Part shown: positions 1 through 64,000 of the stretch, one piece after another
How positions within the stretch are numbered: the stretch's first letter is position 1
How the letters are laid out: every line of letters begins with the position of its first letter
Virus record (IMG/VR): IMGVR_UViG_3300030329_005540
Location: 1-64,000 of that record
Reading direction: 5' to 3' (one strand)
Length of the DNA stretch: 64,000 nt
Source: a virus
The notes under the pieces: model-generated
What the model was told of the DNA's origin: nothing
Database searches by the model: none
The model's input: only the letters and a program-made list of their open reading frames with translations
Position numbers and translations under genes: made by a program

Positions 1-644
1 CAAATCGTGGCTCTCAAATGCAAAGCCAGTTAATGCAGCAAGCCCAAATGCGCCACATGATGATGATGGGTGGCGGCATGAGACCAATGGGCGGTGGCAT
101 GGGCGTGCCGCAAGGATTTGGAGTTCCAAACCTTGGAATGTTTGCGAACATGATGTATGGTGGCATGAGCGGTTCGCTTTTAGATGATCTTTCAAATACG
201 GGCAGATTGGGAATCAACCCAATGATGATGATGGGGAATCAAAGCAATTGGGACGGCAGAAGTTGGGCTCCTTGGATTCAACAACAATGGATGCTTCAGA
301 AAATGCGTTTTGGTTTTAACCGAGGCGGATTCCGCCGTGGCGGAACCATTCCGAATTTCTGGTCACGCCAACACCATGTTCAGATCGACCCGAGCAATCT
401 AAGACCCGGACTAGACCGCAACCAACCAAGGCAACCTTGGAACATTGGTGGAAATCAAATAGTACGACCCGTTACCGGCAACCCATTCTTGAATCTACAA
501 AGCCAAGGAAACCTCACGATCTTGGGCAGAAAATATCCGCAACTGGGCGGCACTATGAATGCAAATCGTGGCTCTCAAATGCAAAGCCAGTTAATGCAGC
601 AAGCCCAAATGCGCCACATGATGATGATGGGTGGCGGCATGAGA
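1..644 (+). repeat. Exact 83-bp direct repeat (1-83 = 562-644) within the tape-measure-like gene
   Basis: Identical sequence encoding NRGSQMQSQLMQQAQMRHMMMMGGGMR twice. The first copy may extend beyond the window. Confidence 0.9.
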
Positions 645-1598
645 GGAATGTCTTCAATGATGCCGTCGATGCCTTACAATAATTGGCTTTCGAGTCCGAT
701 GTCTTTGATGCCCGGAATGACAAAGAGAATGGGATACCCGATGTCGCCATTCAACGACATGTATGCAATGCAGCAGGAAATTTGGAGAAACATTCACAAA
801 CAATATTATGGAATGTACGGAACAACCATCGGGCCGCAAAACAATCCTTACATGAGAGAAAGCATGCCGCGACTAGGAAGCTTTATGCAAGGAATGCCAA
901 TGTTTGGAAACGAATTTTTCTCCTACCATAAACGCGGCGGCCTGATACCTAATTTTGCAAACTTGGAATTAGACAAAGACGGATTTGTTCAAGGAGTAGG
1001 CAAAGGAGATACCCGAAAGGGTCAATTACCTGCGGGGGCATATGTGCTTAACGGCAAGGCCGCTCAATACACGGCGCGAACCGGGGGATTGGTTCCGAAT
1101 TACGCCGAAATGCACAAAATGCAAAACGTTGCTCTTGAGCCCGGAGAAAGAGTGTACATGCCCGGTGATCCGAGAATTCCGATGGCGCAAAAATTAAATA
1201 GCGCGATAGGAAGATTTAGCTCGGGTGCAACCACTCAATATGCACAAACAGGCGGCTTTATTGGAAACGGTGACAACGCAGTGGCACAAGTAAATGGACA
1301 ACAAAGCGCTGACAATACTCGCGTTATTGAAGCCCTGCAAAACACGATTAACAATCTCACGAGCCAAATGGATGCTCAAACTGCTCAATTCGAAGAAGCT
1401 CTTACGCAACAGGGAGAAAGCTTGCGTAACTTCGGAGAGCAAATGACAGCTTGGAATCCAACGGTACAGGTTGCTGGCGAACAAACGGTAAATGTTCAGC
1501 TAAGTGACGATCTTAAAATGCAACAAAATAATCAGGCTCAAGATATCGCCGGTGTGATGAAACAGGTAGGATACAGGCCACCGCCGAAAAATATATAA
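1..1598 (+). CDS. Tail tape-measure-like protein, C-terminal part (5'-truncated by window), Met/Gln/Gly-rich
   Basis: Frame is open from the window edge. It has repeated GG(T/L)(I/V)PN(F/Y) motifs and the GFVQGVGKGDT...LPAGAYVLN motif typical of tape-measure C-termini, ends in a coiled coil, and precedes tail/baseplate genes. Confidence 0.6.
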   Translation, partial: NRGSQMQSQLMQQAQMRHMMMMGGGMRPMGGGMGVPQGFGVPNLGMFANMMYGGMSGSLLDDLSNTGRLGINPMMMMGNQSNWDGRSWAPWIQQQWMLQKMRFGFNRGGFRRGGTIPNFWSRQHHVQIDPSNLRPGLDRNQPRQPWNIGGNQIVRPVTGNPFLNLQSQGNLTILGRKYPQLGGTMNANRGSQMQSQLMQQAQMRHMMMMGGGMRGMSSMMPSMPYNNWLSSPMSLMPGMTKRMGYPMSPFNDMYAMQQEIWRNIHKQYYGMYGTTIGPQNNPYMRESMPRLGSFMQGMPMFGNEFFSYHKRGGLIPNFANLELDKDGFVQGVGKGDTRKGQLPAGAYVLNGKAAQYTARTGGLVPNYAEMHKMQNVALEPGERVYMPGDPRIPMAQKLNSAIGRFSSGATTQYAQTGGFIGNGDNAVAQVNGQQSADNTRVIEALQNTINNLTSQMDAQTAQFEEALTQQGESLRNFGEQMTAWNPTVQVAGEQTVNVQLSDDLKMQQNNQAQDIAGVMKQVGYRPPPKNI

Positions 1599-1619
1599 AT
1601 GGAAAAAGGATGAACAATA

Positions 1620-3461
1620 ATGTCAACATTAGACCTCAGTAATGCGAGTTTTTTATCTGTAAATTCTCAGAGTAGATTTCTCGGTGACAATCTAAATGTC
1701 AGCCGAGTAGAAACTATTTCTGTGCGTGGATTTATTGACAAGCGTACCGACAATGATGATTACATTGGTGTTAGAGAAGTCCTTGGCGAAATTTCTTCTA
1801 TGCTGGCCAACAACGATGATTATTGGACCGACAATCTTATCATCAACGGTCATACTTATGGCAAAGGCAGAGTAACCGCTTTAAATTTTAGTAGTTCTCC
1901 TGACGGCACAACCAACATGGTCAACCTTGGAGAATATACAGCAACAATAGAAATCTATAAACAAGGCGACTTATTCGGCTTGTCTCAAAATGAATCTGGC
2001 ATTTTGGGTCATCATTACCCCACTAAAACCGCGATGCAAAATGCGCGGCACGAATATTTACAAAATTTTAGTTTCAATACTACTTGGAATGATGTTAATG
2101 GAAGAACCACTGTAGACGAAAGGGTAAGCATATCTTATTTGTCTGGAGAGTCTAGCTTCAACCCCAAGCTGGCCGCAAGAAATTTAGCAAATGAACTTTT
2201 GGGGCATTCTTCGGGGCATTTAAATGATATTAAAACAGCAAGTATTCCAAGTAATGCAAATTGCAGAACGGGAAATTATTCTGAAGAATATGATGATATT
2301 AATTTAAATTATAATTTTGGCAGATCAATTACATTTAATGATGGTGACGTATCTTGTCCTTATGATTTAAGAACTTCTAGGTCTTTAAATTTTGACCAAA
2401 ATGGAAACATAGAGGTATCAGAAAAAGGTGAGATTTTTGGTAACAGTTTGGGTCACGGTTATATGGGCGCAAATAAATCTGGTAACGCATGGGGTCTCAA
2501 CGAGGGACTCAGAATAGAATTAAGTAATAACAATTCATATACCAGATGCAATACAATGTTCAATCAATATACGGGCTTGGCAAATCAATCAGCCACCAAT
2601 ATTTTTTCTCTTAGCTCAACTCCAATTGAAGTAGGTAAATCTGTTGATAGCGGCGCGGGAGTTGGTTCTTATACAATAAAATATACAAACAATCAAAGAT
2701 TAAGTGGTACTTTTATTAATGAATGGAATCAATCAATTTCAATGGGTGAAGACAATAATGTTTCAGTTTCGGAAAATGGAACAGTGAGAGAGTACGGCGG
2801 ATCAAGTTCGTACAGCGCAAATAAAAGGCCAGATTTTAACACATCTCCAGCCTCCTCGTATTACGGAAGAAATTATAGCGACATCGTTACGGCTTCTCAG
2901 TCTCGCGCTGAAGAGCTTTACGATAAATTCACTACCAAAATGGGCATAACTTCTTGTTCGAATAAAAATAATTTAAAATTAGTTTCCGAGAATAGAGATC
3001 ACGCATTTTTCGGGCCTCAATTTACTTATACCAGAGAATATTCCGACAATCCTTCGATCCTGAGCGATGCTGACGCCGCTACAATAGGATGGAAACAAGT
3101 TACGGTATCTGAAGATAATAGCATCGCCGTACCCAATTCTAAAGAATACCTCATTCCAAGACAAGGAGTGAATGGAGAGCTTGTGCAGATAATGGACCAA
3201 ATGTCTTTGGGAGTATTAACGATAACTGTCAACGCCATTCAGCAATCTCCTAAAAATTATTTTATTGATAACACGCCGCCAGACGCAGAAATTAAAAAAT
3301 TAATAGACAATTATGTTTTACCAGTGTGTCATGATTTTCCGGGAAAATCAACTGTAAAGATAACTCAAATGTGGATATCTGATATTAATTATACTTTTGA
3401 CAGCAATTATAATTGCACTTTAACTGCGACAATTAATTTTACTGTGGAGAATTATTTATAA
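1620..3461 (+). CDS. Putative tail/baseplate structural protein
   Basis: 613-aa ORF, beta-rich S/T/N composition, directly after the tape measure. GGAAAAAGG upstream. Resembles the next ORF in style. Confidence 0.5.
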   Translation: MSTLDLSNASFLSVNSQSRFLGDNLNVSRVETISVRGFIDKRTDNDDYIGVREVLGEISSMLANNDDYWTDNLIINGHTYGKGRVTALNFSSSPDGTTNMVNLGEYTATIEIYKQGDLFGLSQNESGILGHHYPTKTAMQNARHEYLQNFSFNTTWNDVNGRTTVDERVSISYLSGESSFNPKLAARNLANELLGHSSGHLNDIKTASIPSNANCRTGNYSEEYDDINLNYNFGRSITFNDGDVSCPYDLRTSRSLNFDQNGNIEVSEKGEIFGNSLGHGYMGANKSGNAWGLNEGLRIELSNNNSYTRCNTMFNQYTGLANQSATNIFSLSSTPIEVGKSVDSGAGVGSYTIKYTNNQRLSGTFINEWNQSISMGEDNNVSVSENGTVREYGGSSSYSANKRPDFNTSPASSYYGRNYSDIVTASQSRAEELYDKFTTKMGITSCSNKNNLKLVSENRDHAFFGPQFTYTREYSDNPSILSDADAATIGWKQVTVSEDNSIAVPNSKEYLIPRQGVNGELVQIMDQMSLGVLTITVNAIQQSPKNYFIDNTPPDAEIKKLIDNYVLPVCHDFPGKSTVKITQMWISDINYTFDSNYNCTLTATINFTVENYL

Positions 3462-5347
3462 TGGGAACTAAAGGAGTAGAAGAACCACTGATCATATTTA
3501 CGACGGGTTCAGGCATAGCCACCGGCGTAAATTCATTTCAGTTGACAGGCTCGGTTGTTGTACAGCCGACGCCATACGTATCTATTTCTCGCGAGAATAT
3601 CCACAACGGCAAAAGACACGGAGCGCGAGATACAATTACGTTAGATGGTCAATTAACAGGTTATACTTGCCCGGACAGAACTAACAACTTTGATTATCTA
3701 ACAAGTTTTCAAGATCAGCTAATACAAAAATTTCAAGAAAACCAATATGGCTGGCTTAGAGTAAGAGAAAATAGCGGGGAGGTTTTTTCTGCGCCGAACT
3801 GCCGCGTTCAATCAATTAATTTTAGAGAAAGTAAACTATATAATTTAGTAGATTATACTATTTCGCTTGAAAGTTATCCTTCACAAGCTTTGGATAGTTC
3901 GTCATATGCTCACTTCGGAGTAATCAATCCAGTAGATACTTGGAACTTTTCTGAGTCTGCGGGCAAGGTTTCCTTGACTCATGAGATATCAGCTAAAGGC
4001 TTTAACAGATTTAAAAATGGTGCTGGTAAAGCTGACGCAATTTTAAACGCTAGAAACTTTGTTCATTCTCGTACTGGCTTGAGTCATTCATATGTGGCTC
4101 CGACGTTTGTAGTAAATGGAATAAATAACGCATCTCCCGACCCCGTGCTATTGAATCGTTCTGAAATCCAAAACCCAATAGAGGGTACATATTCTATTAC
4201 CGAAAACTATGAGTTTAATCGAGATGGTGAACGTAACGCGCCAATAGTTACCACCAGTTGCAATATACAATCCGGTATAAATCAAGACTTCGCTAGCGTT
4301 GATTTGAACGTACAGGTTCAAGGTGGCTGGACGGGAATTCATAGCGGCTCTGCTAACGCGCCTGACGGAGCAACAACTTACGGCAACCATTCCCCCACAG
4401 AATTAACAGACTATGTAACCGGAATATTGACCCAAAATTTAGTCAACAAAGCAAAAGCCCTGTCAAATATTAATGATTTAAATAGCAAGCCAGTTAGTTA
4501 TTCTGCGCGAGAAGATTTCAATGCCAACTTAGTAGAAATAAATGTTTCCTACGATAATAACCAATTGTTCCAAACGATATCAAACGGCAGCACTACAATA
4601 GCCAAGGACTACGCTTACTTTGATTATTCTCTTTCCACCAATAGAGACGTAATAAGCAACACGTCGAAATACACTATAGTGGGCAACATTGTAGGTAGAG
4701 GGCACTTAAAAGATAAATATCATAACGCGGTTACATTTTTAGAAAATGATATGACTCCGAATATAACTGGATATTTATACGCCTTAGCCAATGATTATCA
4801 CACCAAGCAAGACGCGGTAACACGAGAGAGTCTTAACCCAACCCCAACCACTGTGTCTATAGACAAAAATTCTATAGAAGGGTCTATTTCTGTCAGAGGC
4901 GAGTTCAACGATCTCGAAGAAGCCACCGTGACTCTTTCTGAAGAAAGCTATAAAGTATCAGACTACCTAGAGGACATAGTTTGGAATTGGGAAGTCACGC
5001 CCAGCCTCCCTCATTACTCGACCACTCCCTCTAACAATTTGGCAGGGGTTTACATGGTGTACGACGCGGGCATAATGAAAAGAATAAGATTTCAATTGTC
5101 ATTAGATTGCAGAGCAAAGAAATGCGTAAATTTCCAAGATGCCGTGAGAATCGCGGAAAAATATGCAAATTATTTAACAATGGCTCACATTGACCAAGAA
5201 TCTTATGTAGACAAAAGCGCCTCTTCCAACCAAAATCCGACAGACGGAACAATCAGAGTATCCCTAAACGGAACATGTAAAAAACACTCTAAACACAATA
5301 TAATAGATAAGGATAAAACTAAAATTATAGGAGATTATGTTAATTAA
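3461..5347 (+). CDS. Putative tail/baseplate structural protein (distal tail/hub-like)
   Basis: 628-aa ORF, TAATG-coupled to the previous gene. Contains PTPYVSIS...ITLDGQLTG...VQSINF motifs of the kind seen in phage tail-tube-fold proteins. Confidence 0.5.
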   Translation: MGTKGVEEPLIIFTTGSGIATGVNSFQLTGSVVVQPTPYVSISRENIHNGKRHGARDTITLDGQLTGYTCPDRTNNFDYLTSFQDQLIQKFQENQYGWLRVRENSGEVFSAPNCRVQSINFRESKLYNLVDYTISLESYPSQALDSSSYAHFGVINPVDTWNFSESAGKVSLTHEISAKGFNRFKNGAGKADAILNARNFVHSRTGLSHSYVAPTFVVNGINNASPDPVLLNRSEIQNPIEGTYSITENYEFNRDGERNAPIVTTSCNIQSGINQDFASVDLNVQVQGGWTGIHSGSANAPDGATTYGNHSPTELTDYVTGILTQNLVNKAKALSNINDLNSKPVSYSAREDFNANLVEINVSYDNNQLFQTISNGSTTIAKDYAYFDYSLSTNRDVISNTSKYTIVGNIVGRGHLKDKYHNAVTFLENDMTPNITGYLYALANDYHTKQDAVTRESLNPTPTTVSIDKNSIEGSISVRGEFNDLEEATVTLSEESYKVSDYLEDIVWNWEVTPSLPHYSTTPSNNLAGVYMVYDAGIMKRIRFQLSLDCRAKKCVNFQDAVRIAEKYANYLTMAHIDQESYVDKSASSNQNPTDGTIRVSLNGTCKKHSKHNIIDKDKTKIIGDYVN

Positions 5348-7599
5348 TGGCTGGTAAAAGGGACATATTTTTTAATAGGCTCGGGCCGTCTGGAATCAAT
5401 TGCATCCGAACAGGAGATGTAATTGGATTTTATGGTTTTCACCACTATACCGGCAGCCACGGTCAAGTTTACTTAAACGAAAAATATGACAATCCAAGCC
5501 AAGCTTCTATACAGCCCGGAGGAGTAGATACATCTACTCACCCTTTAGTTTTGTTGGGTACGGGTTCTAACCGCTCTCATATATCTGGATCGGGACACTT
5601 TGATGGGGAGACCGTGTATAGAATGGAGGATAAGTTCCCGGCGGATGATTGGTCGATGTGTATCGACTTCGGGCCGTTTGATGGTTTCCAAAATCGAGAC
5701 CAAAGCAAAGTACTCGTTAGCACAATGAGGACTTCTTCGGATACCTCTGGATTTAACGTGGGGATCAATGGCGCGAATAAAATTTATTTTGAGTATTATC
5801 ATCCTTCCGGTTACATGGAAAGAGTCACCGCTAATGAAATTGAATTATCTCGTAAAAATATAATTTCTATTGATTATAAAAAACAAAAACACATTTTAAA
5901 AACGGGTTATAATTATGATATTTCAGGCAATGTTTTATTTACTCGAAATGATTCTTATAGTCTGCCAAGCGAATTAACTATAAGACACCATAATTTAGGA
6001 AATAGACCCGCCGCCGGAGAGCAACTACTACCAAATGAAATAATTAAATTCTCAAATGTAGATACAAAAGCTTCTCAAACAATGTTTGTAGGAGATTTTT
6101 ACAGTAGTGATTCAAATTATACAGGTTATAGTGGGTATTTTAATAACGTAGTATTATTTAGCGGCGAGGGAGCCAGAGGTAATCGCGCCCCGCAAATGGG
6201 AGCCTCATTTTTTATTAGCGAATTTTCTCTTGAAACCACAGGTATTACCACAAGCTACGAATTTTTAAACACTGGGTCAGGAGTTTATCAAAGCGCGGTA
6301 ACAGGTACGGGTATAACTGGTTATTCTTCTGAAATAGATTTTGTTACCGGAAGAGACGGAACAATATCTTCGATAGTCAAGAGAACCGAGTTAACGGGAG
6401 AATTAACTGGATTAAAATTAACTTTTGCAGACTCTAATTGGGGAACTGATATAATAGTTTCTGGCAACATAGTTTATAAAAATCCACAAGTAGCAATCAT
6501 TGAAAGCGGTGGAAAGCCTTACGCTATTGGCTCTCCTTATTCCGCTTATAAGTTTCAAGGTCAATCTGGAGCAAGCGGAATTTTAAGCCCAAGCGGCGTT
6601 ACGCGAGTTAAGAAAACTTTTAAAATCCCAGAAGTCAGAAGCGGTGACGCAGAATATTCAGAAGGATACGCTAATACTAATGTAGTATTCATGAATACTA
6701 TAACAACTGGAGAGCTTTATGAAATAAAAACCAGAAAGCCCACCGAGATTCCTAGCGAAAGCTTATTCAATCCAAGGACAAATATTGTGACTCAAATTAG
6801 TCCTGAGCAAAAAACTCCAGCTAATTTACAAACAAAAACCTTTGTTGAAACCCCCGGTAAAGACCCTGAATCTTTGTCAGACAAATTTAATACAAGCGGT
6901 GGGGCCGCATTTATAAACGGACAGCTTCAAATGTCTGGAGTATCTGGAGGAGCATCTGGATTGGCTGCTGTTGATCATGGAGCTTTTTATATAGCAAATG
7001 GAACTAGGGTTTATACAAATCCGGGTAGTGGAGTTTTAACTCGCCCTACTGAAGTTTTTGGATCAAATGTAGTTACTGGAGAATTACAACTATTAGAATT
7101 TTCTACGCCAGACTATTTAAATTATGACGATTTAAACGACGACGGCATCAGTGGGGTCGATGGCTCTCAATTTATAGAGCCTTATTATAGCGGCGCGGGA
7201 GATTTAAAATTGACAGGCTCTCAATATGTTAATAACGACATTTACATGAATGGTCAAAGGCTAAATTCCGGCATCAATTATACAATTGCTTTAAACGTGT
7301 TAACCGTTAAGAGAAGCTCTTTTGAAGATATGCCTACTGGTGAAATGATTTTCTCTCCAAGTAATTTCGCCTCGGCCACCATTACCGGAACCAGCGGTTC
7401 ATTCCAAAAAACAAGCAATGCTCTTTATCAGCCTCAAATTTATTTAAATGGAATAAGACAAACCGAAGGAATCAATTACAAAACTACTTCAGACCATAGT
7501 TTATTAAATTCTCAAGTTAGAATTGAACCCCAAGATTCCATACTATATGGTAATGGAAGTGGATTTTTCAATTTTACAGGATTTACCCCCATTTTTTAA
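5347..7599 (+). CDS. Virion structural protein with LamG/ConA-like N-terminal domain; S/T-G rich
   Basis: GSGHFDG...WSMCIDF...GFNVGIN...YSGYFNNVVLF pattern is LamG-like. C-terminal IY(M/L)NGxR...GINY repeats are common in phage tail proteins. Confidence 0.5.
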   Translation: MAGKRDIFFNRLGPSGINCIRTGDVIGFYGFHHYTGSHGQVYLNEKYDNPSQASIQPGGVDTSTHPLVLLGTGSNRSHISGSGHFDGETVYRMEDKFPADDWSMCIDFGPFDGFQNRDQSKVLVSTMRTSSDTSGFNVGINGANKIYFEYYHPSGYMERVTANEIELSRKNIISIDYKKQKHILKTGYNYDISGNVLFTRNDSYSLPSELTIRHHNLGNRPAAGEQLLPNEIIKFSNVDTKASQTMFVGDFYSSDSNYTGYSGYFNNVVLFSGEGARGNRAPQMGASFFISEFSLETTGITTSYEFLNTGSGVYQSAVTGTGITGYSSEIDFVTGRDGTISSIVKRTELTGELTGLKLTFADSNWGTDIIVSGNIVYKNPQVAIIESGGKPYAIGSPYSAYKFQGQSGASGILSPSGVTRVKKTFKIPEVRSGDAEYSEGYANTNVVFMNTITTGELYEIKTRKPTEIPSESLFNPRTNIVTQISPEQKTPANLQTKTFVETPGKDPESLSDKFNTSGGAAFINGQLQMSGVSGGASGLAAVDHGAFYIANGTRVYTNPGSGVLTRPTEVFGSNVVTGELQLLEFSTPDYLNYDDLNDDGISGVDGSQFIEPYYSGAGDLKLTGSQYVNNDIYMNGQRLNSGINYTIALNVLTVKRSSFEDMPTGEMIFSPSNFASATITGTSGSFQKTSNALYQPQIYLNGIRQTEGINYKTTSDHSLLNSQVRIEPQDSILYGNGSGFFNFTGFTPIF

Positions 7600-7607
7600 C
7601 TAAAAAC

Positions 7608-7615
7608 GTGTAATT
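7608..7615 (+). promoter_or_regulatory. GTGTAATT putative late-promoter motif
   Basis: Lies in an intergenic gap 18 nt before the ATG at 7634. The same motif recurs in five other intergenic positions. Confidence 0.55.
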
Positions 7616-7633
7616 TTAACTGGAAAAAGGAAA

Positions 7634-10600
7634 ATGTTTAGGAAAATAGAAGAAGTTCAGATAGGTGGAGAAGCACCCGGAGAAGCTTTCGGGGGCTTTA
7701 TCTACAATTTGGGATGCCAGATAGGATACAATGGCAACCCAACCACCGTGTCTGTCAACGTCGTCAGTGAAAATGGCGCGTACAATATTTCCAAACAAGA
7801 CCTTAGTACCATCGAGGGCACTTCAATCAATGTGGGCAGCGAGATAAAATTTCAAAATATGTATTTGAAAGATTATCAAATGACTTCTGACGCTAATGCT
7901 AAATTACTATCATTAAATTACATAGATAGAACCATTTTATTTAAGAAAATTTTTATTGGTTTGATTGGTGTCCACGGAAACCCTCTTTCATTAATGAACA
8001 CTAAAACTAGCAGGGTTTCAAAAGATTTTAAGCATGTTCGTTTTCCGGTTCAATGTATGCCATGCAGCTACGCTGACGATGTACCACCGCTTAAGCCCGT
8101 TGATGTTAAATTCCGCGCAAGCTCCGGTTTTGTGCATAACGTAGACCTTAAAAAAGGTGGTGCAGTTTTACTCGGTACTGAAGAATTTTCTAAAAACTTA
8201 TGCGAACAAAGACAAGTAAGTTATAGCTGGCGAGAACTTGTTTTTGTACTAAATACAATTGGTATTCAAATTCAAGCCAACCCAGATACCGGCGAACCAT
8301 CCATCACCGATAGGGGCAAAATTCACGAAAGAGAAAGATTCACGGGAACGCTTGACGAAGTAATTTCTCAATGGTGTGCTAAATTCGGATATAGCTGGGG
8401 ATTCGATCCGCAGTTAGAAAAAATATACGGAATAGATAAAATTTATCCCATTGAAACTTTACAAGAAGTTAAAGATAAAATAAATAATTTAAGCGGGTCT
8501 TCTAAGATCGTTGTAACGAGCACATCTGAGAGCGCCAGCTTAGACGGGACTATGGTACATGACCATGTTTCGGCGGTCAAGAAACCTTTCCATAGACAAA
8601 CGACATCCGAAACCGATTTCATGAGAACGTCTTTTGAAAATATAAAATTAGAAGATTTATTCGGAACCGGAGGAGAAGGAGGGCTTTATGGCGGCGGCAG
8701 AACTTTGGAAGAGTTAATGATCTCGTCTATTTTGGCTAAATATAATACTGACGCAAGAAAATTGTATAACATGCAATTGGCTCGTGACAAAGCTCAAGCC
8801 AAAGGCGGCAATTTAAATACTTCTAGCTGGACATCTAGCAAAGGAGATAATTTTTTAGAACCCTTGGGTATAACGTGTGGATATCATTTAACAGACGCGG
8901 AAAAACAACTCTATGTCAACTTGATTGCGCTCACGCCAGCCACGATGACCGCAATTAATAACTTCCAAGCTCAATATGGGGTTGACGCTGACGCTTTCGT
9001 TGGCACTTATAGCAAAGCTCTGGAAGAAAGATGGATCGAATGGGAGAAAGAGATAGCTGATTTTATAGGCAAGTATTATTGGACTCGCAAGCCCGCCGTC
9101 GATTTTTCAGACTGTAAAGCATTTTGGAAAATCAATAGGCAATTAACTGTTGAGCCCAAATCTGATCTTTATACAACTCAAGAAAATAAAAGATATCCAT
9201 ATTATAAAATATTAGAAAACCACCCCGTAACAGCGATAAGCGCCGTGGGCTCGGCCACGATTGATGTCACTTCAAACGCATGTTCTGACACAGCGCCTTA
9301 CGACGGATTTGCCCCCGTTCTGGGCGGTCCTTCTGTCCACCTAATCAGAGGTGCGACTTACGTAGTTAATTATCTAGGATGTGATCCTAAAGATACAACC
9401 TTGGCAAATCCTTCTCCAGTATATTTTAAACTCTATAAAAACGAAGATTTTACCGGGGCCGTGGCTATGGAAGTCATACCTAATCCCGGCGGCAACACAA
9501 AAGCCAACATAACTATTCCGGGGAATTTAACTGAAAACGTTCTTTATTATAAAAACGCTGCTGGCGATGCACAATCTGTTAGCGTTATTGACGACCCGAG
9601 AAAGCAAAACGGTTTGGAAGAACTATGGATTACAGAATGGCCCGCCGCCTATGGTACTGATACCACGGATATCGATAGAATGTTTATGAAAAACGGCAAG
9701 GCGGCGTTAAAAACAGCCTTGCCTCAATATCAAGAGTTAGTGGGTTTAGCTGCGAGTACATTTTTACCTTCGCTACAACAAATTTCTACTGCCGCCTACA
9801 ACGAAGCCGTTAAGCAGTCTAACGACGGATTCGATCCAGTTATTTGGATATTGCCAGAAAAACAATATATGGATGACACTTTTTCGCCGCCTACAAGCAT
9901 AGACGAGGGAGCCACCAATACCAACGAAAAAATCTTCGACACATCAAAGAAACCGGGAGTGTCTGATAATTGTAAAGACGCTTGCGACTATAGCTTGATT
10001 GAAAAACACTGTAGATGCACTGGCCGAGATTGGATTTCTGTTAGACCTACATTCGTGGGAAAAATCTCTCCTAAAGCTAGATATATTACATTCGACGTTA
10101 ATAATGAAAACCATGAAATTGTTTTACCTGTGGAAGAACGAGTACTTGGATACCACATTCAAAAACAAGACATAATTCTTGTACATAAAGCCTTGGAATA
10201 TTTCTACGGCCAAATGAGACACGGCGCAAACACAATGGGGATAAAGGTAACTACTAAAGACATAACAAACGACATAGACGAACAGATAATAGACATTAAT
10301 GATGTGCAGGAGAAAATAGATAATTATAGTTGGTCTGATAACCAACCGGGGATTCCGGGTGCGGGCAAAGTCAGAAAAGAAGGCAAAATAATTGTACCTG
10401 ATAAAAGTTGGGCTGGTGGAAAGACTACTTTTACCGCAGTACACCCATATACGTATCACCAATGGACAGATCAATCCTACGTAATATCTGAGCCCACTGA
10501 AAAATTTTCGTGTTCAGTTCTTGGTTTGGATTTTGAAGAAATAGATAGCGTCTTGACGCCCAGTAAGGGTTTGATATCTATGCAAATTAATTATAGCGCT

Positions 10601-10732
10601 GATGGTATTCAAACAGATTTGCAATTTAGTAATAGACAATTAGGAGGAAATGAAATGGCATTGCTGAAAGAAAGCACATTCCACAGACTAGAACCACTTT
10701 TAGGATTAAATAGATACGGAAGAACTTTTTAA
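7634..10732 (+). CDS. Putative baseplate hub / tail-tip protein
   Basis: 1032-aa ORF. Positional evidence plus a hub-like N-terminus (FTGTLDEVISQWCAKFGYSWGFD). RBS GGAAAAAGG. Confidence 0.45.
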   Translation: MFRKIEEVQIGGEAPGEAFGGFIYNLGCQIGYNGNPTTVSVNVVSENGAYNISKQDLSTIEGTSINVGSEIKFQNMYLKDYQMTSDANAKLLSLNYIDRTILFKKIFIGLIGVHGNPLSLMNTKTSRVSKDFKHVRFPVQCMPCSYADDVPPLKPVDVKFRASSGFVHNVDLKKGGAVLLGTEEFSKNLCEQRQVSYSWRELVFVLNTIGIQIQANPDTGEPSITDRGKIHERERFTGTLDEVISQWCAKFGYSWGFDPQLEKIYGIDKIYPIETLQEVKDKINNLSGSSKIVVTSTSESASLDGTMVHDHVSAVKKPFHRQTTSETDFMRTSFENIKLEDLFGTGGEGGLYGGGRTLEELMISSILAKYNTDARKLYNMQLARDKAQAKGGNLNTSSWTSSKGDNFLEPLGITCGYHLTDAEKQLYVNLIALTPATMTAINNFQAQYGVDADAFVGTYSKALEERWIEWEKEIADFIGKYYWTRKPAVDFSDCKAFWKINRQLTVEPKSDLYTTQENKRYPYYKILENHPVTAISAVGSATIDVTSNACSDTAPYDGFAPVLGGPSVHLIRGATYVVNYLGCDPKDTTLANPSPVYFKLYKNEDFTGAVAMEVIPNPGGNTKANITIPGNLTENVLYYKNAAGDAQSVSVIDDPRKQNGLEELWITEWPAAYGTDTTDIDRMFMKNGKAALKTALPQYQELVGLAASTFLPSLQQISTAAYNEAVKQSNDGFDPVIWILPEKQYMDDTFSPPTSIDEGATNTNEKIFDTSKKPGVSDNCKDACDYSLIEKHCRCTGRDWISVRPTFVGKISPKARYITFDVNNENHEIVLPVEERVLGYHIQKQDIILVHKALEYFYGQMRHGANTMGIKVTTKDITNDIDEQIIDINDVQEKIDNYSWSDNQPGIPGAGKVRKEGKIIVPDKSWAGGKTTFTAVHPYTYHQWTDQSYVISEPTEKFSCSVLGLDFEEIDSVLTPSKGLISMQINYSADGIQTDLQFSNRQLGGNEMALLKESTFHRLEPLLGLNRYGRTF

Positions 10733-12423
10733 TGTATTTAAGAAGCGGCACATCAAATATTTTTTACTCTGGAGATAGTTATCATTCTACTGCGGAGATG
10801 GATGTCTTTTCTTTTGATGTAGCGGGATATGTCGATACTCCAACGGGGGTAGCTGCTATTAAATTTTCCGGTGACAGTGGCATATCAACATTTAAATTTG
10901 ACAAGGGTAAAATTTATGATCCTGAAAACAGATACGTTTCTTCCTATAGAAATAAAGAATCATTTTCCATATCGGGAAATATGTCTGGCGAGCACTATGA
11001 CTACTATATTAATAATACTCCCGTGTGTTTTAGCGGCGTAAAAAATGATTATAAATTACAAAGATTTATTATCGGAGCTACCGGCGGCTCTCTTGTAACA
11101 GAAAGAATAGCTTTTTATTCTAAACCTTTCGGCCACAAATTAAGCTTAGATAATAGATTTATTGTTAGCGGGAAATTAACAGGACTACTTGAGTCTACGG
11201 GAGAATACTCTAGTTCAAAATTTGAAATATTTTCAGGCATTGTTCCTAATAATGATTTAATTAATGTTAGCGGATTCCAACAAGGACCGAGAACTTCGTC
11301 TTTAATAACTTTCTCGACAACCGGGACTACGCAGCAACATTTAGATAGTGGTTTCGCCAATTATGAAAACGTTAATTTTGTTTTAAAGTTATATACGAAT
11401 TTTGGTCAAATAAATAAAGAGTTTTCCGTGCAAGCGCGGCCTGAAGAGGAAACAATCTTTTCATCTGGGGTTTCTGCCAGCAGATTTTTAATTTCAGGAA
11501 CCGGAGAACAAAAACAATCTGGAATTTACTCTTTGCGTTATGAGGTATTTGAAAACTTTAGATATCCTCTAACTTCTAAACCTTTAAAAATAAGTTTAGA
11601 TTACGCGAGTGGAGACACGGGTAATTATTATTCTTTTTCTGGAATTGATTTAACTTATTCTGGCAGCGGTTACAGCGGAGTGCCAGATGTTATATTCACA
11701 GGCGACGGATTAAAAATGTCTCCAGTGGTTACTCCTCTTATGAGTATGAAACTCACCGGAATTAATGTTACGTATTCCGGCAGCGGTTACAGCGGAAGCC
11801 CAACAATATCTATTTCCGGTGGAACTCCATCCACCGCTGCAACGGCTTCAGCAAGCACTAACATAACTGGTGGTTTATATTCTGGAATGGTAACAGGAGT
11901 TTCTGTTACGAATTCTGGAGCAGGATATGATGCAGTTCCATCGATAATTTTTTCAGGCGTAGTATACGGCGGAGGTATTCAAGCCTCGGGTACGGCTCTA
12001 ATGGGGCATGGCCAAGTTACAGGCATCACTTTAAACAACCCCGGTGGATATTTAGAGCATCAACCGGGTCTGAGCGGATTCTCTGGCGGGGGCGCTGGAG
12101 CCACGACTTTTAAAAACGCAACGGGTTCAGGAACAATTTCAGGGTACTCTAAATCATTTCTTGATTTTTGGAGTTTGAAAACAGGAGAATCAATCACTGG
12201 TGAATTAGTTGATTATACCAATAAAAATTATATAACAGGATATCAATCTGGTCATAGAATTGGTTATATGGATACGGGACACACAAATGTTACAGGCAAA
12301 AGCTATCAGGCTGTTATAACTACATCGGGTAAATATAACGATAGCGGAGCCATGTACGCTAATTTAAATTTTCATTTGTATAGTGGTAAAATTCCCAGCT
12401 TAAATATAACTGGAATAAGGTAA
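10732..12423 (+). CDS. Baseplate/tail structural protein with VTGVxVTxxGxGYxxxPxIxF repeats; extremely S/T-G rich
   Basis: Four repeats of the motif found in T4-like baseplate wedge/VrlC-type proteins (YSGSGYSGVPDVIFTG, YSGSGYSGSPTISISG, NSGAGYDAVPSIIFSG, NPGGYLEHQP). Confidence 0.55.
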   Translation: MYLRSGTSNIFYSGDSYHSTAEMDVFSFDVAGYVDTPTGVAAIKFSGDSGISTFKFDKGKIYDPENRYVSSYRNKESFSISGNMSGEHYDYYINNTPVCFSGVKNDYKLQRFIIGATGGSLVTERIAFYSKPFGHKLSLDNRFIVSGKLTGLLESTGEYSSSKFEIFSGIVPNNDLINVSGFQQGPRTSSLITFSTTGTTQQHLDSGFANYENVNFVLKLYTNFGQINKEFSVQARPEEETIFSSGVSASRFLISGTGEQKQSGIYSLRYEVFENFRYPLTSKPLKISLDYASGDTGNYYSFSGIDLTYSGSGYSGVPDVIFTGDGLKMSPVVTPLMSMKLTGINVTYSGSGYSGSPTISISGGTPSTAATASASTNITGGLYSGMVTGVSVTNSGAGYDAVPSIIFSGVVYGGGIQASGTALMGHGQVTGITLNNPGGYLEHQPGLSGFSGGGAGATTFKNATGSGTISGYSKSFLDFWSLKTGESITGELVDYTNKNYITGYQSGHRIGYMDTGHTNVTGKSYQAVITTSGKYNDSGAMYANLNFHLYSGKIPSLNITGIR

Positions 12424-12435
12424 GGAATAAGGAAA

Positions 12436-12930
12436 ATGAGAGAAGAAGAGCTAATAACTATCGAGCAAAGCAAGCGGGTACAAATCAAAGATATTAAAAG
12501 AGATTACCTAGTTTGCGAGATAGACAATCCTATAGACAAAGGGAAAAAGGTAGAAATTAAAGTGGCTAAACCATATAATATAAGAGCCTCTTCTTATGAT
12601 GGTAAAACAATTCAATATACTAGCTGGAGCAACGGCACTACTATAAATATCGCATATACTGCTCACGCAAGCTCAAATTATAATTCCAGAACCGCAGATT
12701 ACCAGAATGCATCTGATGTATGTACGGTGGGGGCTCACATAGAAATGTTGTATCCTCCTTACATAGTAGACGATTTTATCCTAGTGTCAGCTAATACAGT
12801 TGGCAATGAGGGTGATAACGTGCAAAACATTGGAAGTTTAGTTCATTGGGTTGATCAAAATAGAGAAGGCCGATACTGGAAAGATGATTGTGGGTCTGGC
12901 GGAGGAGGAGGTGGCTCAGTATGGGTTTGA
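12436..12930 (+). CDS. Small tail-module protein, unknown function
   Basis: 164-aa ORF with RBS GGAATAAGG. The Gly-run C-terminus doubles as the SD (GGAGGAGG) of the next gene. Confidence 0.6.
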   Translation: MREEELITIEQSKRVQIKDIKRDYLVCEIDNPIDKGKKVEIKVAKPYNIRASSYDGKTIQYTSWSNGTTINIAYTAHASSNYNSRTADYQNASDVCTVGAHIEMLYPPYIVDDFILVSANTVGNEGDNVQNIGSLVHWVDQNREGRYWKDDCGSGGGGGGSVWV

Positions 12931-15900
12931 TACCATACATAAAAACAGGCACAAGCACATCGGCTGAATTAATGAATGACCTTTACTCGGGTCTAGACGA
13001 AGCCGTTAATCTTGTAACTAATGGAAAGTCTATGTTCTTTTTGAACACGACTGCAAATTGGTCTCTTGAAAACCCTGAAAGATATTATCACTATTATTCT
13101 GGTTACAGCTTAATTGATCCGAGTCAATGGCCTAGTTTCACCTTTGGTCAAGACGTAGGTTATCAAGCTGGAGTCCTTTCTACTCCCGTGGGCGGTACAA
13201 TTGACATGAGCCCTAGGCAATTTTGGTTTTTAAGCGGAGCTAAAAGCGGAGACTGCGATCCTAACGATACCGACAATGTCAATCGCGAACATTGCGTTAG
13301 CGGTGAATGGAAAACGCCAAGAAGAATTGACGCCACTAATGATATTGGTTGGTATTGGAAATTATATGGAAGACATTATTATTTTACTAATGCGTTAGCG
13401 GGAGGTTTATGTGGCGCGGGATGCGGATGGCAAGTCCCTCTTTATAAACACGGTTATTATGAAAAAATGGTGGATGATGTCACCATTTTTCAATATAACA
13501 CTGGGAAAAAAGCCGTAGTAGTTTTAGAAGGAGGTACGAAAACTAGTGATTATGGAAGATTTCCAAATATGTGGACAAACCCATATACAAGGGTCGAAGA
13601 AAGACAAAGAATACCTTACGTTACAGACACCGCTTGGTCTTTAGGTCAAGAATTTGACAACTCATTGCAAGTCCATAAGATATCAGGTATTCAGGGGTTA
13701 GTAGAATTTACCCGATATCAGCCTACTCAAGTTGGAACAATTGCCAACCAAGGCACGGCGACAGACTTTCACCCCGGTAGCGGCACGGGAACTCCCGCTG
13801 GCCCAACTGGCCCCACTGGCCCCACCGGCCCCGGCGGATACCCCGGAGGCGGTCCCACTGGCCCCACTGGCCCCACTGGCCCCACCGGCCCCGGCGGATA
13901 CCCCGGAGGCGGTGGAGCAAGTCCATCTTTTGATCCATATTCAATCCCAGAACAAGAAAAGTTCTCTTGGGAACAGTTCATTAAAAGTGCGGAGAAGCCA
14001 GATAGAAGTAAACATTTTTATGAACAACAAAATCGCGCAACCGCAGACGATATAGAAAAGTTTTATCAAAATAACGAGTCGAGTGAAAATTTTCGTTTTT
14101 GTTCTCATGTTACCAAAAGCGAAATTGACTTAGTTAGTCAAAACGCAAACAGAACGGGTTTAATTGGGCAATGTCAAGAGCCTTATCAATGCTGGATGGC
14201 TGCTTCTAAAAAATGGTTTTGGAACGATTTAAAAGCCGCTGTGCCGCAATTGGCAACTGCACCTCAAACCATCAATATGACTTACAGCTTTTGCCGCTCC
14301 GGTACAGATATAAATGTTGCCGGAGACACAGGAGCCGACAATTATCTAGAAACTAGTGCAACAGCTACGGGCTGGGGTCCGACAGGAGCGAATGGTATCA
14401 ACGCAAGCGGCCAGCATACCAGTTTCTCTGATTTTACGGGGGATGTTGGAATCGGTTTCGCTTACTGGAAAAGCCTCATAGAAAGGATGTACGCAAATTA
14501 TGGTACTCACTGCGGATTAGCGGGGAATGACCTAACAATAAATTTCGTAAACTTGGGAGAAGAACTAGAAGGCGCTGAAGCTTATGGAATGAATAGTCAT
14601 CTTGCTCTCGATGAGTTTGGAAATCCTGATTATTCAGTACTAGAAAATCCGGACCTAAACATAGGAAGAATCAGGCTTGCTGTTCCTAGAAGCGGAGATT
14701 GGAAAAACGATGATGTATACGCATATTCTGATTTTCCAGCCACTAATCATCCTGACGGAGCAGGAGCAGATGGGGGAAGAAATCATCCTGCTGATGGAAA
14801 TATTGTTTTTAATATCAATTTTAATTGGCAAACAGACGCTAACGTAATCACAGGAACTTGGGATAACACGGGACACGATGGTAATCCCAGCGCAGCCAAT
14901 CCACATTTACATGCTTCCATAGCCCGTGTTGCTGCTCATGAAATTGGCCATTCTTTGGGCTTCGGGCATTCATCAAGCGACAAGTGCGATAGTATCATGG
15001 GTCCGACTACTTTCTGGGGAGAGAGCTTACGTAGCGATTGGCCCACGGGGTTCACGCAAGAAACAGACGGCAAATGCGTTCATGAAATGTATGGATATAA
15101 TAGCGGGCCGGTTTGTTTTTCTGGATATTCAATGATATCTTTTGATTTAACGAGACCAGCTTGCGCTGAACATCCTGATGAATATTTAAGAGAATCTTGG
15201 TATAAAACTCCAACTCTCGGACCAGAGCCTCAACCTCATGAAGTGATATATACTTGTACTCACCCTGCAAACAAGCGCCCCGTCGTCCCTGAAAATTGGC
15301 CACAAATTGAAAATAGATTTGAAATTGCAGAATTAATATTTGATGGATACGAAACCTGTAGCACATGCGGTCAAGACCATCACGGCGAAGGAACGTTCCA
15401 AGGATATAAAAATTATACTTTTTCTAATAAATACGATAAGTACAAATTCTTCAGAATACATAATTTAAATAATTATGATATGACTCTTAAATTTGAGGCT
15501 TCGTCCATTGGCGGCGCGAGCTTCGAAGGGGCGACAAAAGTTTCTAATGGTATTTATCAAATAGGCGACACGACGGCAATGTTCGCAGAAGCCGACGCCG
15601 GAACTGGGCACACAATTGTTATTCCTAAACATGAATCACGCTGCGTAAGAAGAGACTTTGGCGAGTACACAAATGGATTTAGACATTTTCAAAAATTTAA
15701 ATCCAGCGACCATAGATATATTTTAGAGTTATCAGAAAGTTTCAAGGCTTATCCTAGATATTATGATTATCATGGCGCGGATTGGAATTGGTTTAGATAT
15801 AATCACACTAATAATGTTATCAATCCATTTCTAATTGACAGAATTATTTCTGGAATGGGTGATAGATTTATTTTAGATGAATCTGCTTGGGGCAGAACTT

Positions 15901-18900
15901 GGGACGCCTCTGGCCTTTATGCTGCACCGTTGAATTATACTGGTACTGACGGAGCCATAAAAAGTTATGAGGATTATACTCCCGGTGATGACATTGGCCA
16001 AGTTAAGAGGTTTAGAACGGATTCTACGGGTGCGTTGGTAGAGGACGAACTCGGAAGCATGATAGTACCAACTTATAATAACTCTTTTAGAACTGGAGAA
16101 AATTATAGCTGGAGTACAACTGATCCAAATACTCTTTTAGCAGACTTTATATATCATACTGGGTTTGTTTCTCAGCATTTTTTGATGACTAGTGGAGAAA
16201 GTTACCCAGCACATTTACAACAGGACGAATCCTACAAAGTAGAAACTAGCGGCCAAGCTATAAGTAAATATTGTTTGCATAAAAAAACAGTTGCTTATTC
16301 CGGCGCGAAGCATATTTATAGATTTTTGCAGGATTTAAATGTAAATCTTGTTTCTATCGAGGCTGATGGGCGAGTAACGAGCAGAATACCTAGCTCGGGT
16401 TGGGATTATGGAGTTTCAGGCATGTTCGTCGGCCACACTGGTTGGTTATCCACTTCTGCTTGGAGTGCCAGTGACATTAGTCAATTCGCAGACAGGGATC
16501 AATTGAGCGTCGGTACAGACATACTAAATACTCAATTATCTCGTGAGCGTTACGCCAAGGGCGCGACCACGGCAGAAGATGGTTTTCAGTGGGTCATCGG
16601 TCTTGACATTAAAGCGATGAACGATTCAGCGGATGGTCCCACCGGCTGGAAGCCACACGATTTATACGAATCAGGTAATAAACAGGGCAGAGCCAGAAGA
16701 GCAATGCCTTTTCCAAACGACACCCCATTTACCGATGGAATAGGTTCTGGCGCGAATCCAGACGGATGTTGTACGGGAATGTCTAGTGGAATTTGGGACC
16801 GATGGGATGCCGAAAAAGCCGCAAAAACATCAGGGATTTTGAATGACCCATTCGCTTTCTCTATTAATCAATATAATTTAACTACGAATATCTTCGGCAC
16901 AAATCACTTTCAATCTGCGATGGGCCAAATTTACCCGATGAATTGGGAAGCCGCATCCCGATGTATACCAAGCGATGCAGACCCTTGCCATAGTCGAGTT
17001 GGGGTGAATCCCAAGCAAAGATTTTATTCTAATATAGATTTTATCAATCAACAAGACCATAAATTTGGAAATGTGTGGTACGGTAAAAAACCGATTACCG
17101 GATATCTACAAACAGGTGGTTTTTATAGAGTAGGTACTTTTACCGCGAATACGGCCCAAGGCGCATATACTTATCAAGAAGCTGGTCAACGAGGGCAAAA
17201 TAATTATAAATATTATGGAATGTTTTATAGCCGAGGCAGCGATGCGCCGCGAGACGTATACGCTCACGCGCAAAACAACGCTTATTGCGGAGATGGTGGC
17301 GCTGCGGGTGGCGTGCAGGGATTTTCTGGAGCTAATCAAGTTTTATACAATTCGGGTTGGGATGATCAAGCCGACCACGGCACTGACGGACATTTCATAT
17401 ACCAAATAAGAATCACAGGCAAAGACGGAAGCTCAAGATATTCTCTTAATTATCCAACATGGCCCGGACCCCGGAGAGAATTTTTCTATTACACCAATCC
17501 AAAGTCGTTGTTGAATCTAAGACAAAATTCTAACATTGCCGATATGAAACATGGCAATAATTTAAGAATAAATTTAGATTGCGGAATATCTGACCCTTAT
17601 GACGAAGATCATATGAAAAGCTACAAATGCGAAGATAGTAGCTCATCCCCCGTTGGATGCAGTGATTCTTCTGTCGCTTGTTATAATTGCAGTGATCCAA
17701 CAGATGTAACAGAGCGTATGGACACGTATCACATCGTAGACATCATCCGCACTGGAGTAATTGATTCTGATCTTGGTCAGCCTACGGTTGACCTTCTGAC
17801 GGAAAGATGGTTTCCGTTCCACTATAGACACGACATAACAAATCATTTGGCCGCCGTGGGCTCAGAAAGTAAATACGGATTAGTAGGACAGAGTAACAGA
17901 AACAATAAAGTTGGCCCCATCGAACACGAAAGATACGGAAATAAAAAATTAGGAGGAGCCGCAAACGCGAATAAGGCGACAAATATTTGGGCTGGCAGAA
18001 GAAATTTCTTCGAAATGAAACTCGGAGATATAGATAGTGGTTTATATGAATTTAATAGAGTTGATGGAATCTGGACAGGATTCTTCAAAGTCGCCGCTGG
18101 AGAACCTGAAAAAGTTAATTTATATAGATTGCTGACAGATCATCCTTCAGGAGCAGCTTTTAAAAATCACATTATGTCATGTGATACAAATGAATTTAAT
18201 GCATACAATTATGCTTATTATTGGAATACTTATTACTCTGAGGCAACCACCGGCATTGCGCGAAACTGGCATCCTAACGAATACGAACTCGTGCAAAGAG
18301 TAACTCCGCCCATTTGGTCTCCGACTCTCACTGGGGATTTTGACGTATCAGCAACGGCGTCGTCATATGATACGGCTTCATATAAATACGACGCGGCAAA
18401 AAGCTTTGGCGCTCAAGCAACCGTGGAAGCTTATGGGCAAAAAATAAGAGACATGTTCGACAATGCTAGGCAGGGAGTCGATAATTCCGAGTTCTTTAAT
18501 TTCCAGAATTCTCCTAATGCTAAATATTATTACGGACCATATGGTGCATTGCATTATTCTTATCAAAAGAATATTAATTTAATTTACAAGATGTCCAAAG
18601 AAGTTAATAACGGAGTAATTTACACATGGAATAATAGTAAAAACTACGGTCCTCTGCAAAGAACATCTAAAGATTTTGAGCGCAGATTAGATGAAGGAAC
18701 AACCAGACCTGAACCTATATTTTTAACCGAGAAACAATATGGAAGACATGGCTCTAGCCCGGTTTTGCATAGTAGAATCACAGATAGATTAACCGCTCAA
18801 AAGATCACCTCGCTGCATGGCTTGGAAGATTATAATTACCCCAACTTGGGCTTAGACTCTGCGGGTCTAACAATTTCTTCGCCAGCTTTGGGAACCCCGC

Positions 18901-20489
18901 CGGGTGACGCTAGATACCGTTATGACGTATCTCTAGGAATAAAAGACTATACTTTTAACTCTCTTTTTCAATGCACAACAAGGGCTGGTGAACAAACCTC
19001 TATAAGAGGCCAAGCGCAAGGCCAAAACTCCAAGTTGTTTTTGGGTACATCTATAATGAATGGGGCGCTCTCTGGTTTTCGACAAGAATTATATCATCTT
19101 TCTGGAAATTTTTGGCAGCACCCAGAAATTTACAATAACGCTTATAGGAGGGGTAATGTTCATGCTGGACATTCCGGAGAATTTGGCGTAGGAGAATTTA
19201 CTAGCGACACCTATACTAAAACAAGAATAGGTTACAGAAAAGAATACGGCGCAATTGACGTACCTGCTTGGGCAGATGGAGATGTTTTCTCTCAAGATAC
19301 AGCCGCTGGTGTGCCTTTATGTAAACCCGGACCTACTTTGGTAGAGCTAGATAGACATTATAACGAATTCGGGCCTCCTGCTGACATACATAGCGTAACA
19401 GGCAGTATGATTACCGTGGGAGCCTTTAGCACGGGGAGCGGGATGTTATATTGGCCAGCCTGTAACTGGATTTTCCCAGAAGTAATGGGAGACTCCGCTA
19501 GGGCCGCTTTCACCAAATATTGCCCTCATGTAATATTTAGAAAAAAGGGTGATCCGAATTGCGGAAATTCTGATCCCGCGACAGCTTTAAGCGCAATAGG
19601 CGCTCAAGAATTATTGCCATCGGGTGTTCCTGTGATTGGTTGTTCGACCTGCTACGTTGATCAAGGAAGGGCGGGAGTTTCGGCTGGAGGCGATGATTGT
19701 TGCGCTACTAAAGACCCTTATAACGATCCTGTGCTTAAAAATATTTGGACTAATTCGGATAATGATTATCAAGTTGTAGGTATACAGTTAACTGGTGCAA
19801 TCAAAAAGGATGGAACGTTTATTTCAAAGGATGATCTTGACGGAACCGGCAAAGCGCTTTTAGAAAATTATGATATTGAAATACATGGTCCAGCAGAATG
19901 GCCTAGCGCTGAAGCAGATTTCCCAAATATACCTGCCACTATACTAAATTGTGAGCCTTGGGTTGGTCCAGCAGCAACCAAAACAGTGTCCGCTCACGCT
20001 AACGGAGATAGTGAACAATTCGCATGGTGGCACGGACCATTGCCTTATTGGGTAAACAAAAGTCTTACGACGCCGAGTCTTGGATGCGTATCTCTTGCTA
20101 GTATGATTGGCGATTCAGACAACGGCGGAGCCCGCGAAAAACTGTTTAACTGGAACGAAATATCTGGCCACGGAGCGACAGCAAAAGCCTTAAGCACAAT
20201 TAGTTACACTGGTGTAATTTGTCATGAGGGGCACGGATATAAAAATTCCGAAAATGGATATTATATGCAAGAACCGGCGGTAAGACAATATGTACAATAT
20301 AGAATGACTAATGGATGCGGTCACTCTAGCTACTATCAAAGCGATGGAGTAACTGAAGACGCGGGTCAGAGGCCGGGTTACGTCGCAAATCAAGAAGAGC
20401 ACGGCGGAGCACACGATGATCGGCTTTGGAATGTAGGTGGATTTTATGAATATCCAAATGTAAATAACACTGGTACAAATACTTGTTAA
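12921..20489 (+). CDS. Giant virion (tail fibre/spike-like) protein with collagen-like segment and metzincin (matrixin/M10-like) peptidase domain
   Basis: About 2520 aa. Likely start is the ATG at 12921 behind GGAGGAGG (ORF track starts at 12888). Contains (GPT)n repeats, HEIGHSLGFGH (HExxHxxGxxH) and the Met-turn SIMGP. Confidence 0.65.
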   Translation: MGLIPYIKTGTSTSAELMNDLYSGLDEAVNLVTNGKSMFFLNTTANWSLENPERYYHYYSGYSLIDPSQWPSFTFGQDVGYQAGVLSTPVGGTIDMSPRQFWFLSGAKSGDCDPNDTDNVNREHCVSGEWKTPRRIDATNDIGWYWKLYGRHYYFTNALAGGLCGAGCGWQVPLYKHGYYEKMVDDVTIFQYNTGKKAVVVLEGGTKTSDYGRFPNMWTNPYTRVEERQRIPYVTDTAWSLGQEFDNSLQVHKISGIQGLVEFTRYQPTQVGTIANQGTATDFHPGSGTGTPAGPTGPTGPTGPGGYPGGGPTGPTGPTGPTGPGGYPGGGGASPSFDPYSIPEQEKFSWEQFIKSAEKPDRSKHFYEQQNRATADDIEKFYQNNESSENFRFCSHVTKSEIDLVSQNANRTGLIGQCQEPYQCWMAASKKWFWNDLKAAVPQLATAPQTINMTYSFCRSGTDINVAGDTGADNYLETSATATGWGPTGANGINASGQHTSFSDFTGDVGIGFAYWKSLIERMYANYGTHCGLAGNDLTINFVNLGEELEGAEAYGMNSHLALDEFGNPDYSVLENPDLNIGRIRLAVPRSGDWKNDDVYAYSDFPATNHPDGAGADGGRNHPADGNIVFNINFNWQTDANVITGTWDNTGHDGNPSAANPHLHASIARVAAHEIGHSLGFGHSSSDKCDSIMGPTTFWGESLRSDWPTGFTQETDGKCVHEMYGYNSGPVCFSGYSMISFDLTRPACAEHPDEYLRESWYKTPTLGPEPQPHEVIYTCTHPANKRPVVPENWPQIENRFEIAELIFDGYETCSTCGQDHHGEGTFQGYKNYTFSNKYDKYKFFRIHNLNNYDMTLKFEASSIGGASFEGATKVSNGIYQIGDTTAMFAEADAGTGHTIVIPKHESRCVRRDFGEYTNGFRHFQKFKSSDHRYILELSESFKAYPRYYDYHGADWNWFRYNHTNNVINPFLIDRIISGMGDRFILDESAWGRTWDASGLYAAPLNYTGTDGAIKSYEDYTPGDDIGQVKRFRTDSTGALVEDELGSMIVPTYNNSFRTGENYSWSTTDPNTLLADFIYHTGFVSQHFLMTSGESYPAHLQQDESYKVETSGQAISKYCLHKKTVAYSGAKHIYRFLQDLNVNLVSIEADGRVTSRIPSSGWDYGVSGMFVGHTGWLSTSAWSASDISQFADRDQLSVGTDILNTQLSRERYAKGATTAEDGFQWVIGLDIKAMNDSADGPTGWKPHDLYESGNKQGRARRAMPFPNDTPFTDGIGSGANPDGCCTGMSSGIWDRWDAEKAAKTSGILNDPFAFSINQYNLTTNIFGTNHFQSAMGQIYPMNWEAASRCIPSDADPCHSRVGVNPKQRFYSNIDFINQQDHKFGNVWYGKKPITGYLQTGGFYRVGTFTANTAQGAYTYQEAGQRGQNNYKYYGMFYSRGSDAPRDVYAHAQNNAYCGDGGAAGGVQGFSGANQVLYNSGWDDQADHGTDGHFIYQIRITGKDGSSRYSLNYPTWPGPRREFFYYTNPKSLLNLRQNSNIADMKHGNNLRINLDCGISDPYDEDHMKSYKCEDSSSSPVGCSDSSVACYNCSDPTDVTERMDTYHIVDIIRTGVIDSDLGQPTVDLLTERWFPFHYRHDITNHLAAVGSESKYGLVGQSNRNNKVGPIEHERYGNKKLGGAANANKATNIWAGRRNFFEMKLGDIDSGLYEFNRVDGIWTGFFKVAAGEPEKVNLYRLLTDHPSGAAFKNHIMSCDTNEFNAYNYAYYWNTYYSEATTGIARNWHPNEYELVQRVTPPIWSPTLTGDFDVSATASSYDTASYKYDAAKSFGAQATVEAYGQKIRDMFDNARQGVDNSEFFNFQNSPNAKYYYGPYGALHYSYQKNINLIYKMSKEVNNGVIYTWNNSKNYGPLQRTSKDFERRLDEGTTRPEPIFLTEKQYGRHGSSPVLHSRITDRLTAQKITSLHGLEDYNYPNLGLDSAGLTISSPALGTPPGDARYRYDVSLGIKDYTFNSLFQCTTRAGEQTSIRGQAQGQNSKLFLGTSIMNGALSGFRQELYHLSGNFWQHPEIYNNAYRRGNVHAGHSGEFGVGEFTSDTYTKTRIGYRKEYGAIDVPAWADGDVFSQDTAAGVPLCKPGPTLVELDRHYNEFGPPADIHSVTGSMITVGAFSTGSGMLYWPACNWIFPEVMGDSARAAFTKYCPHVIFRKKGDPNCGNSDPATALSAIGAQELLPSGVPVIGCSTCYVDQGRAGVSAGGDDCCATKDPYNDPVLKNIWTNSDNDYQVVGIQLTGAIKKDGTFISKDDLDGTGKALLENYDIEIHGPAEWPSAEADFPNIPATILNCEPWVGPAATKTVSAHANGDSEQFAWWHGPLPYWVNKSLTTPSLGCVSLASMIGDSDNGGAREKLFNWNEISGHGATAKALSTISYTGVICHEGHGYKNSENGYYMQEPAVRQYVQYRMTNGCGHSSYYQSDGVTEDAGQRPGYVANQEEHGGAHDDRLWNVGGFYEYPNVNNTGTNTC
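13801..13913 (+). repeat. GC-rich 60-bp-period tandem repeat encoding (GPT)n-GPGGYPGGG twice
   Basis: 13801-13853 and 13861-13913 differ at one base. Nested 9-bp GGCCCCACT units. Confidence 0.9.
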
Positions 20490-20494
20490 TAAAA

Positions 20495-23400
20495 ATGAGC
20501 TACGATTACACAAGCGGTTATAATTATAATAATTATCCAGAAATCCGGAAAGAAAGCCTCGAATCCGGAGATATTGACTTTGGCCATGTTAAAAATGATA
20601 CTACCGGCGATAATGCCATGCCCATTAAATGGGATCAGCACGACAACATGGAAAAACCGAGAGCGCGTTTTAATCGCGCTCATATGAACGTTGATCAATA
20701 TAATTATCTCGCCGGTAGGGTAAATTCTATAGCGAAAGTTAGACCTCATACTTTCAACGACTATTACGAAATGTATCCTTATACTTCGGGTGAGCTTATT
20801 GTGCCCACTGGATTGTATAGCGTCGAATTTAGAATTGACCAGCCTTCGGCAGAAAAGTGGCAATGTATAGCAGACAATTTAGCCGAAGCAAAAGGTAGAT
20901 TATTAAAAACCGCCGTGACCGCTCCTTGGTCTTCAAAGCAATTGTACTTGTCTGAATCTGGTGGAGTCATAACTTGCGAGGATGAAATTGTTTATTACGA
21001 GCAACTTCAAAAAGACGGTGGCGCTAAGTTCAAAGAAAATGGCGGAGCTACAGAAAAAGATTACCTTTTCAATTTCTTAGTGATGAGCCATCAAACTGGG
21101 TGGTCGGTAAAAAGAAACCACCGTGGATACGAAGAATGGGAAGATGTAAACTGGCTTAAAGCTGATGCTGGAGGAGTGACGTATAGTTTTTTCGAAGAAA
21201 GATTTGAACCTTTATCTGGCGAAGCGGAAGACCCAAGAACTTTTGACGGCTCTAAAGTCATCGGTGTGGCTCAAAGACTCGGAATTCCAATTAAAAATCA
21301 CAACGACTTGCCGGATAATTATGTGACCGAAATGGAAAAACACGGCACAGACCTATCTGTTAAAACAAATGTTTACGATATTGAAGCTGAAAAAACTCAA
21401 TTCCCCGTAAGGAACGGCTCGGATTCCCTTGCCCCCGATACAGCTTTTGGGTCATGGTATAAAAAAGATCATTATAAAATTCGCGGTACGATGGGTAGAC
21501 TTAAAAGTGATTTTGGTTCCACCGAATTAAGTAAGTTCGGAGAAGCCGCTGGGGGAAGCGCGGGATACGCGACTAGTCAAGTTTGGTATGAAAGCGGAAG
21601 CGCGGGAAAAGAAATATCTCCCAGCACGAACATGGAAGTTTTCTTGTCTCACACAAAGACTTTCACTTTAAATACTCAGCTAGCTACAACCAGAGACGTG
21701 AGAGCGTATGCTGGATATAAACAAAGCGGTACGCATTGGGATTCTAACGACCACAGGCCACCAGATTATACATTCGCCGGGACAGGCAGAGTGTATGGAA
21801 TATGCACTGGCTTTGATGCAAACGATACTACTAACAAGATAGCCCAGCATCAAGGATACGCCAACGCTTCTAAATACATGTTTCTTGATCGCATGCCTGA
21901 TTATTTAATGAACCATCATTATAGAGCATCTTGGGGTTACGGAAACGCTGACAGTATTTTAGATGCTAATAGATGGAACGCATTTGTTTGGAGCGATTCT
22001 TTTTATACAAACAATGATCATTATATAGAAAGAGGATACGGCGCATGGAGAAAGAAGTATGACATCCCACAAACATGGCAAAGAACTTGGCCCGGATACT
22101 TAGGATATGGAGCAAGCTTAGATAAAAATTTTAGTTATATAGATATATTAACGGGATGCAGTGACGCCGCTGGCTTAAGTTGCGTGGATGATAATCATAG
22201 CAAAAATCATGCTTGGAAAAATATTTTATTTGGTTGGCAGGTAGGATACAACACTGGAGAGGTTTACGATAAAAGTATCTTGCGAGCAAGACATTTAATG
22301 ATCAATAAGAGGCAAAGTGAAAGATACAGCTTCGCCACTTATAAAGACGTTATGGCGTTAACTAGCGATAGCGAAGTCGAAAAAAGATTTTCAGAAATTC
22401 AAGATCATACTGAGACCTACGATTTTCTTCCTTATCCAGCGCAAAAAAATACTTCTTATGGCGTAGTGAATCCAACAGGAGGAGGTAGTTTAAAAGTCGA
22501 TCCGAACTATTTAAATGACCCATTTAATAGAATTACGTCTACCGATTGGGTTTCCGTAGAAGACGTTAAGGCCAAGGCTGAAGAGCTTGGGTTTTTATTC
22601 GAGTTTAGAAGATTGGCAGTTCCATTTAAATTACAACAATTTGATTTTACAGTTGGAGCCGCGAAGGGTCTTATACGACCAAGTGGAATTGTCAACTATC
22701 AAAAAGATGACGGTGATGGTCGCATGCCTCTCAGCGGTCATCCTGACATCGCTACAACTCAAGGCAATGCAGGACTAGACAACTCCTACTATTTTTATAG
22801 CGGCGTAAAAACCCCTGCTCATGCTGAAAGTACAGTTACAAAAAGAATTACCAAGCTATACCAACAATGGCCAGTGCCTAATGATTCAGCAAACACTTAC
22901 AGAAACCCTTGGCCAATAGTTAATGGAGATTCAAAAGACACAGCCTTTGCCACGGCTAAACAGCATATAAACAATATCCGCAATGGTATTTATTGGGATA
23001 ATTATTCAACATCTAATCCAGTTTATTGGATCGGAGGTTCAAATACATCTCACTTAGGAGGAGGAGGTCTGAGTAATGATGACGACGGAACAAACGCTCA
23101 ATCTATTTGGCCAGATTCAGAAACTTTTTGGTGTAGAGGCGCTGATTGTAATGCGTGTGTAGATTATCGAAATGTGTTTGGAGGAGATAATTACCAAGGA
23201 GGTGGTTGCGCTGACGGCGATAGCGATGACCTCGGAGATTGTTTCGAATGTACCGCAGCAGAAAAATTGGATGGCACATGTATTGAATGTCCTAGATTTA
23301 GCGGGAAGTTATCTACTGACGACTACAAGCTATTAAAATTAGAAGGAGACGCTAATGATGGAGAATTTAGTTTCACAACCACGGGCTATACTCCATTTGT

Positions 23401-24526
23401 TAGTTCTATGAAAACATTCATCTGGGCAGATAACAAAAGCGAAACAAATTGGGTTAAACCTGTAGGCTTGGGCACTCGCCATATTTACAGATATAGAACA
23501 GATGATTTTTACGAACTATATAAAACTGATAGGGTGAAAGAACAGTTCGTACACCCAAATTCGAGCAATCCTTACCGCGCCGAAACAGTAAGCTCTTGGC
23601 TTGGCAACTACATACATTTCCGCGATGAAAAACCGTGGCAAGGCAATAACACGATTAGTTCACCAATGAGCGGATCAAGCTATGGAACTTCTTGGGGCAG
23701 CGGATTCGGAAGCGTTGTGATGCCGAATGCTCAAGCTATCGTAAATAGAGCCAAGCGTTCTGTATATCCTTGGGGGGCAAGCGACGGCTACAATGTAGAC
23801 CATTATAAAATAGTTTGGCATTTGGGCTTATTGAATTATAGTACTCAACCATTGTTGCCCATTACAGTTGACAGCAATTCAGTTGAATATAAAGCGTGGA
23901 TGTTGAACATTCAAGAAAGACTTTTCCCCAAGCATTATATTTTCCAAGACGCTTCTCATACAGGATGGGCTGGTAACGGATCGCTACAATCAGGTCATGC
24001 TTCATTCGCTTATATAGAACCAGATGTTCAATACGGAGATTTTAATGTGTCTACGTTTACAGCCGAAAATGCGCCTACTTCCACTGGACAGTTCGTTTTC
24101 GAAAGCGGAATGATGACAAGCTCTCTTGACCTTTTTGATGGAACGGATGGAAATGAAACTGACGAAAGTTGGTTGGGGGTCAACAATTACCAAATAAGTG
24201 ATGCGGATGGAGCCAGCAAATCTCCATTGTTATGGCAAGTTGGTCAAGGGATTTACGCTAGCGAACAGCAGACTTTTGTCAAAGACAACTCTGTGCCATC
24301 TATCTATACCGACTTTATGCCCAAGCAAGAACAGCATGTCAGCGGTGGTTGCTGGGGCAAAATAACAAATCAACAATTCCTTGATTACCAAGGAACGCTT
24401 CAGGGCTACGACCCGCCGCGTGGAACAAAAATTGCATTACAATTTTATGTAAATAACACGCTTGATCGAACAGCAGGAGAGTTACGAGAAGCTGGTCCAG
24501 ACACGCTAACTTGTTGGCAGCACTAG
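20495..24526 (+). CDS. Large virion structural protein (tail fibre-associated), unknown function
   Basis: About 1343 aa, same composition (W/Y/G/N/D-rich, Cys cluster) as the preceding gene. Likely ATG at 20495. Last gene of the + strand module. Confidence 0.55.
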   Translation: MSYDYTSGYNYNNYPEIRKESLESGDIDFGHVKNDTTGDNAMPIKWDQHDNMEKPRARFNRAHMNVDQYNYLAGRVNSIAKVRPHTFNDYYEMYPYTSGELIVPTGLYSVEFRIDQPSAEKWQCIADNLAEAKGRLLKTAVTAPWSSKQLYLSESGGVITCEDEIVYYEQLQKDGGAKFKENGGATEKDYLFNFLVMSHQTGWSVKRNHRGYEEWEDVNWLKADAGGVTYSFFEERFEPLSGEAEDPRTFDGSKVIGVAQRLGIPIKNHNDLPDNYVTEMEKHGTDLSVKTNVYDIEAEKTQFPVRNGSDSLAPDTAFGSWYKKDHYKIRGTMGRLKSDFGSTELSKFGEAAGGSAGYATSQVWYESGSAGKEISPSTNMEVFLSHTKTFTLNTQLATTRDVRAYAGYKQSGTHWDSNDHRPPDYTFAGTGRVYGICTGFDANDTTNKIAQHQGYANASKYMFLDRMPDYLMNHHYRASWGYGNADSILDANRWNAFVWSDSFYTNNDHYIERGYGAWRKKYDIPQTWQRTWPGYLGYGASLDKNFSYIDILTGCSDAAGLSCVDDNHSKNHAWKNILFGWQVGYNTGEVYDKSILRARHLMINKRQSERYSFATYKDVMALTSDSEVEKRFSEIQDHTETYDFLPYPAQKNTSYGVVNPTGGGSLKVDPNYLNDPFNRITSTDWVSVEDVKAKAEELGFLFEFRRLAVPFKLQQFDFTVGAAKGLIRPSGIVNYQKDDGDGRMPLSGHPDIATTQGNAGLDNSYYFYSGVKTPAHAESTVTKRITKLYQQWPVPNDSANTYRNPWPIVNGDSKDTAFATAKQHINNIRNGIYWDNYSTSNPVYWIGGSNTSHLGGGGLSNDDDGTNAQSIWPDSETFWCRGADCNACVDYRNVFGGDNYQGGGCADGDSDDLGDCFECTAAEKLDGTCIECPRFSGKLSTDDYKLLKLEGDANDGEFSFTTTGYTPFVSSMKTFIWADNKSETNWVKPVGLGTRHIYRYRTDDFYELYKTDRVKEQFVHPNSSNPYRAETVSSWLGNYIHFRDEKPWQGNNTISSPMSGSSYGTSWGSGFGSVVMPNAQAIVNRAKRSVYPWGASDGYNVDHYKIVWHLGLLNYSTQPLLPITVDSNSVEYKAWMLNIQERLFPKHYIFQDASHTGWAGNGSLQSGHASFAYIEPDVQYGDFNVSTFTAENAPTSTGQFVFESGMMTSSLDLFDGTDGNETDESWLGVNNYQISDADGASKSPLLWQVGQGIYASEQQTFVKDNSVPSIYTDFMPKQEQHVSGGCWGKITNQQFLDYQGTLQGYDPPRGTKIALQFYVNNTLDRTAGELREAGPDTLTCWQH

Positions 24527-25230
24527 GCGCTTTTGATCCTGCCTATAAGCTCCAGCATCTTGGGCTTTGGAATATCGTTAATGGATTCAAACGAATCGGC
24601 TTCTGGGAATTTTTCAGATATTAATTTATTTTTAATTCTGTCGAAAGAGAAACCTTTCTCTCTCATAACCGTTTGAAGCGTAGAGACAGGGCTAGCCGCG
24701 CTTGTCTCGACGGGTGCTTCAGCCAGTTTAGAGTTACCCATTTCTTCTTTAGAAACGATATTAATTTTAAGAAAATTACGAACACAACGAACAAAAGCTC
24801 TATTCTCAGCAATTGGCCCAAGAAAATGTTTGGCAAAATTGTGAGTATTGTGTGGCGCTGCGTCTCCGATTGCAGAGAAGGTGACTTCTCGACCTTCGGT
24901 TTCGAAATTAGGTATCCATTTTATACTGCAAGTTGCGACGACGTATTCTGGGTGAGGAGACACGACGTTATAAGTTACGTCAGTATAACCACGGATTTGA
25001 GCGAGTTCTTTAATACCTCCGAGTAAAATCAAAAGATCATAATCGGACAATTTAGTTACGTCTGTTTCGCTTGTGCGGTCTTTATTCGGCACAAGATATT
25101 CTGTTTTGACCATTTTTCTCCAATCAACAAATCCATCTTCATTGAAGATATAATTTACATTGGAATCAACGATCAGTCCGTGTGTGTCTCGTTTAACAGT
25201 GCGGACTTTAGTGGTAGCTTTCCTAGGCAT
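24523..25230 (-). CDS. Rad52/ERF-like single-strand annealing protein (putative)
   Basis: YVVATCSI...FSAIGDA...IAENRAFVRCVRNFLKI resembles the AE(T/N)RAxxRAxR motif of Rad52/Sak-type annealing proteins. Has its own sigma70-type promoter. Confidence 0.5.
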   Translation of the reverse strand: MPRKATTKVRTVKRDTHGLIVDSNVNYIFNEDGFVDWRKMVKTEYLVPNKDRTSETDVTKLSDYDLLILLGGIKELAQIRGYTDVTYNVVSPHPEYVVATCSIKWIPNFETEGREVTFSAIGDAAPHNTHNFAKHFLGPIAENRAFVRCVRNFLKINIVSKEEMGNSKLAEAPVETSAASPVSTLQTVMREKGFSFDRIKNKLISEKFPEADSFESINDIPKPKMLELIGRIKSA

Positions 25231-25236
25231 ATGAAT

Positions 25237-25265
25237 ATACTAACACGAGCTTTAAGGATTGTCAA
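25237..25265 (-). promoter_or_regulatory. Sigma70-type promoter TTGACA-N6-AAAGC-N6-TAGTAT
   Basis: 17-bp spacer, extended -10 TG, 6 nt before the ATG at 25230. Confidence 0.75.
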
Positions 25266-26449
25266 CCCTCTTTTTTGGTTAAGATGCAGTAATTATCAAA
25301 ATCATCCCAAAAGTCGTCACAATCCAGAACAGGCGCTACTTTTTTCTCAAAAGAATTCACGGGCAAGTCCCTCTTCCAAGAAGCTTTATCGTGAAAGACT
25401 TTACCCTGACTCAAAATAAACTTATTTGATTTAAAAAATAACTTTTTATCTTTTAATTTATTATCTTTATCTATCTTGTCTTTGGTAATCTGCTCTCTAT
25501 GTACAATTACCCCGTAATCCATATAATTTCTTTTGTGCTTTGCGATTTGGTCTTCGGGTAATTCGCTGACAAGCGTGTACTGAATCGCGCTGCTCATTAA
25601 AAATTTAATAAAATTAGGTTCATTATCTTCTTTAATTAGATATACTATTTGATTAATATTCTGTTTAAGCTGAGATAATATATTAGGATTAATTGGCTTG
25701 TCAGTAACGACATTAGATTTCATTACAGATAAATTTTCTGCCATACCTTGTTCATTAAAAAGGTAATCCATTCTAATTGAAATATTATTCGGCGGCTGGA
25801 TTCCATAATGTTGAATTGAAACATCAGGTACGATGTTCATCATTCCAAATGGATATGCCGCGCCAATATACTCATAATTATACGGAGAGGTGAAATCGAT
25901 ACCCAACTGCTTACACACTGCCTCGGCCACTTTATCAGGCATGATAGTGTTTATTGTTTTAGGGTTTTCGTTTCTAGAATAAGAAGGCTTGTTCCCCTTT
26001 AGGTCAGCCATTAAATTAACACATTTGGAGTCCTCGCTCCAGTACGGGCCAGATTGGTTCGGGAGCGAGTTAGAGAACAGAGCCACGGTTGGAGTACCGT
26101 TTTTCGACGCAATATCCATTGTCATATCATCCACAGACAAATGGAGCTTGCTTTGCGATAATATGTAAGCTATTTGATTGGCTGATGTTTGTCCCAGAGT
26201 TAGATAGCAGCCGCGCAAAGGCGCATCGTCTTTATGGCCGACCTGCAAGATGCCGATCCCGTGAGAAGACAATATCGGCACGAGCAAATCAACAACCTCT
26301 TGCCAATAATCATATTTTTTAGATTCGGGAGAATTGACCGCTAATAAAGTAATATAATTATCAATAGCTATCGGAAAGAACTTTTCGTAAATGAAAGGTT
26401 CTGATATTTTTGCTCCACAGCTTGTGGCGTATGATTCTACGATATGCAT
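25262..26449 (-). CDS. GT9 (heptosyltransferase-like) C-terminal lobe plus unknown domain
   Basis: KKYDYWQEVVDLL...ILQVG...QIAYILSQSKLHLSVDD...DIAS...PTVALF...INTIMPDKVAEAV is the GT9 C-lobe pattern. Confidence 0.6.
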   Translation of the reverse strand: MHIVESYATSCGAKISEPFIYEKFFPIAIDNYITLLAVNSPESKKYDYWQEVVDLLVPILSSHGIGILQVGHKDDAPLRGCYLTLGQTSANQIAYILSQSKLHLSVDDMTMDIASKNGTPTVALFSNSLPNQSGPYWSEDSKCVNLMADLKGNKPSYSRNENPKTINTIMPDKVAEAVCKQLGIDFTSPYNYEYIGAAYPFGMMNIVPDVSIQHYGIQPPNNISIRMDYLFNEQGMAENLSVMKSNVVTDKPINPNILSQLKQNINQIVYLIKEDNEPNFIKFLMSSAIQYTLVSELPEDQIAKHKRNYMDYGVIVHREQITKDKIDKDNKLKDKKLFFKSNKFILSQGKVFHDKASWKRDLPVNSFEKKVAPVLDCDDFWDDFDNYCILTKKEG

Positions 26450-28359
26450 TACAAATTAAGTTCGTAAGTTATGTTGTCTTTCCCGTTATGTAGATAGTCG
26501 ATAAATCTTTGCGTTCTACCGAAAGGCAGTAGAGCTATCTCGAAAAAGCCTTTGTGCTCTGCGTTGCCTTCTAGCCAAGCCCAATCCTCCATTTGGGGAA
26601 CGTAAGGAACTACTTTATGTATATGTTCATTACCATCTAAAATCTCCGCATTCTCCTGTTTGGTAGACACGTATAAATTATAATCAGGGTATTGATTTTT
26701 AAGTGATTTAAATATACTTGTAGATAAAAAGACATCACGCGGGCCATCTGGCATAACGTAGATCATTCTTTTACCTTCGTCATCTTCATCTAGAAACTTT
26801 GTAAATTCTACTTTTTCGTTTTCTGCATTTTCTTTTTGCGCGACCTGCCTGAAATATTTTTCGATGTCAGGGCGGCTCATGCCTCTGGCGATTTCATGCA
26901 TCCAATACCTGTGACCGTCATCCTTTTCGTCAACTTCTGGACGCATTAAAATATTATGATAAAGAGCTTTGATCCATTCTGAGTCATCTTCGATTTCCGG
27001 GATTTCCGCTTGGGGATTTTTCTTAACTTCCTCAAGAGAAAAGTCGTATTCGGTAAATGGAGCTTCGTCAATAAACTTTTCTATGAATCCGCCGACATGC
27101 GCTGGGGAGAAATTGTCTATCGCCCATTTACGAGCTTGCTTGCCCATCTTTTGCCTCTTGTCGGGCTTCATCTTAAACACTTTGCCCAACTGCTTGCTAA
27201 TCGATAACGGACTCGTGGAAGCTTTAATAAACTCTGTACCGTGCTCGCGATATTCAGACCAAGCCAACGGCAAAGACTCTGCTCCGTCCTGACACATTTC
27301 TTCACCGCAGCTATAATCAGTCACAAGAGTAATCAACTCTGTAAGCTTCGCTTCTTGAATGGGGATTTCTTGACCGCCAGAGGTGAACGGGTGGCAGTAG
27401 ACATCCATTAAATTATATACTTCATTAAGCTGCTCTTCAGAAACGCCCTCAGAAACGTTTGTAGTGGTGCAGGAATCCTTCGCTCCGCAGTGTCCACATT
27501 GAGTATTCAATCCGTGAAAATGCTGAACAGCATAGTTCCAACACTTTCTGCAAACGTATGTAGTGATGATGTCCTGATGAGAGACTTTATACTCATCAGC
27601 CAACTTCATGATGTTCCAGCCTTCGCCAAAATGCGTATGAAGAAGAAGCTTGGAATTAGAATTGGGATTATTGTTTTGAAATTTTTTAAAGCCCTCTATT
27701 AAATTGGGTACGGATTTCCTGAGTTGGTTTCTGAAAACGAATCCTACAATAAAAGTGTCTTCCGTTATTCCAAACTTTTGTCTAAGTTGCTTTTTAATCT
27801 GGGACGGTAATTTGTAAAAGTTCTCCCCGTCAACTGCTCCGTGCAAAGTCTTGATATGCTCGTGACCCATTTCGTTAAGAGCCTTTGTGGCGAAATCAGA
27901 CCATATCCAATAATTATCTACCTTGGGTGCGACTTGCACTGCCGCTGGCAAGATAGGCAAAGAATCAAGCGTTGTCCACAGAGCCGAGGCGACATGTTTA
28001 AACCACTTTTTTTCAACTGCAAAGTCAATCCCCCAAATGTCTTGCACCGCAATGTAAACATCAGGTTTGACCTCTTGAATAACCTTGTCTAAATTATGCG
28101 CTCCATAACTAGCTAATCGACCAACGTGGGGATCGCGGCCAAGCTCTTTTTGTTCTTGCTCGCTGTCAGGGAGAGTGCCATAGCCCTTCCAAGGCGTCCT
28201 CTGAAGCTGCGGGCTTGACCAAGGGATACCGCAGCAATAATGCACAATATCGTATTTTCCAGTATCGTATAAATAACTCAAAACGGCTTTGGCATTTCGA
28301 CCAAAGCCTGTCTTGGCTAAAGCGTAATCGCTTTGAAAAAGAAGTTTCTTTTTTCTCAT
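26449..28359 (-). CDS. Multidomain glycosyltransferase: GT4 + Cys cluster + DUF4214-like + GT9 N-lobe
   Basis: TGFGRNA, RNQLRK and LNEVYNLMDVYCHPFTSGGQEIPIQEA (GT4). WIKALYHNILMR...GHRYW...GMSRPDIEKYF (DUF4214-like). RDVFLSTSIFKSLKNQYPD...ILDGNEHIHKV (GT9 N-terminus). Confidence 0.7.
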   Translation of the reverse strand: MRKKKLLFQSDYALAKTGFGRNAKAVLSYLYDTGKYDIVHYCCGIPWSSPQLQRTPWKGYGTLPDSEQEQKELGRDPHVGRLASYGAHNLDKVIQEVKPDVYIAVQDIWGIDFAVEKKWFKHVASALWTTLDSLPILPAAVQVAPKVDNYWIWSDFATKALNEMGHEHIKTLHGAVDGENFYKLPSQIKKQLRQKFGITEDTFIVGFVFRNQLRKSVPNLIEGFKKFQNNNPNSNSKLLLHTHFGEGWNIMKLADEYKVSHQDIITTYVCRKCWNYAVQHFHGLNTQCGHCGAKDSCTTTNVSEGVSEEQLNEVYNLMDVYCHPFTSGGQEIPIQEAKLTELITLVTDYSCGEEMCQDGAESLPLAWSEYREHGTEFIKASTSPLSISKQLGKVFKMKPDKRQKMGKQARKWAIDNFSPAHVGGFIEKFIDEAPFTEYDFSLEEVKKNPQAEIPEIEDDSEWIKALYHNILMRPEVDEKDDGHRYWMHEIARGMSRPDIEKYFRQVAQKENAENEKVEFTKFLDEDDEGKRMIYVMPDGPRDVFLSTSIFKSLKNQYPDYNLYVSTKQENAEILDGNEHIHKVVPYVPQMEDWAWLEGNAEHKGFFEIALLPFGRTQRFIDYLHNGKDNITYELNL

Positions 28360-28920
28360 TTACCAGACATCCTCATCTGAAAATTCTTCACTTTCAGTTT
28401 GAGGAGCCAGCATACTTTCTTGGGTTTCCTCAACTCTATTATATTGTACTCCTTGAGCAGACCCCTTCTCAAAAGTTTTTTGCATTACTCCGCAAAGAAA
28501 TTCTTTAAGGAGTCTACCGGCGGCATAATCCAGCCCGATATAAAAATTAATTTTATTAACCGAGTCATCTAAGAACTCTTTTTGGATACCGTAAGAGTAC
28601 CCCATGCGTTTTTCGCCCATTACCCACGGCTCGAATTTCATGCGGGTAATCTGTTTAGAGCTTTTGTGGTATCCGTCCCATCTAGCGCTTCGCTCCATAG
28701 CATCCACGATGCCAGCGGCCTCCTCGGCGCTTAGTTTGATTGTGACAGAGCCCTTGGGGTTTCCTTTATTGGCTTTAAACGCGCCTTTACCCGAAGGGCC
28801 AGACTGCTTGATGATGGTAGACATCAAGAAAAAGTCGCCAGTGTCCTTGTCGTATTGCCCGTAAAACGAGCAAGCGGAGCCAGTTTGTTTATTATTTGGC
28901 TTGTAGAATTGTAAGTTCAT
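28360..28920 (-). CDS. Putative ssDNA-binding protein, Whirly-like fold with acidic tail
   Basis: FYK...KLSAEEAAGI...GYHK...KFEP...FYIGLDYAAGRLL parallels the Whirly domain. Acidic C-tail EEFSDEDVW. Adjacent to dnaE. Confidence 0.5.
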   Translation of the reverse strand: MNLQFYKPNNKQTGSACSFYGQYDKDTGDFFLMSTIIKQSGPSGKGAFKANKGNPKGSVTIKLSAEEAAGIVDAMERSARWDGYHKSSKQITRMKFEPWVMGEKRMGYSYGIQKEFLDDSVNKINFYIGLDYAAGRLLKEFLCGVMQKTFEKGSAQGVQYNRVEETQESMLAPQTESEEFSDEDVW

Positions 28921-28926
28921 GATCTA

Positions 28927-28955
28927 ATGATAATATAAGCTTTATAATTTGTCAA
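28927..28955 (-). promoter_or_regulatory. Sigma70-type promoter TTGACA-N6-AAAGC-N6-TATCAT
   Basis: 17-bp spacer, 6 nt before the ATG at 28920. Confidence 0.75.
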
Positions 28956-28958
28956 GTG

Positions 28959-31538
28959 TTAATTAGAGGTTTTTTCGCTCTTCGTTAGGTCTGCGAGACG
29001 GGTATATACGGTATTATCTTGTATGCCTATTGCGTCTGCAAAAACAACGTCATCCATTTTTCTACCTCTGACGATAACGATTTGCCCTTCCTTTGGGAAG
29101 CCGTTATTCATTTCTCTGCACTCTTCCATCTTTCCGGAGAAAATCATCACTTTAATTGATTGGGTTTCATCTCCCACAAAGAGTTTTAGATATGGTGTTT
29201 TCTTGGGCGGTCTGGATACGCCTTGGTAGGGCTTATCCTCGACTTGGCCAATAAATGTGACGTTACTGCCTTCTGGAGTTTCTACTACATCTCGCACATT
29301 AGTCAAGTCTCTGCCCTGTCTAGAAAAAATGTCAATTAAAGACACATTATAAGTATATCCTAACAAATGTTTTTCATAATACCAATTTGCAAATCGTTCA
29401 GACTTCTTATTAATATCATAAATTTCTTTGTATCTCTGACACTTTTTACGGATAGTCGCTACGCGAGTATCTTTGATTAGCGGTTTACCCTTGGAGTCGC
29501 TGGATTCCTTGAGGTTTTTAACTACTCTAACCAAATCATATTCATGCTCATGTGCAATTGGAATCGCCATCTTCTTTTCGCGGGGCGTCAAGATGCTCCA
29601 AAGCTGTGCTTCGTAAACTACCTTGGTACGAGACTGCTTGAATCCTTCCAACGCGCCAGCTTGAATCAGTGGGCATAGCGTGGACAATCCAATACCCGCT
29701 TCCTCGGCAGCTTGAAAGATTTCAAATTTATTTTCGTATTCCTTTTTGAACGAATTTAACTTACTCATTGACTTGTCAGAAATTCCTTTAATGGACAACA
29801 AGCCAAATCGAATGTTATTACCTTCAATTGAAAAATCCATTTTAGATTTGATCAAGTGAGGCTGCAATAATTTAATATCAAAATATTGAAGCTCTTTATG
29901 AATTTTGGAAATTTCATTAATCGGATCAGGCTCGTGCCTCGTCATCTTGAGAAGACTCAAAAAGAATTCCTTGGGATGTTTGAACTTGAGATAAATCGTG
30001 GTCGCGGCTAAAGCTGCGTATGCGATGGAGTGAGATTTATTGAACGAATAGTTAGCTGAATCTTCCAAGACTTTCCATAGAATGTCTGAGATTTCGGGTT
30101 CGAGTTTACTCTCCTTAACCTTTTCGCTGATTTTCTTTTTCCATTTCCTAACTTCGGAAACTTTTTTCTTGCCGACGATCCGCCTGAGAATCTCTGCTTC
30201 GTCAAGAGTAAACCCGATCTTATGAGCCATCTGCATCATTTGCTCTTGATACAAGGCTACTCCTCCTGTCGAAGACAAAATATCATCGAAGAAGGGGTGA
30301 ATTGACTGCTGGGTTCCAGTATTCGCATAGTTAGCGTACTGGTCAACGAAGGCCAACGCTCCGGGTCTCGCCAATGCAAGAACCGCACTCAACTCTTCTA
30401 AATTTTTAGGTTTAACCTTTTGACAAACGTGGAAATTGGTATCTGCTTCAATTTGAAACAACCCGTGTGGAGTTCTTAAATTCTGAAGCTCCCTGTAAAT
30501 GAAGGGGTCATTGAGGTCAATATCATCGATATTAATCCCAATGGTTTTACATGCGTCATCAACCACCGAAACGCTTCTCAAACCGAGGATATCGAGCTTG
30601 ACATTAAACTCGGAAATCCAGTTCATGTCGTAAGATGCTACGCTGCCTTTTTTGTCAGAGGTAAGCTCTGTTGGGCAGCTATCCTTCATCATGTCATACG
30701 AAATAGACACTGCGGATGGGTGAACCCCTTTGTTTTTAATCAGCCCTCTGAGCTTTAGCGCGATATTGTAAACGTCACTGTTGTCATCACACCACTCTCT
30801 AAACTCATCTACTTCTTCGTATGAGGATTCAAGACTTTTAACTTGACCAAAGACTTTGGGAATCAGCGCAGATACATTGTTCATATCTGCATCGCTGTGG
30901 TCTGCTACGATTTTACCGCACTCTTTCATCAAGAGCTTGGTACTCAAGGTGTTGAAGGTTAAAATCTTGCTGGTCTTGCCGTCGAATTTGCTTTCAAGAT
31001 ATTCGATTACCTTTTGTCGGTTATAGTAACAAATATCTAAATCAACGTCACACATAAGCGAGCCGTCAAGATATGTTACGCCATCGACAACCTTTTTCTT
31101 GGCGCGAATCTTCGAAACGAACCTTTCAAAATACAGCCCATATTTCACTGGATCGATTCTAGTAACGCCGACGAAATACAAAACCAAACTACCTGCGGCA
31201 GAGCCACGCCCAAGACCCGTGGGAATATCATTCTTCTTACAGTAGTTGACGACATCCCATACAAGAAGCACGTAATCAATGAAGCCTAACTCTTTTAGAG
31301 TATCTAGCTCGTACTTGACTCGCGAAACGTACTCGTCATACTCTTCAGTACCTTTTTTGAGATTGATTTTTTTAAACCCATTAAGACAAAGGGCTCTGAG
31401 GAAATCGTAGTTGTTTATATCTTCGCTGACTTTAGCGCGATGCTTTTCTTCAGCGGGGATTTCAAACGAGGGCAAGCGAACACCGTGTAGGTCTAGCTTG
31501 ACTCCTTTAAAATTATCTTGAAAGTTGGCTGCGCTCAA
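28959..31538 (-). CDS. dnaE: DNA polymerase III alpha subunit, catalytic part lacking the PHP domain
   Basis: GRGSAAGSLV, FERF, DVDLD, KLDILGL, YQEQ, YSFNKSHS, IRFGLLSIKG and a C-terminal OB fold. Likely TTG start at 31538 next to the upstream stop (ORF track 31610). Confidence 0.92.
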   Translation of the reverse strand: MSAANFQDNFKGVKLDLHGVRLPSFEIPAEEKHRAKVSEDINNYDFLRALCLNGFKKINLKKGTEEYDEYVSRVKYELDTLKELGFIDYVLLVWDVVNYCKKNDIPTGLGRGSAAGSLVLYFVGVTRIDPVKYGLYFERFVSKIRAKKKVVDGVTYLDGSLMCDVDLDICYYNRQKVIEYLESKFDGKTSKILTFNTLSTKLLMKECGKIVADHSDADMNNVSALIPKVFGQVKSLESSYEEVDEFREWCDDNSDVYNIALKLRGLIKNKGVHPSAVSISYDMMKDSCPTELTSDKKGSVASYDMNWISEFNVKLDILGLRSVSVVDDACKTIGINIDDIDLNDPFIYRELQNLRTPHGLFQIEADTNFHVCQKVKPKNLEELSAVLALARPGALAFVDQYANYANTGTQQSIHPFFDDILSSTGGVALYQEQMMQMAHKIGFTLDEAEILRRIVGKKKVSEVRKWKKKISEKVKESKLEPEISDILWKVLEDSANYSFNKSHSIAYAALAATTIYLKFKHPKEFFLSLLKMTRHEPDPINEISKIHKELQYFDIKLLQPHLIKSKMDFSIEGNNIRFGLLSIKGISDKSMSKLNSFKKEYENKFEIFQAAEEAGIGLSTLCPLIQAGALEGFKQSRTKVVYEAQLWSILTPREKKMAIPIAHEHEYDLVRVVKNLKESSDSKGKPLIKDTRVATIRKKCQRYKEIYDINKKSERFANWYYEKHLLGYTYNVSLIDIFSRQGRDLTNVRDVVETPEGSNVTFIGQVEDKPYQGVSRPPKKTPYLKLFVGDETQSIKVMIFSGKMEECREMNNGFPKEGQIVIVRGRKMDDVVFADAIGIQDNTVYTRLADLTKSEKTSN

Positions 31539-31539
31539 A

Positions 31540-31782
31540 TTACCGACGACGTTTTTTGTTTTTCGACGTGGACTTTTTCGCGGGTTGGATACTTTTAAAC
31601 TCATTATCATCCATTTCAGTTAAGGCTTCATTTACATACTCTATAGAATCTTCATCTTGAAATTTATAAAAGATATCAGCCTTTTTTTCACTTCTATCGT
31701 GTCGTAAAGTAATCAGAAAATAGTCAACTTCCTTCTCTTCCAATTCTTTAATTAAATCTAAAATTTTATCTAATCTTTCCAC
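31540..31782 (-). CDS. Hypothetical protein
   Basis: 80-aa ORF with its own promoter, coupled to dnaE. Confidence 0.65.
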   Translation of the reverse strand: MERLDKILDLIKELEEKEVDYFLITLRHDRSEKKADIFYKFQDEDSIEYVNEALTEMDDNEFKSIQPAKKSTSKNKKRRR

Positions 31783-31788
31783 GGTTTT

Positions 31789-31817
31789 AATTTAGCATGC
31801 GCTTTGATTGTTGTCAA
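31789..31817 (-). promoter_or_regulatory. Sigma70-type promoter TTGACA-N6-AAAGC-N6-TAAATT
   Basis: 17-bp spacer, extended -10 TG, 6 nt before the GTG at 31782. Confidence 0.7.
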
Positions 31818-31819
31818 GA

Positions 31820-32458
31820 CTATACATCTACCATCCATTTTAACTTGTTCCAGATTTTTAAATTTAATTTTAAATCTACAAGAGCATTATGAAGATTGTC
31901 GTAATCATGATCAATTTCGAACTCTTTGCCCAAGGCCGTCATATTCGTTCTGATGCCCTTTTTGCGCGTGTGGTAGACCTTGTACTGGTAAGTGATCAAA
32001 TCGTCGTCAGAACGCAATTCTAGGCCCATTTTGACCCCTCTGGCGAGGCAGTTGGTGTCGATGAACTTGCTTGTTAAATGAGTATAATCTTTACCCATGT
32101 ATTCGTAATATCCCTTAATTAAATAAATATCAAAACCAAGCACATTATGCCCGACGATATAATCAGCATTGTCTAACCAATCTTCAATTGTGGGGAACGC
32201 TTCTTCGGGAGGAATGCCCAGCTTGTCCATTGTGGCCTGACTGTATCTGGTGATACGCGCCGCACCCTCGCTGATCTTGAGGTGCGTTTTCCATTTAACG
32301 TAGAAGTCTTTTTCCGCAATACTCTTGTCGCCCTGAACCTTCAGCATTGAAACCTGCCACGGCAAATTGTTGCAGGGGTTGAGGCAGAGGTTAAGAGTTT
32401 CGCAGTCGATAAAGACTAGCGTTTTCTCTTTGTCAAATCTGAGTAAGTGTTCGTCCAT
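31820..32458 (-). CDS. dnaQ: DEDDh 3'-5' exonuclease (DnaQ/Pol III epsilon-like)
   Basis: ExoI FIDCET, ExoII GHNVLGFD, ExoIII HNALVD. Confidence 0.85.
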   Translation of the reverse strand: MDEHLLRFDKEKTLVFIDCETLNLCLNPCNNLPWQVSMLKVQGDKSIAEKDFYVKWKTHLKISEGAARITRYSQATMDKLGIPPEEAFPTIEDWLDNADYIVGHNVLGFDIYLIKGYYEYMGKDYTHLTSKFIDTNCLARGVKMGLELRSDDDLITYQYKVYHTRKKGIRTNMTALGKEFEIDHDYDNLHNALVDLKLNLKIWNKLKWMVDV

Positions 32459-32461
32459 TAT

Positions 32462-33928
32462 TTATCCTACAAATGAGTTTCTTTTATTGAGGTTTCCAAT
32501 TTTATCAAATACGCCATGAGTCTCTGCTATAGCTGTAGTCGCCCAACGAGGCTTTAAATTAGTATAATGATTTAACTTTACGACTTCTTTTATTGTTTTC
32601 GCGTAATCTATAGGAACAATATGATCTACATGCCATATCTCTCCGCGATTTTCAAGCGTCCAATGATCGTGGTCGAATTCTGGATGGTCAAATAAATATT
32701 CGATGAATTTGTCAAAGCGCAGCCCTATTATTTCTTCGGTTTTAAAGCATTTTTTAAAATCTTTCGCTCTGAAAGAGTTCCCAATCGTTATCCTCGTTTG
32801 GCGTATAAATTTAAAAACTGGGTCTTTCATCATTTTATCTATATATTTTTTATTAGAGATTCTTACCCTTTCCTTAGCTTCTTCGGCTGGAATCCAAGAT
32901 TTTCTCCCAGTTATGTCTGTTGCTCTCAGTTCCAACTCAGCCCGCTTTGACTTTATAGCTACAACTGTTCTATGAGGTAAATATTTTTCATGAAGTTCTC
33001 GATTAGATATGAGTTTGTTCAAATGCTGTATTTCCCAATCTTCCCACGGCTGTATATCGCTGCATATCGGACACCCGTACTTCGAAGAGAAAAATTTTAT
33101 ATAAATATTATCCGCGCCTTCTTGTTCTTTGTTGTATTCTGTTATTTCGTCACAATTCTTGCATTTGATCTTAAGGTATTTCTCCCAACCTAAAAAATCG
33201 GTAAGCACTTCAAGGTGCGGCAGTTCTGTTATTCTTGTGTTAAAGGTCTCTACTTCCTTCTCTAACCCACGTTTTTCTTTTCCCTCTTTTCTACATTCGG
33301 GGCAGCATTCTATTCCTCTCCTCCCGTGGTCATGTAATGTCTGAAAAAAGTAACTATTATGTTTTTTGCAAAGAATTTTTACTTTGTCTTTTACGTTGCC
33401 AGTAAATTCAATTTCGTCGTATCCGAAAGCATTATCGTGTATTTTTTCTAATTTGGTTTTTATCTCTTTGAGTCTTTTATCTTTAGAGCTATCCCATTTT
33501 GCATTCCTCGCGTCATGCATCTTTTCCATCTTCGGGTGACACGTCGGGCACTCGTCGCCTCTATTTAAGATATAATCGTTACCACTTGTAAAATGTTCAG
33601 TATGCCCACACTCCTTAAATAAAATTGTTACTGAAGGCTTTGTTTTGTGCGTTCCGTGAGTGTAGTCTACTACTTTTAAATTTGGATACTTTCCCTCAAA
33701 TTCTTCAATAAATTCTTGTTTGATTTTTTCTTTACGGACTTCTTCTCTACATATTGAACAAGGGACTTTGGCTTTAAGATGTTGTTTTCCGTGCTGAATG
33801 AATACATGGTCATGCTTTACACAACGGATTTTTAATTTTTGATATTGGTTTTCGTATTTGGTTAAATATTCATAATCATCACCAAATTTTTTTTTGGCAT
33901 CATTAATAAATTTTTTATTTCTATCCAT
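32462..33928 (-). CDS. Free-standing HNH-type (putative homing) endonuclease with repeated Zn-ribbon modules
   Basis: Four CxxH/CxxC...CPxC modules. C-terminal WHVDHIVP...LNHYTNLKP...NLNK HNH-like domain. Confidence 0.75.
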   Translation of the reverse strand: MDRNKKFINDAKKKFGDDYEYLTKYENQYQKLKIRCVKHDHVFIQHGKQHLKAKVPCSICREEVRKEKIKQEFIEEFEGKYPNLKVVDYTHGTHKTKPSVTILFKECGHTEHFTSGNDYILNRGDECPTCHPKMEKMHDARNAKWDSSKDKRLKEIKTKLEKIHDNAFGYDEIEFTGNVKDKVKILCKKHNSYFFQTLHDHGRRGIECCPECRKEGKEKRGLEKEVETFNTRITELPHLEVLTDFLGWEKYLKIKCKNCDEITEYNKEQEGADNIYIKFFSSKYGCPICSDIQPWEDWEIQHLNKLISNRELHEKYLPHRTVVAIKSKRAELELRATDITGRKSWIPAEEAKERVRISNKKYIDKMMKDPVFKFIRQTRITIGNSFRAKDFKKCFKTEEIIGLRFDKFIEYLFDHPEFDHDHWTLENRGEIWHVDHIVPIDYAKTIKEVVKLNHYTNLKPRWATTAIAETHGVFDKIGNLNKRNSFVG

Positions 33929-33932
33929 TGTT

Positions 33933-34091
33933 TTATTTCACCAAATACCCACCAATGTTTTGAGAAAGAATTTTAAGAGTATCTAATTCTTTTTTTCTCT
34001 CTTTTTCATCTTTAATTTTTTTAATTCTATCATATTCATCACAAATATAATCTACTGTAATTTTTTCTTTTACTTGTACTTTCTTAGGCAT
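33933..34091 (-). CDS. Small basic hypothetical protein
   Basis: Likely ATG at 34091 overlapping the upstream gene end (ORF track 34127). Fills the gap in the operon. Confidence 0.5.
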   Translation of the reverse strand: MPKKVQVKEKITVDYICDEYDRIKKIKDEKERKKELDTLKILSQNIGGYLVK

Positions 34092-34848
34092 TTTTCTCGC
34101 TCCAGCTTTCCATGCAGAATTGGTCACTGCACATATGTTCTAGTTCGGGTTTACTCAGAGTGCTTCGGTTATTAATGCATCTGAAAGTCAAATAAGCTTT
34201 AAAATCTTTTTTATCCTTATAATAAATACTCTTAGTTTTAATTGTATTGTAATCGTTCTTCTCGCAGTAACTCTTCACCTTCTCTTCGACCAAGTAATCG
34301 AATGGCAAATCATTACTCTCCAAGAAAAACGTTGGCTCGGTAAAATCAAAGTTAGGAACACAAATAGAAGATGTTAATAGGTTCTTATAAATAAAAGAAT
34401 CATAAAAAGGAATACATAATTGTAAATCATTATTATCCCAATATTTTTCTAGAATTTGAAAGTCTACTCGCGGTACGTAATAAAAGCCTAACTTGTGGGA
34501 ATCTGAGGCGATTTTGATGAGCCGTTGATATCCTTCAGTATTCTTGCACAGAATGACATATTTAGAAGACTTGCTCACGGCGTCTTCCGATTTCTCTTCT
34601 ACCGTTGGGCAAACTGTAACTCTGAGGCCGAAAACCAGATCGATTTTCTTTTCGGATAGACTGTCGTATGCCTGTAAGAATCCAGACATAGAATCTTCCA
34701 CCATAAAAATCTTACTTAAATTATTTTCTACGGCGATATCTACAATCGAATCGGGGCCAGACTCTTCTGAAGAGCCAGCTTTTTCTAAAGTTAAGATACT
34801 TCTGCCAAGAGAGTACTGAGACTTGAACAATGGTAAAATGTCATCCAT
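34084..34848 (-). CDS. Stand-alone PHP domain of DNA polymerase III alpha (N-terminal half of split DnaE)
   Basis: SQYSL, EDSMSGF, LVFGLRV, ILCKNTEGYQRLIKIAS and FYYVPRVD match the DnaE PHP domain. ATG at 34848 follows the promoter (ORF track 34866). Confidence 0.85.
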   Translation of the reverse strand: MDDILPLFKSQYSLGRSILTLEKAGSSEESGPDSIVDIAVENNLSKIFMVEDSMSGFLQAYDSLSEKKIDLVFGLRVTVCPTVEEKSEDAVSKSSKYVILCKNTEGYQRLIKIASDSHKLGFYYVPRVDFQILEKYWDNNDLQLCIPFYDSFIYKNLLTSSICVPNFDFTEPTFFLESNDLPFDYLVEEKVKSYCEKNDYNTIKTKSIYYKDKKDFKAYLTFRCINNRSTLSKPELEHMCSDQFCMESWSEKNA

Positions 34849-34856
34849 TAAAAACG

Positions 34857-34885
34857 ATTTTAGCAAGAGCTTTACGTTGTGTCAA
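34857..34885 (-). promoter_or_regulatory. Sigma70-type promoter TTGACA-N6-AAAGC-N6-TAAAAT
   Basis: 17-bp spacer, extended -10 TG, 8 nt before the ATG at 34848. Confidence 0.75.
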
Positions 34886-35911
34886 TCAAAAATCGAAAGG
34901 ATCATCTTGTTTTTGTGAAACTTGACAATGAGCGGGACATCCCCCGTAATGACGGAGTTCTATCTTTTGGCCGCTCTTAGGTTTTCCTAGCTCTGATTTT
35001 TCTTTGGATATTTTCAACTGCTTCCCGTTTTCATCTAAAAGCACGTGATAATCAAATGGGAATTTAAAAGAGCAGTGCCACATCACAGACCCGTCTTTTT
35101 TTAGTTGTCCGGGCTGCTTCGCAAATCCGCAGCTTAACGGCCCTCCAAAAACCTTGTCTGGCGGGTACGGTTGATGAGCCGCATAGTTGGCCTTGGCATC
35201 CTCCTCCGTAAAATTATTAATAATCTTATACAAATCCGCGAGGTAATACTCGAAGCCCGCGATTTGATCTTTCGAGATTTCTATTTCTTGCACAGGCTGT
35301 TTGGGAAACTTTAAGAATAAGAACTCTGCGATGATCTTCTTTGATTTAGGCCACAATTTTTTCGAAGCCAAAGTATATGTCATGGCTTGTAGATTAGCGG
35401 TTATCTCCTGCCCTTTGAATTTGCTTTTGCTGGTTTTGTAATCGACGAGTTTGATTTCTTTTCCGTCTTTGTAGACTATTGGCTTGTCGATAAAGCCCAA
35501 CACCTTATACTTCGGGTCTTCGCTTTCCAACAGGAATTCAACTTCGCCTGATTCCACAACGCCTCCACTATCTTCACCGAAAAAATCTTGATTTAACCCC
35601 ACGAGGATCATGGCGTCACACATTTCATAGTTCTCGTCGGTTAAGAACTGTTCTCCCTCTCTCTTAAGAGCTTTACGGACTAGCCTACATATTGCTGGGC
35701 TAGCCTCGATAGTGCTTTGCTTCACTATGGCGTCATAATGAGGCTTGTGGCGAGGGTTTAAAAGAACTTCAAATATTAAATGGCAAGCAGTTCCTCTTAC
35801 CGCTCCATCATTTTTGGGCTCCGGTAAACGAAGAATATATTTGCACCAATATTTCCAAGAGCAGTCTTCTAGAAGCTTGGCTCTTGAAGCTGATAGTATT
35901 TTTTCTTCCAT
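34886..35911 (-). CDS. PD-(D/E)XK nuclease (RecB/AddB-like exonuclease)
   Basis: LSASR...C, RGTACH, GFIDK, LVDYKTSK and LQAMTY motifs. C-terminal Cys residues are possible Fe-S ligands. Confidence 0.85.
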   Translation of the reverse strand: MEEKILSASRAKLLEDCSWKYWCKYILRLPEPKNDGAVRGTACHLIFEVLLNPRHKPHYDAIVKQSTIEASPAICRLVRKALKREGEQFLTDENYEMCDAMILVGLNQDFFGEDSGGVVESGEVEFLLESEDPKYKVLGFIDKPIVYKDGKEIKLVDYKTSKSKFKGQEITANLQAMTYTLASKKLWPKSKKIIAEFLFLKFPKQPVQEIEISKDQIAGFEYYLADLYKIINNFTEEDAKANYAAHQPYPPDKVFGGPLSCGFAKQPGQLKKDGSVMWHCSFKFPFDYHVLLDENGKQLKISKEKSELGKPKSGQKIELRHYGGCPAHCQVSQKQDDPFDF

Positions 35912-36792
35912 GATAAAATTTCCTCCTTAGTCATTTCTCCAAAGTCGCAAGACCCTTCTGGGATAGCGACATGGATTTGCTCGGGATCGAAGTGTCTGGC
36001 TAATTTAGCGCAAGCTTTTTCAGCAGCTTGATTACCAGCCGAGCTTTTTTGTTCATCATTATTAAAAGCAATAAATATATGATCTATGTCAATTCTGAGA
36101 AGGTAGCTGATCACAGCTACGCTCACTTCGAGTCCGAAAGTAACCATCGTATTTTTAATTCCGCAGTCCCACAAGGCGAGCATATCTCCTATGCTTTCAA
36201 CTAGGATAACCTGTTTCTCGCTTCGTAAAATCTTATTGTTAATTTGAAGCGGGTATTTCCACTCACTTTTTACGCCTATGTGTTTCCACTTTGGGTTACG
36301 ATCTACTATCGATCTCCCAGAAACGCCAACCAATTCTTTTTTGTAATTATAAATTGGAAAAATGTACCTGTCTTTCATCTTGCCTACGCCCACAACCCCG
36401 CCTTCAAAAACAGAAACAGTATCTTCCGACACGCCTCTGTTTATCCAATAAGAATGATCTTTGCTTAATTTTAAAAGGCATTCTTTATTGAACGTTTTGA
36501 TTTGTTTGAGCGTGGGTTTGACTACGGCCTCTTTTCTTTCAGAAGAATAAGATGTATTGGACAACCATTTTTCGGCATCATTTACAGATTCGAGTTTAAG
36601 AGATAGTTGAACCAAATCTTGTAAAGAGCCTTTGATGTTACGGCTAAAGTCGATAAAGTAGCCCGTGTCCTTTCGCACACTAAGAACAGTATTACTGCTT
36701 GAGTCTCGATAAAGAGGCTTCATGCGGTAATTTCTACTGTCTTCGGTAATATTGCTATAACCGAGGCTTAATAATATTTCTTTAACGTCCAT
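35869..36792 (-). CDS. dnaG: DNA primase (DnaG-like, TOPRIM)
   Basis: YWINRGVS, RYIFPI, VGVSGRSI, PKWKH, ILVESIGDMLAL, AFNND...AGNQAA, DFGE. Adjacent to dnaB. Confidence 0.85.
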   Translation of the reverse strand: MDVKEILLSLGYSNITEDSRNYRMKPLYRDSSSNTVLSVRKDTGYFIDFSRNIKGSLQDLVQLSLKLESVNDAEKWLSNTSYSSERKEAVVKPTLKQIKTFNKECLLKLSKDHSYWINRGVSEDTVSVFEGGVVGVGKMKDRYIFPIYNYKKELVGVSGRSIVDRNPKWKHIGVKSEWKYPLQINNKILRSEKQVILVESIGDMLALWDCGIKNTMVTFGLEVSVAVISYLLRIDIDHIFIAFNNDEQKSSAGNQAAEKACAKLARHFDPEQIHVAIPEGSCDFGEMTKEEILSWKKKYYQLQEPSF

Positions 36793-38285
36793 TAGAATTC
36801 TGTGGGGCCATCGTTTTCGCTATGGTCTACATCTTGACCGCGCTCACTTTGTTCTTCCACGATATCCCGTAAAGAACCTCTTTCTTCAACTCCGAAATTC
36901 TCACAGTTGAAGTTCAGATAATTGCTGTACCATCTTATCGTGCCGTTTTCAGAAGCTCTACGAACCAAGTCGTGATGCCCTGCGGCTTGCTGGCCCTGAA
37001 AGCGTGTTTTGAGAGGTATCAATTTGTGCGAGCCTCTGGCTTCTCCATCTTCACCAATTTCATCTAACGTCTTTCTTCTAAAGATGCCTACAAAACTGGC
37101 AAACCATTGAAGTCTATCAGACAACGAAATCGCAGATGAATCATCCACCATCGCGCCGCTAGAACCCGCTTCGCCGCTTCTGTTCATTTGCATCGCTGTA
37201 ATAAGAGGGGCGTTGATTTCTTCGGCTACCTTTTTCAGCTTGTCAACCTTGTCACCTATAGCTTGGTATTCTCCCCAGTTTTGAGCTACTCTTTCACCCG
37301 TTAGTTTCACATAATCGTATGCAATGATGCATGGATTACCTCTACCAACATGAGTTAAGTACCATCGGCGTATCAAGGACACGATTTGGTCTACGTTTTT
37401 ATTTCCTACGAAAGCGTGATAACACTGATACCCTTTTTCTTTTATAGCTTTCAATCCGCTCCGAGTTCTAGCTGTAAGCTCCTCGCTTTTGCGGAAGTTA
37501 CCCGTTTCTAAATACCAAGGGGAAACATTTGTAAACGCCGACGCCATTCTAAATTGAATGTCCATCGTAGCCATCTCTGTGTCCAGCAAAAGAACTGGAA
37601 CATTATTGAGATGTCCTGTTCTGATACATAAATTATTAATCCATGTAGTCTTGCCTTGTCCGGGTCTCGATACAATCGCGTATACGTTTCCGGGTCTTAG
37701 TCCTCCGTACAAATTGTTAAACTCTTGCCAAGGCGTTTTAAATCCAAAGTCCGTTTGGGGGTTATTGCCTCTCTCTTCAACTAATTCTTCAATTCCGTCG
37801 AACAAATCGACGGGTTCATCATCTAATGCGTATTTTCTCATATTTTCGTTATACATTTCATCGCAAGATGCGATTATTTCATCTACTCCGACATTGCCGC
37901 ATTTGCGTACAAACTCGGAAACATTACTCACTGATTCTAAAATCTCTCTTCTTATCTTATATTTTTTAAGTTCTTTAGCCGCCTCTACGGTAGCTTCTTT
38001 TGTGATATAAGTGAAAGAAATCTCATCAATGTACCTATAAATTTCAATATCGTCTTTGAAAGTAATTCCTAAATTTTGAATCTTCTCCGAAAGAAGTACC
38101 TTATCCAGTTTTTGACCTGCTGCTAGAATGCTACGAATAACACAAAATATTGTATTATGAACATCAAAGTAAAAATCTTTTTCAGTAATAAACTTCTCAA
38201 GATCGGGGAAGATAGACTCGTTGTTAATTAAACCTCCTAAAACATGCTTCTCAATCCGCTGCGAATAAATTTGTCCTTTTTCCAT
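36792..38285 (-). CDS. dnaB: Replicative DNA helicase DnaB
   Basis: EKHVLGGL...DFY N-domain, Walker A SRPGQGKTT, DTEM, YDYV, LKKVAEEINAPLITAMQMNR, KTR. Confidence 0.92.
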   Translation of the reverse strand: MEKGQIYSQRIEKHVLGGLINNESIFPDLEKFITEKDFYFDVHNTIFCVIRSILAAGQKLDKVLLSEKIQNLGITFKDDIEIYRYIDEISFTYITKEATVEAAKELKKYKIRREILESVSNVSEFVRKCGNVGVDEIIASCDEMYNENMRKYALDDEPVDLFDGIEELVEERGNNPQTDFGFKTPWQEFNNLYGGLRPGNVYAIVSRPGQGKTTWINNLCIRTGHLNNVPVLLLDTEMATMDIQFRMASAFTNVSPWYLETGNFRKSEELTARTRSGLKAIKEKGYQCYHAFVGNKNVDQIVSLIRRWYLTHVGRGNPCIIAYDYVKLTGERVAQNWGEYQAIGDKVDKLKKVAEEINAPLITAMQMNRSGEAGSSGAMVDDSSAISLSDRLQWFASFVGIFRRKTLDEIGEDGEARGSHKLIPLKTRFQGQQAAGHHDLVRRASENGTIRWYSNYLNFNCENFGVEERGSLRDIVEEQSERGQDVDHSENDGPTEF

Positions 38286-38294
38286 ACAACGGAT

Positions 38295-38323
38295 ATGATA
38301 ACACCTGCTTTAGCTGGCGTCAA
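38295..38323 (-). promoter_or_regulatory. Sigma70-type promoter TTGACG-N6-AAAGC-N6-TATCAT
   Basis: 17-bp spacer, extended -10 TG, 9 nt before the dnaB ATG. Confidence 0.72.
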
Positions 38324-38336
38324 GAGAAATTTTGAA

Positions 38337-38591
38337 TTATTCTGCTTCTTCTTCGCCTTCTTCGGGCTCGATGAAAGACGCTACTAGGGACTCCACGTTG
38401 ACTTCTTCCATAGTTTTGGACCAAGTACCTACATAGTTTTGTAGTGCGAGAAGCTCTGTCACAGTATCGCATTGCGAATGAGCAACAGGCGTACCGTCAG
38501 CATCAATAGTAAACAAAATAAATCCGCCGTTAGAACATTCATTAATTTGATCTAACGTCTTTTGTGGGAATGTAAAATTTTTATCACTCAC
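38337..38591 (-). CDS. Hypothetical protein (acidic tail)
   Basis: 84-aa ORF preceded by a GTGTAAAT motif. Confidence 0.65.
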   Translation of the reverse strand: MSDKNFTFPQKTLDQINECSNGGFILFTIDADGTPVAHSQCDTVTELLALQNYVGTWSKTMEEVNVESLVASFIEPEEGEEEAE

Positions 38592-38597
38592 AATAGT

Positions 38598-38605
38598 ATT
38601 TACAC
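38598..38605 (-). promoter_or_regulatory. GTGTAAAT putative late-promoter motif
   Basis: 6 nt before the GTG at 38591. Confidence 0.55.
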
Positions 38606-38607
38606 TA

Positions 38608-39024
38608 TTATAGTGTCACATCAAAATGCTTTTCAAAGAATTCTTTGTTTAGTTTATTAAGTTCACCCTCGTTTATTTCAATTAATTTAAATCCATTTTT
38701 ATCAAGCCAAGAAGCTTTTTCAAAGTCTCGTTTTATTGCTTTCAAATACTCTAATCTAGAATTATTATGAAAGAATTTATTGAACTCTGTATGCTGACGA
38801 CCCTGAACTTCTACCGCGATTTTCTTAGTGGCGTTGAGTATATCTACCGTCATGCGTGAGCCATAAACAGGAAACTCTTCGTAAACGATATGGTTCTTCC
38901 AAAATTGTTTAAGAAATTGTTTTACTTGAAATTGTATTTTAGAACGAGATTTAGCATCCCATTTTATGAGATACTTAGTAACCTTTCGGCTTTGGGGTCT
39001 ACCGTGTATATTGATTAATCTCAT
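38608..39024 (-). CDS. DUF559/Vsr-like PD-(D/E)XK endonuclease
   Basis: YEEFPV...TVDIL...KIAVEVQGRQH...RDFEKASWLDKNGFKLIEI. Confidence 0.75.
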   Translation of the reverse strand: MRLINIHGRPQSRKVTKYLIKWDAKSRSKIQFQVKQFLKQFWKNHIVYEEFPVYGSRMTVDILNATKKIAVEVQGRQHTEFNKFFHNNSRLEYLKAIKRDFEKASWLDKNGFKLIEINEGELNKLNKEFFEKHFDVTL

Positions 39025-39716
39025 TATTTACCCGTGAAGAAAGCTGGAGCTAAAACTTTTTCAGCTAAGTATATAGAGAAATCATTATCGCTTGGGAAAT
39101 GGACTCCTTCATAGATTCTGGAATCCGCCACCATTTTAGCGGCTTGCAAGAATTGATTCTTAAAAGCTGGATACATATTAGAGCAAATAAAAGCTGCAAA
39201 ATATGCAGATAATGTGTGTCCGCTTGGATAGGACGGAGTGCTTGCTGTGCCTTTTTGGATGGCGTCGTTATATTTTATATCGATGCCGTGATGAGGGGCT
39301 AGTTGATACGGTCTAGGTCTGTTATAATATAGTTTTAACTTCATCGCCAATGTATCAGAATCCTGCATAACTAGCCTTCTGATATCGTCATCCGGAATCT
39401 TTTCTCCAATTAGCTTTTCGTGCAGATCGTATACGAATCCAGCAGGGGCAGCATCCATCTTTTCAAGACTAGAAGTAAAATCCTTAGAATGTTTTTTTTG
39501 TTCTATGAATTTTTTAATATATAAAAGCTCCTGCTTGGTTTGCTCACTTGAATTCGAAGGTGGCGGCATTTTCAGCAGATTTTCGATGCTTATGTCTAAG
39601 TGGACGAGCTTTCTCTCGGAATAGTCTTTGCGAGGATTTTTACCATCATAAACTAACTCGTCTAGTTTTTTAGCCTTAATATCCTCAGAAAAATCTATTT
39701 CGAAATTTTGCTTCAT
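39024..39716 (-). CDS. PAP2-superfamily phosphatase / vanadium haloperoxidase-like protein
   Basis: The three PAP2 motifs: KLYYNRPRP, PSYPSGH, SRIYEGVHFPSD. Confidence 0.85.
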   Translation of the reverse strand: MKQNFEIDFSEDIKAKKLDELVYDGKNPRKDYSERKLVHLDISIENLLKMPPPSNSSEQTKQELLYIKKFIEQKKHSKDFTSSLEKMDAAPAGFVYDLHEKLIGEKIPDDDIRRLVMQDSDTLAMKLKLYYNRPRPYQLAPHHGIDIKYNDAIQKGTASTPSYPSGHTLSAYFAAFICSNMYPAFKNQFLQAAKMVADSRIYEGVHFPSDNDFSIYLAEKVLAPAFFTGK

Positions 39717-39733
39717 TTTTAATCCTTTTATAG

Positions 39734-39741
39734 ATTTACAC
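39734..39741 (-). promoter_or_regulatory. GTGTAAAT putative late-promoter motif
   Basis: Lies between the tmRNA 3' end and the PAP2 gene, followed by SD AAAGGA. Confidence 0.55.
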
Positions 39742-39748
39742 TTAAAAT

Positions 39749-40156
39749 TGGTGGAGGCGGCGGGAATCGAACCCGCGTCTTTAGAACCATCGGCCTAAAT
39801 ATGCTACAAGCTTATCCGGTTTAATACGATACGTGTCTGAAACCGGCAACTTCACGTAAAGTTTGGTCTATCTTTTTTTAAACTACTGGAGACTCAACCA
39901 GACTCAACCAGTGTTTTGCTCGTTATCGACGCCCTAGCTCCTTAACGAGCATCCAGAGTAGGACGGGTAGCTACGCAGCTACAGCAGCCTCTTCAGCCCA
40001 ACCAAACTGAGCGAGAATCGCATCAGCTTCGTCAAGCGAAGGAGCCATATCAACATTATTGGCAGTTGAATACCTTGATAGATGATTTAAGAGGCCGACT
40101 ATCATCCTCTGCTTGCAATTCGGCGTAAGACCCCAAATCGAATCCAGTACGCCCCC
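39749..40156 (-). ncRNA. ssrA: tmRNA (one-piece, 408 nt)
   Basis: 5' GGGGGCGTACTGGATTCGA. 3' T-arm GCGGGTTCGATTCCCGC plus CGCCTCCACCA with an encoded CCA. G3.U70 alanine identity pair. Pseudoknot pairings (GAGG/CCTC with TGATAG/CTATCA; TGCTCGTTA/TAACGAGCA). Tag frame 40063-39971 ends ...AAVAA*. Confidence 0.96.
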
Positions 40157-40176
40157 ATATAAAATTCTACACTTAT

Positions 40177-40851
40177 TTATTTAATTTTCAATTCTTTTTT
40201 CGTTTTACGCGCAAGATCATTGTTGGCCCAAACACCATTTAATTGCTCTGGCCATTTTTCAGGATCATAGTCGTGTCTTTTTACTGAGTTTTTATGGTTG
40301 CTTATAACTTGTAAATTATCTTGATGATGCGCCCCTCCTTTGGCTAAAGGTATTATATGATCCACTACATATTTTCTACCTGCTTTAGAAGATCGGCGGC
40401 GAGCATCCTCGTAAAAGGCTTTCATTTTTTCTTCGTCTGAATCAGGCAGTATGGCGTTGATTTTTATAGCCGCTCTCTTTTTTGCCAAAGCGTTCATTAA
40501 TGGCCTATTGTTTTTTTTATAATTAGAATTATACTCGGCAACGTGATCAGCATTTTTTCCGCGCCATTTTTTCATGGACTTAGCTCGTTCTTTACTGTTC
40601 TTTTTCCTATATTCTTTTACCCTCTCTTTGTTTTTTTCACACCAAATTCGACAATATTCTCTATTTTTTTTTCTATTTTCAGGCCTTGCGTTGTACGCCC
40701 TTCTGCGGGCACGTACTTTTTCTTTTTTCTCTTCTGGTAAACTATGAAACCTTTCACGATCCTGTTTTGCTCGGCATGAGCCACAGGTCGCTCTGTGTTT
40801 TCCGAATTTCGAAGTAGGCTTTTCTTCTTTGCATCTACGACAAATCTTCAT
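40177..40851 (-). CDS. HNH endonuclease (putative homing)
   Basis: N-terminal CxxC...CxxC, basic helical linker, and YVVDHIIPLAKGGAHHQDNLQVISNHKNSVK. Confidence 0.88.
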   Translation of the reverse strand: MKICRRCKEEKPTSKFGKHRATCGSCRAKQDRERFHSLPEEKKEKVRARRRAYNARPENRKKNREYCRIWCEKNKERVKEYRKKNSKERAKSMKKWRGKNADHVAEYNSNYKKNNRPLMNALAKKRAAIKINAILPDSDEEKMKAFYEDARRRSSKAGRKYVVDHIIPLAKGGAHHQDNLQVISNHKNSVKRHDYDPEKWPEQLNGVWANNDLARKTKKELKIK

Positions 40852-40852
40852 A

Positions 40853-41947
40853 TCAAGATTTCTTTAAAGTGTCTCTAAATTTATTAAACAAATACTTGCC
40901 AATTTCTTTATTCTCTTCGAAGTATTTTCTAAGGTTATCAATACCTTGGTGCTGTTGTTTAAACTCTAAGCCGGTTTCTTGTTTGACCTCTTCGATAAGT
41001 TCTTCTGAAACAGTCACCCAAGCACCAGCCTTTTTAGCCATGTCCCAAGCGAGCATCATATCAACTACCTCGTACTCCACCCAAATACTTTTACCGCCGA
41101 CGCGGCCATAGCGAATAGGGTATCTTACTTCTATCCCCGTTTTTTCATTTGCGCTTTTACGGAAAACTACTTTACAATAATGACCAAGGTGATCGCCCTT
41201 ACCATTCGGCTGAGTAGTGATTAAATCTTTTACGTAGCGAGGCTGAAACTCTAAAATCCAATCACTGTAATGTAATATTGCGTTGCCTCCAGAAGCATTG
41301 GTCAATCTTGGGTCAGTTTTTTCATACGGGTTAATACTAACTTTGCTTCTAACTTGAGAAATCATATAACAAATATGTCCTCGGGTAGCTAAACCCAACG
41401 CCATTCTTTTTAGGAAGTCCGATGTCAAAAGAGAACCGCCAGCTACTTTAACTGCTTCGTCAGACCCTTTTTCTAAATCACCTCTGGGAACCAAAGCATC
41501 CATAGAGTCAATGATAAACATGTATCTTGTATCAGAAGGATTATCTTTGACCATCTGCCGAATAAAATCAATAACGGTTTCGTAAACATTGCATTTGAAC
41601 ACGAACCACTTATTTTCATCTGTATCTACTCCCGATCTCTCTACCATATCTGTAGACAGTCTTCCTTCGGACTTGATGTAGACGACCATAGAGTTATCCA
41701 TTTTTTGAAAGTTGCGGGCAAAGGATAACGAGCACGAAGTCTTTCCTCCTTCTGCTACTCCTGAAGCTCTAATTATTCCGGGTTTAATACCGCCGCCCAT
41801 TTCAATGTCCATTAAAAGGCTGCCGCTGGATATAGTATATTCTCTCTCTTCTTCGAAATTATAATGATCCCCTTTATGTTCTTTGAGGTACGCTTGAATT
41901 TGCTCTAGGGGAGAGGTCGATACGGTCTCTGTTTTCTTTTTTCTCAT
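40853..41947 (-). CDS. recA: RecA/UvsX-like recombinase
   Basis: ISSGSLLMDIEMGGG, Walker A GVAEGGKTS, Walker B FIIDSMDALVP, ISQVR, SGGNAILHYS, KKAGAWV. Confidence 0.9.
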   Translation of the reverse strand: MRKKKTETVSTSPLEQIQAYLKEHKGDHYNFEEEREYTISSGSLLMDIEMGGGIKPGIIRASGVAEGGKTSCSLSFARNFQKMDNSMVVYIKSEGRLSTDMVERSGVDTDENKWFVFKCNVYETVIDFIRQMVKDNPSDTRYMFIIDSMDALVPRGDLEKGSDEAVKVAGGSLLTSDFLKRMALGLATRGHICYMISQVRSKVSINPYEKTDPRLTNASGGNAILHYSDWILEFQPRYVKDLITTQPNGKGDHLGHYCKVVFRKSANEKTGIEVRYPIRYGRVGGKSIWVEYEVVDMMLAWDMAKKAGAWVTVSEELIEEVKQETGLEFKQQHQGIDNLRKYFEENKEIGKYLFNKFRDTLKKS

Positions 41948-42300
41948 TTTAAAAAGTCTAATAGATTTTTGGGTTTGGATTCTATCTGTTTATCTTCTCC
42001 TACTTTTTCGTCGCCTAACTGAAAAACGACGGGATCAAACCCTTTTAGGTCAATATTTTTTTTGTATTTAATTAAATACGTCTTACCTTCGTCGCTTAAA
42101 AACCAAGCAAGACTATTCAACTTAAAGGGAAGATACAGTTTTGTCCAGAACTTTTCTTCAGAAATATACTCAAACAACTTTTTAGCGATTGCCATCTCGC
42201 GTTTAACAACGCCGCGATTATTCCACACCTTTTCCGGCTCTTTGCAGAACTTGGAAATTAATCTTTGATATTTATTGGGCCTCCGCTTGGATTTTCGCAT
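41944..42300 (-). CDS. Hypothetical basic protein
   Basis: 118-aa ORF, ATGA-coupled to recA. Confidence 0.65.
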   Translation of the reverse strand: MRKSKRRPNKYQRLISKFCKEPEKVWNNRGVVKREMAIAKKLFEYISEEKFWTKLYLPFKLNSLAWFLSDEGKTYLIKYKKNIDLKGFDPVVFQLGDEKVGEDKQIESKPKNLLDFLK

Positions 42301-43361
42301 TGTAAATCATATTTTACCATACGCTTTACAAGATCGTCAAATGAAATTTTCGGCCTCCACCCTAATTCAGACATGGCTTCGCTTGGGTCTCCCCATAATA
42401 AATCAACTTCAGCGGGTCGATAAAACTCAGAATTAACCTTGACCAAGGTATATTTATGTGGCCCCGCCAATCTGACATATTTTTCCTCTAAGCCTTCTCC
42501 CTCCCAATCACATGGCCCGAATCCGGCGGCAGCAAAAGCTTTTTCTACAAATTCTCTGATAGAATGAGTCTCTCCGCTAGCTAAAAGATAATCTTTAGGA
42601 TCGTCTTGATTGAGCATCAACCAAATACCCTTTACGAAATCTTCGCTGTCGCTCCAATCTCTTTTCGCGTCTAAATTGCCTAATTCAATTGTGCTATGTT
42701 TTTTACACTGACCTTTTCTATCGCTCCAAGTTCTGCTAAAGTTGTTAATTTGAAAAAATAATTTAGCCACGCCTTTGGAAATTTTTCTAGTAACGAACTC
42801 TTCGCCACGCTTTGTGCCTTCGTGGTTGAACAAAAGGCCATGAACTGCGTACATATCATAAGACTCTCGGTATACTTTAACAAGGTGAGCCGCCGCGCAT
42901 TTAGATGCCCCATAAGGACTGCGAGGTTTCATTGGGTGCTTCATGTCTTGGGGGGAATAGTCTACGTCGCCAAATTGTTCACTGCTCCCTGCGCTATAAA
43001 ATCTACAATCTGGTTTATACTTGCGGATTGCTTCTAAGCAGCGTATGACTCCTCCGGTATTAGTGTCCAATACGTGAAGAGGCATATCCCAGCTACATCC
43101 AACAAAAGAATTTGCTGCGAAATTGATAAAATAATCAGGTTGAATTTCTTGAACTAATTTGTCTATACTAATTTCATCGGTTAGGTCTCCATAAACTAAC
43201 TGAAAATTTTCATCATCTAAGAAACTCTTACAGTTGACGAAGTTCGGGTTAGAGCTTCTTCTAATCATGCCGAATACCTTATGACCCCTATCTCTAAGGA
43301 GGTACTCGCACATATTCGCCCCGTCTTGGCCCGTTATACCTGTAACTAAAACTTTTCTCAT
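42258..43361 (-). CDS. gmd: GDP-mannose 4,6-dehydratase
   Basis: VTGITGQDG, YGDLTD, PRSPYGASK, LFNHEG, EFVTRKI, LGNLDAKRDW, YRPAEVDLL. Confidence 0.96.
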   Translation of the reverse strand: MRKVLVTGITGQDGANMCEYLLRDRGHKVFGMIRRSSNPNFVNCKSFLDDENFQLVYGDLTDEISIDKLVQEIQPDYFINFAANSFVGCSWDMPLHVLDTNTGGVIRCLEAIRKYKPDCRFYSAGSSEQFGDVDYSPQDMKHPMKPRSPYGASKCAAAHLVKVYRESYDMYAVHGLLFNHEGTKRGEEFVTRKISKGVAKLFFQINNFSRTWSDRKGQCKKHSTIELGNLDAKRDWSDSEDFVKGIWLMLNQDDPKDYLLASGETHSIREFVEKAFAAAGFGPCDWEGEGLEEKYVRLAGPHKYTLVKVNSEFYRPAEVDLLWGDPSEAMSELGWRPKISFDDLVKRMVKYDLQCENPSGGPINIKD

Positions 43362-44323
43362 ACGCTTCTTATTTTATTAATGTTATCTTTATACCAATTA
43401 TAAGTGCTGACAAGTCCATCTTCTAAAGAGATTTTATGCTTCCAACCTAATTTATTTATCCTTTGATTATCTAGTACTCTTTTAAGGGTTCCGTCAGGTT
43501 TCGATAAATCGAATGTAATTTCGCCCTCGTATCCAACTGTCTTTGCTATTAGATGGGATAGGTTTTTGATAGAAATTTCTTCTCCCGTTCCGATGTTAAG
43601 TTGAGAAATACCCTGAGAATAGATATCTTTAGCTGATACATTTTCGAGAGCGTAAACACACGCATCAGCTAAATCGTCTACATGCATAAACTCTCTCATG
43701 GCTTCGCCAGTGCCCCAAACCTCGACGCTGGGAGCGCCTGATTCTTTCGCCTCGTGAAATCTTCTGATGAGAGCCGGGAGAACGTGTGAGTTTTCCGGGT
43801 GGAAATTATCGTTCTCGCCATATAAATTCGCGGGCATAACAGAAAAGAAGTCTTTTTCGTACTGTTTGTAATAGCTCTCGCACATCTTTATACCAGCGAT
43901 CTTAGCGATGGCGTAAGGCTCGTTGGTTGGTTCGAGAGGAGACCTAAGTAAATACTCTTCTCTAATAGGCTGATCTGTAAATTTTGGATAAATACAAACG
44001 CTACCCAAAAAGAGTAGCTTTTTAACCCCTAGCTCATAACTAGAATTAATTAAATTATTTTGTATTTGTAAATTTTCATAAATAAAATCTGCGCGGTATA
44101 CGTTATTGGCGTGAATGCCACCGACTTTCGCAGCAGCGTCAATCACGATATCAGGCTGGCAACTCCAAAGATAACGATAGACTCCTTCTTGATCAAGGAG
44201 GTTAAGCTCTCCTCTAGTTTGAGTCATGACATTATTGTATCCCTTGGACTTAAGCCGTCTAAGGATAGCAGACCCCACCATCCCACGATGGCCCGCTACA
44301 AATATTTTATCTTCTTTATTCAT
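43358..44323 (-). CDS. fcl: GDP-L-fucose synthase
   Basis: AGHRGMVGSA, AAAKVGGIHAN, LEPTNEPYAIAKIAG, SHVLPAL, KPDGT. Confidence 0.96.
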   Translation of the reverse strand: MNKEDKIFVAGHRGMVGSAILRRLKSKGYNNVMTQTRGELNLLDQEGVYRYLWSCQPDIVIDAAAKVGGIHANNVYRADFIYENLQIQNNLINSSYELGVKKLLFLGSVCIYPKFTDQPIREEYLLRSPLEPTNEPYAIAKIAGIKMCESYYKQYEKDFFSVMPANLYGENDNFHPENSHVLPALIRRFHEAKESGAPSVEVWGTGEAMREFMHVDDLADACVYALENVSAKDIYSQGISQLNIGTGEEISIKNLSHLIAKTVGYEGEITFDLSKPDGTLKRVLDNQRINKLGWKHKISLEDGLVSTYNWYKDNINKIRSV

Positions 44324-44324
44324 A

Positions 44325-45278
44325 TCAACGAGACAATATTCCTTCTATTGTTTTAACATAATTAGGTACAATTACTTCCCAACTAAAATTATCTTCTGCA
44401 TATTTTCTAATATCTTTTCTCATAGAAATAGATTTTTGTCTATTTAATGCTATTGTTTTTCGTATAAAGTCTTCGTCTTGGATTTTATCTTCTGGAATTA
44501 CATCAATAAATGGTAAATTAGTATCTAAGTTAGCCGTTGTGTATTCCGATATAACCAAACCCAACCCCGCCATCAATCCTTCTAGACATGACAATGAATG
44601 AGCTTCCCCATCGCTTAATAAAATCATGTTTGCATAATTAGTTAAATTATTATATAAATATTCTTTATCCCATTCACCTAAATATTCTGGGCTATTAATA
44701 TCAAATCTATCATCTGCATGATTTCCGGCGAAATCAATATTCATCGCCTTACCTTGGAATAAATGCTGCCTTTTTCTGTAGTCTATTTTAGCGAGGTATA
44801 TTGACGTATTTGGTTTAGAGCAGTTTTCGTCAAATCTAAACAGATCGTTTCTGGCTCCGTTGGGCGTGACAAAAACATTTTCCTCTGGTATGCCTTTGAG
44901 CAGCATAAAGGTTTTTTTAATGCCTTCTGAAAGAGCAAAAACGTAACAAGGAACTCGGTTATAATAGTTAAAGACCTGAGAATAAGCGCCGTGCTTCGCG
45001 GGCTGCTCTAGATATGCGTAATGACATGTCGCCGCTTTATGTGGACACTTCAGGTAGTCTAACAGCGGAAGATAATCATCGTATTGTAAATGTACAAAAT
45101 GAGGGTTGAAAGAATTAACATCCTTGATGACCTCGGTTAAATCAGGCTTGTTAAAGATCGCTACCTCATGCCCTAGATCGAGAAGTCCCTCTGAATAATC
45201 CCAGATTAAAGACTCAATTGCGCCCCAGCCTTTCGGCGGGATAGGCATCAGACCCGGCCCTATTATACCTATCTTCAT
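44325..45278 (-). CDS. Glycosyltransferase, GT4-like (paralogue 1)
   Basis: PIPPKGWGAIE, PNG, KIDYRKRQ, EAHSLSCLEGLMAG, FSW. Confidence 0.8.
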   Translation of the reverse strand: MKIGIIGPGLMPIPPKGWGAIESLIWDYSEGLLDLGHEVAIFNKPDLTEVIKDVNSFNPHFVHLQYDDYLPLLDYLKCPHKAATCHYAYLEQPAKHGAYSQVFNYYNRVPCYVFALSEGIKKTFMLLKGIPEENVFVTPNGARNDLFRFDENCSKPNTSIYLAKIDYRKRQHLFQGKAMNIDFAGNHADDRFDINSPEYLGEWDKEYLYNNLTNYANMILLSDGEAHSLSCLEGLMAGLGLVISEYTTANLDTNLPFIDVIPEDKIQDEDFIRKTIALNRQKSISMRKDIRKYAEDNFSWEVIVPNYVKTIEGILSR

Positions 45279-46210
45279 TTACCTAAAATCCCTTCGTATT
45301 TCTTCATGATATTAGACCAATCAAAATTATCTATTGCGTATTGTCTAATTTCTGAGCGCATTGCTAAAGAGGTCACTCTATTTTCTTCTATGGCGCTTCT
45401 CAAGTAATCAACGTCATTTACTTTTTCTTCTGGAATTACTGTGATAAATGGTAGATCGGTGTCTAAATTAGCGTGAGCAAATTCTGAAAGAACCAGACCC
45501 AAGCCCGATGCTAACGCCTCTATTCCTACTACCGGATGAGCTTCAGCAGTACTTAGCAGCACCATATTCGCGTATTCAGTAAGCCCTTCGTATATCTGTT
45601 TTTTTGTAAGCTCGCCAATATATTCACCCTCGGCGGGATTAAAGCTTTGGTCGTGTACTCCTCCTGCAAAATGGATACCCAAGCCCTTGTCCTGTACTAA
45701 GGTTTGTCGTTTGCGTGGTTCAATTTTAGCTAAATAAATTGATTTACAAGGATATTTTATATTATCTTCTTTGAAGTTGTACAGCTTCGAGTCAACCCCA
45801 TTAGGTAATACAATTACTTGATCTGAATCACACCCCCTTTCAATAAAAGCATTCTTAATCCCCTCTGAAAGCGCTACAATTTTACACCCGCTGTCCTTGC
45901 AATCAGTATAAATCCAAGTATATTGGGGCTCTGGATTTTCTAAAAAAGGATAATGGCTAGTAACAAATTTGTTTGGGCATTCAATATGATTCATCAGATG
46001 CGCGTAGGCGTCGTAATGAAGGTGAACGGCGTCGTAGTCTTTCGAATTAGCTTGTTTTACGATCTCGTTTAAGTCTTTTGTGTTGATTATGTCAACATCG
46101 TGGCCGTTCTCAACTAGCTTGTTTCTATAATCCCATATTAATATCTCTACCGCGCCCCATGAAGTCGGGGGAATAGGCATCATTCCGGGGCCAATCAGCG
46201 CAATTTTCAT
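45275..46210 (-). CDS. Glycosyltransferase, GT4-like (paralogue 2)
   Basis: PIPPTSWGAVE, PNGVD, KIEPRKRQ, EAHPVVGIEALASG, FDW. Confidence 0.8.
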   Translation of the reverse strand: MKIALIGPGMMPIPPTSWGAVEILIWDYRNKLVENGHDVDIINTKDLNEIVKQANSKDYDAVHLHYDAYAHLMNHIECPNKFVTSHYPFLENPEPQYTWIYTDCKDSGCKIVALSEGIKNAFIERGCDSDQVIVLPNGVDSKLYNFKEDNIKYPCKSIYLAKIEPRKRQTLVQDKGLGIHFAGGVHDQSFNPAEGEYIGELTKKQIYEGLTEYANMVLLSTAEAHPVVGIEALASGLGLVLSEFAHANLDTDLPFITVIPEEKVNDVDYLRSAIEENRVTSLAMRSEIRQYAIDNFDWSNIMKKYEGILGK

Positions 46211-46211
46211 T

Positions 46212-47177
46212 TTATAAAGTTATTTTAAGCCATTCTTTTAAAATGGCTAGTTCTTTCTTTTGTACGATGTCGTGTAAGTATAAATTGTTATAAAGTCCTA
46301 ATAAATCTTCAGGTTTTTGAGGATGAAAATCTTTTAAAATTTTAATAACCTTCGGGGTGTGAAGATATACGGGGATTTCGTCAATAAAATCATCGAAAAA
46401 TTCATGAGCATTTCGTTCCTGATACACCGTAGCGTGGTTATGACCTATTCTGCCTCCGTGCATCCAAATCATTTTTTGAGCTACGTAAGAACGTAAAATG
46501 TCGCAGTATCTAAATGCGACGGTGCATGGTACATATAAATTATAGAACGTCTCTGGGCTTATCCAGATAGTATTCTGAGTATTAAACGGCGCGTAAACTT
46601 CTTCACCTAAAACAATTTGCTTTCTTGTTTTAAATTTTACTTTATTGTTTCTAGTTAGTCTATAAATTGCATCTACATCAGGCTCAATGTCCGCTAACCC
46701 CTGCCAAACATGAACGGGTGCGTCATTCTCTTCATAGACATGTCGCTGTCTCTTATTAACTAAACTTAAGTCGTACCCACGCGGCCATATTTTTTTGCTT
46801 GTAAATTCTTTTAAAGTATTTGGCCTTTCGGGTGACACCAGCACCTTGCTAGTAGAATATTTTTCATAGTTACCCCAGCTTTTATAAGGTATGTTGTCGT
46901 CATCAGTCTCCGCTATGATTTTGTATCCATTTTGAATCGCGTATAAATACCCTAAATTTTTGCGGCAATAATGATTGTTGGGTATTAACTTAGATAACTT
47001 TGAAGAGACTTCTTCTTGCTCCTCCAAGCCTAGAAAAGTTAAGTCGTTTCTTTGACGGTAGCTGCTCTCGCTTGTTTTTAAGTCTCCGACAACAATTAAA
47101 TCATATTCGCTTTTAGCGAAAGCCTCTATACATTTATTGGGCTCATTTATTGTTGTGATTATAATGCACTTTTTCAT
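46212..47177 (-). CDS. STELLO-like (DUF288) glycosyltransferase
   Basis: IITTIN.P, VVGDLKT, RKNLGYLYAI, TDDDN, WPRG, QGLAD.EPDVDAIYRL, PFNTQNT, FRYCDILRSY, QERNAH. Confidence 0.8.
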   Translation of the reverse strand: MKKCIIITTINEPNKCIEAFAKSEYDLIVVGDLKTSESSYRQRNDLTFLGLEEQEEVSSKLSKLIPNNHYCRKNLGYLYAIQNGYKIIAETDDDNIPYKSWGNYEKYSTSKVLVSPERPNTLKEFTSKKIWPRGYDLSLVNKRQRHVYEENDAPVHVWQGLADIEPDVDAIYRLTRNNKVKFKTRKQIVLGEEVYAPFNTQNTIWISPETFYNLYVPCTVAFRYCDILRSYVAQKMIWMHGGRIGHNHATVYQERNAHEFFDDFIDEIPVYLHTPKVIKILKDFHPQKPEDLLGLYNNLYLHDIVQKKELAILKEWLKITL

Positions 47178-48205
47178 TTAAAGTTTATCATATGTTTCAG
47201 AACAGCTTGAGGATTTTCCACGCAGGATTCAAAAGAAGATTGTATGTCCTCTAATTCTGAATTGTTTGTGACTAAATTGATAATAGACCTATCCTCCGAA
47301 AACAGTGCAACGCATTGAGGCAGCGTCAAGTTGTTTCTCCTGACATTGATAATATCCAACTCTTTAATTCTCATTTTGTGAGGATTCAAAGACACGTAAT
47401 CTTCCGAGGGGATTCCCATTATTGCGACCTTACCCCCAAGAGAAGCGGCGGAAAAACAATTGTTAATTGTGATAGCTTTACCGGCGGCGTCGATACATAT
47501 ACTCGTACCTTCGCCATTCGTTAAGTCTTTAATCACGTCTAAACATTTTTCATCTGCGATCACTGTTTCAGTAGCTCCATAATTTTTAGCCATCTCAAGC
47601 CTACTATTTAAGGGGTCTACCATTATAACTTTTTTGATACCTACCTTCTTAGCGACGAGGAGTGCTGAGATGCCAATCATTCCTGCTCCAAAGATGGTTA
47701 TAGAATCTCCAATTTGAGGATTGACTCTATTCATGCAATGCACGGCGATGCCTATTGGCTCCATAAGGGAGGCTTCTTCAAAAGACATTGCGTCAGGAAT
47801 TTTTTCAAGCTGCCTATCGCTTAGTATCGCGTAATCTCTAAACGCGCCTAAATCTGTCGCGCCCATGAATTTTACGCTGGAGCATAAATTATGCCTTCCT
47901 TTCTCACAGCACTTGCATTTGTTGCCGCAGGACAGTCCCGGCTCTATAGCTACTCTGTCGCCCTCTTTAAATCTTTTGCTCTTACTTTCTACCACGATTC
48001 CCGCTGGCTCATGACCCATTTCCATTGGCATCTTTTGCTTAAAGCTACCTAATCCGCCATGTAGATAATAATTAAGGTCTGACCCGCATATACCAACGGC
48101 CTCCATTTTTACCAAGCAGGTCGAGTCTTGTAGAGATGTCGTAAGCGTTTGCTCAGAAAGCTCCATTCTCCCTATATCAACTAATTTCGCTACTCTAATC
48201 TTCAC
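47174..48205 (-). CDS. Zn-dependent (sorbitol/threonine-type) medium-chain dehydrogenase
   Basis: GICGSD, GHE, structural Zn C-C-C-C, GAGMIG. Likely GTG start at 48205 (GTGA overlap; ORF track 48235). Confidence 0.88.
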   Translation of the reverse strand: MKIRVAKLVDIGRMELSEQTLTTSLQDSTCLVKMEAVGICGSDLNYYLHGGLGSFKQKMPMEMGHEPAGIVVESKSKRFKEGDRVAIEPGLSCGNKCKCCEKGRHNLCSSVKFMGATDLGAFRDYAILSDRQLEKIPDAMSFEEASLMEPIGIAVHCMNRVNPQIGDSITIFGAGMIGISALLVAKKVGIKKVIMVDPLNSRLEMAKNYGATETVIADEKCLDVIKDLTNGEGTSICIDAAGKAITINNCFSAASLGGKVAIMGIPSEDYVSLNPHKMRIKELDIINVRRNNLTLPQCVALFSEDRSIINLVTNNSELEDIQSSFESCVENPQAVLKHMINFK

Positions 48206-49332
48206 TGTGAATCTAGTTCCTTTAGCACCTCGCACACATAATCCGCCTCGGAATCAGTTAATTCCGGGTAAAGCGGAGGACAAATGTGCATGTCGCTTAT
48301 ATATTCTGTGTTCGGGAAGGATTCTTTTGCAAATATTTTTTCATATTTCGGTTGTTTATGCACTGGAATTTCATAAACTTGCCCTGTTAAGGATATTCCG
48401 CGTTCTTTACAGTGGTTTTTTAACCTCTTGCTTTCTTTGCTGCTGGCGTGGCCCCATTTACCGACTTTTAAAATTAATTTATAATAAGAACAAAAACCTG
48501 TTTCTTGTTTTACTACTTCATAATTAGTCTTTTTTAAATTCCTTTCATATATTCTGACTAAATGGTTTCTTCTGCGTATTCTTTTCTTTACTCGTTGTAA
48601 TTCTAAGTGGCCCATGAGTCCTGTGAACTCGCTAACCTTGTAATTGTTTCCGTCTGGATTTACGCATAAGATGGAGCCATCACTGGGTCTGCCGAAGTTT
48701 TTAATCGACCTCATCTTTTCGTAAAGCTCGGAGTCGTTAGTCGTGATCATGCCGCCTTCCCCGGTAGTCATTACCTTGGTCGGGAACATGCTAAAGCATC
48801 CAACTGACCCGATGGAGCCCGCCGTATAGCCGTCTATGTTAGAACCGTGGGCGTGGGCTGCATCTTCAACCAGCGGGACATTATTCTTCTTGCATATCTC
48901 TACGATTCTTTTAATGTACGGCGAGATTATGCCTCCTATATGCACTAGGACAACCGCTCCAGTTTGCTCGGTTATCTTTTCTTCTAGCGAGCTTGGAGAC
49001 ATGCAGAACGAATCTAGCTCGGCGTCAACCAGAACTAATTCGCCGCCAGCATTTTCTACGGCTAAAGCAGTGGCGAAAAAAGTATTGGATGGAATTATTA
49101 CTTCTTTACCTTTAACACCGATGGCTTTGAGGGCGACTTCAATGGCCGTGGTTCCTGAAGATATAGCTAGAGCGTGTTCGGCGTTGCTTAATTTAGCAAA
49201 ACCCTTCTCGAACTCTCTAACGTATTTGCCTTCGCTTAATAAATTATTACCTGATAAAATTTCAGTGCTTAATTTATTCCAATCGTAAATAAATTCATCT
49301 TCGAACTCAAGTTTGAAAATTGGTATATTCAT
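48202..49332 (-). CDS. DegT/DnrJ/EryC1/StrS PLP sugar aminotransferase
   Basis: SSGTTA, VEDAAHAHG, FSMFPTKVMTTGEGG. Confidence 0.92.
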   Translation of the reverse strand: MNIPIFKLEFEDEFIYDWNKLSTEILSGNNLLSEGKYVREFEKGFAKLSNAEHALAISSGTTAIEVALKAIGVKGKEVIIPSNTFFATALAVENAGGELVLVDAELDSFCMSPSSLEEKITEQTGAVVLVHIGGIISPYIKRIVEICKKNNVPLVEDAAHAHGSNIDGYTAGSIGSVGCFSMFPTKVMTTGEGGMITTNDSELYEKMRSIKNFGRPSDGSILCVNPDGNNYKVSEFTGLMGHLELQRVKKRIRRRNHLVRIYERNLKKTNYEVVKQETGFCSYYKLILKVGKWGHASSKESKRLKNHCKERGISLTGQVYEIPVHKQPKYEKIFAKESFPNTEYISDMHICPPLYPELTDSEADYVCEVLKELDSQ

Positions 49333-50219
49333 TTAAGAATCTTGCTATATTTGCTGAGTATTATATTTATCTGTTCTTTAATAACTCCTGAGTATTTTTC
49401 AGATGGGTCTCTCCTGCTGGTGTCACAATGCAAGAGCATCACTTTGGAGAATTGTTTTTCGTATGAATTCTTGCCCCAGAAATTTCCATCTTGAAAAATT
49501 AAAGGCATATGCTCATCACCCATAAAGCAGTGGTTTATTGCCCCACTTAATAAAATGGCTTTATCTTTGTTTTGAACAACATGACTAAAGAAAACCTCAT
49601 CGGTTAAGCCTTGAATATATTCGTCATCAGAAGAATAAACATCGTCGTAAATTTCTAAAACTTCTCTAAAAATTTCCTTGTTGTCTTCAGTGGTTTCAAA
49701 TACGAAGCATCCCCCCGTAAGTAAAAAGTGCTTTTCATTTAACCCTATTCTTTCTTTTACCTCTTGAAACGCCGCCTTGTTTCCCGCAGGGACAGCCATC
49801 GCTTCAAAATGGCGAAGCGTAGGAACCCAAAAGTGGGGAGACGCGCCGACTTTACCGTTTAAATCTTTTACTATTAGAGGCAGCGTATTGTTTATGAATA
49901 AAGTATCCGTATCTACATACGCGCCAAACTTGGTTTCAATCTCTAACGCAGCTTTGTATTTTTGCTTCCAGAATAAATAGCCTTTCTTTCCGGGTTTTTC
50001 AAAGTCTATTTCATTCGGCTTGTGATGCACCGTTATTTTGTTGGAGATTTGATACTTCGATTGTATCTCGTCTGAACTTAGAGTTTCCCCTATCTCCCAA
50101 ATCAAAAACTCTCCACTGAACCCTACGTCTGTAAGACTAGTCATGCTAGCTAGCATGTTTTTGTAGTGCTGCTGGTCTCCCCCAACCACGTAATAAACTG
50201 TCGTATTAGAGTTTCTCAT
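49329..50219 (-). CDS. GT-A glycosyltransferase, GT8-like
   Basis: YVDTDTLF DxD motif, GGCFVF, LTDEVFF. Confidence 0.55.
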   Translation of the reverse strand: MRNSNTTVYYVVGGDQQHYKNMLASMTSLTDVGFSGEFLIWEIGETLSSDEIQSKYQISNKITVHHKPNEIDFEKPGKKGYLFWKQKYKAALEIETKFGAYVDTDTLFINNTLPLIVKDLNGKVGASPHFWVPTLRHFEAMAVPAGNKAAFQEVKERIGLNEKHFLLTGGCFVFETTEDNKEIFREVLEIYDDVYSSDDEYIQGLTDEVFFSHVVQNKDKAILLSGAINHCFMGDEHMPLIFQDGNFWGKNSYEKQFSKVMLLHCDTSRRDPSEKYSGVIKEQINIILSKYSKILK

Positions 50220-50982
50220 ATTTTACATCAGCCTTTTTCATTAAGTTGTCGAATTCTTCTTTATCTAAGCGCTTTAACCCAGCCCATTCCATAGTAGAAT
50301 TAAAGGCGTCTACATCCTTGAGTAAAAGTTCGATTCCGATGTTATGCGTGTCATCGTCTTCCTCTAAAAATGGTGGACAATAATAATAGTCTCTCAGCTT
50401 GCCCGTAAATTCCTCACAAAACCATCTACCTGAAGGAGAGTTATGTTTCCTACCGCTTTTTTCTTCTCTTTCTAAAAATAAAAATTTAGGTTTTTTAAAT
50501 GCTAGTTTCCACAAGGGGATCGCCGCAGAATTTCTTGGGTCTTTCCACCCCCAAGGCTTAGAGTAGTCTGGTTCTCCTCCCCAGAATTCGCTTAAGCATT
50601 TTTCTAATTGTACATTTCCCCACGCTGGGTTAACGCCGCCCATAAGTTGACTAGCGTTAAGACCATCACCTGACAATCTCTCAAATACTATCTTGATCGC
50701 ATCAGAGTTCTCTAAAACAGATAAATAAAAATTCCATGTGCTGAGATGCATCATCTCGGTGTCGTTTGTATAAGGCAGGAAATTTTTTAGCGCAGTACAA
50801 TTAATTTTAACCATTGCGTCTGACTCGTGCAATACTCGCTTGCCTTGCTCGTCGTCTCTTTTGCCTAGCGCATCCCCCGCGTCAACCCCGGCAAATAAAC
50901 CATTCAAGCGTAAAACTTTAGTTGCAAGAGAAGTTCCTCCCCCGTGTGCTCCGCATACGATAATTGGATTTTCAAATTTCAT
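50206..50982 (-). CDS. Sulfotransferase-like protein
   Basis: PAPS-loop-like IIVCGAHGGGTS, HE, and WGWKDPR motif. Confidence 0.7.
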   Translation of the reverse strand: MKFENPIIVCGAHGGGTSLATKVLRLNGLFAGVDAGDALGKRDDEQGKRVLHESDAMVKINCTALKNFLPYTNDTEMMHLSTWNFYLSVLENSDAIKIVFERLSGDGLNASQLMGGVNPAWGNVQLEKCLSEFWGGEPDYSKPWGWKDPRNSAAIPLWKLAFKKPKFLFLEREEKSGRKHNSPSGRWFCEEFTGKLRDYYYCPPFLEEDDDTHNIGIELLLKDVDAFNSTMEWAGLKRLDKEEFDNLMKKADVKYEKL

Positions 50983-51562
50983 AATTAAAAATCTTATAAT
51001 CTTTTTTGTAAATTCTTTTGATTATATTTTCTGCTTCTTTACTAGCTTTATATTCTTTCACCCCCTTGTTTTCATGTCTTAAGTTGTTATCTACTCCAAG
51101 TTTATCCGTAATAAATTTGTAATCTTCTTCAATTGTTTCTAATTTACCAAGATAATCGACTATAACTTTCTCTTCTTCATCACATAAGAAATAATACTGG
51201 GGAGCTAAATGATCTATCAACTGCAATGGATCAGACTTGTTTAAAAAATTAATACAAAACTCATCAAAATTATCAGAGTTATCTACAGCAGAAAACACAT
51301 CCTCATCAACAGACTGTCTTTGAAATGTTTTAGAATTTTTAAAATAATTATACGCCGAAATAGCGCGAGCCAAAGGGTTTCTACAGAACCCAAAAACAAA
51401 ATATTCTTCGTATATTTTTGGATACGCAGACTTTAAGAAAAGAGCGGGGAAGTGCCCTCCGTAAGTGAGTCGATCCCATCCTAGGGATTCAGCTACGCTG
51501 CGACCAGCAACCTTGGGTACGTGTACGAAAATGCATTTTTTATTGTGACAAATATGTTCCAT
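50972..51562 (-). CDS. Sulfotransferase (Sulfotransfer_2 family)
   Basis: FVHVPKVAGRS (5'-PSB), RNPLARAISAY (3'-PB), HLAPQ, YKKDY..FNY. Confidence 0.85.
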   Translation of the reverse strand: MEHICHNKKCIFVHVPKVAGRSVAESLGWDRLTYGGHFPALFLKSAYPKIYEEYFVFGFCRNPLARAISAYNYFKNSKTFQRQSVDEDVFSAVDNSDNFDEFCINFLNKSDPLQLIDHLAPQYYFLCDEEEKVIVDYLGKLETIEEDYKFITDKLGVDNNLRHENKGVKEYKASKEAENIIKRIYKKDYKIFNYEI

Positions 51563-52389
51563 TACTTAGCTAACGTCGGTTTTCTATTCTTGAAATCTTC
51601 GTTATTAATATCGTAAATTTTAGCTAAATCATCGATAGTAAAATCAATTTGAGTTTTATCAGGGTCAAGAGAAGCGAGGTTCGCGTTTAGTGTTTTGACA
51701 TGGCTTTTGTCGTAATCATTCCACTGGATATAGTTACCTTTAATGAGAAGGTCTTTTTCGAATTTAGAAATAACGTTCTCCACGGGTACAAAATTTTTAT
51801 ACACGGGGTCTCCTTGCTCCGATCTAACCTTGTCTTCAGCAGGGCCAGTGCGACTGTTTCTAGTGGCGATATTTTGAAAGATTAATTGTTTCCTAGGGAA
51901 TAATTTGTAACAAGCGTACATGGCGTACCACATTGATTTACCGGAGCTATGAAATATAGCGGGGAACATTACCTCTGCGAAGCTCCTAGAAAATATATGA
52001 ACGCATAAATCGTAGCACGCGATAGGGTGAACAGGCTTATCTGTTTGAACTTTTGATAAATGCCATCCGGGTCCGCCTAAAGTTCCAGAGACAGGTTTGT
52101 ATTCGTCGAAATTATCCGCAATAGTTTGAGCTATGTTTTCCCCGTAGAATAAAACATCGTCATCTATAAAAATGTAATATTCGTACTCGTCCATTATGTG
52201 ATCGTATAAGATGCTTCTACCCTCGGTCCAACAAGCGTCAGGATGACAAACTTGAGCATTTGGGTCATCAAGTTCTTTCCAATTCAATCTATAGAAATCA
52301 CTAACCTCGGTATTAAACTGAGACTTATGCTGAAGGGTGAAATCATCGTTGATGGTTTTGCCTTGTTCTAGAACACAGAACTTTTTCAT
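51562..52389 (-). CDS. Putative GT-A glycosyltransferase
   Basis: WTEGR...YEYYIFIDDDV motif, located inside the glycan cluster. Confidence 0.5.
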   Translation of the reverse strand: MKKFCVLEQGKTINDDFTLQHKSQFNTEVSDFYRLNWKELDDPNAQVCHPDACWTEGRSILYDHIMDEYEYYIFIDDDVLFYGENIAQTIADNFDEYKPVSGTLGGPGWHLSKVQTDKPVHPIACYDLCVHIFSRSFAEVMFPAIFHSSGKSMWYAMYACYKLFPRKQLIFQNIATRNSRTGPAEDKVRSEQGDPVYKNFVPVENVISKFEKDLLIKGNYIQWNDYDKSHVKTLNANLASLDPDKTQIDFTIDDLAKIYDINNEDFKNRKPTLAK

Positions 52390-53117
52390 TTTTCACCTCC
52401 TCTAAATCTTGGGAATTGCTCCATGTTCTTATCGAGATGGACTATCGTTTTTTCAACAGGCATAGTCCAATTTTGAGGGTATGCAAATCCTGCATGTAAG
52501 GTAGAAACTAATTCGTCGTTCTCAGAAAAGTATCTGTTTAGATGTGACTCATCATGCCACGCGGCGATAACTCCATTTTCCAAATCCTTTTTCACGCAAA
52601 CGTGAAGCTCTTTTATCATTTGACTTATGTGAGGGTTTTTACCTCCCCAAAAACATCCCTGCCTGTATTTAACACCATGCTCTTCTGTTTTGGGAGTATA
52701 AGCCGTAGACTGCTTGTTACTTTCGTACTCGCATATTCCAGAGCCGTACATAAATTGCCCCGGATGATGAACCCCGAAGAAGTGATCATACCTATTCAAA
52801 AACGAACTAGGAATAAGCTTACTCACTACCATGTCCGCATCTAAGAAAATGACATCGCTAAATTTCTCAAGCTCATCAATGACTCCGTACATGTACTTGA
52901 ATCGCTTAAGAGTGATATACGGCCAAGGCTCATGCTCTATTTTTCGAACCGCTACGTTGTCTTTTTTAAAGACTTCGTTCTCTACGTCGTCTGTAAACGC
53001 ATATATAACCTTCTCTTCATCCGGAAGAAAAAGGCTCATAACTCCGTCGTAGTAGTCGTCGAAAAAATCTACGTACTTGTTAGTTCCAATAAATATAAAT
53101 GCTATCTTCTTTTCCAT
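52386..53117 (-). CDS. GT6 alpha-1,3-Gal/GalNAc transferase (ABO-like)
   Basis: FIGTNKY, FTD, W...TLKRF, FLDADM, HPG, QGCFWGG, AAWHDESHLNRYF, DKN. Confidence 0.9.
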   Translation of the reverse strand: MEKKIAFIFIGTNKYVDFFDDYYDGVMSLFLPDEEKVIYAFTDDVENEVFKKDNVAVRKIEHEPWPYITLKRFKYMYGVIDELEKFSDVIFLDADMVVSKLIPSSFLNRYDHFFGVHHPGQFMYGSGICEYESNKQSTAYTPKTEEHGVKYRQGCFWGGKNPHISQMIKELHVCVKKDLENGVIAAWHDESHLNRYFSENDELVSTLHAGFAYPQNWTMPVEKTIVHLDKNMEQFPRFRGGEK

Positions 53118-53956
53118 GACTCTGGGATTATATCATCTAAATAATTTTCTCTGTATTCTTTAGGACAAATAAGCTCTAAGTGTTGTGGCGTGAACCACTT
53201 ATCAGGAGCAAAGACCTGTTTATCATCATTGCTGTTTAGCCATGCCGCCCACCAACTATATGTAGAATTAGATATAATGTTTGTGCGACATCTACTCATT
53301 AAAAATAACTCGATTAAATCTTCTTTAAAATATTTAGGCGCATCTACTTCTGCGGTTTTAGTATCGCTAATTAAACTTAAATCATGTGCTCTTTCAGAAA
53401 TAAAAAAAGAATTTTCAACTTCATTGGAAAAAATATTTTTACAGTGATTTATATCATCCGAAAAGAAGAGGACTTTCGACGCGCCGCTCTCTTTAATGCA
53501 CGATAGAAAGTAATCTTCGTTTAATGGGTGATATACAGTAGATAAAAGTCTATAATCGCCGCATCTAATATGAACCGATACGGTATCCTCTTCGAAGACG
53601 AATCCGTATTTTTCTTCTATGATTTTAGATATCTCGTCGCTGGGAGTGAGATAGTTCCGAATCTCTTCCTCGCTGTCTTTGAAATACTTTTCTGATTGAA
53701 AATACCCAGATAAATCTATAGACACTTCTCCAGAGCATTCTAAATCAAATCCTTCATAAGTGCAGCCACTCTCTTTTATTTGCAAATCCGCATGTTGAAA
53801 TCCTGTGGGAATTTTATTTTTTAGATGTTTGTTAACCGCCCACTCTGGGAAGCTATAACTGTGACCGTTTTTATTGGCTATACCTATGGTGGAGGCGACT
53901 TGAAAAAACTGGTTTCCAAGTCTGCCCATGTTTCCTAATCGAGAAAATGTAATCAT
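53102..53956 (-). CDS. GT11 alpha-1,2-fucosyltransferase
   Basis: GRLGNQFFQ, GYFQSEKYF, SVHIRCGDY, FSDD, ISNSTYSWWAAWL. Confidence 0.92.
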   Translation of the reverse strand: MITFSRLGNMGRLGNQFFQVASTIGIANKNGHSYSFPEWAVNKHLKNKIPTGFQHADLQIKESGCTYEGFDLECSGEVSIDLSGYFQSEKYFKDSEEEIRNYLTPSDEISKIIEEKYGFVFEEDTVSVHIRCGDYRLLSTVYHPLNEDYFLSCIKESGASKVLFFSDDINHCKNIFSNEVENSFFISERAHDLSLISDTKTAEVDAPKYFKEDLIELFLMSRCRTNIISNSTYSWWAAWLNSNDDKQVFAPDKWFTPQHLELICPKEYRENYLDDIIPESWKRR

Positions 53957-53957
53957 T

Positions 53958-54917
53958 TTATTTTGGGGAATTTATTGCGATCCACCTAAATAGTTCGTGC
54001 TCGGGCTCCCAGCCTAGCTCTTTTTTTGCTTTCGTAATATCCGCGCATGTAGTTTTAGGCTCAAAGCGCGGCTCGATGTGTTTGATTTCGTTGTGTATAT
54101 ATTGCGCTATTTTTTTAATAGAGTGTTTTTCTCCAGAGCCAATATTGTAAATGTGGTGTCCGTCTGGCAAATCTGTTTCGGCAGCCTTTACGTTGGCTCT
54201 CGCTACATCTTTGACGTTTACAAAGTCTCTTTCTTGCAGCCCGTCACCAGTGAGAGATAAAGACTGGCCGCTTAACAACTGTCGAAAAAATATTCCCATT
54301 ACTGGAACGTATGATCCTTGAGTCGGCTGTCCTTCTCCGTAAACGTTAAAATACCGAAGCGATACGCTATTTAATCCGTAAAGTTTTGAAAACAATTCTA
54401 AGTACTGTTCTCCTACCAGCTTGTGCAATGCATATGGACTCATAGGGTCTAGCCTTCCATTTTCGTCAGTAGGTGTGAATTCAGGATCGCCGTAAACTGA
54501 TGACGACGAACTGAATATAATCTTTTTTACGCCAGCGTTTTTACACGCCCAAAACAAATTCAAACTTCCATTAATGTTTTCCTCATGATATTTGATGGGG
54601 TCTTTGATAGAGGGGTCAACCCTCGGATGCGCGGCTAAATGAAAAACATATTCAACATCCTTTAAAACTTCGACTAGCTGATGAGAAAAAATAACGTTCT
54701 TTCTAATAAATTCGACACTAGGTAAATTTTTATTTCCGCGTACCTCGTTACCGAATCTAAAATTAAACGGTAAAGTGGAATCGCCGGGGGAAGCCGCTCT
54801 TTCCGTAGTTGAGCAGTCGTCAACAACCGTTACGTCATAACCGCTCTTTAAAAGAGCTTCTACAACGCTACTCCCGATAAACCCTAGTCCTCCCGTAACT
54901 AATACTTTAGTTTTCAT
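53958..54917 (-). CDS. NAD-dependent UDP-sugar 4-epimerase (GalE/WbpP-like)
   Basis: VTGGLGFIG, SSSSVYG, YALHK, LRYFNVYG, GDGLQERDF. Confidence 0.88.
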   Translation of the reverse strand: MKTKVLVTGGLGFIGSSVVEALLKSGYDVTVVDDCSTTERAASPGDSTLPFNFRFGNEVRGNKNLPSVEFIRKNVIFSHQLVEVLKDVEYVFHLAAHPRVDPSIKDPIKYHEENINGSLNLFWACKNAGVKKIIFSSSSSVYGDPEFTPTDENGRLDPMSPYALHKLVGEQYLELFSKLYGLNSVSLRYFNVYGEGQPTQGSYVPVMGIFFRQLLSGQSLSLTGDGLQERDFVNVKDVARANVKAAETDLPDGHHIYNIGSGEKHSIKKIAQYIHNEIKHIEPRFEPKTTCADITKAKKELGWEPEHELFRWIAINSPK

Positions 54918-55644
54918 TTTTTTCTTTTTCCTTTTCGTATATCCTTTTTCTCAAATTGCTGGAAGAATAAGAATGCGTACTCCTGTCGTGAAAATATTCT
55001 TCTTTAGCTATTCCTTTACCCGTGTATTCCTTGCCTTCCCAATCGGTTCCCAATACTCTTATATCGGGTTTGACAGTTAGTAGTAATTCAATTAAAGATT
55101 TCTCGGTATCGTATAATCTAATTTCATCAACATACTTGCACGCCGACAAAGACTCTCTTCTTTCTTCTAGAGATTGAATAGGTTTATTTTTTTCTGGCCT
55201 GTCAATAGTCGGGTCTGTTTGAAGCCCCGCAATAAGCTTGTCACATTTTGACCTTGCGTCTTTGAGCATTATAAAGTGCCCAGCGTGTAAAAGATCAAAG
55301 CAGCTACAAACGAAGCCCGTCCTTTGTTCGGGAGGCGGTTGGGGAACCAACTCATTACGCAAAGCTTGAGTGTTTTGAGCATTGGTGCTTATAAGTCTAT
55401 CGCAGTCAGGTATTCCTTCGTTGATTAATTCGTGATATTTAACCTCCCAATCTTTCAACCATATCTTGTTATAGTTACTCCAATCCTTTCCTCCAGCTTT
55501 TGAGCGAGTGCTGTAAATTTTAATTACATGCCCTTGCTCGTATAATTTATTAATATGATCAATCATGTAAAGATAAGGCTTTGCGTCGGGGAAAAATTCT
55601 TCCTCTGTGCAAATAGTCCCATCTAATTGAAAGCAGTAAGTCAT
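54907..55644 (-). CDS. Fusion: degenerate HAD (capsule phosphatase-like) + cytidylyltransferase (TagD-like)
   Basis: N-terminal FQLDGTIC...IYSTR...WLKDWEVKYHEL. C-terminal CFDLLHAGH, KNKPIQS, SSSNLR. ATG at 55644 by ATGA overlap. Confidence 0.8.
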   Translation of the reverse strand: MTYCFQLDGTICTEEEFFPDAKPYLYMIDHINKLYEQGHVIKIYSTRSKAGGKDWSNYNKIWLKDWEVKYHELINEGIPDCDRLISTNAQNTQALRNELVPQPPPEQRTGFVCSCFDLLHAGHFIMLKDARSKCDKLIAGLQTDPTIDRPEKNKPIQSLEERRESLSACKYVDEIRLYDTEKSLIELLLTVKPDIRVLGTDWEGKEYTGKGIAKEEYFHDRSTHSYSSSNLRKRIYEKEKEKNEN

Positions 55645-56597
55645 AACTCCGTTGCGCTTGCGCCGTACCAATCACAGGCAATTTTAAAAGTGATTTTATT
55701 CAAGTCTTCCTCCTGCTTTAGATCATAATTTTTATCAGTAAATACTAAAAAGTATCCTCCACCACCAGCGCCGCATAGCTTGTGAGCTTTAACTTGGCTA
55801 AGTTTATCCAATTTCTCATCTATTTCAAGTATTTTTTGATTTGATGCAATAGAATTTGACGTTTCCTTCTTTCTCGCCCAGCCTTCGTTGATAATTTCGA
55901 AAAAATCGTCAGGCTTATTTCTAGTAATTGACTTTTCCATTTTTTGTACCAGAGGTAAAAGCGCTTCGACTTTTTTAAGATCGAGGGTTTTTAGTATATC
56001 TGTAGACTTCCTGCTGACTCCGGTATAAACGAGATACTTATTGTAATCTTCGATAAAACTCTTACCGAAAATCTTACATCTGATTTTATTATTTGGGTAA
56101 AAATCTAATTTTTTAAACCCGCCAATCCCGCAGCCATAAGAATCTTGGTATCCGGTTAATGGGTTAAAATTTCTCTCTAGCTCTAGCGCGATTTCACATA
56201 TTTGCCCTTGGCTTAGATTCAATTGATTCTGCAAACTGGCAGCTTTTATCAGAGCTATTAAATAAGCCGAGGAGGACGCTAAACCTGAACCGTGTGAGAA
56301 GATATCAGAAAAGAATGAAATGCTCGTAGGAGGCAATTTGAAGCGATCTAGACACTCTCTAGCGATGTCATTATGAATCTCTGAAACAGAAGAGACTTCC
56401 TCTTTTTGGGAATATTTTATAATATATTTATCATCAACTGCATTATAGCCATTTTTATCAGTAAATAGAGTTACGTATGAATATAAATTACAAGGAAAAC
56501 TAATTACTGATCCGCGCCCTTTATAATCTATAAACTCCTGTAAGTCGGTTGAGCCTCCAGCAATAGAGACTCTTAATGGACATCTGGAAATTATCAT
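55641..56597 (-). CDS. hddA: GHMP sugar kinase, D-glycero-alpha-D-manno-heptose-7-phosphate kinase-like
   Basis: PLRVSIAGGSTD, GSGLASSS, GYQD, KLCGAGGGGY. Confidence 0.82.
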   Translation of the reverse strand: MIISRCPLRVSIAGGSTDLQEFIDYKGRGSVISFPCNLYSYVTLFTDKNGYNAVDDKYIIKYSQKEEVSSVSEIHNDIARECLDRFKLPPTSISFFSDIFSHGSGLASSSAYLIALIKAASLQNQLNLSQGQICEIALELERNFNPLTGYQDSYGCGIGGFKKLDFYPNNKIRCKIFGKSFIEDYNKYLVYTGVSRKSTDILKTLDLKKVEALLPLVQKMEKSITRNKPDDFFEIINEGWARKKETSNSIASNQKILEIDEKLDKLSQVKAHKLCGAGGGGYFLVFTDKNYDLKQEEDLNKITFKIACDWYGASATEL

Positions 56598-57565
56598 ACA
56601 AAATTTAATCTTACTTTATTTAAAAAGTCCATCGTAGCTAAATATCTTTCGTCTCCCTCTAATCTCCAATTATCATCAGTCAACTCTCCTCCGTTTTTGT
56701 CCACCATGAATTTCCATATTTGATTAAGGTGGAAGTTTTGAAAGTGGAACTGGAGACCGTATCTAATCACGTCGGCGGCGTCAGCCTGATTACCTTCGTT
56801 CCAGAGGTGTTTGGCGTATTCGCCTATCTCTTCGGCGGGGCGATAGAAATTTAATTTGTTAACCCAAAATCTAGACTTCTCTTGCTGCCTTATTCTCACG
56901 AGCCTTCCAACGCAAGTGTATTGGTCATCGTTGTGGAAAGCTAGCATTTGATGGTTGTGCGAAATCTTAAACCCTGAGTCGCGACACTTCTGAGAAAAGT
57001 CGGTATCTTCATTATGCTTACCTTCTTCATAATCTTTTAGAGATTTCATGTTGGCGCGTTGTAAGCCTGTCGAATACTCAGTGTTCCACTTGCATTTTTC
57101 AAAAACGTACCTTTTCATTATCCAAGCTTGACCACCTGACATATAAAGATAAGGATCATCTTCATTCTCGTTTAGAACGCAGTGGCCGTATTTAGGACTT
57201 TGATAGCATACGTGATCCCAGAAGCGAGTACCGTCAGGGAGCCTGACTTGGGAAGTTAGGATATCGTAATCTGATTTATAATTTAATAAATTTTTATACC
57301 AATCTGGTGATAAAATCATATCATCGTCTAAAATTACGATCTTTTCCCCTTCAGAAGCTTCGCAAGCCCGATTTCTCATCTCTCCGAGAAGACCTTTTTT
57401 GGCTGCTGATTTAGCTGAGACTAATGTATATCCCTCTCCTTTGGGGTAATCTCCAGCGATTAGAATTTCATAACTGTCAATTTGTTGGCAATGTATTGAT
57501 TTTAAAACAAGGTCAGTTATTTCTTGTTTTTTGCCATTTGATACTATTACAAAAGAAAAATCCAT
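56594..57565 (-). CDS. GT2-like glycosyltransferase
   Basis: FSFVIV, RN.ACE, VILDDD, EDTDFS. Confidence 0.8.
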   Translation of the reverse strand: MDFSFVIVSNGKKQEITDLVLKSIHCQQIDSYEILIAGDYPKGEGYTLVSAKSAAKKGLLGEMRNRACEASEGEKIVILDDDMILSPDWYKNLLNYKSDYDILTSQVRLPDGTRFWDHVCYQSPKYGHCVLNENEDDPYLYMSGGQAWIMKRYVFEKCKWNTEYSTGLQRANMKSLKDYEEGKHNEDTDFSQKCRDSGFKISHNHQMLAFHNDDQYTCVGRLVRIRQQEKSRFWVNKLNFYRPAEEIGEYAKHLWNEGNQADAADVIRYGLQFHFQNFHLNQIWKFMVDKNGGELTDDNWRLEGDERYLATMDFLNKVRLNFV

Positions 57566-57577
57566 ATACAGTCATAA

Positions 57578-57606
57578 ATTATAGACCATATATGGATATG
57601 ATTCAA
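57578..57606 (-). promoter_or_regulatory. Sigma70-type promoter TTGAAT-17-TATAAT heading the glycan operon
   Basis: Perfect -10, 17-bp spacer containing the palindrome CCATATATGG, no AAAGC. Confidence 0.65.
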
Positions 57607-57607
57607 C

Positions 57608-57892
57608 TTAATTTTTAAGAGCGTCTAATTTTTCCTCCAAACGATCAAATCTATCGTTCATTCTCTCGGAGAACATCTTGAAATCTTCTCTGCTAACGTA
57701 TTTTTCGGGAAGCGAGACGACCAGATCGGTATACTTTTCTTTAATTTTGTCCACATCTTCATGGTGTTTAACCATTAAGCCGTGGTGTTCCTCTTTAATC
57801 TCATTGATGTGGCCAATGATCATCTTAAAGACCCAACCGCCCATCAGTGTAACAACACCGACTGCAATATTGACAAGTATTTGGTAGTCCAT
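57608..57892 (-). CDS. Small membrane-anchored coiled-coil protein (holin-like?)
   Basis: One N-terminal TM helix, then LPEKYVSREDF...RFDRLEEKLD. Preceded by GTGTAATA. Confidence 0.55.
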   Translation of the reverse strand: MDYQILVNIAVGVVTLMGGWVFKMIIGHINEIKEEHHGLMVKHHEDVDKIKEKYTDLVVSLPEKYVSREDFKMFSERMNDRFDRLEEKLDALKN

Positions 57893-57898
57893 GTCATA

Positions 57899-57954
57899 TA
57901 TTACACATAAACTATCTGTACTTTTTTAAAAAAATAAAAGTGTAATTAATTACA
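57899..57954. promoter_or_regulatory. Divergent pair of GTGTAAT motifs (57899-57906 minus; 57940-57947 plus)
   Basis: Each motif lies 6 nt before its start codon. 14-bp palindrome TGTAATTAATTACA at 57941-57954. Confidence 0.6.
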
Positions 57955-58196
57955 TGCATTTTTACGCATGTCCATATTGCTGGCCGAAGCAACGCGGTAG
58001 AGAAGGTAAGCTGATTGTGGTAAAATCAGCAGGGGTTCCTTGCGACCATAAGGGGGGCTTTTTTGATAAGGAAAAAGATTGCAGGGCTGAAAACTACAAG
58101 TGTAAAGAGGTAATGCACTGCACTTACTGCTCTACCGAGTTCAAAATAACTGAGGAGTTTCTATCTCAGCAAAAAAGAAAAATTAAAGACGGCTAA
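57954..58196 (+). CDS. Small Cys-rich (Zn-finger-like) protein
   Basis: CPYC...CTYC. The only + strand gene in the right 40 kb. Fills the gap exactly and has a GTGTAATT motif. Confidence 0.6.
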   Translation: MHFYACPYCWPKQRGREGKLIVVKSAGVPCDHKGGFFDKEKDCRAENYKCKEVMHCTYCSTEFKITEEFLSQQKRKIKDG

Positions 58197-59203
58197 AAAT
58201 CTTCTTCTAACACTCCAGAATTCTGATAGTCTTTCACCTTCCTTTCAAAGAAATTGGTCATCGCTCCCGTATCAACAACTTCGGAAAGCCAAGGAAATGG
58301 ATTCTGATCACTGTCAAAACGGAAGTCGATGCCAATTCCTTCAAGGCGTCTATTGCCGATGTATTGCATATAGTCTACAAACATTTCGGCGTTCAGTCCC
58401 AAGATACCCCTTGGAAGAACATCTGAAGCGTACTGAACTTCAAGTTCTACTGCTTTTTTGATGTGCTCTACTGTTTCAGCCTCGAATTTTTTTGTCCACA
58501 CCGATGGATACTGTTCTTTAATTGTGTTGATTAAATACGTGCCAAACTGAATATGGAGGCTTTCATCTCTCAATGTGTATCTAATTTGATCTGAAAGTCC
58601 GGGGAGTTTGTTTTGACGACCTAACGCAAGCAGCATCGCAAACCCACTAAAGAAAAACGTTCCTTCGCAGACAATATAGTATGTGATTAAGTTCCTTAAG
58701 AATTCTCTTTTACCCTCGATTGTTTTAGTTGAGAATCCTTGCCTATTTACATCAGAGGTAATTTCCATCAGGAAATCATCCTTCGCCTTGATAGAAGGAA
58801 TATTTATATACGCCTCATATACTTCTCCGACTTTCAAAGAGTAAGAATCGCAGCAAGTTACCACTGTCCAGTTATGAAGAGACTCCTCGTAAGCTTGGCG
58901 TAAAATGTATTGGCGACATTCTGGATCAGTCACCCATTTAGCAACAGTGAGTAAAAGGTTGTTACCTACTAAGGATTCGCTACCCGCGAAAAAACCGAGA
59001 CACCTTTTAACTAAAAGTTTTTCGTCTACGGACAGCGTGTCTCCTTTCCATTGGTCTATGTCATCGGTCATGTTTATCTCTGAAGGGCTCCAGTTATTAG
59101 CTACGCCCTTTAGAAACAAATCCCAAACGAATTCGTGTTTGTGTGGCAGGATTTGATTCACTCCTGCGATTTCTTCTCCTAAGATTAATCCTTCTTTATT
59201 CAT
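58193..59203 (-). CDS. nrdB: Ribonucleotide reductase beta subunit (R2), class Ic-like without radical Tyr
   Basis: LGFFAGSESLVGNN, RQAYEESLHNWTV, EGTFFFSGF, RDESLH, NFFERKVKDY. Likely ATG at 59203 behind GGAGG (ORF track 59215). Confidence 0.95.
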   Translation of the reverse strand: MNKEGLILGEEIAGVNQILPHKHEFVWDLFLKGVANNWSPSEINMTDDIDQWKGDTLSVDEKLLVKRCLGFFAGSESLVGNNLLLTVAKWVTDPECRQYILRQAYEESLHNWTVVTCCDSYSLKVGEVYEAYINIPSIKAKDDFLMEITSDVNRQGFSTKTIEGKREFLRNLITYYIVCEGTFFFSGFAMLLALGRQNKLPGLSDQIRYTLRDESLHIQFGTYLINTIKEQYPSVWTKKFEAETVEHIKKAVELEVQYASDVLPRGILGLNAEMFVDYMQYIGNRRLEGIGIDFRFDSDQNPFPWLSEVVDTGAMTNFFERKVKDYQNSGVLEEDF

Positions 59204-59218
59204 AGTTCCCTCCACCCA

Positions 59219-61693
59219 TTATTGGCAACTTTCACATGTTGGGTCTAAGATACTGCAAGCTGTTGAAGCAGAAAGAGTATCATTAGAATCACTTGAGTTA
59301 ATATCACCACTGTCACTAGCAGCTTCAGTTTGTGTAGATTTTTCGATTTCACTCGCGCTCTTATTTCTGAGGTAATACGTGCTCTTTAGCCCTCTGTCTC
59401 TAGCATGCATGTAAAGATCGTTTAAATATTTTAAGGAACTTTTATTATTAAAAAGATTTAAAGATTGCCCCATGTCGATCCATTTTTGTCGTGCAGCAGC
59501 GCAGTCGATAAGTAGGAACTGGTCATGGTCAAACGCGGTTTTATACCTATTTTTAATTTCTGGTGGCAAATCACCGTTTAACCGCAGGACATCTCCATTG
59601 ACGGCTTTGATCATGTCTACTAGTCGTTGATCCCAAATACCCATCTCCTTGCACTCTTTGACAAACCATTCGTTTGTGATCATGAGGTTTCCGGATTTAT
59701 TTTCATATACGAATAGAACTGAAAAATCTGGCTCCACGCTTGGACTACATCCTTGAATATAAGAAATTGTGGCGGTGGGAGCAATAGCCATAGTATTGCT
59801 ATTTCTCATGCCGTGAGACTTGATATGACTCCTCAACTCTTTCCAATCAACTTCTTTGCAATACTTTTTACCTCTGTGGATAATTGGTTTTTGCCCTAAG
59901 TATTCCATCAGATTTTTGTAAGTGTCTATTGGCAGTACGCCCTTATCCCATAGAGAATCCTCGAAGGAAGAGTAACTGCCTCTCTCTTTAGAAAGCTTGG
60001 AGGAATTAAGCAAACAGTGGTAAGAAATGAACTCGTATAATTCATCTGAAAATTTAACTGTTTCCTCATCGGAAAAGCCGAGCTTGTAGCTGTGAAACAC
60101 GTCAGCGAGCCCCATAACTCCTGCACCCACGGGCCGATGAGTTAAGTTGGCTTGGCGAGCTTCTTGAGTTGGATAAAAATTAAGGTCAATAACATTATCC
60201 AGCATTCTCATTTGCGTGGCGATTGTTTTAGCTAGAAGTTTAAAATCGAGCTTTCCATTTACTTTCAAATGTTCTTTGAGATTAACTGAGCTTAAATTAC
60301 ATACTGCGGTTTCTCCAACCTCAGTTTTTTGACCATGCTCGTATTTCGATGAGCGAGTGTGCAGGAAAATTTCCGTGCATAGATTAGAGCTATTGATTAT
60401 CCCTACGTGAGAATTAGAATACCTCAAGTTGGCATTATCTTTAAAAGTCATCCAAGGATGCCCTGTTTCAAATAACACTCGAAGCATCTTCTTCCATAGT
60501 TCTTTGGCTTTTATGATTTTGAAATTAGTGATTTCTCCCTTATCCGCCATCTTGCAATAAGCGGAATACCTCTTGTCGAACTCGTCACCCCAATGATTAT
60601 GGAGATCAACATCGCTTGGGGAAAATAAATACCAATCTTGATCATCTCTCACTTTCCGTAGGAAAAGATCGGGTAGCCAGTTTGCTGTGTTTATATCGTG
60701 ACAGCGACGACGTTCATCGCCAGTGTTTTTCTTTAAGTCTAAAAAATCTTCAATGTCAAGATGCCAAGGTTCGAGGTAAGCGCATCCTGCTCCGGGGCGC
60801 TTGCCGCCTTGGTTTACAGCTACTAATAAATCGTTAAAAATTTTCAACCAAGGCACGAGGCCGCTTGAAGTACCATTCGTGCCTTTGATATGTGAGCCAG
60901 CCGATCTAAAGTTCGTAACATCAAAACCTAAACCTCCTGCATATTTCGACTTGCGAGCCTCTTGCCAAGCTCCTTCAAAAATTCCATCAATGGAATCCTC
61001 AAATGTATTTAAGTAACATGAACTAAGTTGACTCCTAACGCTGCCACTGTTGAACAGCGTTGGCGTGGAGCAGCACATTCTGAAAGAGGAAAGAACTTCG
61101 TAAAATTCAATCGCTTTTTGTTCTCTGTTCTCTTCATTCAGGGCTAGCCCCATTGCTACGCGCATCCAAAAAGATTGAGGAGATTCTAATCTACGCCCAT
61201 CGCTATGATGAAAGTAACGATCATATAGAATTTGTAATCCAAGATATTTGAATTTAAAATCTCTTTCTAGTTTGAGCGCTTCGGATAATTTTTTGAGATC
61301 GTACTTTAAAAGGTCTTCGTTTAAAATGTTTTTATCTACAAGAAGTTTTACGTTCTTGATAAAAGACAATCTGTATTGATGATCGAATGCGTCTTTGTCT
61401 ACGCTGCTTCCAAAAACCTCTTTGTGAATATTTCCTAAAAGTAATTTCGCCGCGACGTGAGAGTAATTTGGTTCTTTGTCGATCTTGGTTCGCGCCGACA
61501 TGATCAGAGCTTTGTCGATTTCCACGGTGGTAATCTTTTCGTAAAGCTGAACGTTGGCATCCAGAACCACTTCACTAGCGGAGACATCTTCTAGGTCAGC
61601 ACATGCTCGCTCAACACATAAATTAATTTTGTTGATATCGAGTTTTTGAAGCCTACCATTCCTTTTCTTAACGTGTGCGACCTTAGTATTCAT
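59219..61693 (-). CDS. nrdA: Class I ribonucleotide reductase alpha subunit with ATP cone
   Basis: VKKRNG ATP cone, STPTLFN, LSSCY, QGGKRPGA, SNLCTEI, VCNL, APTATIS, KSTYYLR, C-terminal CESCQ. Confidence 0.96.
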   Translation of the reverse strand: MNTKVAHVKKRNGRLQKLDINKINLCVERACADLEDVSASEVVLDANVQLYEKITTVEIDKALIMSARTKIDKEPNYSHVAAKLLLGNIHKEVFGSSVDKDAFDHQYRLSFIKNVKLLVDKNILNEDLLKYDLKKLSEALKLERDFKFKYLGLQILYDRYFHHSDGRRLESPQSFWMRVAMGLALNEENREQKAIEFYEVLSSFRMCCSTPTLFNSGSVRSQLSSCYLNTFEDSIDGIFEGAWQEARKSKYAGGLGFDVTNFRSAGSHIKGTNGTSSGLVPWLKIFNDLLVAVNQGGKRPGAGCAYLEPWHLDIEDFLDLKKNTGDERRRCHDINTANWLPDLFLRKVRDDQDWYLFSPSDVDLHNHWGDEFDKRYSAYCKMADKGEITNFKIIKAKELWKKMLRVLFETGHPWMTFKDNANLRYSNSHVGIINSSNLCTEIFLHTRSSKYEHGQKTEVGETAVCNLSSVNLKEHLKVNGKLDFKLLAKTIATQMRMLDNVIDLNFYPTQEARQANLTHRPVGAGVMGLADVFHSYKLGFSDEETVKFSDELYEFISYHCLLNSSKLSKERGSYSSFEDSLWDKGVLPIDTYKNLMEYLGQKPIIHRGKKYCKEVDWKELRSHIKSHGMRNSNTMAIAPTATISYIQGCSPSVEPDFSVLFVYENKSGNLMITNEWFVKECKEMGIWDQRLVDMIKAVNGDVLRLNGDLPPEIKNRYKTAFDHDQFLLIDCAAARQKWIDMGQSLNLFNNKSSLKYLNDLYMHARDRGLKSTYYLRNKSASEIEKSTQTEAASDSGDINSSDSNDTLSASTACSILDPTCESCQ

Positions 61694-61762
61694 TGACTTT
61701 GTAAGACAATATTACATCAAACTTTGGCCTACGGAAAGAAAAAAATGTTATAAACGAAAAAA

Positions 61763-62110
61763 TTATCGTTTCGGATCGTCTTGATGCTTCATACCGTTTC
61801 TTTTTTCGCTATATTTTTTGAAAAAGTCTTTTTTAAGTGGATCGTGACCCATTTCTTTTTTTCTTTTTTCACTCGCAGCGGCAGACTCATCCCATAGCTG
61901 ACCCATCGTCATACCCTTGTCTCTAGTTTTTTCAACAAAGTCTCTTGGTGAAAAAGCGTCCATCTTACCGTCAACCACGGCGGCGGGGGAAGTAAAAATT
62001 CTATTCCATTTAACTCCGCAGTCATCGACGTAAACGTGTTCGTCGGTCATTCTCTGAAGAACTTCTTGAACCTCTTGGGTTTCTGGGTGTTGATATAAAT
62101 AAAAAGGCAT
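61763..62110 (-). CDS. FmdB-like small regulatory protein (Cys-less variant)
   Basis: MPFYLYQHPET...E...M...WNRIFTSP pattern. Confidence 0.5.
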   Translation of the reverse strand: MPFYLYQHPETQEVQEVLQRMTDEHVYVDDCGVKWNRIFTSPAAVVDGKMDAFSPRDFVEKTRDKGMTMGQLWDESAAASEKRKKEMGHDPLKKDFFKKYSEKRNGMKHQDDPKR

Positions 62111-63141
62111 TATAAAAAATAAGTTTTATATTCTATTGTCTCGAATGATAGTTCTCTAACTCTATCTATGGCGGAGGCTTGATCAAAAAAGCAATACTCT
62201 TCCATATACCAATACAAAAATTTTCTGTTAGATTCTCTGTTATACCATGATAAGTCTACGGCTCGATTAATTTCAACTAATTTTCTTAAATCGTAAGTTA
62301 CCCAATGGTACTCTGGGTGGCAAAATGAAATAATCGGCTTGTCATACATCATCGCCTCGAAGCCCGCGCCAGAATTGCCGACAACCACACATTTACAATG
62401 AGGTAGGAAAGCATGAATAGAAGTAAAATCATCATAGACAATAACATTATTTGATATAGATTGTATTCTTTGTTTTAGCGGAGTTTTAATATCTGGGTTG
62501 TTCTTCTTGTGCATTGGCCCATTTGTATATGGGTGTAGTTTAACAATTATTTTATCCGTGGTAACTTTGGATAACTCTTCGACCACCGCACACAGCTTGT
62601 CGAAATATCCACCAAAGTCTTGCCTTGTAACTACTGAATCTCCACTACATTGCCCAACAACTAAGTAAAAATTACGATGAGGGATATCTCCCTCGTGAAA
62701 ATGTTTAGCTCCCCACTTGGAAGAAAGGTTCTCCTTCCAGTGCTTTACTTTAGTGTTAAAAAAATGATCCACGTTTACAGCAGGAACGTTTTCGTAGTCT
62801 GGTCGGTCATAAGTTATCGAAGAAAACGAACCGTATCCTAACTCATCCAAAGTAGATTGGTTTAAGTCGGGTACTGTAGGCTTGAAGAACCATCGAGTTT
62901 CAACTTCGGGAGAGAAATCTTCTCTTAAAGATTCATAATAATCACAATGATTATAGATAGCTACATCGTATTTTATTTCCGTGGAGTGAAGGCGTGTCCC
63001 ATCGAAGTGGTTTTTGAAGTCTGAGTGCTTATAGGTTTCATAACCAACCTCTTCGAGAGCGTTGGCGATCCATTGCATCCTTACTAGCCAATCCGTATCG
63101 AAATCATCATATCGGTAAGGGCATATTAATGCACGTTTCAT
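62110..63141 (-). CDS. Capsule polysaccharide synthesis protein (KpsS/KpsC-like GT-B)
   Basis: VVGQCSGDS, IVKLHP, NSGAGFEAMMYDKP. Confidence 0.7.
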   Translation of the reverse strand: MKRALICPYRYDDFDTDWLVRMQWIANALEEVGYETYKHSDFKNHFDGTRLHSTEIKYDVAIYNHCDYYESLREDFSPEVETRWFFKPTVPDLNQSTLDELGYGSFSSITYDRPDYENVPAVNVDHFFNTKVKHWKENLSSKWGAKHFHEGDIPHRNFYLVVGQCSGDSVVTRQDFGGYFDKLCAVVEELSKVTTDKIIVKLHPYTNGPMHKKNNPDIKTPLKQRIQSISNNVIVYDDFTSIHAFLPHCKCVVVGNSGAGFEAMMYDKPIISFCHPEYHWVTYDLRKLVEINRAVDLSWYNRESNRKFLYWYMEEYCFFDQASAIDRVRELSFETIEYKTYFL

Positions 63142-64000
63142 TTAAGGCTTTCTAAGTGCTCTAGAATTTTATCGAGTGTCTTAGAGTAGCTGAATTCATT
63201 ACCTGTTTCGATTCCTTTTTGATTTACTGGATCATCCTTGACTCGTTGAATCGCTTTTTCGCAAGCCTCTAAGAAGTCTTCGTCTTTAAAGTCGAAAATA
63301 TTCCCTTGATTAAACGGCGCTCCTTGTTGAAAAAATCTTCCATCAACAGCAGGAATTTTGCCGTTTGGTTTAACTAACACGGAGTTGTCCGCGTTTGCCC
63401 AAGACTTATAACCGTTGCAATCTAAAATAACCGAGTGCTTACCCAAGCAAACGGATTGGAACTCTGGGAGACCCCATCCTTCGCCGCCAGACATTCCTAT
63501 TACAATGTTTCCAGCGTTTAGATAATCATTGTACAACTCGTTTTGAGGCATGTAGCTCAATAAATTAATATTAAAATACCGGCGACCATCTAGGGCTTGG
63601 TTGATTATAGAGGAGTTTTCCTCGGGGCTTAGGAAGTGGTTGTAAAGAGAGCAGTTTAAAAAGTATTCTTTCTTGTCTCCGTATTTTTCAGCCCAAAGTT
63701 TTAAAATTCTATGATGATGCTTTCTCTTCTCGAATTTACCAACTAAATTAAATGTAATTCTTCCGTCGTTAAAATATTTTTTATTAGTGGGGTAAAAGTT
63801 GTGAGTGTCAAACCCTACGGGAAGATATTCTGTTTCAGCACCGTTTTGATTAAAAACGTCACAAGCATATTGAGACGAGAATAATGTTTTGGCGTTATTC
63901 TTTGCGATGTTTACTTCGTAAGGAGTAGGAGAATCTAGCTCATAGTAAGTTAAGAGAACCTGCTTTTCGCTGTATGATTCAAGAGAACCGTTTAGATGCC
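63138..64000 (-). CDS. GT4-like glycosyltransferase (5'-truncated by window)
   Basis: Frame is open to the window edge: YELD...PVGFD...VGKFEKRKHH...SGGEGWGLPEFQS. The ORF-track start at 63560 is internal. Confidence 0.8.
   Translation of the reverse strand, partial: HLNGSLESYSEKQVLLTYYELDSPTPYEVNIAKNNAKTLFSSQYACDVFNQNGAETEYLPVGFDTHNFYPTNKKYFNDGRITFNLVGKFEKRKHHHRILKLWAEKYGDKKEYFLNCSLYNHFLSPEENSSIINQALDGRRYFNINLLSYMPQNELYNDYLNAGNIVIGMSGGEGWGLPEFQSVCLGKHSVILDCNGYKSWANADNSVLVKPNGKIPAVDGRFFQQGAPFNQGNIFDFKDEDFLEACEKAIQRVKDDPVNQKGIETGNEFSYSKTLDKILEHLESLK

What the first reader, a model, noticed from the sequence alone, without database searches (positions are those of the whole stretch)
5347..12423. 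Directional Ser/Thr-Gly dipeptide overload in specific tail proteins: candidate glycosylation sequon for a phage-encoded virion glycosylation system
Seen (hand counts): the 563-aa protein (10732-12423) has about 54 SG/TG dipeptides, roughly 70% of its glycines and one per ~10 residues, spread over the whole protein rather than only its repeats. The 750-aa protein (5347-7599) has about 44. The reverse order GS/GT is much rarer. The 1032-aa hub-like protein between them has only about 7, so the signal is protein-specific rather than genome-wide composition. Established: Ser-Gly is the glycan attachment motif of eukaryotic proteoglycans, and some phages glycosylate their virions with their own glycosyltransferases. 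Inference: S/T-G is a selected O-glycosylation sequon on exposed virion proteins, written by the ~20 glycan genes in this same window, giving a fucosylated and possibly sulfated glycan coat.
Basis: partly seen in the sequence, partly recalled or inferred. Interest (0 to 1): 0.85.

Follow-up and report, generated by a model that had tools for sequence, protein, structure and literature searches.

The report
Ser/Thr-Gly overload on phage tail proteins
Two unrelated tail proteins of this uncultured marine phage, and their counterparts across its whole clade, place a serine or threonine in front of half to three quarters of their glycines; the fold does not require this, so the pairs may be attachment sites for the phage's own soluble sugar-transferring enzymes, but no chemistry has tested that.

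Summary
The 563-aa protein has 54 [ST]G against 17.7 expected (z 10.5), and 70% of its Gly follow S/T. The 750-aa protein has 44 against 16.5 (z 8.4). The reverse order is not enriched, and the 1032-aa protein between them has 7.

The bias acts at the protein level, because all S/T and Gly codons are used. It is spread over every segment of both proteins and conserved in homologues down to 27% identity. At conserved sites it is specific for a hydroxyl residue: S and T are about equal and N/D are under 1.5%. The two proteins are not detectably homologous. Further unrelated proteins in related genomes carry the same bias, and 26 T4 virion proteins do not. Low-bias members of the same family exist, so the fold does not require it.

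O-glycosylation remains the best single reading, at about 0.4. The 15-kb glycan island varies among relatives; the conserved parts are a virus-only GT9-like half-enzyme, a GT1+DUF4214 enzyme and GMD. The GT9-like and GT1 genes sit inside the replication module, so DNA is a rival acceptor.

No chemistry exists. This scan has reported the same pattern on at least five other genomes.

The parts
5347..7599 (+). 750-aa tail protein rich in [ST]G, with a ConA-like/LamG jelly-roll at about residues 19-282
   Evidence: 44 [ST]G against 16.5 expected, z 8.4. The family keeps the bias: 30 conserved [ST]G column pairs, 88% S/T. VIA-align Z 15.1 to CBM/lectin domains and Z 14.8 to the cyanopodophage Pan3 tailspike; the model confidence is only moderate.
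7634..10732 (+). 1032-aa protein between the two biased genes; an unbiased internal control, conserved in synteny
   Evidence: 7 [ST]G against 11.6 expected. Homologues lie between the two biased genes in L003 and L007-L011.
10732..12423 (+). 563-aa tail protein rich in [ST]G. The N-terminal half (residues 8-238) is a confident beta-sandwich whose first ~130 residues match ConA-like/galectin-type lectin domains. Residues 300-475 are a repeat region shared with giant phage fibre proteins. The C-terminal part could not be folded as a monomer.
   Evidence: 54 against 17.7, z 10.5. AF2 pLDDT about 90 for residues 8-238. VIA-align Z 15.6 (residues 1-226) and 12-14 (residues 1-130) to lectin/CBM domains. 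PHROG tail-fibre and virion-structural hits on residues 298-424. 11 of the family's 15 invariant columns belong to [ST]G dipeptides.
12888..20489 (+). 2533-aa giant distal tail protein with a moderate [ST]G excess and a matrixin-like stretch
   Evidence: 72 against 39.8, z 5.8, but only 27% of Gly follow S/T. PF00413 at aa 635-708, E 3.4e-6.
20483..24526 (+). 1347-aa last gene of the tail module, with only a weak bias
   Evidence: 27 against 18.3, z 2.3.
24523..25230 (-). 235-aa core gene, probably a Sak/Rad52-like single-strand annealing protein. It marks the start of the replication/recombination module, which is convergent with the tail module.
   Evidence: 55-66% identical in relatives. 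386 relatives in IMG/VR. The Atlas gives leads to SSAP_Sak/Rad52 clusters at 0.88-0.89 only. No Pfam, PHROG or NCBIfam hit.
25262..26449 (-). 395-aa virus-only GT9-like 'half' glycosyltransferase. An ADP-heptose-type donor-binding segment sits at the N-terminus, followed by about 245 residues of unknown fold. It is a candidate priming enzyme.
   Evidence: PF01075 at 21.8 bits against a cut-off of 22; homologues score above the cut-off. Family profile against WaaF 1PSW: E 5e-7, over residues 79-149 only. Atlas clusters are 95-100% viral. Present in all 10 related records searched.
26449..28359 (-). 636-aa GT-B glycosyltransferase (Glycos_transf_1) with DUF4214 and a C-terminal extension; a conserved core gene
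   Evidence: PF00534 E 3.8e-8 and DUF4214. phrog_2170 glycosyltransferase E 8e-16. 54-61% identical in G002, G003, G005 and G007.
42258..57565 (-). Glycan island of soluble enzymes: GMD, Fcl, two GT4-like, a STELLO-like GT, a Zn-dehydrogenase, a DegT aminotransferase, a sulfotransferase, GT6, GT11, an epimerase, an HldE-domain-II-like nucleotidyltransferase, an HddA-like kinase, GT2 and three unknown ORFs
   Evidence: Pfam and NCBIfam best hits. None of the window ORFs scanned has a 19-residue window with Kyte-Doolittle mean above 1.8. Only GMD, and partly Fcl and the epimerase, are conserved in relatives.
54907..56597 (-). Possible nucleotide-heptose supply: an HldE-domain-II-like adenylyltransferase (54907-55671) and an HddA-like heptose-7-P kinase (55641-56597)
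   Evidence: Best NCBIfam hits are TIGR02199 (E 3.9e-21) and NF049969 (E 7.8e-27). Both score far below the curated cut-offs.

Best explanation
In this clade of large (about 130-180 kb) aquatic phages, a hydroxyl residue followed by glycine, usually phi-x-phi-[S/T]-G at or near the end of a beta strand, is kept on a subset of tail and receptor-binding proteins because it is the acceptor motif of a cytoplasmic, phage-encoded protein O-glycosylation system.

Shown:
- The motif is strongly and directionally enriched, specific for a hydroxyl residue, and positionally conserved.
- It is shared by unrelated proteins of the clade and is not required by the fold.
- Every related record examined carries a virus-only GT9-like half-enzyme, and every related genome compared also carries a GT1+DUF4214 enzyme and GMD.
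- All sugar enzymes of the window look soluble, and no flippase, polymerase or oligosaccharyltransferase was seen.

Inferred:
- The conserved GT9-like and GT1 enzymes attach the first sugar, possibly a heptose from a nucleotide-heptose made by the HddA-like and HldE-II-like enzymes. They would act on exposed Ser/Thr of folded or folding tail proteins, as TibC/AAH do on autotransporter beta-helices.
- The variable island (here GT11, GT6, sulfotransferases and amino-sugar enzymes) then elaborates a strain-specific glycan.

Neither the attachment, the donor nor the enzyme-substrate pairing has been demonstrated.
For: (1) Size and direction of the bias: z 10.5 and 8.4, with G[ST] not enriched. All codons are used.

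(2) Conservation across the family. Homologues at 26-36% identity keep O/E 2.3-3.1. They share 40-58% of the query's alignable [ST]G dipeptides exactly. Inserts carry new sites at the same density.

(3) Specificity for a hydroxyl residue. At 31 and 30 conserved column pairs, the residue before a retained Gly is S/T in 93% and 88% of cells. S and T are equal (213:213 and 102:104). N+D account for 3/458 and 3/235. Separate conserved N-G columns do not interchange with these. 17 and 8 of the columns mix S and T.

(4) The fold does not require it. In the exhaustive profile search, 12 of 81 family representatives that carry the N-terminal domain have O/E below 1.8. At the 31 conserved columns, ten low-bias members keep the dipeptide in only 65 of 229 alignable cells. 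In 43 cells S/T is replaced by E, D, N, I, V, A or P while Gly is retained.

(5) Unrelated proteins share it. hhalign gives 0.1% probability that the 563-aa and 750-aa families are related. At least four further families without BLAST or HMM similarity reach z of 5 or more in related genomes G002, G003, G005 and G007.

(6) It is not generic to tail proteins. The maximum z among 26 T4 virion proteins is 2.0. In 543 ORFs from 80 other loci, a strong directional bias occurs only in this lineage.

(7) It is confined to the tail side. In 80 loci centred on the SSAP-like gene, 30 of 31 ORFs with z of 6 or more lie in the convergent tail module.

(8) Candidate enzymes. The GT9-like gene is present in 10 of 10 related records and in G001. 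GT1+DUF4214 and GMD are present in 4 of 4 genomes. Relative L002 carries two further clear GT9 genes and a GT8 gene next to its tail module. The best NCBIfam hits include heptose-nucleotide enzymes. No convincing membrane-spanning segment was found in any of the window ORFs scanned.
Against: - No chemical evidence of any kind exists.
- The GT9-like and GT1 genes are embedded in the replication/recombination module, in the order SSAP-like, GT9-like, GT1, 186-aa ORF, DnaE. This order is colinear in G001, G002, G003 and G007. Their closeness to the tail genes is therefore a module junction, and DNA is an equally natural acceptor.
- In the confident AF2 domain, 8 of 15 sites have both residues inside beta strands.
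- The dipeptides are the most invariant residues of the family, 11 of 15 invariant columns. That is typical of structural residues and atypical of the sites of a glycan coat.
- The most distal giant proteins are only weakly biased.
- G005 has the GT9-like gene and the GT1 gene, unlinked in its genome, but only a modest bias: maximum z 5.6.
- No relative lacking the GT pair could be examined, so there is no negative control.
- An earlier scan note (e1-5913433) reports a similar motif in relatives that lack the enzymes, in another lineage.
- The GT9-like protein lacks the acceptor lobe and the BAHT hallmarks.
Confidence: 0.4

Rival explanations
1. The motif is purely structural or needed for assembly. 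Phi-[S/T]-G would be a clade-specific building block: a strand-end or beta-bulge/turn unit, or the rung turn of beta-solenoid fibres. Alternatively it could be a recognition element for a clade-specific tail chaperone. It would be maintained for folding, trimerisation or stability, with no covalent modification.
For: - The dipeptides are the most conserved positions of the family: 11 of 15 invariant columns. 94-96% are retained at 64-72% overall identity.
- The context is phi-x-phi-[ST]-G: 31 of 54 sites have I, V, L, F, Y, W or M at position -1.
- 8 of 15 mapped sites lie inside predicted strands, mostly towards their C-terminal ends.
- The extreme case, the L107 giant, reads like a solenoid with ITG, LTG or ISG at each rung.
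- The bias is restricted to particular proteins rather than covering all exposed ones.
Against: - Low-bias members of the same family replace S/T with E, D, N, I, V, A or P while keeping Gly, so the fold tolerates the loss.
- N/D almost never substitute for S/T in the biased clade, although Asx-turns and ST-turns are normally interchangeable (the interchangeability is established structural knowledge).
- Two families that are not detectably homologous, and at least four further ones, show the same bias.
- ConA-like lectin domains and T4 fibre and baseplate proteins in general show no such bias.
Confidence: 0.35
2. The conserved GT9-like and GT1 pair, and possibly the island, glycosylate phage DNA or remodel host envelope glycans. 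The [ST]G bias would be unrelated to them.
For: - The pair sits between an SSAP-like gene and a 186-aa ORF followed by DnaE, within the replication module. This is colinear in five genomes.
- Phage GTs are classically DNA-modifying or serotype-converting, as summarised in PMC12619734.
- The window also encodes a PAP2 phosphatase and a KpsS/KpsC-type Capsule_synth protein, which points to lipid-linked glycans.
- The variability of the island resembles that of surface-polysaccharide loci.
Against: - No ThyA/ThyX-type hydroxymethylase was found in the 85-kb fragment. This is inconclusive, because the record is only 54% complete.
- No flippase, polymerase or ABC exporter was found among the ORFs scanned, and none of the window ORFs scanned has a convincing membrane-spanning segment.
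- This rival explains the enzymes but leaves the hydroxyl-specific, clade-wide bias unexplained.
Confidence: 0.15
3. [S/T]-G marks a different covalent modification or chemical constraint. Candidates are phosphorylation, another O-linked group, or selective avoidance of the deamidation-prone Asn-Gly and Asp-Gly in long-lived virion parts.
For: - The 563-aa protein has no Asn-Gly among 32 Asn and 77 Gly, and only one Asp-Gly.
- Hydroxyl specificity fits any O-linked modification.
Against: - The 750-aa protein has normal Asn-Gly and Asp-Gly counts (6 and 5) and conserved N-G columns.
- Other virion proteins of the same phage show no bias.
- No kinase or other candidate modifying enzyme was found that is conserved with the trait.
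Confidence: 0.07

Closest known systems
Bacterial autotransporter heptosyltransferases (BAHT: TibC/TibA, AAH/AIDA-I; PMC4358343)
   Same: A soluble cytoplasmic enzyme with a GT9-type ADP-heptose-binding domain puts many sugars on serines of a beta-rich adhesin. The sites form a regular pattern along beta strands and short loops. The enzyme gene travels with its substrate gene.
   Different: - The phage protein matches GT9 only over the donor-binding segment.
- It has no conserved Cys quartet for the iron finger, and neither its sequence nor its family profile matches TibC in the PDB.
- Its gene lies in the replication module.
- Thr is used as often as Ser.
- The substrates are phage tail proteins with ConA-like domains, not autotransporter beta-helices.
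- The donor is unknown.
Virion glycosylation of mycobacteriophages (Freeman et al. 2023, as cited in PMC12619734)
   Same: Phage-encoded glycosyltransferases modify structural virion proteins inside the infected cell.
   Different: In that system the glycans sit at the C-termini of capsid and tail-tube subunits (PMC12619734). Here the candidate sites are 44-54 dispersed [ST]G dipeptides across whole tail or receptor-binding proteins. No capsid or tube protein with the bias was seen. The original paper is not held and could not be read.
Eukaryotic proteoglycan Ser-Gly xylosylation sequon
   Same: A Ser-Gly dipeptide serves as an O-glycan attachment site. Sulfotransferases are present in the same genome.
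   Different: - Thr is used as often as Ser.
- The flanks are hydrophobic rather than acidic.
- None of the window ORFs scanned against Pfam matched a xylosyltransferase family.
- The chemistry would take place in the cytoplasm of a bacterium.
LPS heptosyltransferases WaaC/WaaF (CAZy GT9, Pfam PF01075)
   Same: The donor-binding motif of the 395-aa family aligns to WaaF 1PSW (E 5e-7). Most family members pass the Pfam cut-off.
   Different: - Only about 70 residues align.
- The GT9-like segment is N-terminal and is followed by about 245 residues of unknown fold, in place of the usual order of acceptor lobe then donor lobe.
- The family is virus-only.
Glycosylated capsids and fibrils of giant viruses (chloroviruses, mimivirus; from general knowledge, not tested here)
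   Same: A virus-encoded, host-independent, cytoplasmic glycosylation machinery with its own nucleotide-sugar synthesis decorates exposed virion proteins at non-canonical sequons.
   Different: Those are eukaryotic viruses with different enzymes and sequons. No homology was tested.

Membership tests
BAHT (TibC/AAH protein O-heptosyltransferases) | Complete GT-B catalytic domain of GT9 type, with two lobes | tested here: not met
   The family profile aligns to GT9 structures only over residues 79-149, the donor-binding segment. The Pfam match covers residues 31-144. The remaining ~245 residues match nothing.
BAHT (TibC/AAH protein O-heptosyltransferases) | Iron-finger with four conserved Cys (PMC4358343) | tested here: not met
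   No column of the 25-sequence alignment A5 has 60% or more Cys.
BAHT (TibC/AAH protein O-heptosyltransferases) | Sequence similarity to TibC/AAH | tested here: not met
   phmmer found nothing in the PDB up to E 10. hmmsearch with the family profile found only WaaF, another GT9 and PnsB1, not TibC.
BAHT (TibC/AAH protein O-heptosyltransferases) | ADP-heptose donor available | tested here: inconclusive
   An HldE-domain-II-like protein (E 3.9e-21) and an HddA-like protein (E 7.8e-27) are the best NCBIfam hits, but both are far below the curated cut-offs. The HddA-like gene is absent from G003, G005 and G007.
BAHT (TibC/AAH protein O-heptosyltransferases) | Multiple Ser of the partner protein carry heptose | not testable with these tools
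   Needs mass spectrometry.
Phage virion glycosylation of the mycobacteriophage type | Phage-encoded GTs present | tested here: met
   At least eight GT-family ORFs were found in the window.
Phage virion glycosylation of the mycobacteriophage type | Glycans on C-terminal tails of capsid and tail-tube subunits | tested here: not met
   The candidate sites are dispersed over the whole of two tail proteins. No capsid or tube protein was identified in the fragment, and no other ORF is biased.
Proteoglycan-type Ser-Gly xylosylation | Ser-specific acceptor with acidic flanks, plus a xylosyltransferase | tested here: not met
   S and T are used about equally. Position -1 is mostly I, Y, F or V. No xylosyltransferase family appeared among the Pfam hits of the window ORFs scanned.
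GT9 (Pfam PF01075) glycosyltransferases | Score above the Pfam gathering threshold | tested here: inconclusive
   The window protein scores 21.8 bits against a cut-off of 22. The L006 homologue scores 24.4, and most of the 109 homologous clusters carry a precomputed PF01075 hit.
Concanavalin A-like lectin / LamG jelly-roll fold (N-terminal domains of both biased proteins) | Structural similarity of a confident model to solved members | tested here: met
   563-aa model: Z 15.6 (rmsd 2.1, 134 residues aligned) and many galectin and CBM hits at Z 12-14. 750-aa model: Z 15.1 (179 residues aligned), but the model pLDDT is only about 70. This shows a shared fold only, not a shared function.

The most novel reading that the evidence does not exclude
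A clade of abundant marine and freshwater phages of roughly 130-180 kb encodes a 'written' O-glycosylation code, hydroxyl residue then Gly, on its receptor-binding and tail proteins. A conserved virus-only half-GT9 enzyme, working with a GT1+DUF4214 partner, would prime these sites in the cytoplasm, possibly with a heptose. Hypervariable islands would then elaborate them into strain-specific coats, here blood-group-like, fucosylated and sulfated. This would be a phage counterpart of O-antigen diversity and of BAHT hyperglycosylation.
Probability: 0.3. Interest if true: 0.85.

Novelty: new variant of a known kind. Interest (0 to 1): 0.62.

Why it matters
If the sites are glycosylated, this would be the first sequon-like code for multi-site glycosylation of phage tail and receptor-binding proteins. 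It would occur in a clade that is common in ocean and lake metagenomes: the SSAP-like marker gene has 386 relatives in IMG/VR, and the tail family has 3809 representatives.

A sugar coat on receptor-binding proteins would change how host range, adsorption, virion stability and grazing or immune recognition of environmental phages are understood. It would also give a function to the large 'LPS-like' gene islands of marine phages.

If the motif is purely structural, it is still an unusual sequence rule: a hydroxyl residue before Gly, with N/D excluded, shared by unrelated folds. That rule should be understood before such motifs are read as sequons elsewhere.

Tried and rejected
- **DNA motif or codon artefact:** rejected, because all S/T and Gly codons are used.
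- **Bias due to repeats only:** rejected, because every segment is enriched, including the non-repetitive N-terminal lectin-like half (z 6.0).
- **The two proteins are paralogues:** hhalign gives 0.1% probability. They share only a common fold class at the N-terminus.
- **A generic property of tail fibres:** rejected by the T4 control and by a 543-ORF survey.
- **Solved homologues of either protein:** none found.
- **Cultured relatives:** neither protein has a tblastn match in 50,697 phage records.
- **BAHT membership of the GT9-like protein:** rejected.
- **The 235-aa neighbour as the missing GT half:** no support. It looks like a Sak/Rad52-type annealing protein, as a lead only.
- **DNA hydroxymethylase in the fragment:** none found, which is inconclusive.
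- **Contexts of the low-bias family members:** these could not be retrieved, so the correlation between bias and GT genes has no negative control.
- **Freeman et al. 2023:** not held.
- **Literature on [ST]G or tail-protein glycosylation in phages:** nothing relevant was found.
- **Solvent exposure of the sites:** could not be computed, because model coordinates are not exposed to scripts.

Full report
**Source.** The window is the first 64 kb of an 85,675-bp IMG/VR viral contig that CheckV rates 54% complete. Identical proteins occur on a 179,778-bp contig and in Tara Oceans data. The virus is therefore an uncultured marine phage of about 180 kb. Neither of the two proteins has a tblastn match in 50,697 deposited phage records. 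Its RecA, DnaE and GT1 proteins are at most about 32% identical to anything there.

**Observation.** Every hand count was reproduced.
- The 563-aa ORF 10732-12423 has 54 [ST]G against 17.7 expected by shuffling (z 10.5). G[ST] is 11 (z -1.9), and 70% of its Gly follow S/T.
- The 750-aa ORF 5347-7599 has 44 against 16.5 (z 8.4).
- The 1032-aa ORF between them has 7 against 11.6.
- Apart from these two, the only ORF of the window (47 ORFs) or of the rest of the contig above z 3.0 is the 2533-aa ORF 12888-20489 (z 5.8).
- The excess is present in every segment of both proteins, including the non-repetitive N-terminal half of the 563-aa protein (16 against 4.8, z 6.0).
- All ten S/T codons and all four Gly codons are used, so the signal is at the protein level.
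- The usual context is phi-x-phi-[S/T]-G.

**What the proteins are.**
- Pfam finds nothing, and PHROGs matches only the repeat region at residues 298-424 of the 563-aa protein (tail fibre and virion structural protein).
- AlphaFold with a 19-sequence alignment gives a confident beta-sandwich half for residues 8-238 (pLDDT about 90). Its first ~130 residues match ConA-like, galectin and CBM lectin domains (Z up to 15.6).
- The 750-aa model is weaker. Its residues 19-282 also match lectin and CBM jelly-rolls, and a cyanopodophage tailspike (Z about 15).
- Both therefore look like receptor-binding or baseplate-periphery proteins.
- They are not detectably homologous: hhalign gives 0.1% probability.

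**Conservation.**
- Homologues of the 563-aa protein at 26-36% identity keep O/E 2.3-3.1, with 53-67% of Gly preceded by S/T.
- At about 28% overall identity they share 40-50% of the query's alignable dipeptides exactly. Inserts add new ones at the same density.
- 11 of the family's 15 invariant columns belong to [ST]G dipeptides.
- At 31 (563 family) and 30 (750 family) conserved column pairs, the residue before a retained Gly is S/T in 93% and 88% of cells. S and T are equal, and N+D are below 1.5%. Separate conserved N-G columns do not interchange with these.
- About half (17 of 31) and about a quarter (8 of 30) of the columns mix S and T.

**Is it a property of the fold or of tail proteins in general?** No.
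- T4, as a control, shows no enrichment in 26 virion proteins (maximum z 2.0).
- Among 543 ORFs from 80 metagenomic loci that share the repeat region, a strong directional bias occurs only in this lineage. It is always found in the orthologues of the two proteins, which flank an unbiased orthologue of the 1032-aa protein.
- An exhaustive profile search found 3809 relatives. Of 81 representatives with the N-terminal domain, the median O/E is 2.76, but 12 have O/E below 1.8.
- Aligned to the biased members, ten low-bias homologues keep only 65 of 229 alignable cells at the 31 conserved columns. In 43 cells Gly is kept while S/T becomes E, D, N, I, V, A or P.
- The fold therefore tolerates the loss of the hydroxyl residue, yet the biased clade almost never loses it.

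**Spread in the clade.**
- The 235-aa gene next to the tail module, an SSAP-like gene by a weak lead, has 386 relatives in IMG/VR.
- In 80 loci centred on it, 31 of 1118 ORFs reach z of 6 or more. 30 of those 31 lie in the convergent tail module.
- One is a 3328-aa protein with z 25.5.
- Four near-complete related genomes (G002, G003, G005, G007; 134-178 kb) each have 1-5 biased ORFs out of 120-166. These include at least four families unrelated to the two studied here.

**Candidate enzymes.**
- The 42-57 kb island encodes soluble nucleotide-sugar enzymes and transferases: GMD, Fcl, GT4-like, STELLO-like, DegT, a sulfotransferase, GT6, GT11, an epimerase, an HldE-II-like nucleotidyltransferase, an HddA-like kinase and GT2.
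- None of the window ORFs scanned has a convincing membrane-spanning segment.
- Most of the island is absent or different in the four related genomes. Only GMD, and partly Fcl and the epimerase, is conserved. The island therefore cannot be what maintains a clade-wide motif.
- Two other genes are conserved. One is a 395-aa virus-only protein whose N-terminal ~150 residues carry the ADP-heptose-type donor segment of GT9 (WaaF 1PSW, E 5e-7). The rest of that protein is of unknown fold. The other is a 636-aa GT-B enzyme with DUF4214.
- The GT9-like gene is present in 10 of 10 related records and in G001.
- Relative L002 has two further clear GT9 genes and a GT8 gene beside its tail genes.
- The GT9-like protein is not a BAHT. 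It shows no TibC similarity, no conserved Cys quartet, and only half a GT-B fold (PMC4358343).

**Caveats.**
- The GT pair lies inside the replication/recombination module, in the order SSAP-like, GT9-like, GT1, 186-aa ORF, DnaE, exonuclease, PHP, nuclease, primase, DnaB. This order is colinear in G001, G002, G003 and G007. Its adjacency to the tail genes is therefore a module junction, and DNA is a natural alternative acceptor. No ThyA/ThyX-type enzyme was found in the fragment, which is inconclusive.
- A PAP2 phosphatase and a KpsS/C-type protein in the window hint at lipid-linked glycans.
- In the confident domain, 8 of 15 sites lie within predicted strands. Exposure could not be computed.
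- The dipeptides are the most invariant residues of the family, which also fits a structural role.
There is therefore no negative control for the link between the motif and the GT pair.

**Earlier notes of this scan.** These notes describe the same [S/T]-G bias, together with a split GT9-like pair, on at least five other genomes. They reach the same unproven conclusion. One note (e1-5913433) warns that a similar motif persists in relatives that lack the enzymes in another lineage. I treat all of these as leads only.

**Verdict.**
- The sequon reading is the best single explanation (about 0.4), but a structural or assembly motif is nearly as likely (about 0.35).
- If glycosylation occurs, the conserved GT9-like and GT1 enzymes are the better candidates for priming. 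The island would then be a variable elaboration module.

Noticed in passing
L107:10693-20679 (-), IMGVR_UViG_3300032360_000027: A 3328-aa tail-side ORF has 379 [ST]G against 149 expected (z 25.5), and 68% of its Gly follow S/T. Its sequence reads like a beta-solenoid with ITG, LTG or ISG at each rung. This is the most extreme case seen.
   Followed up: partly
P0243, P0245, P0249, P0250, P0237, P0271, P0275, P0317, P0268, P0289: These are low-bias members (O/E 1.3-1.8) of the same tail-protein family. They are a natural experiment for whether the bias tracks the GT genes, but their genome contexts could not be fetched.
   Followed up: partly
window 12888-20489 (+), aa 635-708: The 2533-aa giant tail protein has a matrixin-type (Peptidase_M10) stretch. 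A homologue of the 563-aa protein (P0011) also carries PF00413.
   Followed up: no
L002:9742-13148 (-): A related phage has two clear GT9 genes (E 1e-9 and 2e-14), a GT8 gene and an unknown ORF inserted between its tail module and the SSAP-like gene.
   Followed up: no
window 24523-25230 (-): This 235-aa core gene (55-66% identical in relatives, 386 relatives in IMG/VR) has no Pfam, PHROG or NCBIfam hit. The only leads are to Sak/Rad52-type annealing proteins. It is a useful marker gene for this phage clade.
   Followed up: partly
window 52386-53956 (-): Adjacent GT6 and GT11 genes, with GMD and Fcl in the same island, form a histo-blood-group-like module. The pair is also present in G002 and G003 but not in G005.
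   Followed up: no
G003:157346-158299 and G003:2-1951 (+): ORFs very rich in Gly and Thr (G 18-24%, T 16-18%) lie at the terminal repeat of a complete related genome and carry an [ST]G excess (z 4.9-6.7). They may be collagen-like fibre proteins.
   Followed up: no
window 10732-12423 (+): The 563-aa protein has no Asn-Gly among 32 Asn and 77 Gly, and only one Asp-Gly. The 750-aa protein has normal counts.
   Followed up: partly
window 39024-39716 (-) and 62110-63141 (-): A PAP2-family phosphatase and a KpsS/KpsC-type Capsule_synth protein are encoded outside the main island. They hint that some of the glycan genes may act on lipid-linked acceptors.
   Followed up: no

Follow-up and report, generated by a model that had tools for sequence, protein, structure and literature searches.

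The tags encoded by tmRNAs are textbook short degrons, as exemplified by the E. coli tag ANDENYALAA. Long tags have, to our knowledge, been studied only in Mycoplasma, where the lengthening accompanied a protease switch. ClpXP and ClpAP recognize the ALAA end of the E. coli tag, whose more upstream residues serve as the binding site of the adaptor SspB (PMC3985003). In Mycoplasma, ClpXP has been lost, and the longer tag has since co-evolved with Lon (PMC3985003, PMC9382460). Moreover, tmRNAs are known from phages: they have been described in mycobacteriophages and Bacillus phage G (PMC4131195), in huge phages (PMC7162821), and in Melnitz and the pelagimyophages, the Melnitz form being a permuted two-piece molecule (PMC9004378).

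We then focused on a window of 64,000 nucleotides (the whole stretch of DNA that was analysed), which is part of an 85.7-kb IMG/VR virus record found by CheckV to be 54% complete. A single tmRNA was called in it by ARAGORN at 39749-40156 on the minus strand, the strand on which all window features given below are located; it is a one-piece molecule of 408 nt with an encoded CCA end. The Rfam model RF00023 aligned to it end to end (model positions 1-374, 136.2 bits against a gathering score of 47, E 3.6e-53), with the extra tag codons appearing as one insertion of approximately 58 nt. The 5' strand of the acceptor stem, GGGGGCG (40150-40156), places G3 in a G3.U pair, as in alanine identity; this pair is kept in 14/14 family tmRNAs, and acceptor pairs 4 and 6 covary across these 14 members (GC/AU and CG/UA). 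The T-arm GCGGG-UUCGAUU-CCCGC, followed by the 3' acceptor strand and ACCA, occupies 39749-39776 in the Rfam alignment, and two of its stem pairs covary among the 14 members (GC/AU and CG/GC). Pseudoknot 1 (PK1; 40075-40115) consists of a hairpin, AGAGG/CCUCU, and a second stem, GAUAG/CUAUC, both placed by the Rfam alignment and by covariation: the hairpin pairs covary in the 14 members, and the second stem is paired at five positions in all 14, with compensatory changes at two. In total, compensatory changes were observed at 18 predicted pairs in these 14 sequences, distributed over the acceptor stem, the T-arm, helix 2 and the PK1 hairpin. In addition, the end of the tag frame (AAVAA and the UAG stop) sits at helix 5 of the RF00023 model, as expected ahead of PK2. 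The features that define a one-piece tmRNA, namely a full-length RF00023 match, an alanine-type acceptor with T-arm and CCA, PK1, a GCN resume codon with A at -4, and an open frame with a hydrophobic end, were all found; the tag length of 30 is the one trait that falls outside the usual range of approximately 10-15. The gene in the window is a one-piece tmRNA with every sequence and structure hallmark, and its helices are kept by compensatory changes.

The tmRNA lies in the replication and recombination module of the phage. Its neighbours include a DnaE-type polymerase, a PD-(D/E)XK exonuclease, a primase, DnaB, a UvsX/RecA-like recombinase and two HNH endonucleases; nearby, a sugar-nucleotide operon begins and a PAP2 gene is present. 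With the virus record, this neighbourhood and the agreement between ARAGORN and RF00023 all pointing the same way, the original prediction of a phage tmRNA held. The conserved upstream neighbour is the recombinase (40853-41947; PHROG 97, Pfam RecA), and an HNH endonuclease gene (40177-40851; PHROG endonuclease VII / HNH, Pfam HNH_5) is inserted between it and the tmRNA. On the other side, a PAP2-family gene (39024-39716; Pfam PAP2, 9e-16) is inserted between the tmRNA and an ORF of 138 aa (38608-39024), a core gene which in the relatives' loci directly follows the tmRNA on its 3' side after a gap of 8 nt. The order in relatives is recombinase, tmRNA (about 34 nt further on, a distance found in 27 of 46 loci), 138-aa ORF, DnaB and primase. 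The HNH gene is missing at this position from nearly all relatives, and none of the 80 relatives' loci has a PAP2 gene there. The tmRNA itself occupies the site between the recombinase and the 138-aa ORF in only 16 of the 57 relatives with enough flanking sequence and, being held at this hot-spot by only part of them, is an accessory gene of the phage family. The interval (38608-41947 in the window; loci L004-L083) behaves as an insertion hot-spot, containing in different phages a tmRNA, tRNA-Arg/Gly/Val, an HNH gene or nothing. The 138-aa ORF was considered as a tmRNA partner or mobile cassette and rejected, as it is a core gene present with or without a tmRNA.

As to protein partners, no SmpB gene was found in the window's record or in a complete relative of 178 kb (G001), so that the SmpB of the host would have to serve. 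A ClpP that might act as a dedicated tag protease is absent from the window's record, and no Clp-type unfoldase was found in the complete relative. The latter does encode a ClpP-family ORF of 259 aa (positions 138192-138971 of its contig), whose best matches are head-maturation proteases; it is located between a PhoH-like gene and glycan genes (epimerase, sulfotransferase), outside any head module.

A consensus scan predicted that the tmRNA has its own promoter at 40164-40191, with TTGAAA, a 16-nt spacer, TAGAAT and 7 nt to G1 of the tmRNA (10/12 matches). Within it lies a GTGTAG box (40167-40172), which corresponds to a GTGTAA/G box that 29 of the family's 46 distinct loci have, with its start 13-17 nt 5' of the tmRNA. 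From this sigma-70-like candidate promoter and the family box, the tmRNA appears to be transcribed alone, from about its mature 5' end. The GTGTAA/GTGTAG box resembles the -10 region of a phage promoter class, and a second AGTGTAAAT is found directly past the tmRNA, before the PAP2 gene (39727-39735, minus strand). RNA-library contigs from four marine metatranscriptome studies include relatives of the tmRNA body with 90-95% identity over 39797-40118; the adjoining HNH gene has no such cover, although uncovered parts are not evidence of absence. Since libraries of this kind can contain DNA, the cover gives a weak hint of expression only.

The tag assigned by ARAGORN is ANNVDMAPSLDEADAILAQFGWAEEAAVAA, encoded by positions 94-186 of the gene (window 40063-39971). 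The frame starts at the resume codon GCC (40061-40063), comprises 30 codons and ends with the UAG stop at 39971-39973, as supported by ARAGORN, Rfam and dN/dS. This tag is identical to the one first read from the window, with its ANN start, its VAA end and TTCAACT directly ahead of GCC. As the alanine charged on the tmRNA precedes the 30 encoded residues, the peptide added to a protein would have 31.

Related viral contigs were collected by a recombinase search, which gave 299, of which 80 were fetched; this sample was not selected by tag. Wherever ARAGORN called a tmRNA next to the recombinase in these 80 loci, its tag was long and homologous. A second set came from a degenerate DNA pattern for the core of the tag: 84 viral loci with 73 complete tmRNAs, 46 of them distinct, whose tags have 30 aa (n = 10), 31 aa (n = 24), 34 aa (n = 2) or 35 aa (n = 10). 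They share the pattern A[NDK]xx[VI]DM, an optional E[FML], APS[LV]xEAD[AE]ILA[KQR][FHYL]G[WFY], an acidic stretch and a hydrophobic end. Residues S9, E12, A13, D14, I16, L17, A18 and G21 are invariant. The C-terminus is more variable than the helix, with AAVAA, AAMAA, AALAA, AALVA, LQLAA, LQPVA, LLMAA, AAVAV and, rarely, LLLVE; the last of these, present in a few members, is unlike a ClpX-type end. The complete 178-kb relative has a 35-residue tag, ANSDIDMEFAPSLAEADEILAKFGYVEEEELQLAA, with its tmRNA at a different genomic place. The family is widespread, occurring in marine and estuarine metagenomes, and a tag of 30-35 aa is its normal state and not an oddity of one genome. The length, first described as exceptional, is so when compared to the bacterial norm, but not within this phage family, nor beside the long tags of other phages described below.

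AlphaFold2, run on the tag alignment, predicted that residues 10-19 are helical (block pLDDT 87) and flanked by flexible segments. Together with the invariant residues, this marks codons 9-21, SLDEADAILAQFG (40001-40039), as a conserved, N-capped acidic helix module, whereas codons 26-30, AAVAA (39974-39988), form a hydrophobic C-terminal end of the ssrA-degron type, judging by sequence; that it would act as a degron is suggested by what is published on the ALAA end (PMC3985003). The S-x-x-E start is also found in ordinary protein helices, e.g., EKPLAPSLxEADAILAAA of Gfo/Idh/MocA-type enzymes, and as the other matches to the pattern were such helices, the motif is best described as a helix with a Ser N-cap. 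The tag has a net charge of -6. In hydrophobic moment it does not significantly exceed shuffled sequences (p about 0.16), so that the word amphipathic is only loosely apt: the middle of the tag, originally described as an amphipathic helix, is again predicted to be helical, but the label amphipathic is a weak one. A profile search of PDB sequences and a Pfam scan gave no partner or inhibitor-like similarity for the tag; a Pfam match to DksA-like_N (E 0.035) was dismissed as noise.

Based on these results, we favour the reading that the gene is a working, separately transcribed phage tmRNA, in which the tag helix is an extra recognition element that sets the adaptor or protease handling tagged proteins and the rate at which it does so; we give this reading a probability of roughly 0.55. 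Host AlaRS would charge the phage tmRNA, and EF-Tu and SmpB of the host would bring it to stalled ribosomes in the infected cell, where alanine and 30 further residues would be added to the rescued protein. The tag itself may be regarded as having three modules. The first, ANNVDMAP, is a flexible beginning like that of ssrA tags. The second, SLDEADAILAQFGW, is the acidic helix specific to the phage, N-capped by S-x-x-E and closed by Gly and an aromatic residue. The third, AEEAAVAA, joins acidic residues to a hydrophobic C-terminus such as ClpXP/ClpAP-type proteases read. Host AAA+ proteases would recognize this C-terminus, and the helix could act as an additional recognition element, comparable to the SspB-binding part of the E. 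coli tag or to the Lon-read extension of Mycoplasma, setting which adaptor or protease handles the tagged proteins during infection, and how fast. Our best guess for the invariant E12, A13, D14, I16, L17, A18 and G21 is that they resemble a binding epitope with an adaptor- or protease-routing role. As the helix is kept by selection in dozens of phages and occurs in no scanned bacterial genome, among the matches listed, it probably serves a fate of rescued proteins chosen by the phage.

It could also be, and this is the main rival reading, that the tag is not mainly a degradation signal, but a decoy occupying or blocking host ClpXP/SspB or Lon, a handle for sequestering incomplete proteins, or a signal by which the phage senses how many ribosomes are stalled. 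Conservation is indeed higher in the helix than at the C-terminus, where LLLVE is found in some members, the net charge of the tag is -6, and the ClpP-family gene of the complete relative lies next to PhoH, outside any head module; in addition, the recurrence of unrelated long tags in phage tmRNAs suggests that phages want something that the short host tag does not give. Nevertheless, nearly all members have a hydrophobic C-terminus of the [AV][AV] type, as in known degrons, and the PDB profile and Pfam searches of the tag yielded no partner or inhibitor-like match, for which reasons we consider a function mainly other than degradation unlikely.

That the long tag was merely inherited from the tmRNA of the host lineage, with no phage-specific meaning, is improbable. 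Its ANN/AND start and AAVAA end do look like those of bacterial tags, and long tags do exist in Mycoplasma (PMC3985003, PMC9382460). However, 185,579 bacterial and archaeal species, each represented by one genome, were scanned three times, with the peptide core, with the degenerate coding pattern APSxxEAD[AE]ILA and with the 5' RNA signature of the family, and the tag core or RNA signature was recovered only on phage-type contigs of 793 bp and 20 kb, among the matches listed. These two contigs, the only ones with family tmRNAs among those matches, do not represent host chromosomes. The 793-bp contig belongs to the MAG 'Dehalococcoidia bin53p', a bin with eight different tmRNAs on contigs of less than 1 kb or a few kb, which indicates contamination. 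The other has the tmRNA at the end of the 20-kb contig NYZO01000117.1 of the MAG 'archaeon ARS54'; as it also carries the phage Gmd gene and the recombinase (82% identity), it is a misbinned phage contig. A search of bacterial genomes with Gmd returned two MAG contigs only, with the recombinase 81-82% and Gmd 69-70% identical; both proved to be misbinned phage contigs carrying the recombinase, and identified no host. The second of them, CAZYHH010000001.1 (44 kb), was assigned to a 'Pseudomonadales' MAG and, as no tmRNA native to that bin passes the Rfam cut-off, it offers no host tag for comparison. A recent copy derived from a host tmRNA was likewise rejected, as a similar tag or RNA occurs only on misbinned phage contigs among the matches listed. 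Overall, the concern that bacteria might normally have equally long tags of this kind found no support: no scanned bacterial genome has such a tag, among the matches listed. No close relatives were found among cultured phages either, the DNA polymerase being at most 32% identical; a tblastn search with the tag against 50,697 cultured phage records gave no match, and the only nucleotide match to the tmRNA covers its 3' 66 nt, in a Tunturiibacter phage.

We also considered whether translation could resume further downstream, giving a shorter tag (EADEILA..., 18-21 aa). ARAGORN itself chooses this start in six relatives (L068, L075, L076, L078, L080 and L086). These six, however, are also open from the homologous GCC/GCT, and even the alternative start would leave a tag of 18-21 residues. 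In the window tmRNA the resume context is UUCAACU followed by GCC, and it is this GCC that Rfam matches with the resume codon of the consensus. The codon is GCC or GCT in each of the 46 distinct tmRNAs of the family, and the frame is open from it in every one; together with the coding-type conservation described below, this goes beyond chance. Moreover, an A at -4 (40067 in the window) is present in all nine upstream hexamer variants of the family and precedes GCC/GCT, not the GAA; it is the equivalent of E. coli A86, located 4 nt ahead of the resume codon, which is the dominant and most conserved determinant of the frame (PMC2481249). Every difference in tag length within the family is a multiple of three, including an indel of 3 nt directly behind the resume codon (ANNVD versus ANNIVD) and a 6-nt insertion, ME[FML], after the Met. 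Residues D6, A10, P11 and S12, which lie between GCC and the later start, 5' of the GAA, are invariant or nearly so and vary in their codons synonymously. On this combination of alignment, A(-4), in-frame indels and residue conservation, the resume codon is assigned to GCC and the whole 30-codon frame is predicted to be read, in agreement with the original prediction; a downstream resume position is very improbable.

Selection on the tag was evaluated by pairwise Nei-Gojobori comparison of the 46 distinct sequences, which gave a dN/dS of 0.27 for the tag, unchanged when the columns fixed by the search pattern were left out, and 0.19 for the middle segment. In the same alignment, the two shifted frames gave 1.65 and 1.05 for the whole tag, and 1.84 and 0.92 for its middle segment. 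The coding-type conservation that had been proposed as a check on the middle segment is thus present. The invariant Ser is encoded by all four TCN codons, and D6, A10, G24 and E27 differ only synonymously, at third positions. These substitution patterns show that the 30-codon frame is selected as a peptide. It has to be considered that the middle segment could instead be kept for the RNA fold of this part of the message: the stretches AUGGCUCCUUC and GAUUCUCGC show no nucleotide variation even at third positions, and a small CUUC/GAAG hairpin is predicted. Substitutions in the middle nevertheless concentrate at synonymous sites (pS 0.54 versus pN 0.16), and the helices predicted by RNAalifold within the frame show one-sided or wobble changes and almost no compensatory pairs, which makes an RNA fold a poor explanation of the conservation; some RNA constraint may be superimposed, as two stretches are invariant at every position. 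The further suggestion that a separate small peptide (MAPSLDE...) begins at the internal AUG is hardly credible, for although the Met is found in 45 of 46 distinct family sequences, no Shine-Dalgarno-like sequence precedes it, it is replaced by Thr in L131 and by Phe in another member, in-frame conservation extends upstream of it, and two codons are inserted after it in some members.

We then compared the tag with those of other phage tmRNAs. The mycobacteriophage Bxz1 (cluster C) likewise has a one-piece tmRNA with a long tag, of 25 aa (ATDTDATVTDAEIEAFFAEEAAALV), and a similar layout, with an acidic stretch, aromatic residues, EEAA and a hydrophobic end. Unlike the window tmRNA, it is located in a tRNA cluster, and the phage lineage and host phylum are unrelated; homology of the two tags was rejected, as BLASTP gave no alignment and the layout alone is alike. 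In the crAss-like Cellulophaga phage phi14:2, the tag frame of the tmRNA is open for about 38 aa, beyond the shorter call of ARAGORN, with an unrelated sequence. This tmRNA (KC821624.1, 4031-4500) is an ARAGORN call below the Rfam gathering score, and is unannotated in the record, where the small hypothetical CDSs gp012-gp014 overlie it. Tunturiibacter phage Tunturi_4 has a permuted two-piece tmRNA with a 33-residue tag, ANTVTSTIRNVASVRTGFFRSAEPITNRYAVAA, also unrelated in sequence. Its tmRNA (PP885687.1, about 43879-44410) is found in a gene annotated as 'RF-1 domain peptide chain release factor' (ArfB-like, 43946-44293); it is possible that this phage possesses two adjacent ribosome-rescue functions, or else that the annotated CDS overlaps the tmRNA. 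In Bacillus phage G the tag is of ordinary length (13 aa), and the Mordin tag, from a doubtful permuted call, has 10 aa. About 55 nt upstream of the phage G tmRNA, inside a tRNA cluster, ARAGORN called a tRNA with anticodon UUA, which reads the UAA stop (JN638751.1, about 411932-412005).

With 25 aa in Bxz1, 33 in Tunturi_4 and about 38 in phi14:2, long tags recur in phages in this small sample, with unrelated sequences. No description of such recurrence, or of a conserved extended tag, was found in the open-access literature searched. It is possible, and we propose it tentatively, that unrelated phage lineages independently lengthened the tag into a functional module, and that here an invariant, acidic, capped helix hands rescued proteins to a partner chosen by the phage, be it a different protease or adaptor, a sequestering factor or a decoy by which host proteolysis is jammed. 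If true, trans-translation would be a tool of host takeover and not mere housekeeping. Altogether, a phage-only lineage of long-tag tmRNAs and the recurrence of long tags elsewhere suggest that phages reprogram the fate of incomplete proteins. The phage tag could also serve synthetic biology as an orthogonal degron or handle, like the Mesoplasma tag. The one-piece tmRNA as such is known; the new element is that a phage-only lineage of it has an extended tag that is conserved.

The tags of Mycoplasma and Mesoplasma (Gur & Sauer 2008; Ge & Karzai 2009, cited in PMC3985003 and PMC9382460) are likewise markedly longer, and their extra residues carry recognition determinants, several of them read by Lon. 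They are chromosomal, belong to hosts lacking ClpXP and have an AFA end, whereas the phage tag has a VAA end and an unrelated sequence, so that the likeness is one of functional analogy only. The window tmRNA shares with bacterial SsrA (RF00023) the tRNA-like domain with G3.U and CCA, PK1, A(-4), the GCN resume codon, the A-N-x start and hydrophobic ...AA end of the tag and, presumably, the need for a separately encoded SmpB. Unlike bacterial SsrA, it belongs to a phage lineage found on no scanned bacterial chromosome among the matches listed, has its own predicted promoter at the mature 5' end, and is a phage-encoded gene whose tag has 30 rather than about 10 residues, with a conserved helix module inserted.
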